Origin: Macrostomum lignano
Lineage: Eukaryota
Length of the DNA: 64,000 nucleotides
Direction: 5' to 3'
Assembly (NCBI GenBank): GCA_002269645.1
Contig: NIVC01001965.1
Span: forward strand, 301,560-365,559
Below, piece by piece: positions 1 through 64,000 of the stretch (position 1 is its first letter; every line of letters starts with the position of its first letter). Both the position numbers and the translations under genes were made by a program. The notes beneath the pieces are model-generated. The model saw only the letters and a list, made by a program, of their open reading frames with translations, did no database searches and was not told the DNA's origin.

Positions 1-400
1 TTAGTAAAGTAAGGGGCGCCAAACTCTTAGTAAAGTAAGGGGCGCCAAACTCTCTTAGTAAAGTAAGGGGCGCCAAACTCTTAGTAAAGTAAAGGGCGCC
101 AAACTCTTAGTAAAGTAAGGGGCGCCAAACTCTCTTAGTAAAGTAAGGGGCGCCAAACTCTCTTAGTAAAGTAAGGGGCGCCAAACTCTTAGTAAAGTAA
201 AGGGCGCCAAACTCTCTTAGTAAAGTAAGGGGCGCCAAACTCTCTTAGTAAAGTAAGGGGCGCCAAACTCTCTTAGTAAAGTAAGGGGCGCCAAACTCTC
301 TTAGTAAAGTAAGGGGCGCCAAACTCTCTTAGTAAAGTAAGGGGCGCCAAACTCTCTTAGTAAAGTAAGGGGCGCCGAGCTTTTAGTAAGGGGCGCCAAA
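1..400. repeat. Minisatellite, 26-28 bp unit TTAGTAAAGTAAGGGGCGCCAAACTC(TC)
   Basis: About 14 direct copies from the window start, decaying near 380-410. Confidence 0.97.
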
Positions 401-1447
401 CTTTTACTAAAGGATCGCCGACACTTATATAGCGATCCGGTTATGATTTCTGTTGAAATTTATTCATCAAAATTATGCAACAATAATTTGTTTTTTTTAG
501 TAGTTATTTCGTTCTTTTAGGTGCGAGGCCATAAAGTGTTTATATTTCGACTATTCATATACATATATAGACAAGTTGTTCAGTCTTTTCTGTCCAACAA
601 AAATGTGTTCGTACTTTTTTGGCGGAGGCCGGGGCTCATCTCCGGGTTCTGATAATTGGAAATTTCGCCTTTTCGTCAAGCTTGGTTGCTACTGACGCCC
701 ACACAAATTATTGATCCCAGTGGCTGGATAGATTGCGAATCAGAATGGGATAAATCTTGGCTTGTGGAGGGGATTCCACTCATGAGCTGGCGGGAGCTGC
801 AGCACGAGTAATTTGTTTGAGACGCAAAAAAAGAAGATTTTTCCAAGATTTCTGGAATGAAATCTTCGAGAGCGGCGAGGAATGGGAAATCCCTCCCAAA
901 GGGATTTGTCCCCTCCTGCGTAGGGGGGAATCAACAAGTTATGGGAGGGCCACTTTTTTCCGGTTACCCGTTTGTCACGCGGGGCTGCTGGCACTCGTTC
1001 GCTTGTTCACCTGGTTTTTCAATGGGAAACTTTGAATTAGGGTTACAGGGTTTTGCTAGATCATAAGCCAAACTTGTAACTTTTTTTGTTTTTCAAAAGT
1101 TGACTTTCTTTTAAAAGTGTTACATACGTGGATAAAAATAGAACATTTTCTATTAGAATCTGTTTGAGCTATGCCCTATCGCCGGTACCGTTCGCTGCAA
1201 TTTGATACAAATCTCGCTTGGCGTCATCCCGGTGTCGGTGGCGTCCGGTTTTCGGATCTCGAGGCTGCCTTGCTAAATTAAATTTTCATTTCTTCAAAGA
1301 CACTGGCATTACGGCTGAACCATTTCAAGGTGAGCCATTTTATAACGGTGGCAGTTGCTGCTACAACTTCAGCAATTCGTCGAATAAACAGGGCGCTACA
1401 CTCGCTGATCGTGTGGTCACGTGGCAGGTTTTTCCGGAAGTTTCCCG

Positions 1448-1666
1448 TTCTTCAGCACTGAATCCCCAATGCCTCACCTGCTGGACTTCCGAATTGCAGA
1501 TGCAGCCAGCAGGTGTTTTGTCCGAGCTGCGCTCACAAGTTTATCAAGCTGCTTTTTCATGAACTGCTGCCAGGGACCGGCAAGCAAGCAAAGTTGCGGC
1601 GAGTTTCCAGCTGCTCCTGTCTCTGCAGTGTTATGTCTCGACGGATTTGTCTATGGCCAAACCCAT
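1448..1666 (+). mobile_element. Dispersed fold-back/MITE-like repeat, family F, copy 1
   Basis: TTCAGCACTGAATCCCCAATGCCTCACCTGCTGGAC...TTTGTCTATGGCCAAACC recurs at about 47908-48072 (-), 54946-55246 (+) and 59589-59978. Confidence 0.85.
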
Positions 1667-2254
1667 GGCTCGCACTCATACACACAGGGTGCACAGCCGC
1701 CCCTCTTGACTTTCTAATCAAGAATGATTAGAGGTGGCCCGGATTGGTGTAAATCGCACGACAAACCTGTTGACCTCCCTTCAAGTTGTCGGCCCCTAAG
1801 CAACAGAAGTCTCTTCAATATGCGCCAGAAGAAAAGTCCGATATGAAATCCTCAGCCCCGCAACAGATGGCCCAGCGCCCAAGGTCGGCACCGCCTGCCC
1901 TATTTGTCCTGGCTCATCTGCCTTCTCATCATTTACTCCTCTGAGAGGTGATTGATGCTTTTGACCTTTGCATGATCCGTTCCCTTTCATTTTCCCTCAA
2001 ACTGCTGACTAAATTATGCGTAGAAACAGCTGCAGATCCGACTGAGTCATTTCTCCGTGGATTGGGCGTCTTGCCAGCTTTGAACTGGCAAGAATTTCAT
2101 TTGTAGCTGCTGAGCTCATGTTGCAGTCTGTGCTTCCTTCACCACATTAAATTGTAGCTTTCTTTTAAAGGCAATCCAGCTGTCGTTTGCTTTTTTCTGG
2201 ACAGCCTATTTTGTGAAATCGAATCCTGCCACTCTCCTTCTATTCGATCTTAGC

Positions 2255-3295
2255 TTCCTACTATACACTACTACCCGCTCTCTACTATCCGCTCTCTACT
2301 ATCCGCTCTCTACTATCCGCTCTCTACTATCCGCTCTCTATTCACCGCTCTCTACTCACCGCTCTCTACTCACCGCTCTCTACTACCCGCTCTCTACTAC
2401 CCGCTCTCTACGCGTACTATCCGCTCTCTACTATCCGCTCTCTACTATCCGCTCTCTACTATCCGCTCTCTACTCTCCGCTTTCTACTGTCTGCTCTCTA
2501 CTATCCGCTCTCTACTATCCGCTCTCTACTATCCGCTCTCTACTCTCCGCTTTCTACTATCCGCTCTCTACTATCCGCTCTCTACTCTCCGCTTTCTACT
2601 TTCTGCTCTCTACTCTCCGCTTTCTACTGTCTGCTCTCTACTATCCGCTCTCTACTCTCCGCTCTCTACTATCCACTCTCTACTATCCACTCTCTACTAT
2701 CCGCTTTCTACTATCCGCTCTCTACTACCCGCTCTCTACTCTCCGCTATCTACTATCCGCTCTCTACTATCCGCTCTCTACTATTTGCTCTCTACTCTCC
2801 ACTTTCTACCTTCTGCTCTCTACGCACCGCTCTCTACTCTCCGCTATCTACTATCCGCTCTCTACTCTCCGCTCTCTACTATCTGCTCTCTACTCTCCGC
2901 TTTCTACATTCTGCTCTCTACTACCCGCTCTCTACTCTCCGCTCTCTACTACCCGCTCTCTACTACCCGCTCTCTACTACCCGCTCTCTACTCTCCGCTC
3001 TCTACTATCCGCTCTCTACTATCCACTCTCTACTCACCGCTCTCTACTATCCGCTCTCTACTATCCGCTCTCTACTATCCGCTCTCTACTATCCGCTCTC
3101 TACTATCCGCTCTCTACTACCCGCTCTCTACTCTCCGCTTTCTACTCTCCGCTCTCTACTATCCGCTCTCTACTCTCCGCTCTCTACTATCCGCTTTATA
3201 CTGTCTGCTCTCTACTCTCCGCTCTCTACTATCCGCTTTCTACTATCCGCTCTCTACTATCCGCTCTCTACTCTCCGCTCTCCGCTCTCCACTCT
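2255..3295. repeat. Minisatellite, 14 bp unit CTCTACTATCCGCT
   Basis: About 70 copies. It explains the spurious ORFs 2213..3301 and 2785..3396. Confidence 0.97.
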
Positions 3296-3705
3296 GCGTA
3301 ATCCTGCATCTCTTTTCCCCCATCCACTCCCGCTATTTCCCGCTCCCCACCTTTCTTCCAGTTCAGCCTAGCGTTAAAAACGCCTCTCCAGTCTGACTGT
3401 CGGCACTTGCAATTCATTTTAATCAGCGTCCCGTGACTGGCCTGAATGCATTCGCAGGCCTCTCTTACTAACTCATTGTCTAGAGAATGGCTCAGAGAGA
3501 GAATTTAGGTCTCAATTTGCAGACGATGGCCCAGCAACCAAAAAGCGCTTTAGCCAGGCTGCAATCAGCGAACGTTTTTATTCATTAGTATCTGGTTCGT
3601 CTATGTGATTCACTGTCGTGGTTATTTCTTCTCATTGCCATAATAGGACTTATAGGATTTTTAATAACGACTCTAAAAGCTATCTGAATTTTGCTTGGGA
3701 TAACT

Positions 3706-4480
3706 TGCGTGAGACAGAGATTGAGAGTGAGACTGTGGGTGACAGTGAGACAGTGGGTGAGAGTGAGACATTGGGTGAGAGTGAGACAGTGGGTGAGAGT
3801 GAGACAGTGGGTGAGAGTGAGACAGTGGGTGAGAGTGAGACAGAGATTGAGAGTGAGACAGAGATTGAGAGTGAGACAGAGATTGAAAATGAGACAGGGA
3901 TTGAGAGTGAGACAGAGATTGAGAGTGAAACAGAGATTGAGAGTGAGACAGAGATTGAGAGTGAGACAGAGATTGAAAATGAGACAGGGATTGAGAGTGA
4001 GACAGAGATTGAGAGTGAGACAGAGATTGAGAGTGAGACAGAGATTGAGAGTGAGACAGAGATTGAGAGTGAGACAGAGATTGAGAGTGAGACAGAGATT
4101 GAGAGTGAGACAGAGATTGAGAGTGAGACAGTGGGTGAGAGTGAGACAGAGATTGAGAGTGAGACAGATATTGAGAGTGAGACAGATATTGAGAGTGAGA
4201 CAGAGATTGAGAGTGAGACAGAGATTGAGAGTGAGACAGTGAGTGAGAGTGAGACAGTGAGTGAGAGTGAGACAGAGATTGAGAGTGAGACAGAGATTGA
4301 GAGTGAGACAGAGATTGAGAGTGAGACAGAGATTGAGATTGAGACAGAGATTGAGAGTGAGACAGAGATTGAGAGTGAGTCAGAGATTGAGAGTGAGGCA
4401 GAGATTGAGAGTGAGGCAGAGATTGAGAGTGAGGCAGAGATTGAGAGTGAGACAGAGAGTGAGGCAGAGACAGAGACAGA
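3706..4480. repeat. Minisatellite, 18 bp unit GAGAGTGAGACAGAGATT
   Basis: Direct tandem array. Both strands give low-complexity ORFs. Confidence 0.96.
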
Positions 4481-4489
4481 AAGTCAGGG

Positions 4490-4592
4490 TTGCAGTACAG
4501 CCTGTGTGCATGAGTGCAGTGCTTGCGTACAGTATTGGTGCGCTTGAAAGTGCTCAGGAGTCAGTGGAACGGGCAGAACTGCCTCAGAGCTG
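4490..4592 (+). mobile_element. Body fragment of tRNA-derived SINE family S1
   Basis: CCTGTGTGCATGAG...GTACAGTATTGG...GCTCAGGAGTCAGTGGAA matches the copies at 16.65, 22.95 and 57.7 kb. Confidence 0.7.
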
Positions 4593-5294
4593 GTTGTGGG
4601 ACCGATGTCAACGAAGGCCACCTGTGAATAGTTATCTTCCATCAATTATATCATTCTCTTATGACAAGAAACAGAACGCTGCACTTTTATCGTTGGCAAC
4701 AAGGACATTTTCTTTTTATAGCCAGCAAGGAAAGGCCCTCATCAAAATCTTTCTCATCTGCAGCTCCGCCCTCTGGTTGACCGGATTTCGGCTAAGAATC
4801 GTTGCTGGGCAAAGCAGTCTCTCGAAGAAGGCTGATATGGCGGATAAAACCAGCGGATGAAAAGAAGTTAAGTGGGGCTCTGGACTCGCTTCGGCCTCTC
4901 AAATGTATCTATATATTTTTTCCTTGTTGCCCCACCCCACCGAGCGCGCGCGCTCTTCCGGCCGAGGAAATCGAGAGAAGCCGCCCGCTGGCTTCATCAG
5001 AGTCCCCTTCTGCTGCTCTGCGGAGCTCTCTCTGCTTCTGTTTGAGGACTCTCTCCCCCCTCTCTCTCACTCTCTGTCTCCAGGCTATTCAACTGCCTGA
5101 GCCCAATTTGCCTTATGCAATTCTGCTCAGGATTTCGGTGTTTGCGTGTACCCTATTGCGAACGATACCTGCCTGCGGGAGATACACGCAGACGGGAAAG
5201 CAGCTTCCCTGGATTTAAGCGCTTAGAAAAATTCTCCCCGATTTACACCGAGAGCATTTGATGGACTGACAGGAAGTAAATCAAGGTCACGTGT

Positions 5295-6020
5295 GTGAGA
5301 GTGAGACAGAGGGGGAGAGTGAGACATTGGGTGAGAGTGAGACAGAGGGTGAGAGTGAGACATTGGGTGAGAGTGAGACAGTGAGTGAGAGTGAGATAGT
5401 GGGTGAGAGTAAGACAGAGGGGAGAGTGAGACATTGGGTGAGAGTGAGCCAGTGGGTGAGAGTGAGCCAGTGGGTGAGAGTGAGCCAGTGGGTGAGAGTG
5501 AGACAGAGGGTGAGAGTGAGACATTGGGTGAGAGTGAGCCAGTGGGTGAGAGTGAGACAGAGATTGAGAGTGAGACATTGGGTGAGAGTGAGACATTGGG
5601 TGAGAGTGAGACATTGGGTGAGAGTGAGACAGAGGGTGAGAGTGAGACATTGGGTGAGAGTGAGACACTGGGTGAGAGTGATACATTGGGTGAGAGTGAG
5701 CCAGTGGGTGAGAGTGAGCCAGTGGGTGAGAGTGAGACATTGGGTGAGAGTGAGACAGAGGGTGAGAGTGATACATTGGGTGAGAGTGAGCCAGTGGGTG
5801 AGAGTGAGACAGAGGGTGAGAGTGAGACATTGGGTGAGAGTGAGCCAGTGGGTGAGAGTGAGACAGAGGGTGAGAGTGAGACATTGGGTGAGAGTGAGCC
5901 AGTGGGTGAGAGTGAGACATTGGGTGAGAGTGAGACAGAGGGTGAGAGTGAGACATTGGGTGAGAGTGAGACATTGGGTGAGAGTGAGACAGAGGGTGAG
6001 AGTGAGCCAGTGGGTGAGAA
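5295..6020. repeat. Minisatellite, 18 bp unit GGTGAGAGTGAGACATTG (same family as the 3.7 kb array)
   Basis: Direct tandem array in the same orientation as 3706-4480. Confidence 0.96.
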
Positions 6021-6714
6021 CCAAAGCCAAATTGCCAGCTCATTCTCTGAGGCTTGGATTCTCTCCGACTCGAGCCGGGACGTCCGTGCGTGAGGGCGCA
6101 TACGAGGGGGCTGCGTTGTTGTCCGCTCGTCCCCCTCAGCCTCCCAGGGCACCTACTTAAACCTGGCCTCATCGCTACTCAGTCAGCTGCTGCCCCCGCA
6201 CTCCGCACCTCACTCCTGCCACGTTTTGGTTTGGTTGGCTGGGCGGCGTGGGGGCGGCGGCGAGATGAGTTCATCTCAGGTCAAGCTTTGCCGCGCCTTC
6301 TCTTATTCAGCCCTGGATGAGCAGCTGGGGCTGGCCTGGATCGGGAGGGGGCGGTTCTGCCTGGGGTTTGAGCTTCTGTCCCTCAATCACTTTCCCAATC
6401 CTCCCAAGCAGTCGCAGTTGAGATGAGCTCACTTTTCTTACTTTTAAAGAGCTGCCATTAAAGCCCCTTTCTCCTTCTCGCCTTAAATTTGCTTTTGCAC
6501 GCCTCCGCGATACCGCCCGCCTCACACGGATGCTCTCTAATTACTCTTGCTTTATGAGGCTTCGGTTCTTCAAGATCTCTTAGATGTCCCAGGCAGTGCT
6601 GCATACATTTTGAAAACAGCCATGAGTGGCAAATTGCAGTAGTATACAGTTTTTGATAATTTTTTACAATTTTAGCAATGTCCGCGCACCATAGCTACAA
6701 TGATGCGAAGGAAG

Positions 6715-7325
6715 AAAATGACTAAAAATAGTGATCAACAATGACTTATAATAGTGATCAACAATGACTGAAAATAGTGATCAACAATGACTGAAAATAG
6801 TGATTAACAATGACTGAAAATAGTGATCAACAATGACTGAAAATAGTGATCAACAATGACTGAAAATAGTGATCAACAATGACTGAAAATAGTGATCAAC
6901 AATGACCGAAGATACGAGTTGGTGATCAACAATGACCGAAGATACGAGTTGGTGATCAACAATGACCGAAAATACGAGTTGGTGATCAACAATGACCGAA
7001 GATACGAGTTGGTGATCAACAATGACCGAAAATACGAGTTGGTGATCAACAATGACCGAAGATACGAGTTGGTGATCAACAATGACCGAAAATACGAGTT
7101 GGTGATCAACAATGACCGAAGATACGAGTTGGTGATCAACAATGACCGAAAATACGAGTTGGTGATCAACAATGACCGAAGATACGAGTTGGTGATCAAC
7201 AATGACCGAAGATACAATGACCGAAGATACGAGTTGGTGATCAACAATGACCGAAGATATGAGTTGGTGATCAACAATGACCGAATCAACAATACGAAAA
7301 TAGCGATCAACAATGACCGAAATGA
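6715..7325. repeat. Compound minisatellite: 23 bp unit grading into a 30 bp unit GGTGATCAACAATGACCGAAGATACGAGTT
   Basis: Both unit types share the core GTGATCAACAATGAC. Confidence 0.96.
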
Positions 7326-7916
7326 ATGGCACTAACTGAAAAGTACAGAGCAATTTTCAATTTGGCAATCATGCCGCCTGCAATGCATGACTGTCGAGAA
7401 GCCGCTGCCACAATGCGAAGAAAAAGAATTCTTAATTGAACTCTTTGAATCTGGAATATAATCAGATGGCCGGGTAGTCAGGCCGGCCTCCCACGCTGAA
7501 GTCAAGAATCTTGTCCTTTGTCTTCGCTAATGGACCCAACTGTATCGTTGCATTAGGAAAATTTCATTTTTTTCGCCTCCGCCCACAAAGTCTTGGATAA
7601 AAGCCAAGTCTGCTGACTCTCCACTTCCTTCTTTTATTCCTCCATCTTTGTTGCGACCCAACCCCGTGGCGTCAACGTTTGCAATTGCGCAGCGCAGGGC
7701 GACTTTCTTGTCAATTGGGAATCGGGCCGGCTATAGAGCTGGCCGGCTTTTATCCGCCCCCTGCTATTCCCCTCACCCCTCCCCGACCCACCGAATTCAG
7801 CACTCCCTACACCCTCCATCACAGCCGTCCCTTCTTCCCCAACCACCAATCCATCCCCAGCGTCCCCTCCCGGCCGCCCCTCCCCCCAACCCGAGTGCCT
7901 CGCCAGCACCCCCACC

Positions 7917-9347
7917 ATGAACTATTTTAGCGGCACCGGGGGCGCTCCGCCGCTGCCCCAGCTGTTCTGTTATCCCGCTGCCTCCGCCCACGCATCCACC
8001 ACCGCAGCCTGTCTGATGGCCACCGACAATTCCAGCGACTTGCAAAACCGGCCGCCACGCCAGCTGGAGACGGCCCTCGGCGCATCTGGCGTCGCCGTCA
8101 TTCTCCTGGCCGGCGCCGCCGCCAACGCCGTCGCCCTGGCGCTGACCCTCCGCCGCGGCGCCCAGTCGAAGTTGCACTCGATTTTTGTTGGCAACCTGGC
8201 GCTGGCCGACCTGCTGGTCACGCTGCTCACCCCGGCCGCCTGGTATTTCTACGTCTGGCCGCCGGCCGCCGGCCACTCTCGGGCGGCCCGCTGGACCGAG
8301 GCCGCCGTGCAGGCCGCCCAGTCAGCCTCCGTCTGCGCCGTAGTGGCCGTGACAATCGACAGAACCTGCCTGGTGTTCCGGCCGATCAAGTACCGCCTGA
8401 GCCATCGCCGGCTCACCCCGATGCTGCTGGCCGGCCTCGCCTGGGTGCTGTGCACCGCCGGCCAGGCGCCCAGACTCGGCCTGGGCCCGGACGGCCGTCG
8501 CCTCTTCCAGCGGCTGCACATTGTCGCCGAATTCGCCGCCGCCCTGTGCGCCTTGGCCGTCTGCAACTTCACCATCTGCCGGCAGATTGAACGGAGCAGG
8601 AAGCTCAAGTTCCTGCGCAGGCACTCGGGCTACTCAACCGACTGCGGCGGCGGCGGCGGCGGCGGCGGCGGCTCCACCAGGCAGCTGCTAACCACAGGAA
8701 AGCCGTGCGGCCCCGCCGCCAGGAAGTGCTCCGTCCCCGTCAATGTCGGACAGACAGCCGCCGCCGCTGCCGCCTCCGCCGGCGCCGCCAAACTCCTGGA
8801 GAGGCCGCAGCGGAGGAACACCCTCTGCGATTTGGGCGTTGTTGGCTGCACCGGAGGCGCCGGCCCGGTCGGCGGAACCGCGACTCCTTTGCACCGCGGC
8901 GACACCCGCCTGAGCCTGCAGTCCATGCAGCGACTGTCTCTGGACGCCAATTCGCGTCGCTACGCTCGCCAGCGCGACTCCGAGGAGGTGATCAACGAGA
9001 TCCTGGCCAAGCAGCACCGCCGGGCGCTGCGGACCCTCGTCCTGCTGGTGCTGCTCTTCGTCGTCTGCCGGGCGCCGCGGGCGGCGCTTTCCGGCGCCGA
9101 GTGGCTCGGTCTGCTGCCAGCGGGGCTGTTCAGGCCCTGCAGCTTCTACCTGGAGCTGCTGGTGCACCTCAATAGCGTCCTGGACCCATTCGCCTACGTG
9201 TTCTGCGGCAACCGGCTGTGCCATCGGCGAACTCGGGCCGGATTTGAAGCGGCCGGAGGTCGCCTGCGAGCCTGCTGCTGCCGCTGCTGCCGCGGTGGCT
9301 GCGTCGGCGGGGACGAGGCCGATGCAGGATCGCGGTTCGACTTCTGA
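7917..9347 (+). CDS. Intronless rhodopsin-family (class A) GPCR, orphan, 476 aa
   Basis: Seven hydrophobic segments. TM1 GAAAN, TM2 NLALADLL, TM3 DRT followed by RPIKY, long ICL3 with poly-Gly, TM6 FVVCRAP, TM7 NSVLDPFAY, and a Cys-rich tail CCCRCC. Confidence 0.93.
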   Translation: MNYFSGTGGAPPLPQLFCYPAASAHASTTAACLMATDNSSDLQNRPPRQLETALGASGVAVILLAGAAANAVALALTLRRGAQSKLHSIFVGNLALADLLVTLLTPAAWYFYVWPPAAGHSRAARWTEAAVQAAQSASVCAVVAVTIDRTCLVFRPIKYRLSHRRLTPMLLAGLAWVLCTAGQAPRLGLGPDGRRLFQRLHIVAEFAAALCALAVCNFTICRQIERSRKLKFLRRHSGYSTDCGGGGGGGGGSTRQLLTTGKPCGPAARKCSVPVNVGQTAAAAAASAGAAKLLERPQRRNTLCDLGVVGCTGGAGPVGGTATPLHRGDTRLSLQSMQRLSLDANSRRYARQRDSEEVINEILAKQHRRALRTLVLLVLLFVVCRAPRAALSGAEWLGLLPAGLFRPCSFYLELLVHLNSVLDPFAYVFCGNRLCHRRTRAGFEAAGGRLRACCCRCCRGGCVGGDEADAGSRFDF

Positions 9348-9557
9348 TGCTGAAACTCGACCTCGTCGCCGTGCAAAATGCTTTGTTTTTCCTCGCTGAT
9401 GAGTGGGGAGATAAATAACAGTGACTATTGTTTAGTGGAGGCCTGGCGCGAGCTGCCAGTCCGGACCGTTGTACACTCCCCATCCCTTTCAATGTGTTTT
9501 CTTAATGAGTTTTGTACACATCTATTCTGCGAGTACTTACTGTTGTCCTTTTAGTAG

Positions 9558-9580
9558 TTCTGTCTGTGTGTTTGTCTGTG

Positions 9581-9627
<47 letters not shown>

Positions 9628-9628
9628 G

Positions 9629-9667
<39 letters not shown>

Positions 9668-9688
9668 GTGTCTGTCTGTCTGTCTGTG

Positions 9689-9731
<43 letters not shown>

Positions 9732-9752
9732 GTGTCTGTCTGTATGTCTGTG

Positions 9753-9833
<81 letters not shown>

Positions 9834-9845
9834 GCCTGTCTGTTG
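9558..9845. repeat. (TCTG)n microsatellite
   Basis: Direct reading. Confidence 0.98.
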
Positions 9846-10214
9846 TTAAAATACTGAGCCAGCGGGCCAGAATAGGCCAGCTATTAGGGCTGTTTCTATT
9901 GTTTATTTTGTGTCGCTTTTTAAAATCTAAATAGCCGTAGATCGGCCTCCGCTTGGATATACTGCTTAGCAATCAAAGGGAACAGTCTATCTATCAGATT
10001 TTGCCATAGACAAAAGCTATTTCTATTTTAGCAGTTTTCGCCCCGACAATGTCAAGCCTAAGCGCCATTTAATTTGTAATAATTTGTGTAATACTTCTTC
10101 TAAAATATATCATCGTCCTATCTGTAAGTATTGCACCTTAATAAATGTACTTTTTCACTGAAGATACTAGAACTACATGTACATACTCTTTTGCGGTCTT
10201 CCTACCTGCTAATT

Positions 10215-11125
10215 TATTGGTAGGAGCTGAGGTGCTAATATGGTAACTAAGTGCTAATGGGGTAACCAGCTGAGGTGCTAATGGGGTAACCAGCTGAGGT
10301 GCTAATGGGGTAACCAGCTGAAGCGCTAATGGGGTAACCAGCTGAAGTGCTAATGGGGTAACCAGCTGAGGTGCTAATGGGGTAACCAGCTGAGGTGCTA
10401 ATGGGGTAACCAGCTGAGGTGCTAATGGGGTAACCAGCTGAGGTGCTAATGGGGTAACCAGCTGAGGTGCTAATGGGGTAACCAGCTGAGATGCTAATGG
10501 GTTAACCAGCTGAGGTGCTATTGGGGCAAACAGATGAGATGCTAATGGGGTGACCAGATGAAGTGCCAATGGGGTAACCAGCTGAAGCGCTAATGGGGTG
10601 ACCAGCTGAAGCGCTAATGGGGTAACGAGCTGAAGCGCTAATGGGGTAACCAGCTGAAGCGCTAATGGGGTAACCAGCTGAGGTGCTAATGGGGTAACCA
10701 GCTGAAGCGCTAATGGGGTAACCAGCTGAAGTGCTAATGGGGTAACCAGCTGAGGTGCTAATGGGGTAACCAGCTGAGGTGCTAATGGGGTAACCAGCTG
10801 AGGTGCTAATGGGGTAACCAGCTGAGATGCGATTGGAGTAACCAGCTGAGGTGCTAATGGGGTAACCAGCTGAGGTGCTAATGGGGTAACCAGCTGAGGT
10901 GCTAATGGGGTAACCAGCTGAAGTGCTAATGGGGTAACCAGCTGAGGTGCTAATGGGGTAACCAGCTGAGGTGCTAATGGGGTAAGCAGCTGAGGTGCTA
11001 TTGGGGCAAACAGATGAGATGCTATTGGGGTGACCAGCTGAAGTGCTAATGGGGTAACCAGCTGAGGTGCTAATGGGGTAACCAGCTGAGGTGCTATTGG
11101 GGTAACCAGCTGAGGTGCTAATGGA
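10215..11125. repeat. Minisatellite, 24 bp unit GCTAATGGGGTAACCAGCTGAGGT
   Basis: About 37 copies. It explains ORF 10138..11142. Confidence 0.97.
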
Positions 11126-11639
11126 GCGTTCAAGTTGACCAAATTTAAGACACCTTAGAGCGAATGTTTATCGGATGTTACCAAAACGTTAACTCTTTAC
11201 TCTATATTAGTATTTTCTCTTTTCAAGGCCCAGAAAATTCTTGCTGAAAGAAACAATATCGACGATTGCTTTGAGAGCGGAAGGCTGCCTCGCCCACTCA
11301 CTAACTACTCGTATATATTGACCCAACCAGCTCTGGCGGCACGTGTAGCACTTAGCAAGGATTAACTACTCAAGAATGAATTATCGCGCACTGTATTATC
11401 CAGATTGCCTTATCTTACGCTTTTGATTTTAGTCAAATTTTGCTAAACTCTTTTTTAACCTTCTTAGCGCTGATTTCAATCAAGGATAGCGCTTACATTT
11501 AGTAATTGGTTAGAGATCTAGTATATTTAGATTTGCTGGATCCTACTTAGTGCTGCCCTCTTAAATTGTATAGCTGCTGACAAAGTAAGCAAACTATGAA
11601 ACAGGTTGTCCTGGAAGGTAAAGAGGGAATTCTTGAGGG

Positions 11640-11885
11640 TAAAGGGGAATCTCAGAATGTGATGGGGAATCTCAGAATGTGATGGGGAATCTCAGAATGT
11701 GATGGGGAATCTCAGAATGTGATGGGGAATCTCAGAATGTGATAGGGAATTCCAGAATGTGATTGGGAATCCCAGAATGTGATGGGAAATCCTAGAATGT
11801 CATAGGAAATCCCAGAATGTGATAGGGAATCCTAGAATGTGATAGGGAATCCCAGAATGTGATAGGGAATTTCAGAATGTGATAA
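11640..11885. repeat. Minisatellite, 20 bp unit GGGGAATCTCAGAATGTGAT
   Basis: About 12 copies, diverging toward the 3' side. Confidence 0.95.
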
Positions 11886-12439
11886 GGTCCCATAAAGAAG
11901 CCTTATTTGATTAGATTATAAGACTCGAAGGCTCCCAGAAGTAACTAGGCAATTATGATGTCGCCATTCTATATATAGTGATGTAGAATTCTGCATTTGC
12001 AGTTTTCACTGTCAACCAGCAGTTCGGGATAGAAATGTAGTTTTCCTAGAATGCAAATTTTGCAGAATCTGGTCGGCTGGCCCCTAGGCTAGCGAAGACA
12101 ACCCAGAGCTGTGTGCACTTTTGCATAGCTGAAATTCCCCACGATGCTGCCCTGCGATGCGCAACATCTGCAGGGGCGGGGGATGGGGTTGGGCATTCGG
12201 ATCCAATATTCGACCAAAGTCGAAGTCAAATTGGTGGAATTGGCTATGACAGCAATCAACCCAGCCAAAGACACATGGGATTTCTCCCCCCCTCGGAAAC
12301 AATTGCCCTGCGGCAGCCAGATAAGGATCCTACACGATAGGTGAAGATTAAGTACTTGTAGTAGGCTGCGACCTACTTTTGGATCCTCAGGGTTTTGACG
12401 GAAGCCTGGAGCCATTGGAGATTTTAGAGGATCACTGAA

Positions 12440-12930
12440 GAGCATGAGCGACCACTGAGGATCATGACAGACCACTGAGGATCATGACAGACCACTGAGG
12501 ATCATGACAGACCACTGAGGATCATGACAGACCACTGAGGATCATGACAGACCACTGAGGATCATGACAGACCACTGAGGATCATGACAGACCACTGAGG
12601 ATCATGACAGACCACTGAGGATCATGACAGACCACTAAGGATCATGACAGACCACTGAGGATCATGACAGACCACTGAGGATCATGACAGACCACTGAGG
12701 ATCATGACAGACCACTGAGGATCATGACAGACCACTGAGGATCATGACAGACCACTGAGGATCATGACAGACCACTGAGGATCATGACAGACCACTGAGG
12801 ATCATGACAGACCACTGAGGATCATGACAGACCACTGAGGATCATGACACACCACTAAGGATCATGACAGACCACTGAGGATCATGGCAGACCACTGAGG
12901 ATCATGACAGACCACTGAGGATCATGATCT
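12440..12930. repeat. Minisatellite, 20 bp unit GAGGATCATGACAGACCACT
   Basis: About 24 near-perfect copies. Confidence 0.98.
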
Positions 12931-13316
12931 ACCACTCTGGATCATAAACGAATCATGAATACCATACTACAAGGGACCACGAAATATCAAGAAGAACCCG
13001 TGATGATAAATGAAGGACCACTAATGGTCATGAGGCACCCGATGAAGAGCATGAGGTAGCCATGCCCTAGAGACCATCAGGCACAGGTAACTGCAGATCA
13101 TGAAAGACCAATGAAGATTCTGAAATTGCCACTGAATCCAGCGAAGATCCTTTCCTTCAGGTAAAACAAGCCCACAGACTCAATAACATAATCCCAGCGA
13201 AATAAACAAGCCAACGAGTAGTAGTATGCGTCATAAGTAGTAGCTTTATTTTAACCGATCAGTGTTGAATTTCGCCAACTGGGAGCCATCCCTATCAGGT
13301 CAGCTCAACTGTCCAG

Positions 13317-13640
13317 TCAGTCCATGTTGGAGCTCCCTGGCGGGGCTGCCACCAGTTTGTACCGCAGCTCCTCCGTGCAGGCAGTCAACTCGGCCAGCAG
13401 GCTCAGGTAGGCCGCTCGGACAGTCCGGAACTCGGCCACCAGTTGGCCGAAGCGGGCGGCTTTGCACTCGGCCGCTGCCGCCGGCTGCTCGAAGGACTTC
13501 CTCGGCCGCTGGTACCGATGCCCGCCGTTGCTGTTGCCGCTCGGCGAGGACACGATGAAGCCATCGGCCCGGCTGTCCGTCAGCAGGCAGGCGGCCACGC
13601 AGCAGCTGACCGCTAGGAGAAGTTGGCAAGCCTTCGACAT
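13317..13640 (-). CDS. Small secreted protein / candidate neuropeptide or hormone precursor, 107 aa
   Basis: Signal-peptide-like MSKACQLLLAVSCCVAACLLTDSRA, basic site QRPRK, then a helix-like segment bracketed by two Cys. Context GCCAATG, a 5'UTR intron (GTAAGT near 13726, TTTTCAG near 13651), and AATAAA on the minus strand near 13245-13250. GC-rich codon usage like the other genes. Confidence 0.75.
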   Translation of the reverse strand: MSKACQLLLAVSCCVAACLLTDSRADGFIVSSPSGNSNGGHRYQRPRKSFEQPAAAAECKAARFGQLVAEFRTVRAAYLSLLAELTACTEELRYKLVAAPPGSSNMD

Positions 13641-14139
13641 TGGCGACTACTGAAAAGCATAAATCCAAGAATTATTGTGCAACTTGACAGACAGCAGAAT
13701 AAAAAGTTAATATCGTTTCCTTTACTTACCCGAGTATTGCTTGAGTTCTGAAATTCGTCTGTGCAACGGAAGGAGGAATGTGTGGCATCGATGATTGCCC
13801 GGCTGTTCGATCTTTTATACTGGGACACCCTTAATTACCTTAGAGATGGCTTCCATTGATTTGCTTTCTCATTTTCTGCGTCTTTTTGCTGAAGAAATTT
13901 TTTTGGTAATCTGTGAAGCCTTGGAAATGCTGTTGCGTGCTAATTTATCTATAGAGCTCTTGTGTCTTCGTGTTCAAGCATCTGAGTCCGCTCTAATCCC
14001 TGGCTGGCTAATTACTTTTCCCAAATTGCTAATCAACAGGTGCTTAAATGGTTCATGATTGGAGCGATTTTGAAATATTTTGAAAGGATTCCTGAAGTCT
14101 GTGCGGAAAAAAAAACTGGAAAAATGTAGGTTGCAGTTG

Positions 14140-15090
14140 TTGGCTGGAGTGGCACAGGTGCTGGTTGGAGTGGCACAGGTGCTGTCTGGAGTGGCACAGG
14201 TGCTGTCTGGAGTGGCACAGGTGCTGTCTGGAGTGGCACAGGTGCTGTCTGGAGTGGCACAGGTGCTGTCTGGAGTGGCACAGGTGCTGTCTGGAGTGGC
14301 ACAGGTGCTGTCTGGAGTGACACAGGTGCTGGCTGGAGTGGCACAGGTGCTGTCTGGAGTGACACAGGTGCTGTCTGGAGTGGCACAGGTGCTGTCTGGA
14401 GTGACACAGGTGCTGGAGTGACACAGGTGCTAGCTGGAGTGACACAGGTGCTGTCTGGAGTGACACAGGTGCTAGCTGGAGTGACACAGGTGCTAGCTGG
14501 AGTGACACAGGTGCTGTCTGGAGTGGCACAGGTGCTGGCTGGAGTGACACAGGTGCTAGCTGGAGTGACACAGGTGCTGGCTGGAGTGGCACAGGTGCTG
14601 TCTGGAGTGACACAGGTGCTGTCTGGAGTGACACAGGTGCTGGCTGGAGTGGCACAGGTGCTGTCTGGAGTGACACAGGTGCTGGCTGGAGTGGCACAGG
14701 TGCTGTCTGGAGTGACACAGGTGCTGGAGTGACACAGGTGCTAGCTGGAGTGACACAGGTGCTAGCTGGAGTGGCACAGGTGCTAGCTGGAGTGACACAG
14801 GTGCTAGCTGGAGTGGCACAGGTGCTAGCTGGAGTGACACAGGTGCTAGCTGGAGTGACACAGGTGCTAGCTGGAGTGGCACAGGGGCTAGCTGGAGTGA
14901 CACAGGTGCTAGCTGGAGTGACACAGGTGCTAGCTGGAGTGGCACAGGGGCTAGCTGGAGTGACACAGGGGCTAGCTGGAGTGACACAGGTGCTAGCTGG
15001 AGTGACACAGGTGCTAGCTGGAGTGACACAGGTGCTAGCTGGAGTGACACAGGTGCTAGCTGGAGTGACACAGGTGCTAGCTGGAGTGAC
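14140..15090. repeat. Minisatellite, 21 bp unit GCTGGAGTGACACAGGTGCTA
   Basis: About 45 copies. Confidence 0.97.
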
Positions 15091-16649
15091 TAGTGAGTGG
15101 AGCAACTGTACGCCATCATGCATTCAATAAACTTTCTGCACTGTTGTGACAGTTTTGGATCACTTCAGCCCTATTAATTGAAAGTACAGACTAAATCCCC
15201 AGAATTTACTGAAATAATCAAGTTGCAGTTAAGAAGGATGAAGCACCCAGTGGGGTAGAATTTTCGGAAGCAAGTTGCAGCTCATCAAGCGGGACTCTGA
15301 GGCAGACCGAACGGCAAAAATATTTTTCAGCCAAGTCCCACTGGAATTGAGTGAATATTCGCTTCGGAAATGGGGAATAAATTTTGTTCTTAACAAGGAA
15401 CTTTACTCCATCGAACGAATGCCTGCTGAATTTTTTAAAAGCAAGCCGAGCGCTGAGTCGCTACTGCAGCACTCAAAATTAGCCAGTTTGTCAAAACAAA
15501 TCCTGCACATCCACAAGATTAGCAAGCAAGAGGGAAGCAACAAGCGGAGAGTACGAGCTATCCAGGCCAGGCCCACCTCCTCCCACCTCCCACCTCCGCC
15601 GCCCACTCCTTTGCGGGCCTCGATGGGTGGCAATTTAAACGCCTCAGCCGCTGAAAGTGTTGTTTTTGCTTGAGGTAGCCGCGCGCGATCAGGTGTCCAT
15701 TGGGATGGCCGGATTAACACGGCCAGCCTGGCCCCAGGAATCCCGGCGAGGTGCGCGTGTGTTCGGCATCAGTGAAGCGCCACTTCTCCCTCCCCCTCTT
15801 TCGGATTTCCGTCTTGCATTTCCCTATTGCCAAATTCTCGCCTAAAAAAAATTCGGCGAAAAGGCATGCCAGCCAAGGTCCTGACCTCAGGCCGAAGTCA
15901 GCGAGGGTCAAACCCGATGCGCCCCAACCCCCGCCCCGCATTCCAGGCACGCTAGAGTGCTTGGTTCCTGTTTAGGAGGGCGGGGTCCAAGAGTCCAAAT
16001 CACTTCAATCTGCAATGTTGGCGACCTCTCCCGGCAGAGAGGGCGGCATCGATCATTGAAGCCGTCAACAGGCTGTAGAGAGCGGGCTGGTGGCGAGCAA
16101 AAAAACAAGCCAAAAAACATATTTTCCGCAGTAACGGCGATTTGTCTGGCTATACAGAGTGGCGGATGTGGGAGGACAGAAAAAGGACACTAAAGAGCTC
16201 TGGGGCGGGACTCGTTCTCTCTTGCTTCGACCCGAACTGCGAGCGTAAAGGAATTCCGCAAAAGAATTTCTGCAACAAGCAAAGAAGAAAGAAGCAGAAA
16301 CTGCTTCCATCCGCATTCCGGGCATTCCTTTCCGTTGTCTTTCTGTCAGCAGCACTTTCGATGCGTGCAGCGCGCGGAATTATCAATGTGTCGGCGGCAG
16401 GTTTGTTTATTCGCGTGCACTCTGATCTGATTACCAATTCCGGCAGGGCGCATCCGCATCGGTGAGTGGTTGCTGCAGAAGCTGGCACTGTCATCTGGCA
16501 CTTGATGATGATACTGCAGCTTGATTGACAGGGCAGGAACGAATCGGACTGTATGCATTTGAGCTACTTACAACTAGTAGTATTCAGGAGTAAATCGCAC
16601 TTATTTATTTGCGGAAACCAAAAATTGCAGAGCAGAAAACTACCGCGCC

Positions 16650-16900
16650 AAGACCCCTGGTTCGATTCCGTGAGCGGCCGCACTCATTCGGGGCTGTGTG
16701 TGCACGAAAGTTGGCCCCTGGGGGATGTCTTGCGATTCACCGCCCATGAGGATCAACCCCAAAGTCACAGAGAGTGTACATACCGGATGATTAGGAAGTC
16801 AGGGCCGCTGTACACCCTGTGTGAGCGTGTGTGTCAAGTCCATGTGTACAGTATTGGCGGGCTTCTTTGCGCTCACGAGTCAGCGGATGAGCGGAATTGC
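16650..16900 (+). mobile_element. tRNA-derived SINE family S1, 5'-truncated copy
   Basis: B box GGTTCGATTCC at about 16659-16669. The body matches the 22.95 kb and 57.7 kb copies. Confidence 0.75.
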
Positions 16901-16904
16901 TGAG

Positions 16905-17290
16905 ATGCCAAGGCTGATGAGAGAGTTGTTGAGATGCCAAGGCTGATGAGGGAGTTGCTGAGATGCCAAGGCTGATGAGAGAGTTGCTGAGATGCCAAGG
17001 CTGATGAGAGAGTTGCTGAGGTGCCAAGGCTGATGAGAGAGTTGTTGAGATGCCAAGGCTGATGAGAGAGTTGTTGAGATGCCAAGGCTGATGAGAGAGT
17101 TGTTGAGATGCCAAGGCTGATGAGAGAGTTGTTGAGATGCCAAGGCTGATGAGAGAGTTGTTGAGATGCCAAGGCTGATGAGGGAGTTGCTGAGGTGCCA
17201 AGGCTGATGAGAGAGTTGCTGAGGTGCCAAGGCTGATGAGGGAGTTGCTGAGGTGCCAAGGCTGATGAGGGAGTTGCTGAGATGCCAAGG
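16905..17290. repeat. Minisatellite, 29 bp unit GCTGAGATGCCAAGGCTGATGAGAGAGTT
   Basis: About 13 copies directly abutting the SINE 3' end. Confidence 0.96.
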
Positions 17291-17535
17291 CAGACGTCAG
17301 AAGCTGCATGTAGTTTATTCAAAAAAAATATTCCATTCTTTGTTGGCTTCTCGACGGGGGTGTGCGCTGATTGCTACTTCAGAGAAGTAGTTACTTGCAA
17401 AAGCTCTATTTTTAGAAACTTCTGTGTCTATGGTCCCTGGGGTCCAACGGAGCTACGGCAGCTCAGTTCGCTAAGCTGAGTTCGAGTTTTCATTCCGTTC
17501 GAGCGTGGCGCTAAGCATCTAGTCAGCTGATCAGC

Positions 17536-24556
<7,021 letters not shown>

Positions 24557-24844
24557 TTTTGTTTTACTTTGCATCTCTTTTTGAATTGGATTTCAGTTGC
24601 GTCTTGAAGTGAAAAATACATACACAAACCCATTCGGGAGCTCTTATTTGCACTCGGTTTTAAAGTCCAGAAGGCAATTTGCAATTAAATTTTTTGAGTG
24701 TGTACGTATCTGAGCTGACTGATTATGAGAAGCCGCTGATTATGAGTCATGCTTGTGCATGCTCAGGGGTCAGGGGAATGGCCATGGCTGCTTGCCTCAT
24801 CTCTGGACCCGGGTTGACTGCCCACCTTTAATTATCTTATTAAC

Positions 24845-24990
24845 CATTTGGTGTGCTCAAAATAGCAACATAAGAGTATCATTTAGTGTGCTCAAAATAA
24901 CATGAGAGGATCATTTAGTGTGCTCAAAATAACATAGAGTATCATTTAGTGTGCTCAAAATAACATAGAGTATCATTTAGTGTGCTCAAA
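24845..24990. repeat. 31 bp unit ATCATTTAGTGTGCTCAAAATAACATAGAGT, 4-5 copies
   Basis: Direct reading. Confidence 0.9.
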
Positions 24991-25328
24991 TCACATTGCG
25001 ACAGTAGACTTTGCCCAAAAAACATTTACCGAGATAGGAACTCCAAATATTTTAGATTTTTAGATTCATAGATTTTTCAGGGTTATCTTATTAGCAATAC
25101 AGAAGTCATATAATATCTTATAGTTCACAAGAAGTTTCGAATATCCTAGATTATGTATACTTAACGGCGAGTTTTGTCCCAGCTCGTGAAATACATAAAA
25201 AATTCTTCACTTCAACTTTCTACTGAACAGAAGTAGTTTACATGCAAATTTTTGATTAATTTTCTTAGAAACGGATTTTCCAATCCTTCTGCCGAAATCG
25301 GCCGCGATGGCTTTAAGCTAAAAGTGAA

Positions 25329-27879
25329 TTAAAAGTGTAGATAGATCTGGGACATTTGCAGCGGCTCCCACTGGCCCGTGGCGCCGAACCAGCCCATGTA
25401 CTGGATGTCGCCAATATCGCCATTACGATCGAAAATGCCATTGGGATTGGCCTCGCTGCAGTTGTCTCCGGTGCCGAACCACCAGCCGCTGTTGCCGTAA
25501 GCCTGCGAGCAGGCCTGGCCTGGCGAGCCCACTGGAAAATCGAAGGTGGCGAACTCGGCACCTCGGCTGGCCAGCATTGAGTCTCCGAAATTGACGGAGC
25601 CCTTTTGGTACTTGGAGTAGTTCATGGCGTACCCTTCAGTTGGGCCCTTCACGGTGAAGTCGAGGTACTTGCATTTGTAATATTTTCCGTCAATACCGCT
25701 CTGAACGGACATCGTCACGCTCACATTTCCACTTGTCAGCAGATGGAGTCTGTCCAGCCCTGCGGTGCGGCGATCGGCCATGCTGAATTGCTGCTACTGA
25801 GTACCCGATACCCGATACCCGATACCCGATACCCGATACCCGATACCCTGCACTCGATACCCGATACCCGATACCCGATACCCGATACCCGATACCCGAT
25901 ACCCTGCACTCGATACCCGATACCCGATACCCGATACCCGATACCTAAAACGCGGTACCCGATACCCAATACTCTGTACCCGATACCCGATACACTGTAC
26001 TCGATACCCGATACCTAAAACCCGATACCCAATACCCTTTATTCGATACTCAATACCCAATACCCAACACCCGATACCTAAAACCCGATACCGGCGATAC
26101 CCAACACCCGATACCAAAAACCCGATACCCAATACTTTTTACTCGATACTTGATACCCGGCCGATACCCTGTATCCGATACCCTGTACCGGATACCCTGT
26201 ACCCGATTCCCTGTACCCGATTCCCGATGCCCAATACCCGATACCTGATAACCGGTACCCAACATCCAAATTTATCCATTTAAGGCAGTTAAAGCATGCT
26301 GTTGGACGCAATAAATGTGGTTCATTGGTCTGTGATGAAGCTTCTTACATTGCTTGCGATGTAACTACAAATACTTTGAAAATCTATACAGACAATTTCA
26401 AATCTCGAGGCAATAAGAAGAGAAGAGCAATTCCTCGTGACAACTCTCACCTAGCCAGAAATTCGTTTTGTCGCCGAATCCATTGACGTAGTCAGACCAG
26501 CTACGCTCGAAGCTCACGGCGCTATTATAGCGTTTCTGCACCAAGCACTTGGTCGAATTCGTGGGCTCGGATCCTGAGAAAATAGATTTTTAAATCATAG
26601 ATGGAAACAGAATAAAGCACACGGATGACCCGCTTCAATAGTGAGTGGCACTAAATTCATTTGGCCGTCTGCTAGTGTTTTTCGGAGAAATTTGCGCACT
26701 TTTCCAAGGAACATTTGGGCCCGGCCATAGACTACAGAAACCTATTTATTCCTCACTGGGACCCGGGCCATAGACTACAGAAACCTATTTATTCCCCACT
26801 GGGACCCGGGCCATAGACTACAGAAACCTATTTATTCCCCACTGGGACTCGGGCCATAGACTACAGAAACCTATTTATTCCCCACTTGGACCCGGGCCAT
26901 AGACTACAGAAACCTATTTATTTGGAGTTGTATTTCGACGTCCTGCTGCTTCAGCCATTCACGAGTTCAAAGTATAAATGTACAAGTGTAAACAATTTTA
27001 CCAAATTTTCGGTACAAGGTGGAATTCTCCGGTAGGTAGTTGAAGCAGCCATCCCGGCTAGTTGACATCTCGCACTCCGATGTGGAGTCGTTGAATCGAA
27101 ACGAGCGGCAGGTCGGACTGGCCAGGCATTGCAACACGCAGTCGGACTTTGAGACGGTGATGGAAGAGCGGGAGTCCACGCAGGCGCAGGTTGTCTGCGG
27201 CACAGCTTCGAAATCGGCCGAGGCTGCGGAAAAGTGAGCGTAGTTTAAATATGCGAATTCGAAGTCGTTAAGCGTGGAAACGACGGAAAGGCCCACCAAT
27301 GCTGCTTTACCACAAAAAGTCGATGCCTTTCTTAAGAAACAGAGAAATTCCTAAAGGTAGTTGAAGCAAATTTTAGTTTTCAATAAAATTTCAAAATTCA
27401 AAGTGGCGAATTTCGGGTAATTTTTTGTTTTAATTTTCTGCTTCGGGGGTTCAATTCTCGACTCACTCAGAACAATTTGTGTCACTGAGCAAGCCAAGTA
27501 ACTCTGCACATTCTTCAGTTCACCCCAAGTGCCATGGACAATAAAAGTTCATCAAGCTATTTTTCATCGAATGCTACCTGAGACTGATAAGCAAGCAAAG
27601 TTGTGACGAAATTTTAGCTGAGCCCGTCTCTGTAGTGTGTCTTTGTCTAGACGGATTTTATAGATTTCTCGACTCAGCTTGTCTATGGCCAAACCACATT
27701 CACATAACGCACAAAACGCAAAGCCTTGCGAAATTCGTTCAGAAACACGCAAGTGCGCGTATTCTAAGCGTTGCCGTTCTACAATCGTTCTTTTTTAGCT
27801 ATTTTTATGACAAATGAAGACTTCTCAACTTACCAGAGATGCAGTGGATGAGCAGCAGAGCAGAGAATAGGGCCAGCAT
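25329..27879 (-). CDS. Secreted PAN/Apple + fibrinogen-related-domain (FReD) lectin-like protein, 273 aa
   Basis: Exons 27879-27834 (signal peptide MLALFSALLLIHCIS), 27223-27002 (PAN-like CVLQCLASPTCRSFRFNDSTSECEM), 26573-26451 (VQKRYNSAVSFERSWSDYVNGFGDKTNFWLG), 25759-25329 (LDRLHLLT...GDSM...FATFD...CS..Y..SGWWF...CSEANPNG). All junctions are phase 1 GT-AG. Confidence 0.92.
25800..26260. repeat. 7 bp CCCGATA array, last intron of the FReD gene
   Basis: Direct reading. Confidence 0.96.
26718..26922. repeat. 43 bp unit GGGACCCGGGCCATAGACTACAGAAACCTATTTATTCCCCACT, about 5 copies
   Basis: Lies in intron 2 of the FReD gene. Confidence 0.95.
27445..27530 (+). mobile_element. Decayed fragment of the CORE-like SINE family S2
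   Basis: GGTTCAATTCTC...TTTGTGTCACTGAGCAAG...TAACTCTGCAC..CTTCAGTTCACCC matches 47575-47665. Confidence 0.65.
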
Positions 27880-28344
27880 TTTGCATGCAGAGTCACAATT
27901 ACCGCGCAAGCCAGAGGTGTATTTGATTTTCAGGGTGGCTTTCATTTATAGCTGCGTCCATGAAACTAGTGTAAGATCATTGCTGCTGATTTGCCTGCTT
28001 ATTGACTTTGCAATCTCGCTATTTTTGAGCTGTTGTTGCTCCTGGCAACCGGAACAGCAGGAAATTGCTGTCGGGTGTGAGAACGCGAGTTGAAATCATG
28101 GGGACCACGGGTTAAAAGACGAATACCGATGTAAAAGACTTGTTTGAACTGACTTGTTAGCTTTGGGAGAAAAGCAGTCTCACTCCCGGACTACCTTGGC
28201 TATCTGACAGCCTCACCAGCTTTAAAAACCAATCGACATCCTACTGAAAGCTTCTAGAAATTTCCCTGCAATTACGAGCGTAGAAGACAGACAAGCTAAG
28301 TAGAGAAAGAGGAGTAGGAGAATTTGGCTGAACTTCAAATTACT

Positions 28345-28685
<341 letters not shown>

Positions 28686-29704
28686 AATAAGAAAAACAGA
28701 GGCCGGGTTAATTATATTTGCATCAGCACGGAGGCGCGCAGTCCTGCGACCGGGTAGCAAAGCTGAGCTCCAGGCAAAAAAGCATAGGGTATATTGCCTG
28801 CTATTTTTCGGTTGTAATTTATTTAACTTAATTCTTTAGACATACAGTATGCATACACGCTCAGTTACTAATAGTAGCAGTAGTAGTGTATTTCTCACTC
28901 AGTAAGCAGGCATTTTCAGAAAAATCGCGGCTAGTGACACAAAGATGAAATTTGCAATTAAAACAATTATAAGAATTTCAGCTTTTTTCAACGCCATGAT
29001 ATGAGGGTCTGTATTGAATCAATAGAGTAACTGTTAAATTAGGCAGCAATTTACAAGCAGCATAGATCAGCGGTCGGGCTGCATGACTAAAAAAGTCACA
29101 CTGCTTATAGTGCCGTCATACACTACTGGCAGCCTATGTTTAGCATTTATTATTACTACATAGATCAGAACGGTAGCGACGAATTAGAAGATCACTTAAA
29201 TAAGCTTTTCGTTTTATATGACTTAAAAATCACCTTTAGAATAAATTTAGCACCTTGTAATGAGTGTACAGTAATGGAAATGTTAAATAATAATAAAAAT
29301 TGTTTTAACTTTTAACAATCACAAAAATACAGTCGAAATAAAACTTAAATCGATTCAACAAAAGGCCGTTCCGTTTTCAATTAAATTAAAAGCATGCAAA
29401 AATGGCTGCAGTAAATATTGGGCAAAAATTTCTAACCAAGCACGCAAAAAGCTTTTCTAGCTCATATTCAGCGGGCAGCATGTTCTTACAAAATCTTGAT
29501 GGATACAAGCAGGTGCATCGAAGGTTTTTATCCAAAATTCTAAAAAAATAGCACTAAAAAGGCAATAGGGAAACAGAGGCACGCTTTGGGAAGAGGATGT
29601 TTGGCTAATGAATAAAACACTAGATAAAAGGGTTTGACGATGATATTTCTAATTTACAGTGTTGAACAACAGTCTTTAAATGGTTACGCCCTCCTCAATC
29701 CATA

Positions 29705-30050
29705 TCCTTACCCACTAGCCGCGCTGCGACACCCACCTCACTCCATTTTCTACACCCACTAGCCGCGCTGCGACACCCACCTCACTCCATTTCCTACACC
29801 CACTAGCCGCGCTGCGACACCCACCTCACTCCATTTCCTTATCCAGTAGCCGCGTTGCGACACCCACCTCACTCCTTTTCCTACACCCACTAGCCGCGCT
29901 GCGACACCCACCTCACTCCATTTCCTTATCCAGTAGCCGCGTTGCGACACCCACCTCACTCCTTTTCCTACACCCACTAGCCGCGCTGCGACACCCACCT
30001 CACTCCATTTCCTTATCCAGTAGCCGCGTTGCGACACCCACCTCACTCCA
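29705..30050. repeat. 44 bp unit CTAGCCGCGCTGCGACACCCACCTCACTCCATTTCCTACACCCA array (3' flank/UTR of the FERM gene)
   Basis: About 8 copies. The same family occurs at 30720-30945. Confidence 0.95.
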
Positions 30051-30338
30051 TTTGTCTCACTCGCATCTAGCCATAATATGACATACACTTCATTTTTGCA
30101 GGCTTTTAAATTTACTACACGTTTGAGCTCAAATAATCCTGGCCTTCATTCGCCAAAATACACGAGCTAGTTAGAGTAACCGCAGCCTATATATTACTAA
30201 TCCATAGAAATATAAAAAGGCAGTTGTCAATGGCTGGTCAGAAGTATTCAATGGCTGCAAGAAATGTTTTTGTTAATATTTCGTAACTAGTGCGACACGC
30301 ATTTAGGACCGGACAAAGGGGGAGAGCAAGAACCGCTT

Positions 30339-33300
30339 CTAGATTTCGCTCTCGTGCTTCGGAGGCGATTTCCTGGCATCGATGGTGGACATGCTGAAAT
30401 CGTTCACATTCTCGTCCATGATTTTGTCTTTTCGGCTTAGGCCGGTCTGCTCGAAGATAATGTCATTTAGAATCTGGAAAAAATGAGTTACAGTGGATGA
30501 GTTTCATTAGAAGTGGAACTAATAAATTAGCTTTCTCAAATCCTTTAAAAAAATCTACCATTCATAGTCATTTAACTAAGTTCATGTAGGTCCCCTTCTA
30601 GACATAGCTCGTAGAAAGACCAATACAAAAGCTATTCATATTGCCTTGGATTCTTACCAATCAGCAATGATTTGATTAAATAAAGACAACAGTCTAGCAG
30701 ACATAAAAAGCTTTGCCGCGCAGCGACGCCTCCCTCACTCCATTTTCTAACCCACTAGCCGCGCCGCGACACCCACCTCACTCCATTTCCTACACCTACT
30801 AGCCGCGCTGCGACACCCACCTCACTCCATTTCCTACACCCACTAGCCGCGCTGCGACACCCACCTCACTCCATTTTTTAACCCACTAGCCGCGCTGCAA
30901 TACCCACCTCACTCCATTTTCCAACCCACTAGCCGTGCGGAGACGCTCCACTTTTCTCACCCTCGTCGAGCCACAATCAAGACAGATAAAGAATCCTTAG
31001 TCTTGGAGCGAATCGTGGTGTATTGTGGTGTTATAAAGGATAAGAACACATTAAAGAATATTTTGTACTAATCTTAAGATATCTAGAAATTTATTAAGGT
31101 CAGTCTGTTAGGCTATTCAATCAACAATGAACAGCCTGAAGCCCTGGATTGACCCGCTTGTGAAGGAGGGGTTGAACACGGTTGCCCCACGTATCCGCGC
31201 ATGAAATCTTACATCGTCCTCTTCGCCGCCCTCCTCGTAGATGGCCGGATTGCGCCGGCCTGTGCGAGTCTCCTTGCGGGTCAGCTTGGATGCGCCAGAC
31301 TTGATCTGCCGAATAGGAGATTTGCGATGAGTTGAAGCCAATTTAAAAAGCTTAATTTCAAGTAAGTTTCAAGGCTCCTTTGTCACCTGGGGTCTGGGCC
31401 ACCTGATGGATGACTCTTATCACCTGGGCCATTTGAAGGCGTTTATCATCACCTGGGCCATTTGGGTCTTATCACCTGCGCCATTTAGAAGGCGGCTTCT
31501 ATCACCTGAACCCTTAACCGGACTCACTCACGTTTACAGTATCTTACTGCACTCACCGACTTCTCCAAATGCTCAGACGAGGCGGCGTCGCCTTCCGGCA
31601 CTGCCGGGCCGCGCGTCTCAATCACCTTGCTGGTGATCACCTGGCGGGTCTTCTTGCTGCGCACAATCTTCTTCGTGACAGTGTTGCCGTGCTCGTCAAC
31701 GTACGTCACTATTTCCTCCTCGGGCTCGCCGACTTGCTCGCTCTGCGATAGGATGGCAGTGGATTGCTAATCTAGCCAATACATGGGTGCAGGAATAGAA
31801 TGGATTGCTAATCTAGTCAACATGGACGAACCGATAGACAGGTTTCTAGCCAATATGGATAAAAAAACAGAATGAGTAAGATAATATGGAACATATGCGC
31901 CACTACATAACCAGTGACATGCATTTTATCGAATCTCCATTTAGAAAAGGATATTGCTATTTGGTTTACAGCATAATGCACTGGTGTAAAAAACTTAATG
32001 CTTGGTCAAAGGCAGCATGAGAATATCTGAATTGATAGAACTGCCCATTTCTTTCAGTTAAAAATATTGATTAATACTGCCATTTCGTTAACTGTAATCT
32101 ATATCCGTGTTGCAATGGCATACTTAAGTTTATGTTTATGTTTATGGTCATATATCAAATGCATGCAAAAACATGCATGTCATACTCGTGTAAACATAAA
32201 TATTAATAAGAATTTTCTGTTTTATACGTTTTTTTTAAAGAAGATTTCAAAATTCACAATCGCCTATTTACAGTAGTGACACTAATCTCCTCATTCTGCT
32301 GCTTCCGAGTCGCATCCGCTTGTTGCTGCTGCCGCTGCGATTCAACTTTTTCAACGTCCTTTCGGCGAATATAAAGACAATCATAGTTGAACAACAGAAT
32401 AGCTAACTCAGAACTAACCTTAGTTTTCCTAAATGGAATCTAAATAGGGAAATTCAAATCAACTGACCTCGGTGCGACTCTCCAGAACCGTGACCGACTG
32501 ACCCTCCGGGCCGCCAGCGTTGCCCCTCGGCTTGGGGCTGGGAGCTCGGATCTGGGGCTTGTTCTCCCTGATCATGTCGTATTTCTGGTCAACCGCCGGT
32601 AGGTTGGAGGCCTGCGCAATAGTTGAAAAATTGAGCAAGAAGAGTGAGTAGTCAGCATATTTTAAAAATACAATAGAGTTGGATAAATTATTGTGCAGTT
32701 CAAAGAAAACAAAGAAAATGAAAAGCATAAAAGCATACGTGAAATGAAGTGCTAAAGAAATCATGTGTGTCATAGCCAGTCTTGAGGGGTAAGGAAATGG
32801 AGTGGGGTGGGTGTCTCAGCGAGGCTTGGGCGGAGTGAGGTGTTTGTTAAAGCGAGTCGAGGGGTAAGGAAATGGAGTGGGGTGGGTGTCTCAGCGAGGC
32901 TTGGGCGGAGTGAGGTGTTTGTTAAAGCGAGTCGAGGGGTAAGGAAATGGAGTGGGGTGGGTGTCTCAGCGAGGCTTGGGGGAGTGAGGTGTTTGTTAAA
33001 GCGAGTCGAGGGGTAAGGAAATGGAGTGGGGTGGGTGTCTCAGCGAGGCTTGGGGGAGTGAGGTGTTTGTTAAAGCGAGTCGAGGGGTAAGGAAATGGAG
33101 TGGGGTGGGTGTCTCAGCGAGGCTTGGGGGAGTGAGGTGTTTGTTAAAGCGAGTCGAGGGTAAGGAAATGGAGTGGGGTGGGTGTCATAGCGAGCCTTGG
33201 AAGTGAGGAAGTTACCTTACATAAAGGTGGGTTGGTGTTTCAGCGAGACTTGAGTAGGGAAATGGTGTTGGATCAGGCTAGTTCACCACTAGTTAGCAGT

Positions 33301-36300
33301 GTGCGTGTTCGATTAATCAATCACTAAATCATTTTTTCAGTAGTTTTCTTTGAGCTTTCTTGATTTTCTTTACGAGCTAACCAGTGCCTGTTTGCATGTA
33401 TACTGTTACTGTGTTTTTTCTATGTTTGCACCAACTAGTGGAAAAAATGTGGAAATAGTTTCATTACAAGCTAGCATAAGAGGCAACGATTGGCATGCAG
33501 GGGGACAAAAGGCGGCGACAAGGATAAATATTTGATAAAATGGAAACCGATGTCGAGCTTGAAGCCAATAAGCTATAATTCCAGACGTACTCCGAGTAAA
33601 AAACAGTAAAGCAACCGAAAAGAAAGTGCAACAATTATTAAGCATGCAGTTCTGTGCTTAGATTTAGAAAGGAGTCTAAAAAGCAATTCGCGCCCCAAAC
33701 CCGTTTGGCGAGGCTGTCCCGGATCGAGTTCGGTTCGGCGTATTTGAAGCCTCGTTTTTTTGGCTTGCGCTGGAAAATCGTGATGCCATTGAGTGAATTG
33801 TGAACTCGTCCCCAGCTTGAATCAAATTAATATTGAACTGCTTGCGAGATCAATGTTATGCTTCTGCTCTAATACGAGTTACGGGCGTAGTCACGTTTTC
33901 TTTATTGGATCGCTTCTGTGAGGTGCATCTTTAGGGCGCAATCATTGGGGAGGGGGTGTCATCGATGAGGCTAGCACCAGAGCCAGAGGCGCCAGCAGCA
34001 CCAGTGGCGCCAGCAGCACTAGGCGCGCCAGCAGCACCAGTAGCGCCAGCAGCACCAGGGGCGCCAGCACCTCCAGTGGCGCCAGCAGCACTAGGCGCGC
34101 CAGCAGCACCAGGGGCGCCACAGCTACTGTAAAGGGGGCGCCCCAGATTTTGTCAGCCTATTAAAAGAGGGGGTGCCGTCCCCTGCCCCTCTCTAGCTAC
34201 GCCGGCCCCTGCTATGAGCGAGAATGCAAGAAAATGATGTTGCATCATCCGAACCTCCATAATGCCGGCCCTGCTACTCGGCTGGATGGAAGACTCGGGC
34301 GCCAGGCAGACAGGCGTCCAGTCCGGACCAGGTGGATAACGGAACGGCCGCTGTCCAAGATTCACGTCCAACGTCTGGTCTCGCATGGCAACAGTTGGAA
34401 AGAAGGACTCGCGCTCGAGCATGTCCTGCTGCAGACTGTAGGCCGGTCCGAACGGCTGGCCGTTCTTAGCGAACTGCAGTTCGCCATTGTTGAAATCGAA
34501 AAAGCAGCCAATGACGTCGCCTTTGGCGTAGGGCTCGCCGTAGGCTTCGATCTCGTCGTCGAATAGCTTCTTGCCCTGGTTGCCGGCCAGGCCGAAGCCT
34601 TCGTGGTCGGCGCCGTAGCCCCAGCCGTTGGCGTCGCGCCCGACGTCCAGCAAGCCGGACTCGGTGGTCCAGCCGACACGGCCGAGGCCGCCGGACTCCA
34701 GGGGCTCCGCCTCCCAGTAGAACCGGCCGCCCTCGCTGCCTTTCAGGCCCTGGAAGTGTTGGTGTTGCAGCGACTTTCTTAGTCATCTATTCAACTCGTT
34801 TACTGTTCTCTCTTAGTCTAGTTCAATCTGGTTCTCTCTCTCTCTTGCGCAGCTTTCTGATTGGCTCTTCAATTTTACCCCCTTTCTCAGTCCCGCACTC
34901 CACCCCCTCCTTTCTTATCTACGCCGAACCCGTAATTGATTTTAAACAAATAAACTTGTTTTGGGCCAAGTGCCTTAGGCACTGCCTGGGTTTTTAATCT
35001 TAGGCAGCCGCTACTTCCAATGGATTCTTCCACAGGCAGCCGCTATTTCCAGTGGATTCTTCCACAGGCAGCCGCTACTTCCAGTAGATTCTTCCACAGG
35101 CAGCCGCTACTTCCAATGGATTCTTCCACAGGCAGCCGCTACTTCCAATGGATTCTTCCACAGGCAGCCGCTACTTCCAGTGGATTCTTCCACAGGCAGC
35201 CGCTACTTCCAGTAGATTCTTCCACAGGCAGCCGCTACTCCCAAAGGATTCTTCCACAGACAGCCGCTACTTCCAGTGGATTCTTCCACAGGCAGCCGCT
35301 ACTCTCAAAGGATACAGAAGCGCACACATTATCACAGGAAGCTGTACTCACCTTGTTGGCCCGAACGCCCTGCCAACCAAAGCCCAGCTGGCCCTGCGCA
35401 GACAGCTGGTCGGGTCCCAGTTGCAGGCCCGGCCCGCTGGTGTCGTGCGGGTTTAACCGCCAGCTGCGTGGATTTTCCGAAGTCTGGTTGGCGAGCGCCA
35501 GGCCCACCGGACGCCAGGCTCCGCCGGGCGGATAGGCGAGCGGTCTGGACGGATCGTCGCCAAAGTTCCAGTCAGCTGCGGCGCCGTCGCGAAGGCAGGC
35601 GGCCGGATAAACAGCCTGCGGGCCGCCGGAGGGACCGTCGGCACCACGGGACTTCCTGTTACCGCCAGCAGTGCCTGTCGGAGTAAAGAAGTCGGCTGGC
35701 AGCTGGTGCGCGGGCCCTAGCTCTTTGCCGTTGACCGCGTAGGTGACGGTGCCGTTGTCGAGGTCCAGGTAGGCACCGACTATGTCACCAGTCATCAGCT
35801 GGACGCCGTATTGCTCGGAGACTCCATCTAGCATCTTCTGGGCGTGTCGGCCGGCCGGGTCGGTGCCAAAACCGCAGCCGTGGTTGTCCTGGGGGCGGGG
35901 GCGGGAGGAAGGCATTGGCTGATTTTCTATTATCCACTCTTCTCTACACCTCTCCTCTCGCTCCTATCTTCACCTCCCCGCTCCTATCTTCACCTCCCCG
36001 CTTCTATCTACACCTCCCCGCTTCTATCTACACCTCCCCGCTCCTATCTACACCTCCCCGCTCCTATCTACACCTCCCCGCTCCTATCTACACCTCCCCG
36101 CTCCTATCTACGCCTCCCCGCTCCTATCTACACCTCCCCGCTCCTATCTACACCTCCCCGCTCCTATCTACACCTCCCCGCTCCTATCTACACCTCCCCG
36201 CTCCTATCTACACCTCTCCGCTCCTATCTACACCTCCCCGCTCCTATCTACGAGTACATCCCTCCACCCCCTTGTAGTCCCCTAATTGGTTCCTCTCATT

Positions 36301-39300
36301 CCATCCTGGCTGCTCGTCTCACCCGTCCGAGGTTGAGATCGGCGTTGCCGTCCGCCCAGCCGACCCGTGCCTCCACCGGCTGGTCGGAGGGCCCGTCTCC
36401 CCGCACAGCGGTCTCGTAGTACCACTTGCCGCCAGCCGAGGCCCGGATGCCGCGGTCCGCCCGGCAGCCCTGCCAGTCGCGAACCCCGGCCGGGCAGGCG
36501 CCGGCGCAGCGCACGGGGTCCATGCCAGCGGCCAGGTAGGGGTCGGCGTCTGATGGATTCATCTGCCAGCGAATCGGTCTGTCAACGTCCAGCTCGGGCC
36601 GGCGGTCGTACTGCTCTCGTCGGTTCACCGGCGGCAGCAGCGGCGCGCCCATGCCGGCGCCCTGTCGGTTGGACATCGCGTAGGTGTCGTCGTTGGTCAA
36701 GCCCGAGGTGCCAGCGCCGCCGGCGCCCGTTCGAGCCTCACGGTTGTAGGCGTCGTCTGCGCGAATGATGATTTGAAAATGTTTAGATTTTGTTTTAACA
36801 ATTTTAATAGAAACTGTTTGAGACAGTTAAACTAAAGTTCATTCATTAGTCCCGGATATCCGAACGCCGAACTCATTGACCTTTCTCTCTTAAAGATTTC
36901 GCACCGAGTTGACCTCGGCTGACCTTTTCGTTTTTCATTTGGTCCATTCAGTGGACCAAAGGACCAGCTATGTGACCTTAGTTAAACCCTTTGCGTCCCG
37001 CACTTGTGTGACCTCAATCGATCCCTGTTCTCCTCAGTCCCGCATTTGTGTGACCTCAATCGACCCCTGTTCTCCTCAGTCCCGCACTGTGTGACCTCAA
37101 TCGACCCCTGTTCTCCTCAGTCCCGCACTGTGTGACCTCAATCGACCCCTCCCTTACTAAACTGCTTGATATATTGCAGAGAATCACAGGCTGAAAGTGC
37201 ATCAATCGGATTTGTAATAGCGTAGTCGCCTAAGCTGAAAATTATAAGCACGGCAGTCAAGCGTTTCTTACAAAGAATTCATCGCACAAATAGCAGGCTG
37301 TGGAATATTCGTATGCTTCTATCGTAAAAAATTTCAATGGGCATTAATAATTTATTCGTCTACTGAAGCAAGCAGATCTTAATATTATAGCAGTTAAATT
37401 CATGCCACATCAAATATTTAAATGACAATTAAAGTGACCAGTTTGTACTTTTATTTCTCCTTTTTTTAGAATCATAGACCTTTGAACAGAGCATCTGGAC
37501 TAAACAGTCCAGACGTTCGCACTACTGGCTTGAATTGTATTGCCCAAATTGATATTATGCCACACCGCCATTGCGAGTGTGTTAGACAGAAAAAAACATT
37601 AAAGTACCAGAGTTAGGCATTGGTTAGCAATATCAAAATATATTACAAATATATTCTACAAGTTTTTTAAATTAAAAACTATCAACAGACCGTCGAATCC
37701 TTCGTCTACTTTAGCTTTTGTAGGGCCGCCTGCAGTGAAATTAAAAGTGCATTGCAATAATAATAGTACAATTGTGTGGATGTGCCAGCGATTCACTGGG
37801 CCTGCTGATCAAAGTTAATTAATAAATAGTGCTTTTAAAGTACGTAAAGAACTTTTTAAATCGATGCTTTTAACGTTACACATGCTATTTAGAAATTACT
37901 TGTTAGTTACTAGAATTAGACTATTTGCATAGTGCTGATGGCTGACACCCTGGCTCTCTGACACCCTGGCTCTCTGACACCCTGGCTCTGACACCCTGGC
38001 TCTGACACCCTGGCTCTTTGACACCCTGGCTCTGACACCCTGGCTCTGACACCCTGGCTCTGACACCCTGGCTCTCTGACACCCTGGCTCTGACACCCTG
38101 GCTCTGACACCCTGGCTCTTTGACACCCTGGCTCTGACACCCTGGCTCTGACACCCTGGCTCTGACACCCTGGCTCTCTGACACCCTGGCTCTCTGACAC
38201 CCTGGCTCTCTGACACCCTGGCTCTCTGACACCCTGGCTCTCTGACACCCTGGCTCTGACACCCTGGCTCTTTGACACCCTGGCTCTGACACCCTGGCTC
38301 TGACACCCTGGCTCTTTGACACCCTGGCTCTGACACCCTGGCTCTGACACCCTGGCTCTTTGACACCCTGGCTCTTTGACACCCTGGCTCTGACACCCTG
38401 GCTCTGACACCCTGGCTCTCTGACACCCTGGCTCTCTGACACCCTGGCTCTGACACCCTGGCTCTTTGACACCCTGGCTCTGACACCCTGGCTCTGACAC
38501 CCTGGCTCTGACACCCTGGCTCTGACACCCTGGCTCTGACACCCTGGCTCTTTGACACCCTGGCTCTGACACCCTGGCTCTGACACCCTGGCTCTGACAC
38601 CCTGGCTCTTTGACACCCTGGCTCTGACACCCTGGCTCTTTGATACCCTGGCTCCCTGGCACCCTGGCTCTCTGACACTCTAGCTCTCTGACACCCTGGC
38701 TCTCTGACACCCTGGCTCCCTGACACCCTGGCTCTCTGACACCCTGGCTCTCTGACACCCTGGCTCTGACACCCTGGCTCTGACACCCTGGCTCTCTGAC
38801 ACCCTGGCTCCCTGACACCCTGGCTCTCTGACACCCTGGCTCTGACACCCTGGCTCTTTGATACCCTGGCTCCCTGGCACCCTGGCTCTCTGACACTCTA
38901 GCTCTCTGACACCCTGGCTCTCTGATACCCTGGCTCCCTGGCACCCTGGCTCTCTGACACTCTAGCTCTCTGACACCCTGGCTCTCTGACACCCTGGCTC
39001 TTTGACACCCTGGCTCCCTGACACCCTGGCTCTCTGACACCCTGGCTCTCTGACACCCTGGCTCTCTGACACCCTGGCTCTCTGACACCCTGGCTCTTTG
39101 ATACCCTGGCTCTCTGACACCCTGGCTCTCTGACACCCTGGCTCTCTGACACACTGGCTCTCTGACACCCTGGCTCTCTGACACCATGGCTCTCTGACAC
39201 CCTGGCTCTCTGACACCCTGGCTCTCTGACACCCTGGCTCCCTGACACTCTGGCTCCCTGGCACCCTGGCTCTCTGACACCCTGGCTCTTTGATACCCTG

Positions 39301-42300
39301 GCTCCCTGGCACCCTGGCTCTGACACCCTGGCTCTGACACCCTGGCTCCCTGACACCCTGGCTCTCTGACACCCTGGCTCTCTGACACCCTGGCTCCCTG
39401 ACACCCTGGCTCCCTGGCACCCTGGCTCTCTGACACTCTAGCTCTCTGACACCCCGGCTCTGATGCTCTGCCAATCCAACTCTAAAAGTAGCTGCCTTGT
39501 CAGAAAGATTACCATGTATTTGCTTGATGGTCAGCGTAGGAGCTGAAAATGCGACAGATATGAACATCGGCAAAAGCAGCAATGCGTACCCTTCTTCTTG
39601 AAGCTCTTGCGCATGTCAGGGGTAACTTGCACCTCCTGGTAGGCGCCCGACTGGTCGTTCTGCGAGTCCCGGATGCCGGTGCCCCACTTGCCCTTGAAGG
39701 TGCCGGGAATGTGCGGCTTCTGCGGTTTCTCGGCGGACTTCAATCTGAAGATCATTCAATTTTGCCAACATTATTTGCTACTTGCTTACTATAAGTAGGT
39801 TAAATGCGTTTTCAACTCGAAAACAAAAATACTATTAGAAGATTAAATCAATAATTGAATTGTTTCTAAAAAAAGAGTTATATAAATAGACCAGTAGGAA
39901 CTTTTGTTCATGAGCACAATAAGCTAACCTGAAGAATCCGTGATGCTCAACCACAGCCCGCCAGAGTCGCTTAGCCAGCTTCGATGAGGCGCACTTGAAC
40001 TCAAACAGAGTCTCCGACTTGGGGTCGCGCTCGTTATCCCCGGTGCGAATTGACACCTTGAGCGTGCTGCCCTTGTAGGACACTTTGAGAATCTTCGGCC
40101 AGGAGAAGCGGTTAATCCGGAGGTTGTTGCGGTACACCAGAACGCCGCCGTGGTAAACTCCAAGGAGGACCTCCTCGCCAGAGGCGTCCTTAGACTCGTG
40201 CAAATCGACGCCGTACATGGCGAGCTTCTTGGCGTTCCGCAGGAAGTGCAGGTCGGCCTCCTCCGGAGTCATGCGCTGGTGCGTGCGGTGCAGCTCGCTG
40301 ACTCGCTCGGCCAGCTCGGCGTTGTTTCGGTACTCCTCCGGACAGAACGGGCAGTCCTGGGCGGCGAAGTTTAAACTAGGAAAATCAATTGCCAACTCTT
40401 TCCATCTTGAGAGGGATAATACCGGATAAATGGGGATATTCTAGATCAGGGGTTGGCGAAGCCTCTCTATCCGGCCATTGGGTCCTCGGAAACTTCACGA
40501 TAGCAATTCGGTCTGCCCAGGGTTTGTGTCTCTTCTCAGCTGTCTTCTCTCAAATCTCTGTCCCGCAGTCATCCGCTATGTTCTCTACCTGACCCCTGTT
40601 CTAGATCCTTATTGAGCCTTTGTTTATTGACATGTCGAGGTACTACATGAGCTGTAGCAATTCGATAAAAAGTCAATCAAGCGAGCCCTGACTTTCTCAT
40701 CGTCAGCTCTGCGCTTACAGACTTACATTCAAGTACACCAGCGAGTTCATCTTCTCGTCCAACGGATCGAAATCGCCAACTTCAGACTGCAGCACGTAGC
40801 TGCCCAGGATGATGTAGGTGATGAAACTGCAAGGCAGCAGCTCGGCCATGAGGTTCTGCCGAATCTGCAGCGCCATGTAGTAGCGGGTGAGATTCTCCCG
40901 CAGATTCTCCGGGTCGGGCGGGTAGAACTTCACCATGAACTCCAGCTTCCACTCGTTCTCTGGCGGAAACAAATTTGAGAAAAAGAGATATCGAATCAAC
41001 TGGAATGCTTGATGACATAGTGTGGGTCTTAACTCGTGGGTCCTGCTGCTACCCTCCGTGATACTTCAGTGCCCCTGCAGCAATACCCTCCGTGATAATT
41101 CAGTGCCCCTGCAGCAATACCCTCTGAGCTACTTCAGTGCCCCTGCAGCAATACCCTCTGAGCTACTTCAGTGCCCCTGCAGCAATACCCTCTGAGCTAC
41201 TTCAGTGCCCCTGCAGCAATACCCTCTGAGCTACTTCAGTGCCCCTGCAGCAATACCCTCAGAGCTACTTCAGTGCCCCTGCAGCAATACCCTCTGAGCT
41301 ACTTCAGTGCCCCTGCAGCAATACCCTCCGTGCTACTTCAGTGCCCCTGCAGCAATACCCTCCGTGCTACTTCAGTGCCCCTGCAGCAATACCCTCCGTG
41401 CTACTTCAGTGCCCCTGCAGCAATACCCTCCGTGCTACTTCAGTGCCCCTGCAGCAATACCCTCCGTGCTACTTCAGCCACCTTCAACTACCCCTCCAGT
41501 ACGCAGTTAGGCTTGAAACAAAGTTGTCTAGTAAGCAACATGCCTCATTCGAATAAAGCCATCTATAGCATACGAAGGTCGCAGATGAAACATATATAGC
41601 GGTGGAAATTGTCGAAAATAGACTTATAGAAATTCTAAACTGTTTGGTCAAAGATTTGCTTATAAGATTTGGCCAGGAGAAGAAGTGCCCTTACCGACGC
41701 TTTAATTTAAAGCCCTTGCTTGTGTGTCTTATGTTCCATGCTTCAATTATAGGTTTCCTGACTTTTGTAGCGGTCTGACTAGCTGTTTCAGGCAACTATT
41801 AGAGAATGTAAGCAAACCGCATGGCCTAGTGATCTCTTTACCAAAATCTTGCAGTAATGCTTAACTGAAATAAAAATTTGGGGCTTGTGATAGCAATTTA
41901 CCGAAATTTCTTTTCCATGGCTGAAGCAATGATACCCATATTCAGAAAGTGGAAGCAGACAGCTTAAGGCTGACTGCAGCCAAACCAAAATTATGAGATA
42001 CAACAAGCAGCCTGAATATGTCTGCCAGCAGCCTCCGCCCAAGGCCTTAGTCACCACTTCGCGTACGACTTGTGGAAGGAACGCACACAAAGGGCGGTGG
42101 GGGGTAGACAGTGACTAAATACCGCCCCCCCACACACATCAAGCCTCTTCTCTCAGACACGGCTTCAGAATTTTTTTGTGCTGTGTGCCAGGCCGTTGAC
42201 TAAAGCTGCTCCGACGGCTGCCGGGGCTCTGCTGGCCGCGGGTTTGTCACTAAACTGCGCAGAAGCTGACTCGAATAGTTTCTTATTTTGCATTTAGCTA

Positions 42301-45300
42301 TTTAGCTCGTAGTAACCGTCACTTATTAGTTGAACAGTCATAATCAGCAATTAGAATGGCATTGTGGGAAAATAAATCTGCTTAATACAAAGAAAGAATC
42401 TGTTGATAACAGCCGTGAATAAAAGTGTGGTGAATGAGACACTAAGTGTTGCGTATTAAATAGTTGACATGATGAATGAACAGTTGACATGCGGAATGAA
42501 CCGTTGATAATGATGAAGGAACTGCTGAAAATGATGAATGAACAGTTGACATGAGGAATGAACAGTTGACATGAGGAATGAACAGTTGACATGCGGAATG
42601 AACCGTTGATAATTATAATTGAACAGTTGATAATTATGAATGAACAGTTGATAATTATGAATGAACTGTTGGCAATGATGAATGAACTGTTGGCAATGAT
42701 GAATGAACAGTTGATAATGATGAATGAACAGTTGGCAATGATGAATGAACAGTTGATAATTATGAATGAACTGTTGGCAATGATGAATGAACAGTTGATA
42801 ATTATGAATGAACTGTTGGCAATGATGAATGAACAGTTGATAATTATGAATGAACTGTTGGCAATGATGAATGAACTGTTGGCAATGATGAATGAACTGT
42901 TGGCAATGATGAATGAACTGTTGGCAATGATGAATGAACAGTTGATAATGATGAATGAACAGTTGATAATGATGAATGAACAGTTGGCAATGATGAATGA
43001 ACAGTTGATAATGATGAATGAACTGTTGATAATGATAAAGGAACTGTTGATAATGATGAAGGAACTGTTGGCAATGATGAATGAACAGTTGATAATGATG
43101 AATGAACAGTTGACATGAGGAATGAACAGTTGACTTGCGGAATGAACCGTTGATAATGATGAATGAACAGTTGATAATGATGAATGAACAGTTGATAATG
43201 ATGAATGAACAGTTGATAATGATGAATGAACAGTTGATAATGATGAATGAACAGTTGATAATGATGAATGAACAGTTGATAATGATGAATGAACAGTTGA
43301 TAATGATGAATGAACAGTTGATAATGATGAATGAACAGTTGATAATTATGAATGAACAGTTGATAATGATGAATGAACAGTTGATAATGATGAATGAACA
43401 GTTGATAATGATGAATGAACAGTTGATAATGATGAATGAACAGTTGATAATGATGAATGAACAGTTGATAATGATGAATGAACAGTTGATAATGATGAAT
43501 GAACAGTTGATAATGATGAATGAACAGTTGATAATGATGAATGAACAGTTGATAATGATGAATGAACAGTTGATAATGATGAATGAACAGTTGATAATGA
43601 TGAATGAACAGTTGATAATGATGAATGAACAGTTGGCAATGATGAATGAACCGTTGATAATGATGAATGAACTGTTGGCAATGATGAATGAACCGTTGAT
43701 AATGATGAATGAACAGTTGATAATGATGAATGAACAGTTGGCAATGATGAATGAACAGTTGGCAATGATGAATGAACAGTTCCTGTCCTTCGACCCTTAG
43801 CACTCCAGAGTCAGCCAACTCTTTGTTATTCGAACCCTAGCATTTAGTGTTCACAAATATGAAAAAACGACAACAACAATTAGGCTGTTAGCAAAAGAGG
43901 GAGCTGCAAATTCTAAAATATATCTATTAATAGTAAACATGGGCGGGCGAAACTACTCGGTTCGAACTTGAAGCAGAGTTGTTGCTGCTGCTGCTGCTGC
44001 AACTTCATGCTTGTGTGTGCGTGTGTGTAGCATTGCAAAAACACCAATCCAAAGTCTGCGAGAGAGGCAGAGAAGAGAAAAGAAGGACCCAAAGGTCAGG
44101 AGAGCCATAGATGGGGGTTGGGCAGAGTGTGCAATGGAGTGTGCAATCAAGTGTGGCCAGTCTCTCTTAATCGGACAGGCTATAGCTGCTAAAATGCTAT
44201 TGCAGAGTGAGTTTCCAGAGAGTGAGAGGAGAGAGAGAGAGAGAGAGGCGGACCCTCAGGCTACAAACAGAGAAGAATATACCAGCCCAAGTCAAGCCTT
44301 ATGTTACAATAGAAATGTGCATTAGTCTGGAGTATTGTAGATTTTTATAAAACTATAACTATAGCGATCTATCTATTATAGCGCTAGGCTATTTGTTTAG
44401 CAGCTAGACCAAAGATTGATAGAGGGAAAACACCTGAGCAAATGTTATATGAATTCTTTGTTTAAGGAAATTTTTTATTAACAGGGGCGAATTTATAACA
44501 AACAGAAATCTTATCACTAAAAAAATTGAATTCTTCACACCGATCGAGCTGTTTTGTTATACTCGACCTACGATGGTAATTTTAACAATCAAAACAACCA
44601 CAGGATATCAACTGATAAGCACAAGCCCGCTGTCACCTCCAGTCGGACGGAAGGGCATTTTATAATAGCTGTTCAGAATTTCTAAGAATCAGCTCTGCGG
44701 TATCTTAGACATGGGGGGGCAGGTTTACGAGCATTGCTTGTACATAGTATAAGGCACCCATAGTCTAGCATTAGCATAGCTTGGCTCTGTATATGCAATA
44801 ACCCGAAACCATTAGTTTGCTCAAAGCAGAGAGATAACAGGAGACGAGACACCCACTATGCGTGAAGCGGGCGCAACCCGAAAGGAGAGACGAAAGAAGC
44901 AGTTTAATATGCGACACGACGCCAGATTAAATGTACACCCCTCCTCGCTCTCCTTACTCTAATTCATTACTTACTCTCTGTTATGCTATCGGCGTGTTTT
45001 GTTAGCTCCGCTCTTGCTTTGCGCGCGCAAAACCGGCGGCAGAGAAGCAGGCAGCAGGAGTCATAAACTGCATGCTGAGACGCTTTCAGACCGCTCTATT
45101 CTATATATATATATAGCTAAATTTGTTGCTGTCTTTCTATAAGGGGCGTCGAATTAAATAAAACAAAATAATCAATCAACCAACTCACTGCCAATCTGCT
45201 TGCCGAGCTTCTTTTCGTTATTAAGCCAGAACTGAAACAAATGCAGTTTTGGTGCAAACCTGTTAGACAGAATCTAGAATGCATAGATCGATACAATAGT

Positions 45301-48300
45301 TTGTACGTGTATTTTAGAGTCGGTAGACTCTAGAGCCTAATAGTTTCTGAAGTCTATAGAGGGATACCCGAGTCTATAGTTTAGCCTCTAGAGACTACAG
45401 ATGATTTATGGAATCTGATGATTATGATGATTTACGTCTATAGATTCTATAATCTCTAGTTGATATGAGTCACTACATGTATCCCAGAATATCTTGATAG
45501 ATCCTACAGTCTATCGATAAAATTGCAACGAAACTTTTCTCTAGATGGATTCTAAAGACTCTAGATGATTCTAAAGACTCTAGATGGATTCTGAAGACTC
45601 TAGATGGATTCTAAAGACTCTAGATGGATTCTAAAGACTCTAGATGGATTCTGAAGACTCTAGATGGATTCTAAAGACTCTAGATGATTCTAAAGACTCT
45701 AGATGGATTCAGAAGCCTCTAGATGGATTCCGAAGCCTCTAGATGGATTCAGAAGCCTCTAGATGGATTCTAAAGACTACAGATGGATTCTAAAGACTAC
45801 AGATGGATTCTAAAGACTCTAGATGGATTCCGAAGCCTCTAGATGGATTCTAAAGACTACAGATGGATTCTAAAGACTACAGATGGATTCTAAAGACTCT
45901 AGATGGATTCCGAAGCCTCTAGATGGATTCTAAAGACTCTAGATGGATTCTAAAGACTCTAGATGGATTCTAAAGACTCTAGATGGATTCTAAAGACTCT
46001 AGATGGATTCTAAAGACTCTAGATGGATTCCGAAGCCTCTAGATGAATTCTAAAAAAGAGTATAGATGGATTTTAAAGCCTCTAGGTGAATTATAAAGAC
46101 TATAGATTAATTATAAAGACCATAGATGAATTCTAAAGACTATAGATGAATTCCGAAGCCTCCAGATGGATTCTAAAGACTATACATGGATTCAGAAGCC
46201 TCTAGATGGATTCCGAAGCCTCTAGATGGATTCAGAAGCCTCTAGATTAATTTTAAAGCCTCTAGATGGATTCCGAAGCCTCTAGATTAATTATAAAGCC
46301 TCTAGATGGATTCAGAAGCCTCTAGATTAATTATAAAGCCTCTAGATGGATTCAGAAGCCTCTAGATGGATTCAGAAGCCTCTAGATGGATTCAGAAGCC
46401 TCTAGATGGATTCAGAAGCCTCTAGATGGATTTTAAAGCCTCTAGATGGATTCCGAAGCCTCTAGATTAATTATAAAGCCTCTAGATGGATTCAGAAGCC
46501 TCTAGATGGATTCAGAAGCCTCTAGATGGATTCAGAAGCCTCTAGATGGATTCAGAAGCCTCTAGATGGATTTTAAAGCCTCTAGATGGATTCCGAAGCC
46601 TCTAGATTAATTATAAAGCCTCTATACGAATTCTAGATAACTCCTAGGGCTGTCAGATAATTTCAAGACTATTTAGGCAATTTCTAAAATTTTCAGGGTT
46701 TTAGTCTAACCAGAATCCCTAGATTCGTTTTTCGTCTATAGATCTAATATCAGTGGCTACATGGACATAGACTAGATGCCTACTAGAGCGATCTCTGAGT
46801 CAAGGGTCTCAAGATCTATAGACTGCTGAGCTAGTTCAATTAAAGGCACACTCTAATTGAAGTGTTAAATGCACTCACAAACATCTGGCTGGAGTCGCGG
46901 AAGCACAGGCCGAAGTACTCCTTCTCGTGAAGGCCCAGCGCCACGCAGACCTCGTCAAACAGATCCGTTGGCTTGCCATTGGGCTGTGTTGAGTGGGAAA
47001 ATAGAGGAAAAATAATAAAATTACCAATTACATAAAATATATCCCTGTACATTTTTTGCTTTATAAAGTTACTAACGCTACATATCGGCGTTTGGAGCTA
47101 AATAAGTATCATGTAGTTTAATTGAACGCGGAACTGCGTTGTTTAAAATAAGCAAGGAATCTTTGAACATTGGGAGTAAAGTATAACAATTTCCATTCCT
47201 AGATTTACATGCAGTTGGACTATGTGAAAAACTGGACAGATTTTAATGCTGAAATATGCGACTTAAGCCCAGACAGATCATTCTGTAACTGCGCATTTTC
47301 AGCCCCGCATAGCAGTCCAAAGCTAATTAGCTATTTTATTAGCTATTTTATTTTATTGCACCAAAATAAATTAGACATTATTGATGGACATATGAAAATT
47401 AGAAGATTAGATTCTTATAAAATAAAAGACCACTTTAAAAAATACAAAACAAAAGCAGAATTTAGTTTTGCTCAGTTCTGGTCTCAAATTTTACTTTAGA
47501 AATGACTCTAGAGAAAATGAAATTTTTATTTCTAAGGCTTGTAGCCCAGTGGTCAGAGCGTCGGACTCACGACTGAAACGTCGCGGGTTCGATTCCCGAC
47601 CCACTTGGGACTATTTGTGTCATTGAGCAAGACACTTAACTCTGCATTGCTTCAGTTCACCCAGCTGTAAAATGGGAGCCAGCATTAGCTGGGGTAATTG
47701 AGGCTGTGTGTGGCGACCCCCAGTCCTTGGACTGAGCAGTTGTAAACAGCCTTCAGCAGCCTTCAGTGAAGGTGTGTAATTCATTAATATTATTATTAGG
47801 CACTAAATTGACAAAATCTCACCTTCTGGAGTTCATTATTGGAGGGTGACTACGTTCAAAGCAAATTTGGATTTTTTAAACGGATTTTTCAATTAATGGC
47901 TCTTTTCACGGCGCTGAGTGGGGTTTGGCCATAGACAAATCCGTCCAGACAAAACACTGCAGAGACAGGAGCAGCTGCAATTTTGCCGCAACTTTGCTTG
48001 CTTGCCGGTCTCCGGCAGCAGTTCATGAAAAAGCAGCTTGATAAACTTTTGAGCGCAGCTCGGACAAAACACGAGATTATACTTACTATATCTTGTCCCC
48101 TAGAGATAAACTGGACACTCACATCAACATCGAATGTGTGCACCGAGCCGTCCAGCATCACCACCTCGATGGGCTTCAGCTTGCCGGAGGGCTTGGCCGG
48201 CCGGCTGGCCGTGTTGTAGGACTGCTGCGACTGCATAGTGCCGGACTGATAAAACGGCACGCCCTTGTCCCGCAGGGTATAATAGTCCTTCTTGGACATT

Positions 48301-48392
48301 GTGCTCTCGAACTCGGCATTCCGACCAGTGGCACCCCGGCCGTCGAGGGGCAGAGTGGACGACTGCATGGTGGCGCTGCCGTGATCAGACAT
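30339..48392 (-). CDS. Band 4.1/coracle-like FERM protein fused to two DDX1-type SPRY domains, 14 exons, 1114 aa
   Basis: Exons 48392-48123, 46983-46879, 45231-45189, 40959-40727, 40356-39929, 39744-39590, 36756-36323, 35888-35352, 34749-34255, 32611-32468, 32358-32272, 31742-31557, 31305-31213, 30473-30339. All junctions are GT-AG, phases match, total 3345 nt. FERM motifs: VVMLDGS, EKEYFGL, FWLNNEK, VKFYPPDP, AKKLAMYGVDLH, FSWPKILKVSY, LWRAVVEHHGFFR. SPRY motifs: WQMNP...WQGCRA...KWYYE...RVGW...GDIVGAYLD...NGKELG...YPAACL...NFG, plus a second full copy. Confidence 0.88.
30720..30945. repeat. 44 bp unit array (same family as 29.7 kb), last intron of the FERM gene
   Basis: About 5 copies. Confidence 0.94.
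32785..33200. repeat. 75 bp unit array containing the reverse complement of the 44 bp unit core
   Basis: GGAAATGGAGTGGGGTGGGTGTCTCAGCGAGGCT versus the reverse complement of the 30.8 kb unit GGAAATGGAGTGAGGTGGGTGTCGCAGCGCGGCT (31/34 by eye). Confidence 0.93.
33988..34125. repeat. GC-rich 16-18 bp GCGCCAGCAGCACCAG array
   Basis: About 7 degenerate copies. Confidence 0.85.
35003..35305. repeat. 32 bp unit CAGGCAGCCGCTACTTCCAATGGATTCTTCCA array (intron inside SPRY2)
   Basis: About 9 copies. Confidence 0.95.
35935..36255. repeat. 20 bp unit CTCCTATCTACACCTCCCCG array (intron inside SPRY1)
   Basis: About 15 copies. Confidence 0.96.
37000..37150. repeat. 41 bp unit TGTGTGACCTCAATCGACCCCTGTTCTCCTCAGTCCCGCAC, about 4 copies
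   Basis: Direct reading. Confidence 0.9.
37940..39460. repeat. 14/16 bp unit TGACACCCTGGCTC(TC) array
   Basis: About 100 copies. It explains the spurious ORFs at 37.9-39.6 kb. Confidence 0.98.
41045..41480. repeat. 34 bp unit GCTACTTCAGTGCCCCTGCAGCAATACCCTCTGA array
   Basis: About 12 copies. Confidence 0.96.
42470..43780. repeat. 21 bp unit ATGATGAATGAACAGTTGATA array
   Basis: About 60 copies. Confidence 0.97.
45538..46635. repeat. 20 bp unit TCTAGATGGATTCTAAAGAC array
   Basis: About 54 copies with variant blocks. Confidence 0.97.
47536..47760 (+). mobile_element. tRNA-derived SINE with a MIR-like CORE domain (family S2)
   Basis: A box TAGCCCAGTGG and B box GGTTCGATTCC, then TGTGTCATTGAGCAAGACACTTAACTCTGCATTGCTTCAGTTCACCCAGCTGTAAAATGGG, which resembles the remembered MIR core TGTGACCTTGGGCAAGTCACTTAACCTCTCTGTGCCTCAGTTTCCTCATCTGTAAAATGGG. 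Confidence 0.8.
47908..48072 (-). mobile_element. Family F repeat, truncated copy 2 (FERM intron 1)
   Basis: Reverse complement of the core of the 1448-1666 and 54946-55180 copies. Confidence 0.85.
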
Positions 48393-50094
48393 GGCTTATA
48401 TGCGACTGGGCGACTGGGGCGGTGCCCTGCTTGCGGGGTTGGGTTGGCAATAATATGCTATTTTAGTTTTGCACATTAATAGACTGTAAATATAATTTAA
48501 TCAAACAGTGTATACAGTGTGCTATCAAAGAGTTAGACAAATACTTCAAGCTGCTTTTATAAAGAAGAAATGGGTGGATTTTTTAAATGCAATGATACGA
48601 AATTATAAAACTTCCAAGGCGAGTAATGGTGTATAAAAATAAAAAGATCAAACAAAAATCGAGAAATAAGAACAGTAATATCTTCCAGCTTTTTAAAGTA
48701 TGAAAATACAGATACTAAACATTAGTGTATTCTATTTACCAGAATACACATTAGAACATGCGTAAAACAACTACGAAAGAAGCTGCTCATATATGGTATT
48801 ACTCAAGATTCATAATTTAAATTTTAAGATAATTTTAATTTTAATTTTTATTTTAATTTTTTTTATTCATAAACTTCGAAAGCGCTTAGTCGGTTGCATG
48901 ATTATTTTTTAGAATAATTTTGTTGTTTACTAAACTTCAAAATTAATAAACATGATTAATTAACTACTTGCTGGGTATAGGAACTTAAAATTACAAGAAA
49001 GTAAATAAACATAGCTTCCTGTTCTAATGTTGATAGCACGCACAAATTTTACTATTAAATGTGGGATTAGATTTGAATACTTTATAAAGAAAAAAATATA
49101 TATGAAAATAAGTAAGATACTCACCGTAAATTATGCGAAATGAAATAACTAAATTGGAAGAAAACTATTTGGAACTAGCTGCGCCAAAGTACTGAAGAAC
49201 TTTCAGTATATGGGCTGACTAAAATAAGCTGACTAAAGATTGCGGTTTTCCTGGATTGACGCGGAAGTCGAAAAATTTATAGAACGCTAGCGTGCCTATC
49301 AACGACAAATAACGAGATAAATTAAACCCGGAATTTTTTGAACATATTGAGTTCAACGAAACTAAATTAAAGAAAACATTTGGGAAGAAGTGAAATACTT
49401 AATAAAACTATAATATAATTTAAAAGCACAAATAGGATGTAAATAAAGCCTTTTCGTGCTACAAAATTATCCGAAACAGAATTTTAATGCCTTAAATACT
49501 CCTATGGGCATATTGCGTTCCAATAATTACTTGAAATCGATGGAACAAATCAATTGGATTTAATTTTTTCCCCAAAAATTTATGAATATGACAATACCAT
49601 CGCCACGCTGCACAAATTTCCATAGTGAAAAGTTTTGTTTCTGTACTTCTTCAATATTATGTCGTGCTTCTTCTTCAAAATGTCGTGCAGAAGATTCATA
49701 TACAAGTATATTAACAGGTTTATTTTTCAATTCTGACCAGTGATCACTATAGTTCTTTTGAATGAATGTATCTATCTAACCGTCATGTAGTTCTGCATAA
49801 AAATAAGATAAATTTGTTTTGGCTGACCAGACTTCACGCAAGTGTAGTAGACGTATGGACGACTTACATTTGCATGTGTGATATATAGCGCTATAAATGT
49901 GGGGGTTTTGTTTCGACGCTGTAAATTGCATTATACTCAAAATCATATTTTAATTACACTAGGGTTTGGTAGCATGCGCAAATTTTGGCTTATATTCGTT
50001 GAGGGTTCGCGTGACCTCGGACGTCAAGATCATTGACGAAATTGCTAATTAATCGCTTTTTCGTATTAAATGGCCTGTTTAAGACGTGGCAAAA

Positions 50095-53000
50095 TTATAT
50101 CCTGATTATCAACTTGAACTTTTCCTGCTTTTGCTTCGTAAGCGAAGCTTTAAACGACGGAGCATCCGCTGATAGACTCACTTGAACAGCAAGTTGACTA
50201 GCTGCTGCTGCCGACGCTGCAGGCACCCCACCGGCAGAGACAGGCGCGCCTGCGTTTTTTATGAACCAACAGCCTATGTTGTTGCTGTTGTAAAGCAAGC
50301 ATTTCTATTTTTTTAAAAATGAAAATAAACAGAACATAATAAATACTGCAGGATTTAGAAGTCAAGCTACGTGGCTACGTGGCTGTTTTTTAAGAATGAC
50401 AACCAGGCGATTTATATTGACAGTTTGATGGATGGACAATCGGATGGTTGTGAGCGTGAGATAATAAAACTATAAATATTAAAAGCAGACAGTTGGTTGT
50501 ACTGTTACAAAAAAGAAACGCAGCGCACAACAAAGTAGAATAAAATGCCGCAGAAGTCTCGATCAGATCGAACTAGAGTTAGAAATTGAGGAGTTATCCC
50601 TAGTAATTATTTCAGTGCCTCATAAATTACTTCATAAAGACACCAGAACTGTCGGTTTTGACCATAGACAAGTTTTCATGAAGTCTAAGGAACCCCTTCC
50701 GTGGAAGAGACACTACTGATTTGGCCATAGATATATGCAAGAGCTCTATTATATGCAAGACAGTTTAATACTGTAATAATACAAACCAATTTAATATAAA
50801 AATGCAGCATGTTTTGAGGTCTTTATAATGTCAAGCGATTGCTTTGGCATCATTAATTTTAAAAGCAAATATTTTTGTTTACTACTAATAGAGTATTAGA
50901 TACAATTTCATGGTTTTTTAACTGTAATAAACATAATTTTGCTTGCTCTTACTAACAGTAAAGTATTAAAGAATTGATTAAAATAAATTTTATACGCGTA
51001 ATATTCTGCCATTTCTACTGTTAGCAGAATATCAATCAAATGCTATATATTCTAAATTGTATTTATATCTCTGAATTCATTGATTTTGAAGTTTTTTATT
51101 TAGGAGAATTTCCTGGTAGTCCCGCATAAGCATCATCAAAATACCCGAGAGTTTATTACTCGTTATGTCTGTCCCCTACAAGGCCTAGTAGAAGAATCTT
51201 ACGCAAATGCACGACGTTATCCATATGACATGAGCGGTCAAAAAAAGAAAAGCAACAACAAAAAACAGAACCAAAAAGTTAATAAAGGAACTATTAAGCA
51301 CTTCTCTATAGCACCGGGAGAACAATATAGGTGCATCAGAGTAGCTAGTCACTAGTAATCAGAGTAGCCAGATACCAGCAATACGAGTAGCTAGTCACTA
51401 GTAATCAGAGTAGCCAGATACCAGCAATACGAGTAGCTAGTCACTAGTAATCAGAGTATTTAGTTACTAGTAACCAGGGTAGCTAGTTATTAGTTGTTGC
51501 ATATGCTGCATGCTATGCTGCATTGTTCATAGATTTATTTTCTTCTAAAAGTAGTCTATGTGCCATCGGGGCAAAATGTTACCGTACACCTTGTTTGCTA
51601 GAAACTTTAATGCCCTTAAGGGTAAAGAAATATAAGAGCGAGCTTCGTGCACATGCCAATTTGGAGCTGCTCAAATAACGCCCTCCTTCAATTCATAAAC
51701 CCAAGTGCCTTTGCGTTCTTCAACCGTAACATGGCGACGAGGAAAAGTCACTGGATTCACTGAAGAAGCTGTGTACTGACTACCTTACGTTCGCAGGACT
51801 GATAACTCAGCCGCTGGATTTTCGACTTGGAGAATTGCCTCTTTCTTATCATGAGATTGAGCAGTATTTCAAAAGACTGCAGTTTTACTTGGTGGCTTCA
51901 GGGAAGCAAGCTCACTCCAAAGCAGTACTTCTAGCGACATGCGGAGACGCAGCCTTCACGCTGATAGAAGAGCTTGCAAAGCCAAAAGACATCACGAAGG
52001 ACGAAGTAACGTTCGATGATATCCAGAGTTCGCTAACCGCACATTTTAAGCCCAAAACATTGCTTCACTATGAGAGACACGTGCTTCACTCCATGGTGCA
52101 AAAAGAGGGTGAATCGATTGCTACCTACATCGAATGTCTAAAGCGCCAAGCCAACAAATGCAGATTCGGTGATCTCCGAGACGAACTAATTCTGTCGCAG
52201 TACATATTTGGCTTGCGGAATCAAGTGTTAAAGCAAAAGCTTCTTTCAAGAGAGGATGTCACTTTGGAAGGCGCGATACAAGAAGGTTTGCTGTCTGAGT
52301 CGATTAGGATGGCAACAAGCAAGCCGGATACAATCGCGGCGGTACAGAAGAAGAGTCATTCCGGATGGGTGAGACCAGAGAAGACGCCTGCCCACAAGCA
52401 GCAGCACAGTTTGGACAACCGCAAAGGACCGACAAAGCCTCGTGAAACTGGTCACTGCCACACATGCGGAAAAGCAGGACACGTCAGGTCAAAGTGCCGA
52501 TTTCGGGATGCGCAGTGCCGAAAGTGTGGGAAGGTTGGACACCTGGCAGCAGTTTGTCGCTCCAAGACCGTTAATGCTCTGCAGAACGTGTGCCGATCAG
52601 AGGATTCTAGCCATGGACATGTGGGAGCAATCTACGCGACAACTGACATCGGAGATCGTCATTCAACGGCTATATTTATTGGCTATACTGGGAATGGATT
52701 TCCTATCGCGCCTAAACATACTACACATCGACGGACGCATTTCAGAAGATCTTTGAAGATCTTTGATGCAAATTCGAGATTTCTCGCAAGTTTCCGCCTC
52801 CGCTCAGATGCTAGAACGGACGGCATGCGATATCCTGCCAGATCTCTGCCCTTTTCGATGAAGTCTATGGTTGAGACTGAGCTCAAGCGACTGCTAAATG
52901 CAGGCATTATATATCCAGTGGAAGACCCAGACGTTTCTGCGCCAATTGTTCCAGTTTTAAAGCAGCAAGGCTCAACGAGACCAATACGTCTATGCGGCGA

Positions 53001-56000
53001 CTACTCAGTCACGCTTAATCGCATAATCGATGCCGATCGCTACAAGCTTCCAAAGCTAGAAGAAATCCTTTCTAAAATTCCTAATGCCAAGTACTATTCA
53101 GTCTTGGATTGGAAGACGCGTTTCTTTAAGTTGCGCTTTCGCCTGAGAGCCAGAAACTTACCTGCATCTCTACGCACCTGGGCCACTTCGCTTTCAAAAA
53201 TCTTCAGTTCGGAATTTCCGCAGCACCATTAATATTCCAAGAAGTCATGGATGATGTGCTCAGAAACGTAGAATGCACTGCTTCGTATCAAGACGACATA
53301 ATAATCGGAACTCCCGGAGACCGACAACAATACATGCTGGTGCTAAACAAGGTAAAGCAACGTTTGGCTGACAATGGGTTCAAAATTAACGCCCGCAAGT
53401 CACAGGAATGCTTAAAAAGCGTCAAGTTTCTCGGGTTCATTCTCCACAACGGCAAGCTCGAGCCTGATCCAGCGAGAATAGAGGCATGGGAAAATATGCC
53501 AGATCCCGCGGATAAAGACCAATTAAAAAGCGCCTTGTGTACTCTTCGACACTACGGCCTGTTCTGCAAGAATTTTTCTATCATTGCTCGACCATTGTAT
53601 TCATTATTGAAGAAAGGACAGCACTGGTTCTGGAACAAAGAACATTCACAGGCCTTCACGAGATTGAAGCAAAGTATTCGACAAGGAGCAATAACTGCTT
53701 ACGACTCGTCCAAGCGTCTGTTTCTGACTTGTGATGCGTCAAAGGATGGATTGGGGTTCGTGCTCTCTCATGACAGAGAGCAGAGACAGATTGTTTGGCT
53801 CGGAAGCAGAGTGCTCACACCCGCAGAGGGCAATTATGCAAATATCGAACGAGAGGCGCTGGCTATCGTCGAAGGAGTTAAGTATTTCCACCAGTTTCTC
53901 GCCGGAAGAAGATTTACTATTCTATCAGACCACAGACCGCTTCAGTTCATTTTCGATCACAATAAATCGTCTGAGCGTGTTTCCGCCAGGCTTCAACGCT
54001 GGTCGCTCATTCTACGAGCGTATGACTACAAGATCGAATATTCCAAAGACGATTCGATGTACGCCGCTGATACTCTGTCGCGACTTCCAAGTGGCAATTG
54101 TATAACGAAGGAATCCGTCAACCTACTGTCAATAAATGCCCAGGACACCTTTGCGAATTCCGAAGATCTACTGCGTCGAATTGCTAAGACGAATGACTGC
54201 CATCTGCAGACACTGAAGCATTACATTCAGGATGGATGGCCGGAGTACTTACCGAAAGTCATGCTGCCTTACTCAAAAGGAAAGCTTGAGTATACTATAC
54301 AGAATGGCATTGTGTTTAAAGGATTCAAGCGGATTGTACCACCCAGTGATTTAGGAACGGAAATTTTACACCTGCTGCATGAAAATCACCCCGGGAGTTG
54401 TGCGCATGATTCGCTTGGCACGACAGTATTTCTGGTGGCCAGGAATCGACACGCAGATAAACAGTTTCGTTCAAAGGTGTGCACAGTGTCAGCTTCACGC
54501 AAGAAAGCGAACTGCCAGTTACTAGCAATACGAGTAGCCAGTTACTAGCAATCAGAGTAGAAAACCTTGCCGACGCAGCTCCTCAGTGACGCACAGCTGC
54601 GAGTTGCTATCCGCACCAGCCGGGACCAGCAGCTGCAGCACGGGTTCGCCAGTTCCCGGCTGGAACCGGATCAGCCTGGCCCTGATTGGTTCATAGGTGG
54701 CGCACTTTGTCAGCCGTTGAAATTCGGCGATGCACTCGTCGCTAGCACCGGCCGGTAGGACGAGCTCCGCGTCCAGGGTGCAGCGGATGGCCTGGCGGGG
54801 GTTTACGAGAGGCTTATAGAAACTAGTCTGTCTTAGTACTGGAAGCTGTGGGCATGTGGACTAGAAAAGGCCACCATGCACAGCTGAAGCAGCAGGACGC
54901 TGCACTCGCGAATCGTGCAGACTGGCGAGATGGGAAGTTTTCAGTTCTTCAGCACTGAATCCCCAATTTCTCACCTGCTGGACTTCCGAATTGCAAATGC
55001 AGCCAGCAGGTGTTTTGTCCGAGCTGCGCTTACAAGTTTATCAAGCTGCTTTTTTCATGAACTGCTGCCGGAGACCGGCAAGCAAGCAAAGTTGCGGCGA
55101 AATTGCAGTCGCTCCTGTCTCTGCAGTGTTTTGTCTGGACGGATTTGTCTATGGCCAAACCCCACTCAGCGCTGTGCAAAATGCAAATCTTTGACAAAAA
55201 ACACCTGCTGGCTGCATTTGCAATTCGGAAGTCCAGCAGGTGAGACTTTCTTTCCAGAAAGCATGACCCCCCATCAACACGTACACTAAGAGGGACAGCT
55301 GACCCCTGACCTCCCCCTGGATGGCTCTGCCATTTTAAGTGAAAAATCATCTTAAATTTCAGGGAGGGGGAAAAGCTGCCTTTTCTGTCCAGCTGAATTG
55401 AACAGTTCTCTCTTATTGGTACAATGCCAAAGCGAAATCGGGATGCTAAATATATAAATCTGGCCAGTTTTTAAAAGTACACCCTTGGGGGCGGGAGTCC
55501 CCATTCATCCCTGATAACTTTCACTACCAACCTGGAAGGGCAGCTCGCAAAACTGAGGCTGCAGTCGGAACGCCCGGCCAACTGGCACCATCAGAGAGTC
55601 GCCATAGTCCAAACAGTCCACATCCAGCATAGCCTGCTGCTGCTGTGTAAGGTCAACACTGACAACTCTGGCCCGTTGCCAGGTTTGATCTGGCTCATAA
55701 TAAGCGGCCACCAATTCGCCTGGGCAAAGGTTGCAGCCTAGCGGATGGTCAGGCTTCAAACCATTATAGTACTCAACCATCGAGCAGACCAGATTGCTCA
55801 GACTTCTGCTCTGTTCGTTGTCGCACAGCAAGTAGAAAACTAAGGGATCGTCGCCTACAGCCGACACGCAGACGCTTATAGGTTCGTTGGTGGCTGGGAA
55901 TGCAGCGAACCTAACAGGGTATGGAGGCTGGGCGGCTGCTGAGCTGGCGGCTGAGGCTGCTGAGCTGGCGGCTGAGGCTGCTGAGCTGGCGGCTGAGGCT

Positions 56001-56982
56001 GCTGAGCTGGCGGCTGAGGCTGCTGAGCTGGCGGCTGGGGCTGCTGAGCTGGCGGCTGGGGCTGCTGAGCTGGCGGCTGAGGCTGCTGAGGCGACGAAGA
56101 GGCAGAGTTAGCTCCGTTAGCAGAATTTGGAGCGCCATTTCTACTACGATTAGTTGAGCGCCTAGCGTCGCGCTGATCAATCTCGGCGCACAGCTGGTCG
56201 ATTAAAGATTTAGCCAGGTCGATCTGGTCTTGGGTGCCGCACAGCGTCACCAGCCGGTTCTCCTCGTTGAGCCGGCCGCCGCCGCCGCCGCCGCGTTCGA
56301 CGTCGATTTTGCACCGGGACTGAGTCATGAGATCGCGCACATTCTGGCCGCCCCTGCCAATCAGCGGGCCGATGTAGCGCGAAGCCAAACGAAACTCGGC
56401 GGTCTCTTTGCGCGGCACCGCGGCTATGAGCCGACGCAGCTCCTCCTCGGCGGCGTGAACGCAGCGCGCCTCGCCGCGTATTCGGACAGGCTCCGTCGCT
56501 GAGGCCGACCTGCCGTCGGCTTGCGGGCCGTCACCGCCGTTAGCAGCCCGATTGACAAATGTAATTTTAGTCTTAGTAGTCTGCTGCAGTTGACGGATAG
56601 CGGCGCCGTCTTTGCCAATAATAGCGCCAATTGCTTCGCGCGGAATCGACATCAGCGCCACCTTGTAGGTGTCGGCCGTGGCCACTGTCTGATCGCCGGC
56701 CTCGGCTGGTCCGTCGGCATCGGCGGCGGCATCGGCGGCAGAGTCGCCAACTGCTCCAGCAGCGGAGTCTAGCACCTGACGGCGCTGCTTCTCAGCATAG
56801 CCAATGCCGACAGAGTGCAGCTGGACTGGGCGCTGGGTTCGATAGGTGAGGTACCAAAACACGGCACAGCCGGCCAGCACCAGGCAGTGGTAGGCCGGGC
56901 TGTCCATACCAGCAATAGTTACGAGGAGGAGTGAGGAGTGATCACGATCTGGAATAAGTTGGCGAGTTAGAGAAGCTTGCAT
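50095..56982 (-). CDS. TDRKH: Tudor and KH domain-containing protein (TDRKH/Papi orthologue-like)
   Basis: N-terminal TM (CLVLAGCAVFWYLTY), KH1 (IPREAIGAIIGKDG), KH2 (YIGPLIGRGG), extended Tudor (VSAV...FYL...GELVAAYYEPDQTWQRARVV...DCLDYGD...LPFQ), then exon 54791-54566 (AIRCTL...EFQRLTKCATYEP...ELRRQG). The probable last exon is 50249-50095 (phase 1). A one-base frame discrepancy near 55930 separates the KH and Tudor frames. The true start may be MDSPAY near 56907. Confidence 0.88.
51335..51494. repeat. 23/46 bp GAGTAGCTAGTCACTAGTAATCA-type array, also present at 54515-54560
   Basis: The same unit family flanks both sides of the Gypsy element. Confidence 0.9.
51495..54514 (+). mobile_element. 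Defective Ty3/Gypsy LTR retrotransposon, 3'-truncated
   Basis: Putative 5' LTR TGTTG...TAACA (51495-51731) and PBS TGGCGACGAGGA (51732-51743, complementary to the tRNA-Ser(GCU) 3' end as remembered). Gag has two CCHC knuckles. Only the protease C-terminal ILGMDFL remains, off frame. RT has YSVLD and YQDDII, RNase H has CDASKDGLG and ADTLSR, and integrase stops at LHENHPG. There is a frameshift near 53110 and an in-frame TAA near 53127. No integrase core or 3' LTR. Confidence 0.95.
51732..51743 (+). promoter_or_regulatory. Primer-binding site of the Gypsy element
   Basis: TGGCGACGAGGA immediately after the LTR-terminal CA. Confidence 0.8.
54900..55246 (+). mobile_element. Family F repeat, copy 3 with an internal inverted arm
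   Basis: 54970-55018 is the reverse complement of 55196-55245. Confidence 0.85.
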
Positions 56983-57212
56983 TTCTCAAAGTCTAAAATC
57001 TACTATACCCAAATAGTCTTCCATTAACGGGTGATCCAATATAACGTGTGTCCCAAGTAACCTACCAATTCAACTGACTCCGAAAGAGTCGGCACTGCAT
57101 AACGAAAGACAATATCTATAAATTTTATCAGTCAAAAACTTTAGTGTAACTTTGCTGTAAAAGATGCTGTTCTCTGACCTTCATTTGTCCGTGCTCAGGG
57201 CTCGAATCCGCG

Positions 57213-57697
57213 GGGTCCATGAGAATTGCCCGCAGACGAATTGCCCGCCGAGATTTTCAATTCCCGGCAGGCAAATCTCAACGGGCAATTCTCGGCAGGC
57301 AAATCTCAGCGGGCAATTCTCGGCAGGCAAATCTCAGCGGGCAATTCTCGGCAGGCAAATCTCAGCGGGCAATTCTCGGCATGCAAATCTCAGCGGGCAA
57401 TTCTCGGCAGGCAAATCTCAGCGGGCAATTCTCGGCAGGCAAATCTCAGCGGGCAATTCTCGGCAGGCAAATCTCAGCGGGCAATTCTCGGCAGGCAAAT
57501 CTCAGCGGGCAATTCTCGGCAGGCAAATCTCAACGGGCAATTCTCGGCAGGCAAATCTCAGCGGGCAATTCTCGGCAGGCAAATCTCAGCGGGCAATTCT
57601 CGGCAGGCAAATCTCAACGGGCAATTCGCTCACGGGCAAATTGCACTGCGGGCAAATCTCGGCGGGCAATTCGTCTGCGGGCATTTCTCGTGCTCCC
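57213..57697. mobile_element. Mutator-like MITE with an internal 28 bp tandem array
   Basis: Termini GGG...CCC, about 45 bp imperfect TIRs (GAGAATTGCCCGCAGACGAATTGCCCGCCGAGATTT, 35/36), and a 9 bp TSD GAATCCGCG at 57204-57212 and 57698-57706. The internal unit is GCAGGCAAATCTCAGCGGGCAATTCTCG. Confidence 0.88.
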
Positions 57698-57915
57698 GAA
57701 TCCGCGGTCACATTCAGTTGGGGCTGTGTGTGCACGAAAATTGACCAGTGGAGGTTGTCGTGCGATTCACAGCCAACCCCCCCCCCCAAAGGCGCAGAGA
57801 GTGTACAGCAGCCTGTGTGAGCGTGTGCATGAGTGCGTGCCTGCGTACAGTATTGGCGTGCTTGCATTTGCTCAGGAGTCAGTGGAATGGCTGAATTGCC
57901 TCAGCGCAGCCCTCC
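57698..57915 (+). mobile_element. SINE family S1 copy interrupted by the MITE (B box at 57198-57209)
   Basis: The reconstructed empty site GGGCTCGAATCCGCGGTCACATT aligns with GGCTCGATTCC...GTCACATT of the 22.95 kb copy, and the body matches. Confidence 0.8.
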
Positions 57916-58387
57916 TGCAATTAATAATTAATAATTACCAGTGGTTTTCTACTCCTAAACGGATCCCTAATTTAGCTTCAAACATTACGCCTTTAGTAAT
58001 AATGACTTCTAGTTAAGGTTCGAAAGAGAATAAAAAACCAAAAAGAAAAGTCGAAATAAGCGTGATTGTACTCAAAGAAACCGTGATCGTGGCATGTACA
58101 TATTTATATAGGCATTATAAAGCAAGCAAACAACGATTTCTTTAAAAAAAATCTGTTGAAAATAGTTAACAACAAACACATTCTAAGCATGCTATATACA
58201 GGTAAGTTTATTGAAAGGCCGGTTCAACAGCTACATGTATAGGTCTGCAGGTCAAAGAGTTATTCGAATTTATAGTATGGCAGCAGCCTTTCAAGACTAA
58301 TATAGTGAAATTCGAGCTTTTCGAAATAATCCTAGACTTCCCCACTGCTCATAAGTATCTAAGCTACCATTTTAAATGTAATATATA

Positions 58388-58780
58388 ACGGGTGATCCAA
58401 AAAATGGACAAACCTGTAGTGAAACTGTGCCAAGGCAATACAGTGAATCTTTACAGGCTCGCAGCAGGTGAATCCTGACACCTGTAAGATCCCTTCTGCC
58501 AACTTTGGAATGAATATTTCAAATAGTCTTTGGCTTTAAGTTGAAAGTGTCTTTGGTTGTTTCTACAATTACACATCTACTGTCTATGGCTTCAAGTTGA
58601 AAGTGACTGTTGGCTAAATTTAGAATGGCTATTTTAGGAAACTGGATAAAGATATCCATTCCAAAGTTGGCAGAAAAAATCCCACAGGTGTCAGGATTCA
58701 CATGCTGCGAGCGCTGTAAAGATTCACTGTATTGCCTTGGCACAGTTTCACTACGAAGTTTGTCCATTTGGATCACCCGT
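58388..58780. mobile_element. Tc1/mariner-like MITE, about 130 bp TIRs, TA flanks
   Basis: TA|ACGGGTGATCCAAA...TTTGGATCACCCGT|TA. The arms 58388-58520 and 58650-58780 are near reverse complements. An isolated terminus AACGGGTGATCCAA also occurs near 57026. Confidence 0.88.
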
Positions 58781-59588
58781 TATAATATGTAATATAATAT
58801 AGCTTTTTGCAACCCATTTGAGCTTACGCGCATTTAATTTAATCCAAGATAGGTTTGCCAATGAAATGGAGCTTTATCTATGGTAGCAAGGCTGGCGCAG
58901 CGGCATTTAATTTGGTCCAACAAGCATCAGTTTGGTCCACAGCTTCATTTGCAACTGCTGCGGAGGAGCAACATCAGCCCCAGAATAGTGAAACATATGC
59001 TAGGCTTTGAACGAATGCCATTGGCTTGCGATCGAAGCGCTCGACAGAGGTGAACACCCATAGGACATTGCAAGGTTGCTGAATGTAAAAGAATAATTAA
59101 ATCATACTAGTGTCGAAAGCTAGCAGAGTGCAAAGTGAGAAATTACCATAGACAGTCTCTCGGCAGGGCGCGAGACCCGTTTTGTGTCTGTCCTCTAGCT
59201 TTGTACCGAAATCAATGGGCTTTTGGCCATAGACATTCTCATCAGGTGGGCTTCCCTGCGTTACAACCATAGACCTTCCACACTCTAGATAGGCCACTTT
59301 GTGTCACGGCAATCGGGTGCACTCAACCGTTTATTTTTTATACACGAAAGTGCCGACTCTTAGTGGGAACTCAGATTTTAAGTTCAGTAGGGTTTAGGAC
59401 ATAGACACTAGTATATGAAGGTAGGTGCATTGTCAGGATAAGAAATGGCTAAAATAGACCATATAGACAGCAAACCTATTTACAACTGTACACATGTAGG
59501 CTGCGACCATTTGATGCCTTTGTTGACAGGCTGCCCGCCTTCCCACCTAGCCTGACAAAAGCGTGTTGCTCATGTACAGAGTTCAGAT

Positions 59589-59978
59589 TTCAGCACTGAA
59601 TTCCCAATGCCTCACCTGCTGGACTCCCGAACTGCAGATGCAGCCAGCAGGCGTTCTGTCCGAGCTGCGCTCACAAGTTTGTTCAGAGAAAGGTTGAAAG
59701 AAGCATTATTGTAGAGCTAAAACAGTTTCTCTCAAAGATTTGCTTTTTGAACAGCGCTGAGTGGGGTTTGGCCATAGACAAATCCGTCCAGACAAAACAC
59801 TGCAGAGACAGGAGCGGCTGCAATTTCGCCGCAACTTTGTTTGCTTGCCGGTCTCCGGCAGCAGTTCATGAAAAAAGCAGCTTGATAAACTTGTGAGCGC
59901 AGCTCGGACAAAACACCTGCTGGCTGCATTTGCAATTCGGAAGTCCAGCAGGTGAGACATTGGGAATTCAGTGCTGAA
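59589..59978. mobile_element. Family F repeat, copy 4, a fold-back with about 92 bp inverted arms
   Basis: 59589-59680 pairs with about 59888-59978 (a few mismatches). Confidence 0.87.
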
Positions 59979-60114
59979 GAACTGGAAAATTCCCACCTCG
60001 CCAGTGCAGTTCGCAGCGAAATCTGCACGGTTTTCGAGTGCAGCGGCCTTCTGCTTCAGCTGTCCATGAGCAACATTTGCATCATTCATATTCTCAATGG
60101 GAAGCAGAATTGTA

Positions 60115-63100
60115 TCAAAGCTCAGCCACCTCGACATCGTCATCTCCTGCATCAACTTCGTCGTCAGTGTCAGCGTCGGCCTCGGCCGCTCCGGTGCCAG
60201 CTGACGGCTGGCTGCCCTCGTCTATTGACTCCTCGCGGATGATGTCGCGCGGCGCCGGATGATGCTGATTGATGATGCCGCGCACTCTGGCCAGCTGCTC
60301 TTCGGTCAGCGAGTCTAGGGCTGCCTGCCATTCGGCCAGAGGCAGGTAAGCGTCGCACAGATCGGAGAAGTGCTTAGTATCTAAGGAATTTGAGCCGGAG
60401 TCCAGCGAGTTGTCCGCGCTGTCCGGACCGGAGGCGATGAGGAATGTGTGCTGCTGGTGTCGCTGCCCTGCTGGCCGGGCAGCTGGCGGTAGTGAAAATC
60501 CCGGACTAAGAGAGTCATGTCATCGCGGATCACCTGGTTAAGTTGAGTAGGCCTAATTTATAGCTTGAGTAGGCCTAGTTGAGTAGGCCTAACTGGCTGG
60601 GTTAGGGGTTGGCGCATATCAAAGAACTGGCTGGGAGTGGGATTGGCGGCATATCAAAGAACTTGTTGGGGTAGGGGTTGGCGGCATATCAAAGAACTGG
60701 CTGGGGTAGGGGTTGCGGCATATCAAAGAACTGGCTGGAGTGGATTGGCGGCATATCAAAGAACTTGTTGGGGTAGGGGTTGGCGGCATATCAAAGAACT
60801 GGCTGGGGTAGGGGTTGGCGGCATATCAAAGAACTGGCTGGGGTAGGGGTTGGCGGCATATCAAAGCACTGGCTGGGGTAGGGGTTGGCGGCATATCAAA
60901 GAACTGGCTGGGGTAGGGGTTTGCGGCATATCAAAGAACTTGTTGGGGTAGGGGTTGGCGGCACATTAAAGGACTGGCTGGGAGTGGGGTTGGCGGCATA
61001 TCAAAGCACTGGCTGGGGTAGGGGTTGGCGGCATATCAAAGAACTGGCTGGGAGTGGGGTTGGCGGCATATCAAAGCACTGGCTGGGGTAGGGGTTGGCG
61101 GCATATCAAAGAACTGGCTGGGGTAGGGGTTTGCGGCATATCAAAGAACTGGCTGGGAGTGGGATTGGCGGCATTATATCAAAGAACTGGCTGGGGTAGG
61201 GGTTGGCGGCATATCAAAGAACTTGTTGGGGTAGGGTTGGCGGCACATCAAAGGACTGGCTGGGAGTGGGGTTGGCGGCATATCAAAGCACTGGCTAAGA
61301 GTGAAGTGGGCGGCCACATCAAAGGACTAGCTAAAGAAGAACCAGGCGATATCGCGAACTGACCTGCTGATCGCAGTCGCCAGCATAGAACACGGCCTCC
61401 TTGTGCAGGCGGACTACATTGTCAACTACAGATTGGGATGCAGCCAGCAGGGAGTTGTCATTGTTGCGCAGTTCTTTAGCAACCAGGCTCACAATTTGGC
61501 CATTGTTGGTCCGATCGTCTTTGGCTGTGACCATCTCCAGCGTGTGAAATACGCCCTGCGGATTGTTGAAATGCATTACTTTATTGAGCGGGAAAATGCG
61601 CGACACTTCGGGGACTGCAATATGAGAATCGGAACTGCAATATTGAGAATCAGGGACCGCCATATTGAGAATCGGGACCGCCAATATTGAGAATCGGGAC
61701 TGCAATATTGAGAATCGGGACCGCAATATTGAGAAATCGGGACTGCAATATTGACAATCGGGACTGCAATATTGAGAATCGGGACCGCAATATTGAGAAT
61801 CGGGACCGCAATATTGAGAATCGGGACCGCAATATTGAGAATCGGGACTGCAATATGAGAATCGGGACTGCAATATTGACAATCGGGACGCAATATTGAG
61901 AATCGGGACCGCAATATTGAGAATCGGGACTGCAATATTGACAATCGGGACTGCAATATTGAGAATCGGGACTGCAATATTGACAATCGGGACTGCAATA
62001 TTGAGAATCGGGACCGCAATATGAGAATCGGGACTGCAATATTGAGGATCAGTGCTCCATCGGGGTCGAGAGTATTGCCAATGACTTGGCTCACTTAGTC
62101 ATGAGCACCAGAAAGGCCCAGTCTTGCGGGCCCTCCACCGGGCCGGTGAGCGACACGAGCGGAGTGTCGGCGGGCTCCGGGGAGCCAAGCAAATAGTTGG
62201 CCGATGTCGGCGGCGCTGACGGCGTCAACATAACGGAGCGCCTGCCGACGCGGCTGCATCCGGCAGAGCAGCGCTCGACAAGAGCCGCCAACGCTGGCCA
62301 CGTACAGCTTTTCAGAGTAGAGCAGCGCCATGGCTAGGGAGCACCGAGCGCCCAAGCCCTCTTTGAGGCTGTGCAGCTGGGGCCAGGCTCTCCATCAGGT
62401 CGGCCTCGCTGCTAGATCGGGACTCGTAGCTGCGAACCCGCTGCTGCGCGTCCTCGATGCGACGCTGGTTGTCAGTAACGACATTTGTCCTGAGGAGGAT
62501 TGAACGTTTTTGTTAGTTAGTACAGGTTTCAACGGGAATCGAACTCGGGACTGACTTAAAAAGGAATCCCTTTATTTAACCATAAAGTAACTTCTCTGGA
62601 ATATGGACAACTCTCATGAAAAACCAAGCGACTCCCGTGAACATCAAGCGACTCCATGGAACCCAAGCGATCCCCATGGAACCAAGCGGCTCCTATGAAC
62701 ACAGCGGCTCCCATGGAAGCGGCTCCCATGGAAACGAAGCGACTCCAATGAACGAAAGCAAAACTAAGATGGAACCTTCGTGAATCCTATGGAACCTAAA
62801 CGACTCCCATGGAACCTAAACGACTCCCATGGAACCTAAACGACTCCCATGGAACCTAAACGACTCCATGGAACCTAAACGACTTCCATGGAACCTAAAC
62901 GACTCCCATGGAACCAAGCGACTCTCATGGAACCCAAGCGACTCTCATGGAACCCAAGTGACTTCCCATGGAACCACGCAACTTCAACTACAAAGAAACT
63001 CCGGCCACCAACTTGAACATGTTGTCCACTCGTAGGATAGCATTTCGCATCACATCGGCCACAGTTTTCGTCCGGCATTCCGGTAGACAATTCTAGCAGC

Positions 63101-63380
63101 ACTTCGGCTGGCAGATGCTGACGAAAGAAACCGGCCAGAGCCTGGGATCCGTCGCCAGAGCCGTCAATCACAGCGTACAGATGGCAGGCCTGGTCTACTA
63201 GTTTATCAGAAGTGAAGGGCCCAGCATGAAGTAGGCATTCTGGAAAGGGTGCACCTCGTGGGCCATCTCGCCGCCGGACTGCAGGGCTTGGTTGACTTGG
63301 GTGCCGGCGCCGCACTGGGTGCACTTGGACAGACTGTCCAATCCGCTGTGGGAGGCCGTCCTGCGGTGACCGTTGGGCAT
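60115..63380 (-). CDS. TAB1: TAB1 (TAK1-binding protein 1, PP2C-like pseudophosphatase) homologue, with apparent frameshifts
   Basis: Exons about 63380-63013, 62489-62095, 61555-61364, 60533-60115. Motifs match TAB1 in order: DSLSKCTQCGAG...HPFQN, HLYAVIDG...QHLPAEVLL, KLYVASVGGSCRALLC, FLVLMT-GVFHTLE, SQSVVDNVVRLH, DDMTLLVRDF. About six single-base frame discrepancies, so this is a poor consensus or a pseudogene. Confidence 0.85.
60598..61325. repeat. 35 bp G-rich unit GGGGTAGGGGTTGGCGGCATATCAAAGAACTGGCT (TAB1 intron 3)
   Basis: About 20 copies. Confidence 0.96.
61608..62045. repeat. 21 bp unit GAGAATCGGGACTGCAATATT (TAB1 intron 2)
   Basis: About 20 copies. Confidence 0.96.
62620..62975. 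repeat. 20 bp unit CTCCCATGGAACCTAAACGA (TAB1 intron 1)
   Basis: Degenerate array. Confidence 0.93.
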
Positions 63381-63504
63381 CCCGCTTGAGGCACAAGCTG
63401 CTGGAGCGGTCAATGTTTGGCGGAACTATTGTGAGTTTCTGCGCTGACCAGAATAACAATATGCCATCCACTATGACTGAAACGTGATTGGGACAGTGTG
63501 AAAC

Positions 63505-64000
63505 AGATGAGTGAGTGAGGGGAGCAGGACATAGATGAGTGAATGTGTGATGGGAGTAGGACACAGATGAGTGAATGTGTGAGGGGAGCAGGATATAGAT
63601 GAGTGAATGTGTGAGGGGAGTAGGACACAGATGAGTGAATGTGTGAGGGGAGCAGGACATAGATGAGTGAATGTGTGATGGGAGTAGGACAAGATAGTGA
63701 ATGTGTGAGGGAGTAGGATATAATGAGTGAATGTGTGAGGGGAGTAGGACATAGATGAGTGAATGTGTGAGGGGAGTAGGACATAGATGAGTGAATGTGT
63801 GAGGGGAGTAGGACATAGATGAGTGAATGTGTGAGGGGAGCAGGACATAGATGAGTGAATGTGTGAGGGGAGCAGGACATAGATGAGTGAATGTGTGAGG
63901 GGAGCAGGACATAGATGAGTGAATGTGTGAGGGAGCAGGACATAGATGAGTGAATGTTGTGAGGGGAGCAGGACATAGATGAGTGAATGTGTGAGGGGAG
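63505..64000. repeat. 32 bp unit GAGTGAATGTGTGAGGGGAGCAGGACATAGAT
   Basis: About 15 copies running to the window end. Confidence 0.96.

What the first reader, a model, noticed from the sequence alone, without database searches (positions are those of the whole stretch)
34255..48392. Band-4.1 FERM protein fused in frame to two tandem DDX1-derived SPRY domains
Seen: the FERM exons and a divergent FERM-adjacent exon (ends phase 1 at 39590) splice in frame to exon 36756-36323 (begins phase 1). Two complete SPRY domains follow, then a five-exon tail, giving one 1114-aa ORF. No separate start, and no helicase DEAD or RecA motifs, are visible around the SPRY exons. Established, from memory: the SPRY insert of DEAD-box helicase DDX1 reads WQMNPYDR...EWHGCRATKG...KHYYE...CRVGW...LDLGTD..GFGFG...KK......YGE.F...D.IGC.LD...G...FSKNG..LG.AF......LFPAC.L...E..FNFG...FKFPP. 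SPRY1 (WQMNPSD...DWQGCRADRG) and SPRY2 (GWQGVRANKG...LDVGRD..GWGYG...KK...YGEPY..GDVIGCFFD...FAKNG...FRYPP) follow it motif by motif. Canonical 4.1/coracle proteins carry a spectrin-actin-binding and/or 4.1 C-terminal domain there instead. Inference: a membrane-cortex adaptor captured and duplicated the interaction module of an RNA helicase of the RTCB tRNA-ligase complex, and could tether RNA-processing partners to junctions or cortex. I cannot verify whether this architecture is already catalogued.
Basis: partly seen in the sequence, partly recalled or inferred. Interest (0 to 1): 0.8.

Follow-up and report, generated by a model that had tools for sequence, protein, structure and literature searches.

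The report
Flatworm 4.1-type FERM protein with two SPRYs
This is a real, already-annotated but unstudied gene of the flatworm Macrostomum lignano. It joins a band-4.1-type membrane-binding FERM domain to two SPRY domains most like the one in the RNA helicase DDX1, and the same layout occurs in trematodes, tapeworms and monogeneans.

Summary
The core observation holds. On the minus strand, 14 GT-AG exons (48392 to 30339) translate exactly to GenBank protein BOX15_Mlig026758g1 of Macrostomum lignano (1098 aa). Its order is FERM_N/M/C, a degenerate FERM-adjacent stretch, a linker, two SPRY domains and a roughly 200-aa tail.

One mRNA carries the whole architecture. A related species has 3.5-kb transcript-like contigs with a single 1088-aa ORF.

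FERM plus two SPRYs recurs in trematodes, cestodes, monogeneans and Macrostomum. All hits below E=1e-30 are flatworm. Several are mis-named "DDX1, partial".

Both SPRYs are closest to the DDX1 SPRY (PDB 4XW3, E 1e-23 and 1e-30, against 1e-9 to 1e-11 for the next families). In a neighbour-joining tree they group with DDX1 SPRYs in 85% of bootstraps. No helicase motifs are present, and no 4.1 C-terminal domain is detectable.

The likely function is a membrane-cortex adaptor with two protein-binding SPRY modules. The proposed link to the RTCB tRNA-ligase complex is unsupported, because the DDX1 SPRY is dispensable for assembly of that complex. This is a lineage-specific variant of a known family, of moderate interest.

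The parts
48123..48392 (-). Exon 1: start codon at 48392-48390, N-terminal unstructured region and the start of FERM_N
   Evidence: 100% tblastn match to P0005 residues 1-90. GT donor.
46879..46983 (-). Exon 2: FERM_N (PNGKPTDLFDEVCVALGLHEKEYFGL...)
   Evidence: Pfam FERM_N hit. 100% match to P0005 residues 91-125.
45189..45231 (-). Exon 3: 43-nt exon (FWLNNEKKLGKQIG), end of FERM_N
   Evidence: Found with a 4.1 probe. AG/GT splice sites. Required for the exact P0005 translation.
40727..40959 (-). Exon 4: first half of FERM_M
   Evidence: Pfam FERM_M hit. 60% identity to the 4.1R probe. Part of the exact CDS.
39929..40356 (-). Exon 5: end of FERM_M plus FERM_C (PH-like lobe)
   Evidence: Pfam FERM_C 5e-23 and FERM_M. 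Part of the exact CDS.
39590..39744 (-). Exon 6: degenerate FERM-adjacent-like region, ends in phase 1
   Evidence: No Pfam FA hit. An FA HMM I built from 51 canonical 4.1 proteins scores six flatworm sequences at 12.8-23.4 bits, above all 600 shuffles, whose maximum is 10.3.
37691..37729 (-).
   Evidence: Present in P0005 and in the relative's transcript P0006, absent in the paralog P0007 and in trematode P0008. AG/GT splice sites. Required for the exact CDS.
36323..36756 (-). Exon 8: linker plus the N-terminal half of SPRY1 (RWQMNPSD...WQGCRADRG...RVGWA)
35352..35888 (-). Exon 9: C-terminal half of SPRY1 plus the start of SPRY2 (SWRLNPHD...GWQGVRANK)
   Evidence: Pfam SPRY hit. Domain limits come from my own SPRY HMM: SPRY1 is P0005 residues 483-702.
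34255..34749 (-). Exon 10: the bulk of SPRY2
   Evidence: Pfam SPRY 8e-16. SPRY2 is P0005 residues 707-900. Best PDB match by sequence is the DDX1 SPRY, 1.4e-29.
33701..33769 (-). Optional 69-nt cassette exon (RKPKKRGFKYAEPNSIRDSLAKR). In frame, and not in the annotated isoform.
   Evidence: AG/GT splice sites. The motif RKxKG[FW]xYxDP is conserved in P0007, P0001 and trematode P0008, and absent from P0005 and P0006.
32468..32611 (-). Tail exon (ASNLPAVDQKYDMIRENKPQIRA...)
31557..31742 (-). Tail exon with the conserved strand-rich motif EEIVTYVDEHGNTVTKKIVRSKKTRQVITSKVIE
   Evidence: Predicted beta strands, at low confidence.
31213..31305 (-). Tail exon (…TRKETRTGRRNPAIYEEGGEEDD)
   Evidence: Weak hhalign resemblance to the 4.1 CTD core, P=0.009.
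30339..30473 (-). Last coding exon (ILNDIIFEQTGLSRKDKIMDENVNDFSMSTIDARKSPPKHESEI) and the stop codon
   Evidence: 100% tblastn match. Part of the exact CDS.

Best explanation
This is one protein-coding gene of Macrostomum lignano (GenBank BOX15_Mlig026758g1, 1098 aa).

**Shown: the architecture.**
- The N-terminal third is a band-4.1/coracle-type FERM domain, followed by a degenerate FERM-adjacent stretch.
- After a linker of about 70 residues come two tandem SPRY domains of the DDX1 type.
- They are followed by an alternatively spliced, mostly low-complexity tail of about 200 aa.
- This FERM plus two-SPRY layout is a family found across Platyhelminthes.

**Inferred: the function.**
- The FERM domain would anchor the protein to the plasma membrane, to phosphoinositides and to the cytoplasmic tails of transmembrane proteins, as in 4.1/coracle.
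- The two SPRY beta-sandwiches would act as protein-protein interaction modules that recruit still unknown partners to the cell cortex or to junctions. They sit in the position that canonical 4.1 proteins use for their variable region and C-terminal domain.

**Inferred: the origin.**
- In the flatworm stem lineage a DDX1-type SPRY module was inserted into a 4.1-type gene and duplicated in tandem.
For: **One gene.**
- The exact CDS has 14 exons, all with GT-AG introns.
- It is annotated as a single gene of the same 18,054-bp span in GCA_002269645.1.
- Two Logan contigs of about 3.5 kb, from SRR28338163 and SRR28338164, carry one uninterrupted 1088-aa ORF. That ORF is 75-84% identical and collinear with all the annotated window exons, so it is transcript-like.
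- A 3975-nt Logan contig encodes the 1105-aa homolog in the Dicrocoelium cluster.

**Domains.**
- Pfam finds FERM_N, FERM_M, FERM_C and two SPRY stretches.
- The best FERM matches are 4.1/coracle proteins, at 45-52% identity.

**Family.**
- FERM plus two SPRYs occurs in Dicrocoelium, Echinostoma, Calicophoron, Mesocestoides (two copies), Schistocephalus, Cichlidogyrus and Macrostomum (at least two paralogs).
- N-terminally truncated models in Clonorchis and a second Cichlidogyrus protein keep FERM_C plus two SPRYs.
- SPRY-only partial models exist in Paragonimus, Schistosoma japonicum, Heterobilharzia and Protopolystoma.
- Of the 14 library hits with E<1e-30, the ten whose names I looked up are all flatworm. 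Three of the rest carry a FERM domain.

**DDX1-type SPRY.**
- By sequence against the PDB, 4XW3 scores 7.7e-23 (SPRY1) and 1.4e-29 (SPRY2). The next best families score 3e-11 and 6e-9.
- The best single-domain Foldseek hit is 4XW3, with TM 0.66-0.68, rmsd 3.0 A and 32-33% identity.
- The next tier in the exhaustive search is mostly proteins carrying the DDX1 helicase region.
- NJ bootstrap support (300 replicates): 85% for DDX1 plus flatworm SPRYs against other SPRYs, 61% for the SPRY1 clade and 63% for the SPRY2 clade.
Against: - No experimental data exist for localisation, partners or phenotype, so the function rests on domain analogy.
- The FA region is weak and the 4.1 C-terminal domain is not detectable. 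The protein may therefore behave differently from 4.1/coracle.
- The SPRY1+SPRY2 sister relationship has only 41% bootstrap support. The NJ tree rests on 169 columns and a sample biased towards close hits, so 'derived from DDX1' and 'duplicated after capture' are not established.
- The structure models have low to moderate confidence (pLDDT 44.7 and 63.2).
- I could not test whether flatworms also keep a canonical 4.1 or an intact DDX1.
Confidence: 0.8

Rival explanations
1. One reading: the SPRY tandem keeps DDX1's partner specificity, so the protein tethers components of the RTCB tRNA-ligase complex, or other RNA-processing machinery, to junctions or the cortex.
For: - The SPRY domains are of the DDX1 type.
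- Kellner & Meinhart 2015 propose that the DDX1 SPRY is a protein-interaction platform with a conserved surface patch (PMC4555926).
Against: - Deleting the DDX1 SPRY has no effect on recruitment to the tRNA-ligase complex. The C-terminal helix of DDX1 is the sole assembly motif (PMC13586351).
- The SPRY function is stated to be unknown (PMC8668186).
- The flatworm SPRYs are only 34-37% identical on average to DDX1 SPRYs, so conserved partner specificity cannot be assumed.
- Nothing in the protein matches a known RNA-binding domain.
Confidence: 0.07
2. Gene-model artefact: a 4.1-like gene and a separate SPRY gene lie next to each other and were joined only by in-frame chance and by automatic annotation.
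For: - Joining two exons in frame has a one-in-three chance.
- Some database entries (P0001, P0127, P0311) carry only the SPRY part.
- Methionine codons exist in exon 36756-36323.
Against: - Transcript-like contigs of 3.5-4 kb hold the whole ORF uninterrupted in a Macrostomum relative and in a Dicrocoelium-cluster protein.
- The same order of domains was predicted independently in more than ten species of four flatworm classes.
- Read-through past the donor at 39590 hits a stop after 17 codons.
- The SPRY-only entries start without a methionine or are short partial models.
Confidence: 0.03
3. The SPRY pair does not descend from the DDX1 gene. It comes from another member of a wider 'DDX1-like' SPRY group, which also occurs in protist and fungal multi-domain proteins. 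Alternatively, the two SPRYs were acquired separately rather than by tandem duplication.
For: - The exhaustive search also finds non-helicase proteins with similar SPRYs, combined with kinase, EF-hand, La or HET domains.
- The flatworm clade has only 41% bootstrap support, and its position among DDX1 SPRYs is unresolved.
- SPRY1 and SPRY2 are 33-45% identical to each other, which is about as far apart as each is from DDX1.
- The introns interrupt the two repeats at non-equivalent positions.
Against: - Those other multi-SPRY proteins and KPC1 fall outside the DDX1 plus flatworm group in 85% of bootstraps, and are only 25-29% identical on average.
- Both repeats share DDX1's N-terminal W-x-[MLI]-[NS]-P-x-D extension.
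- The point-estimate tree has SPRY1 and SPRY2 as sisters.
Confidence: 0.2

Closest known systems
Protein 4.1 / coracle family (EPB41, EPB41L1-3, Drosophila Cora)
   Same: - The three-lobed FERM domain is 45-52% identical to 4.1 proteins of many phyla, and these are its best FERM matches.
- The FFRL boundary is followed by a weak FERM-adjacent-like stretch.
- The layout is FERM, then a variable region, then a tail, with alternatively spliced cassettes.
   Different: - There is no Pfam FA, SAB or 4.1 C-terminal domain.
- My own CTD HMM scores the tails no better than shuffled sequences.
- Two SPRY domains occupy the middle of the protein, and none of the listed canonical 4.1 proteins has one.
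SPRY insertion domain of DEAD-box helicase DDX1 (PDB 4XW3)
   Same: - It is the best solved-structure relative of both SPRYs by sequence (7.7e-23 and 1.4e-29) and the best single-domain fold match (TM 0.66-0.68, rmsd 3.0 A).
- Both repeats share DDX1's W-x-[MLI]-[NS]-P-x-D N-terminal extension.
   Different: - The domains are not embedded in a RecA1 domain. No DEAD or Helicase_C domain is present.
- There are two tandem copies.
- SPRY2 has an insertion of about 10 residues (ADHEGFGLAGNQ) relative to DDX1.
- Identity to DDX1 SPRYs is only about 35% on average.
Ryanodine receptor SPRY1-3 and other multi-SPRY proteins
   Same: Several SPRY beta-sandwiches lie in one chain. RyR chains top the Foldseek list by E-value when the tandem is the query.
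   Different: The two-domain superpositions are poor (rmsd about 19 A, 16-19% identity). Sequence E-values are 12 to 20 orders of magnitude weaker than for DDX1.
Other FERM-plus-effector fusions (PTPN3/4, FARP1/2, MYLIP, myosin VII/X); named from my own knowledge, not tested here
   Same: They follow the same general logic: a FERM membrane anchor is combined with a different effector or interaction module.
   Different: None of them combines FERM with SPRY. Their FERM domains belong to other subfamilies.

Membership tests
Protein 4.1 / coracle family | Three-lobed FERM domain (FERM_N, FERM_M, FERM_C) of the 4.1 subtype | tested here: met
   Pfam FERM_N 1e-17, FERM_M 2e-20 and FERM_C 3e-22. Outside the flatworm family, all the best hits are 4.1/coracle proteins at 45-52% identity.
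Protein 4.1 / coracle family | FERM-adjacent (FA) regulatory region directly after FERM_C | tested here: inconclusive
   Pfam FA (PF08736) is not hit at E<=1. My own FA HMM scores six flatworm sequences at 12.8-23.4 bits, above all 600 shuffles, whose maximum is 10.3.
Protein 4.1 / coracle family | 4.1 C-terminal domain (PF05902) | tested here: not met
   No Pfam hit in the first gene model, in its tail or in P0001, nor in the trematode, cestode and monogenean homologs. My own CTD HMM scores the real tails no better than shuffles. The only trace is a short hhalign match, P=0.009, probability 4.5%.
Protein 4.1 / coracle family | Spectrin-actin-binding domain (PF04382) | tested here: not met
   No Pfam hit. 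According to the abstract of PMC3791450, a recognisable SAB is also lacking in the invertebrate 4.1 proteins identified so far, so this absence says little.
DDX1 (DEAD-box helicase 1) | DEAD-box helicase core (RecA1 and RecA2 domains) | tested here: not met
   No DEAD or Helicase_C domain in Pfam. A phmmer search with a DDX1 helicase region finds nothing in any flatworm family member. The database names 'DDX1, partial' for the Clonorchis, Cichlidogyrus and S. japonicum proteins are therefore misnomers.
DDX1 (DEAD-box helicase 1) | SPRY domain of the DDX1 type | tested here: met
   Here there are two copies, and they stand free of any helicase.
DDX1 (DEAD-box helicase 1) | C-terminal helix that recruits DDX1 to the tRNA-ligase complex (PMC13586351) | tested here: not met
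   A phmmer search with residues 301-813 of a DDX1 (P0003), which run to its C-terminus, finds no match in the flatworm proteins. This is not a dedicated test of the roughly 45-residue helix on its own.
SPRY domain superfamily (PF00622) | SPRY beta-sandwich domain | tested here: met
   Pfam SPRY 1e-30 with two stretches. Two full-length domains are found by my own HMM in every complete family member. The predicted fold is strand-rich and superposes on 4XW3.

The most novel reading that the evidence does not exclude
The FERM plus two-SPRY protein is the only 4.1/coracle ortholog left in flatworms. It would then be a shared derived character of the phylum: the SPRY tandem replaced the canonical C-terminal domain as the partner-binding end of the septate-junction or tegument scaffold. 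That would make it a flatworm-specific cortical organiser present in all the major parasitic classes. A more speculative version adds that it still binds a DDX1-SPRY ligand and so couples ribonucleoprotein cargo to the cortex.
Probability: 0.25. Interest if true: 0.55.

Novelty: new variant of a known kind. Interest (0 to 1): 0.4.

Why it matters
- If the protein is the flatworm counterpart of 4.1/coracle, a core junction and cortex scaffold was rebuilt in a whole phylum. That phylum includes schistosomes, liver flukes and tapeworms. The result would be a conserved, lineage-restricted cytoskeletal adaptor, worth testing in tegument and epithelial biology.
- It provides a natural free-standing version of the DDX1-type SPRY domain. 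The ligand of that domain is still unknown, so partner hunting with the flatworm tandem could shed light on DDX1 itself.
- On the practical side, several database entries named 'DDX1, partial' should be renamed.

Tried and rejected
1. **Tail as a diverged 4.1 C-terminal domain.** By eye, TYVDEHGNTVTKKIV and ETRTGRRN..EEGGEEDD..LNDII resemble TYKTEKDGVVETRIERKMVITSEGDDIDHD..LA.AI. Pfam gives nothing. An HMM built from 48 canonical CTDs scores the real tails no better than shuffles. hhalign gives only P=0.009 and probability 4.5%. I left this as inconclusive and do not claim it.
2. **First gene model.** My first model (1124 aa) contained an unsupported exon at 32358-32272 and read through the donor at 31213. 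I corrected it against P0005-P0008.
3. **First bootstrap run.** The first bootstrap run gave 0% support for the flatworm clades, because the M. lignano fragment P0137 was mislabelled as a non-family sequence. I redid it with correct labels.
4. **Full-length AlphaFold model.** It was too poor to use (pLDDT 44.7). Only the SPRY tandem model was searched.
5. **Profile search for more family members.** The word-index search with a family profile returned only six hits. It added schistosome members but could not map the full distribution. Planarians (Tricladida) and taeniid tapeworms were neither found nor excluded.
6. **Literature.** Searches for FERM+SPRY in flatworms, for the locus tag, and for 'SPRY domain containing protein' in Schistosoma found no study of this family. 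The only trace is a proteomics table listing an S. mansoni 'SPRY domain containing protein' and a 'Band 4.1-like protein' in exosome-like vesicles. Their identity with this family is unverified.
7. **RNA genes.** Rfam and tRNA scans of the window found nothing.


Full report
**What is in the sequence**

The window is eukaryotic DNA, rich in tandem repeats. On the minus strand, open frames with FERM_N, FERM_M, FERM_C and SPRY signatures lie between about 48.4 kb and 34.2 kb. I read the splice junctions directly.
- The exon 39744-39590 ends in phase 1.
- The exon 36756-36323 begins in phase 1.
- The exons 35888-35352 and 34749-34255 continue in phase 0.

A first model of 14 exons gave an intact 1124-aa ORF.

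**Identity of the gene**

A homology search with that model returned Macrostomum lignano protein BOX15_Mlig026758g1 (P0005, 1098 aa; FERM_N, FERM_M, FERM_C and SPRY). It aligned at 94% identity by BLASTP and at 98% in the multiple alignment.

I then corrected my model, adding a 39-nt microexon, dropping one unsupported exon and adding the true last exon. The CDS has these 14 exons:
- 48392-48123
- 46983-46879
- 45231-45189
- 40959-40727
- 40356-39929
- 39744-39590
- 37729-37691
- 36756-36323
- 35888-35352
- 34749-34255
- 32611-32468
- 31742-31557
- 31305-31213
- 30473-30339

This CDS translates exactly to P0005. P0005 is encoded on NIVC01001965.1 of assembly GCA_002269645.1, in a gene of 18,054 bp, the same span as in the window. 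The feature is therefore real, is not a product of chance, and is already annotated as one gene.

**Corrections to the observation**

1. Between the FERM-adjacent-like exon and the first SPRY exon lies a 39-nt microexon (37729-37691, GGPTKAKVDEGFD). It is present in the annotated protein and in a relative's transcript, and absent in the paralog P0007 and in the trematode homolog.
3. The tail holds a further in-frame cassette (33769-33701, RKPKKRGFKYAEPNSIRDSLAKR). Its motif is conserved in the M. lignano paralog and in the trematode Calicophoron, but it is skipped in P0005 and in the relative's transcript. It is probably alternatively spliced.
4. The product is 1098 aa, or 1121 aa with the cassette, rather than 1114 aa.

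**Is it one mRNA?**

Protein P0006 is 75% identical by BLASTP and 80-84% identical in alignments. It is encoded on two Logan contigs of 3,521-3,522 nt from runs SRR28338163 and SRR28338164. Each contig holds one uninterrupted ORF of 1088 aa with short flanks. The ORF is collinear with every annotated window exon, including the microexon. A contig that lacks all 13 introns is a transcript.

A 3,975-nt Logan contig likewise encodes a 1105-aa member of the Dicrocoelium cluster. Read-through of the donor at 39590 meets a stop after 17 codons. The artefact hypothesis, two genes joined by annotation, is therefore very unlikely.

**The family**

I ran an exhaustive HMMER search of 1.84 billion representative proteins with the SPRY tandem. 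It gave 14 hits below 1e-30. The ten whose names I looked up are all flatworm, and three of the rest carry a FERM domain in my local phmmer check.

Pfam or local phmmer shows FERM together with two SPRYs in these members:
- Trematodes: Dicrocoelium, Echinostoma and Calicophoron.
- Cestodes: Mesocestoides (two copies) and Schistocephalus.
- Monogenean: Cichlidogyrus.
- Macrostomum: at least two paralogs.

N-terminally truncated models in Clonorchis and in a second Cichlidogyrus protein keep FERM_C plus two SPRYs. SPRY-only partial models exist for Paragonimus, Schistosoma japonicum, Heterobilharzia and Protopolystoma.

The architecture thus predates the split between Macrostomorpha and the parasitic Neodermata. 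Three entries are named 'DDX1' or 'DEAD box helicase 1, partial'. No family member has any helicase region, so these names are misnomers.

**Are the SPRYs DDX1-like?**

- **Sequence against the PDB.** Each SPRY matches the human DDX1 SPRY (4XW3) best, at 7.7e-23 for SPRY1 and 1.4e-29 for SPRY2. The next families (RyR, RanBP9/10, Ash2L) score 3e-11 and 6e-9. Both repeats start with DDX1's W-x-[MLI]-[NS]-P-x-D extension.
- **Next tier of hits.** After the flatworm family, the exhaustive search is dominated by proteins that carry the DDX1 helicase region after the SPRY. The named examples are DDX1 of nematodes, a copepod and a sea slug.
- **Tree.** I built an NJ tree from 113 SPRY domains over 169 columns. 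All SPRY1 copies form one clade (61% of 300 bootstraps) and all SPRY2 copies another (63%). The two are sisters in the point estimate (41%). The split between DDX1 plus flatworm SPRYs on one side, and KPC1 plus protist or fungal multi-SPRY proteins on the other, has 85% support.
- **Identities.** SPRY1 against SPRY2 is 33-45%. Either repeat against DDX1 SPRYs is 34-37% on average, with maxima of 40-45%. Against the outgroup the mean is 25-29%.
- **Fold.** An AlphaFold model of the tandem (pLDDT 63) superposes best, as a single domain, on 4XW3, with TM 0.66-0.68 and rmsd 3.0 A. RyR chains rank first by E-value only through poor two-domain alignments.

In short, 'DDX1-type SPRY' is well supported. 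'Derived from the DDX1 gene and then duplicated' is the simplest reading, but it is not resolved.

**Relation to protein 4.1**

The FERM domain's nearest relatives are canonical 4.1/coracle proteins, at 45-52% identity. These carry FA and CTD domains, and vertebrate ones also carry SAB.

In the flatworm protein Pfam detects none of these three domains. An FA HMM of my own scores the region after FFRL weakly, but above all 600 shuffles. A CTD HMM does no better than shuffles, and hhalign gives only a marginal short match.

The protein therefore has a 4.1-type FERM domain with a vestigial FA region, but it fails the CTD criterion. I file it as a variant of the 4.1 kind, not as a canonical member.

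**How it most likely works**

- **Shown:** the domain order, its conservation across flatworms, the stronger conservation of SPRY2 (40-71% identity to the window copy) than of SPRY1 (32-54%), and the cassette exons in the linker and the tail.
- **Inferred from what is established for 4.1/coracle FERM domains and for SPRY domains as protein-binding modules (PMC4555926):** the FERM domain anchors the protein at the membrane, on lipid and on transmembrane-protein tails. The SPRY tandem recruits unknown partners to the cortex or to junctions.

The DDX1 SPRY is dispensable for recruitment to that complex, which depends solely on the C-terminal helix of DDX1. The function of the SPRY is stated to be unknown (PMC13586351 and PMC8668186).

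**Novelty and verdict**

The gene and its architecture are already in public databases for many flatworms. I found no paper that describes or studies them. This is an ordinary case of domain shuffling in mechanism, but it is a phylum-wide, unstudied variant of a central cortical adaptor. Interest is moderate.

- Whether flatworms still have a canonical 4.1.
- Whether flatworms still have an intact DDX1.

Noticed in passing
window 37691-37729 (-): A 39-nt in-frame microexon lies inside the 2.8-kb intron between the FERM-adjacent-like exon and the first SPRY exon. It is included in the annotated protein and in a relative's transcript, and absent from the paralog. It is probably an alternatively spliced cassette.
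   Followed up: yes
window 33701-33769 (-): A 69-nt in-frame cassette exon (RKPKKRGFKYAEPNSIRDSLAKR) is missing from the GenBank model. Its motif RKxKG[FW]xYxDP is conserved from Macrostomum to the trematode Calicophoron.
   Followed up: partly
window 37942-39461, 42462-43781, 45539-46635, 41050-41477, 35959-36251, 35002-35303: The introns are packed with long tandem arrays: 16 bp x 99, 21 bp x 63, 20 bp x 55, 34 bp x 13, 20 bp x 15 and 32 bp x 9. Several of these arrays produce stop-free spurious ORFs of up to about 500 aa, some of them in several frames.
   Followed up: partly
window 30342-30353 (-); P0005, P0006 and P0007 C-termini: The Macrostomum copies end in -HESEI or -HESDI, which looks like a class I PDZ-binding motif (S/T-x-hydrophobic). 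The Calicophoron homolog ends differently.
   Followed up: no
window 34560-34600 (-), SPRY2: SPRY2 carries an insertion of about 10 residues (ADHEGFGLAGNQ) relative to the DDX1 SPRY. It is conserved in most but not all flatworm members. It could be a family-specific binding loop.
   Followed up: no
public entries GAA30691.2 (Clonorchis), KAL3319268.1 (Cichlidogyrus), P0311 (Schistosoma japonicum): Members of this FERM-SPRY family are named 'ATP-dependent RNA helicase DDX1' or 'DEAD box helicase 1, partial', although they have no helicase domain.
   Followed up: yes
window 7917-9347 (+): A single-exon ORF of 476 aa carries a rhodopsin-family 7TM receptor domain (Pfam 7tm_1, 4e-18).
   Followed up: partly
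window 25329-25781 (-): An ORF or exon encodes a fibrinogen C-terminal globular domain (Pfam Fibrinogen_C, 6e-12).
   Followed up: no
window 51835-54548 (+): A retrotransposon remnant upstream of the gene. One ORF has gag and a zinc knuckle, and a second, separate ORF has RT and RNase H. The coding region is interrupted between the two ORFs.
   Followed up: no
window 55876-56982 (-): A KH-domain protein gene (Pfam KH_1, 3e-28) with a C-terminal PAQQPQP repeat. It corresponds to the KH_1 gene annotated upstream of the FERM-SPRY gene on the GenBank contig.
   Followed up: partly
window 47893-48072 (-) and 59706-60155 (-): Intron 1 of the gene shares a dispersed repeat with a region about 12 kb upstream. 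The translated stretches are similar: ...ELLPETGKQxKLRxNCSxSCLCSVLSGRICLWPNPTQR.
   Followed up: no
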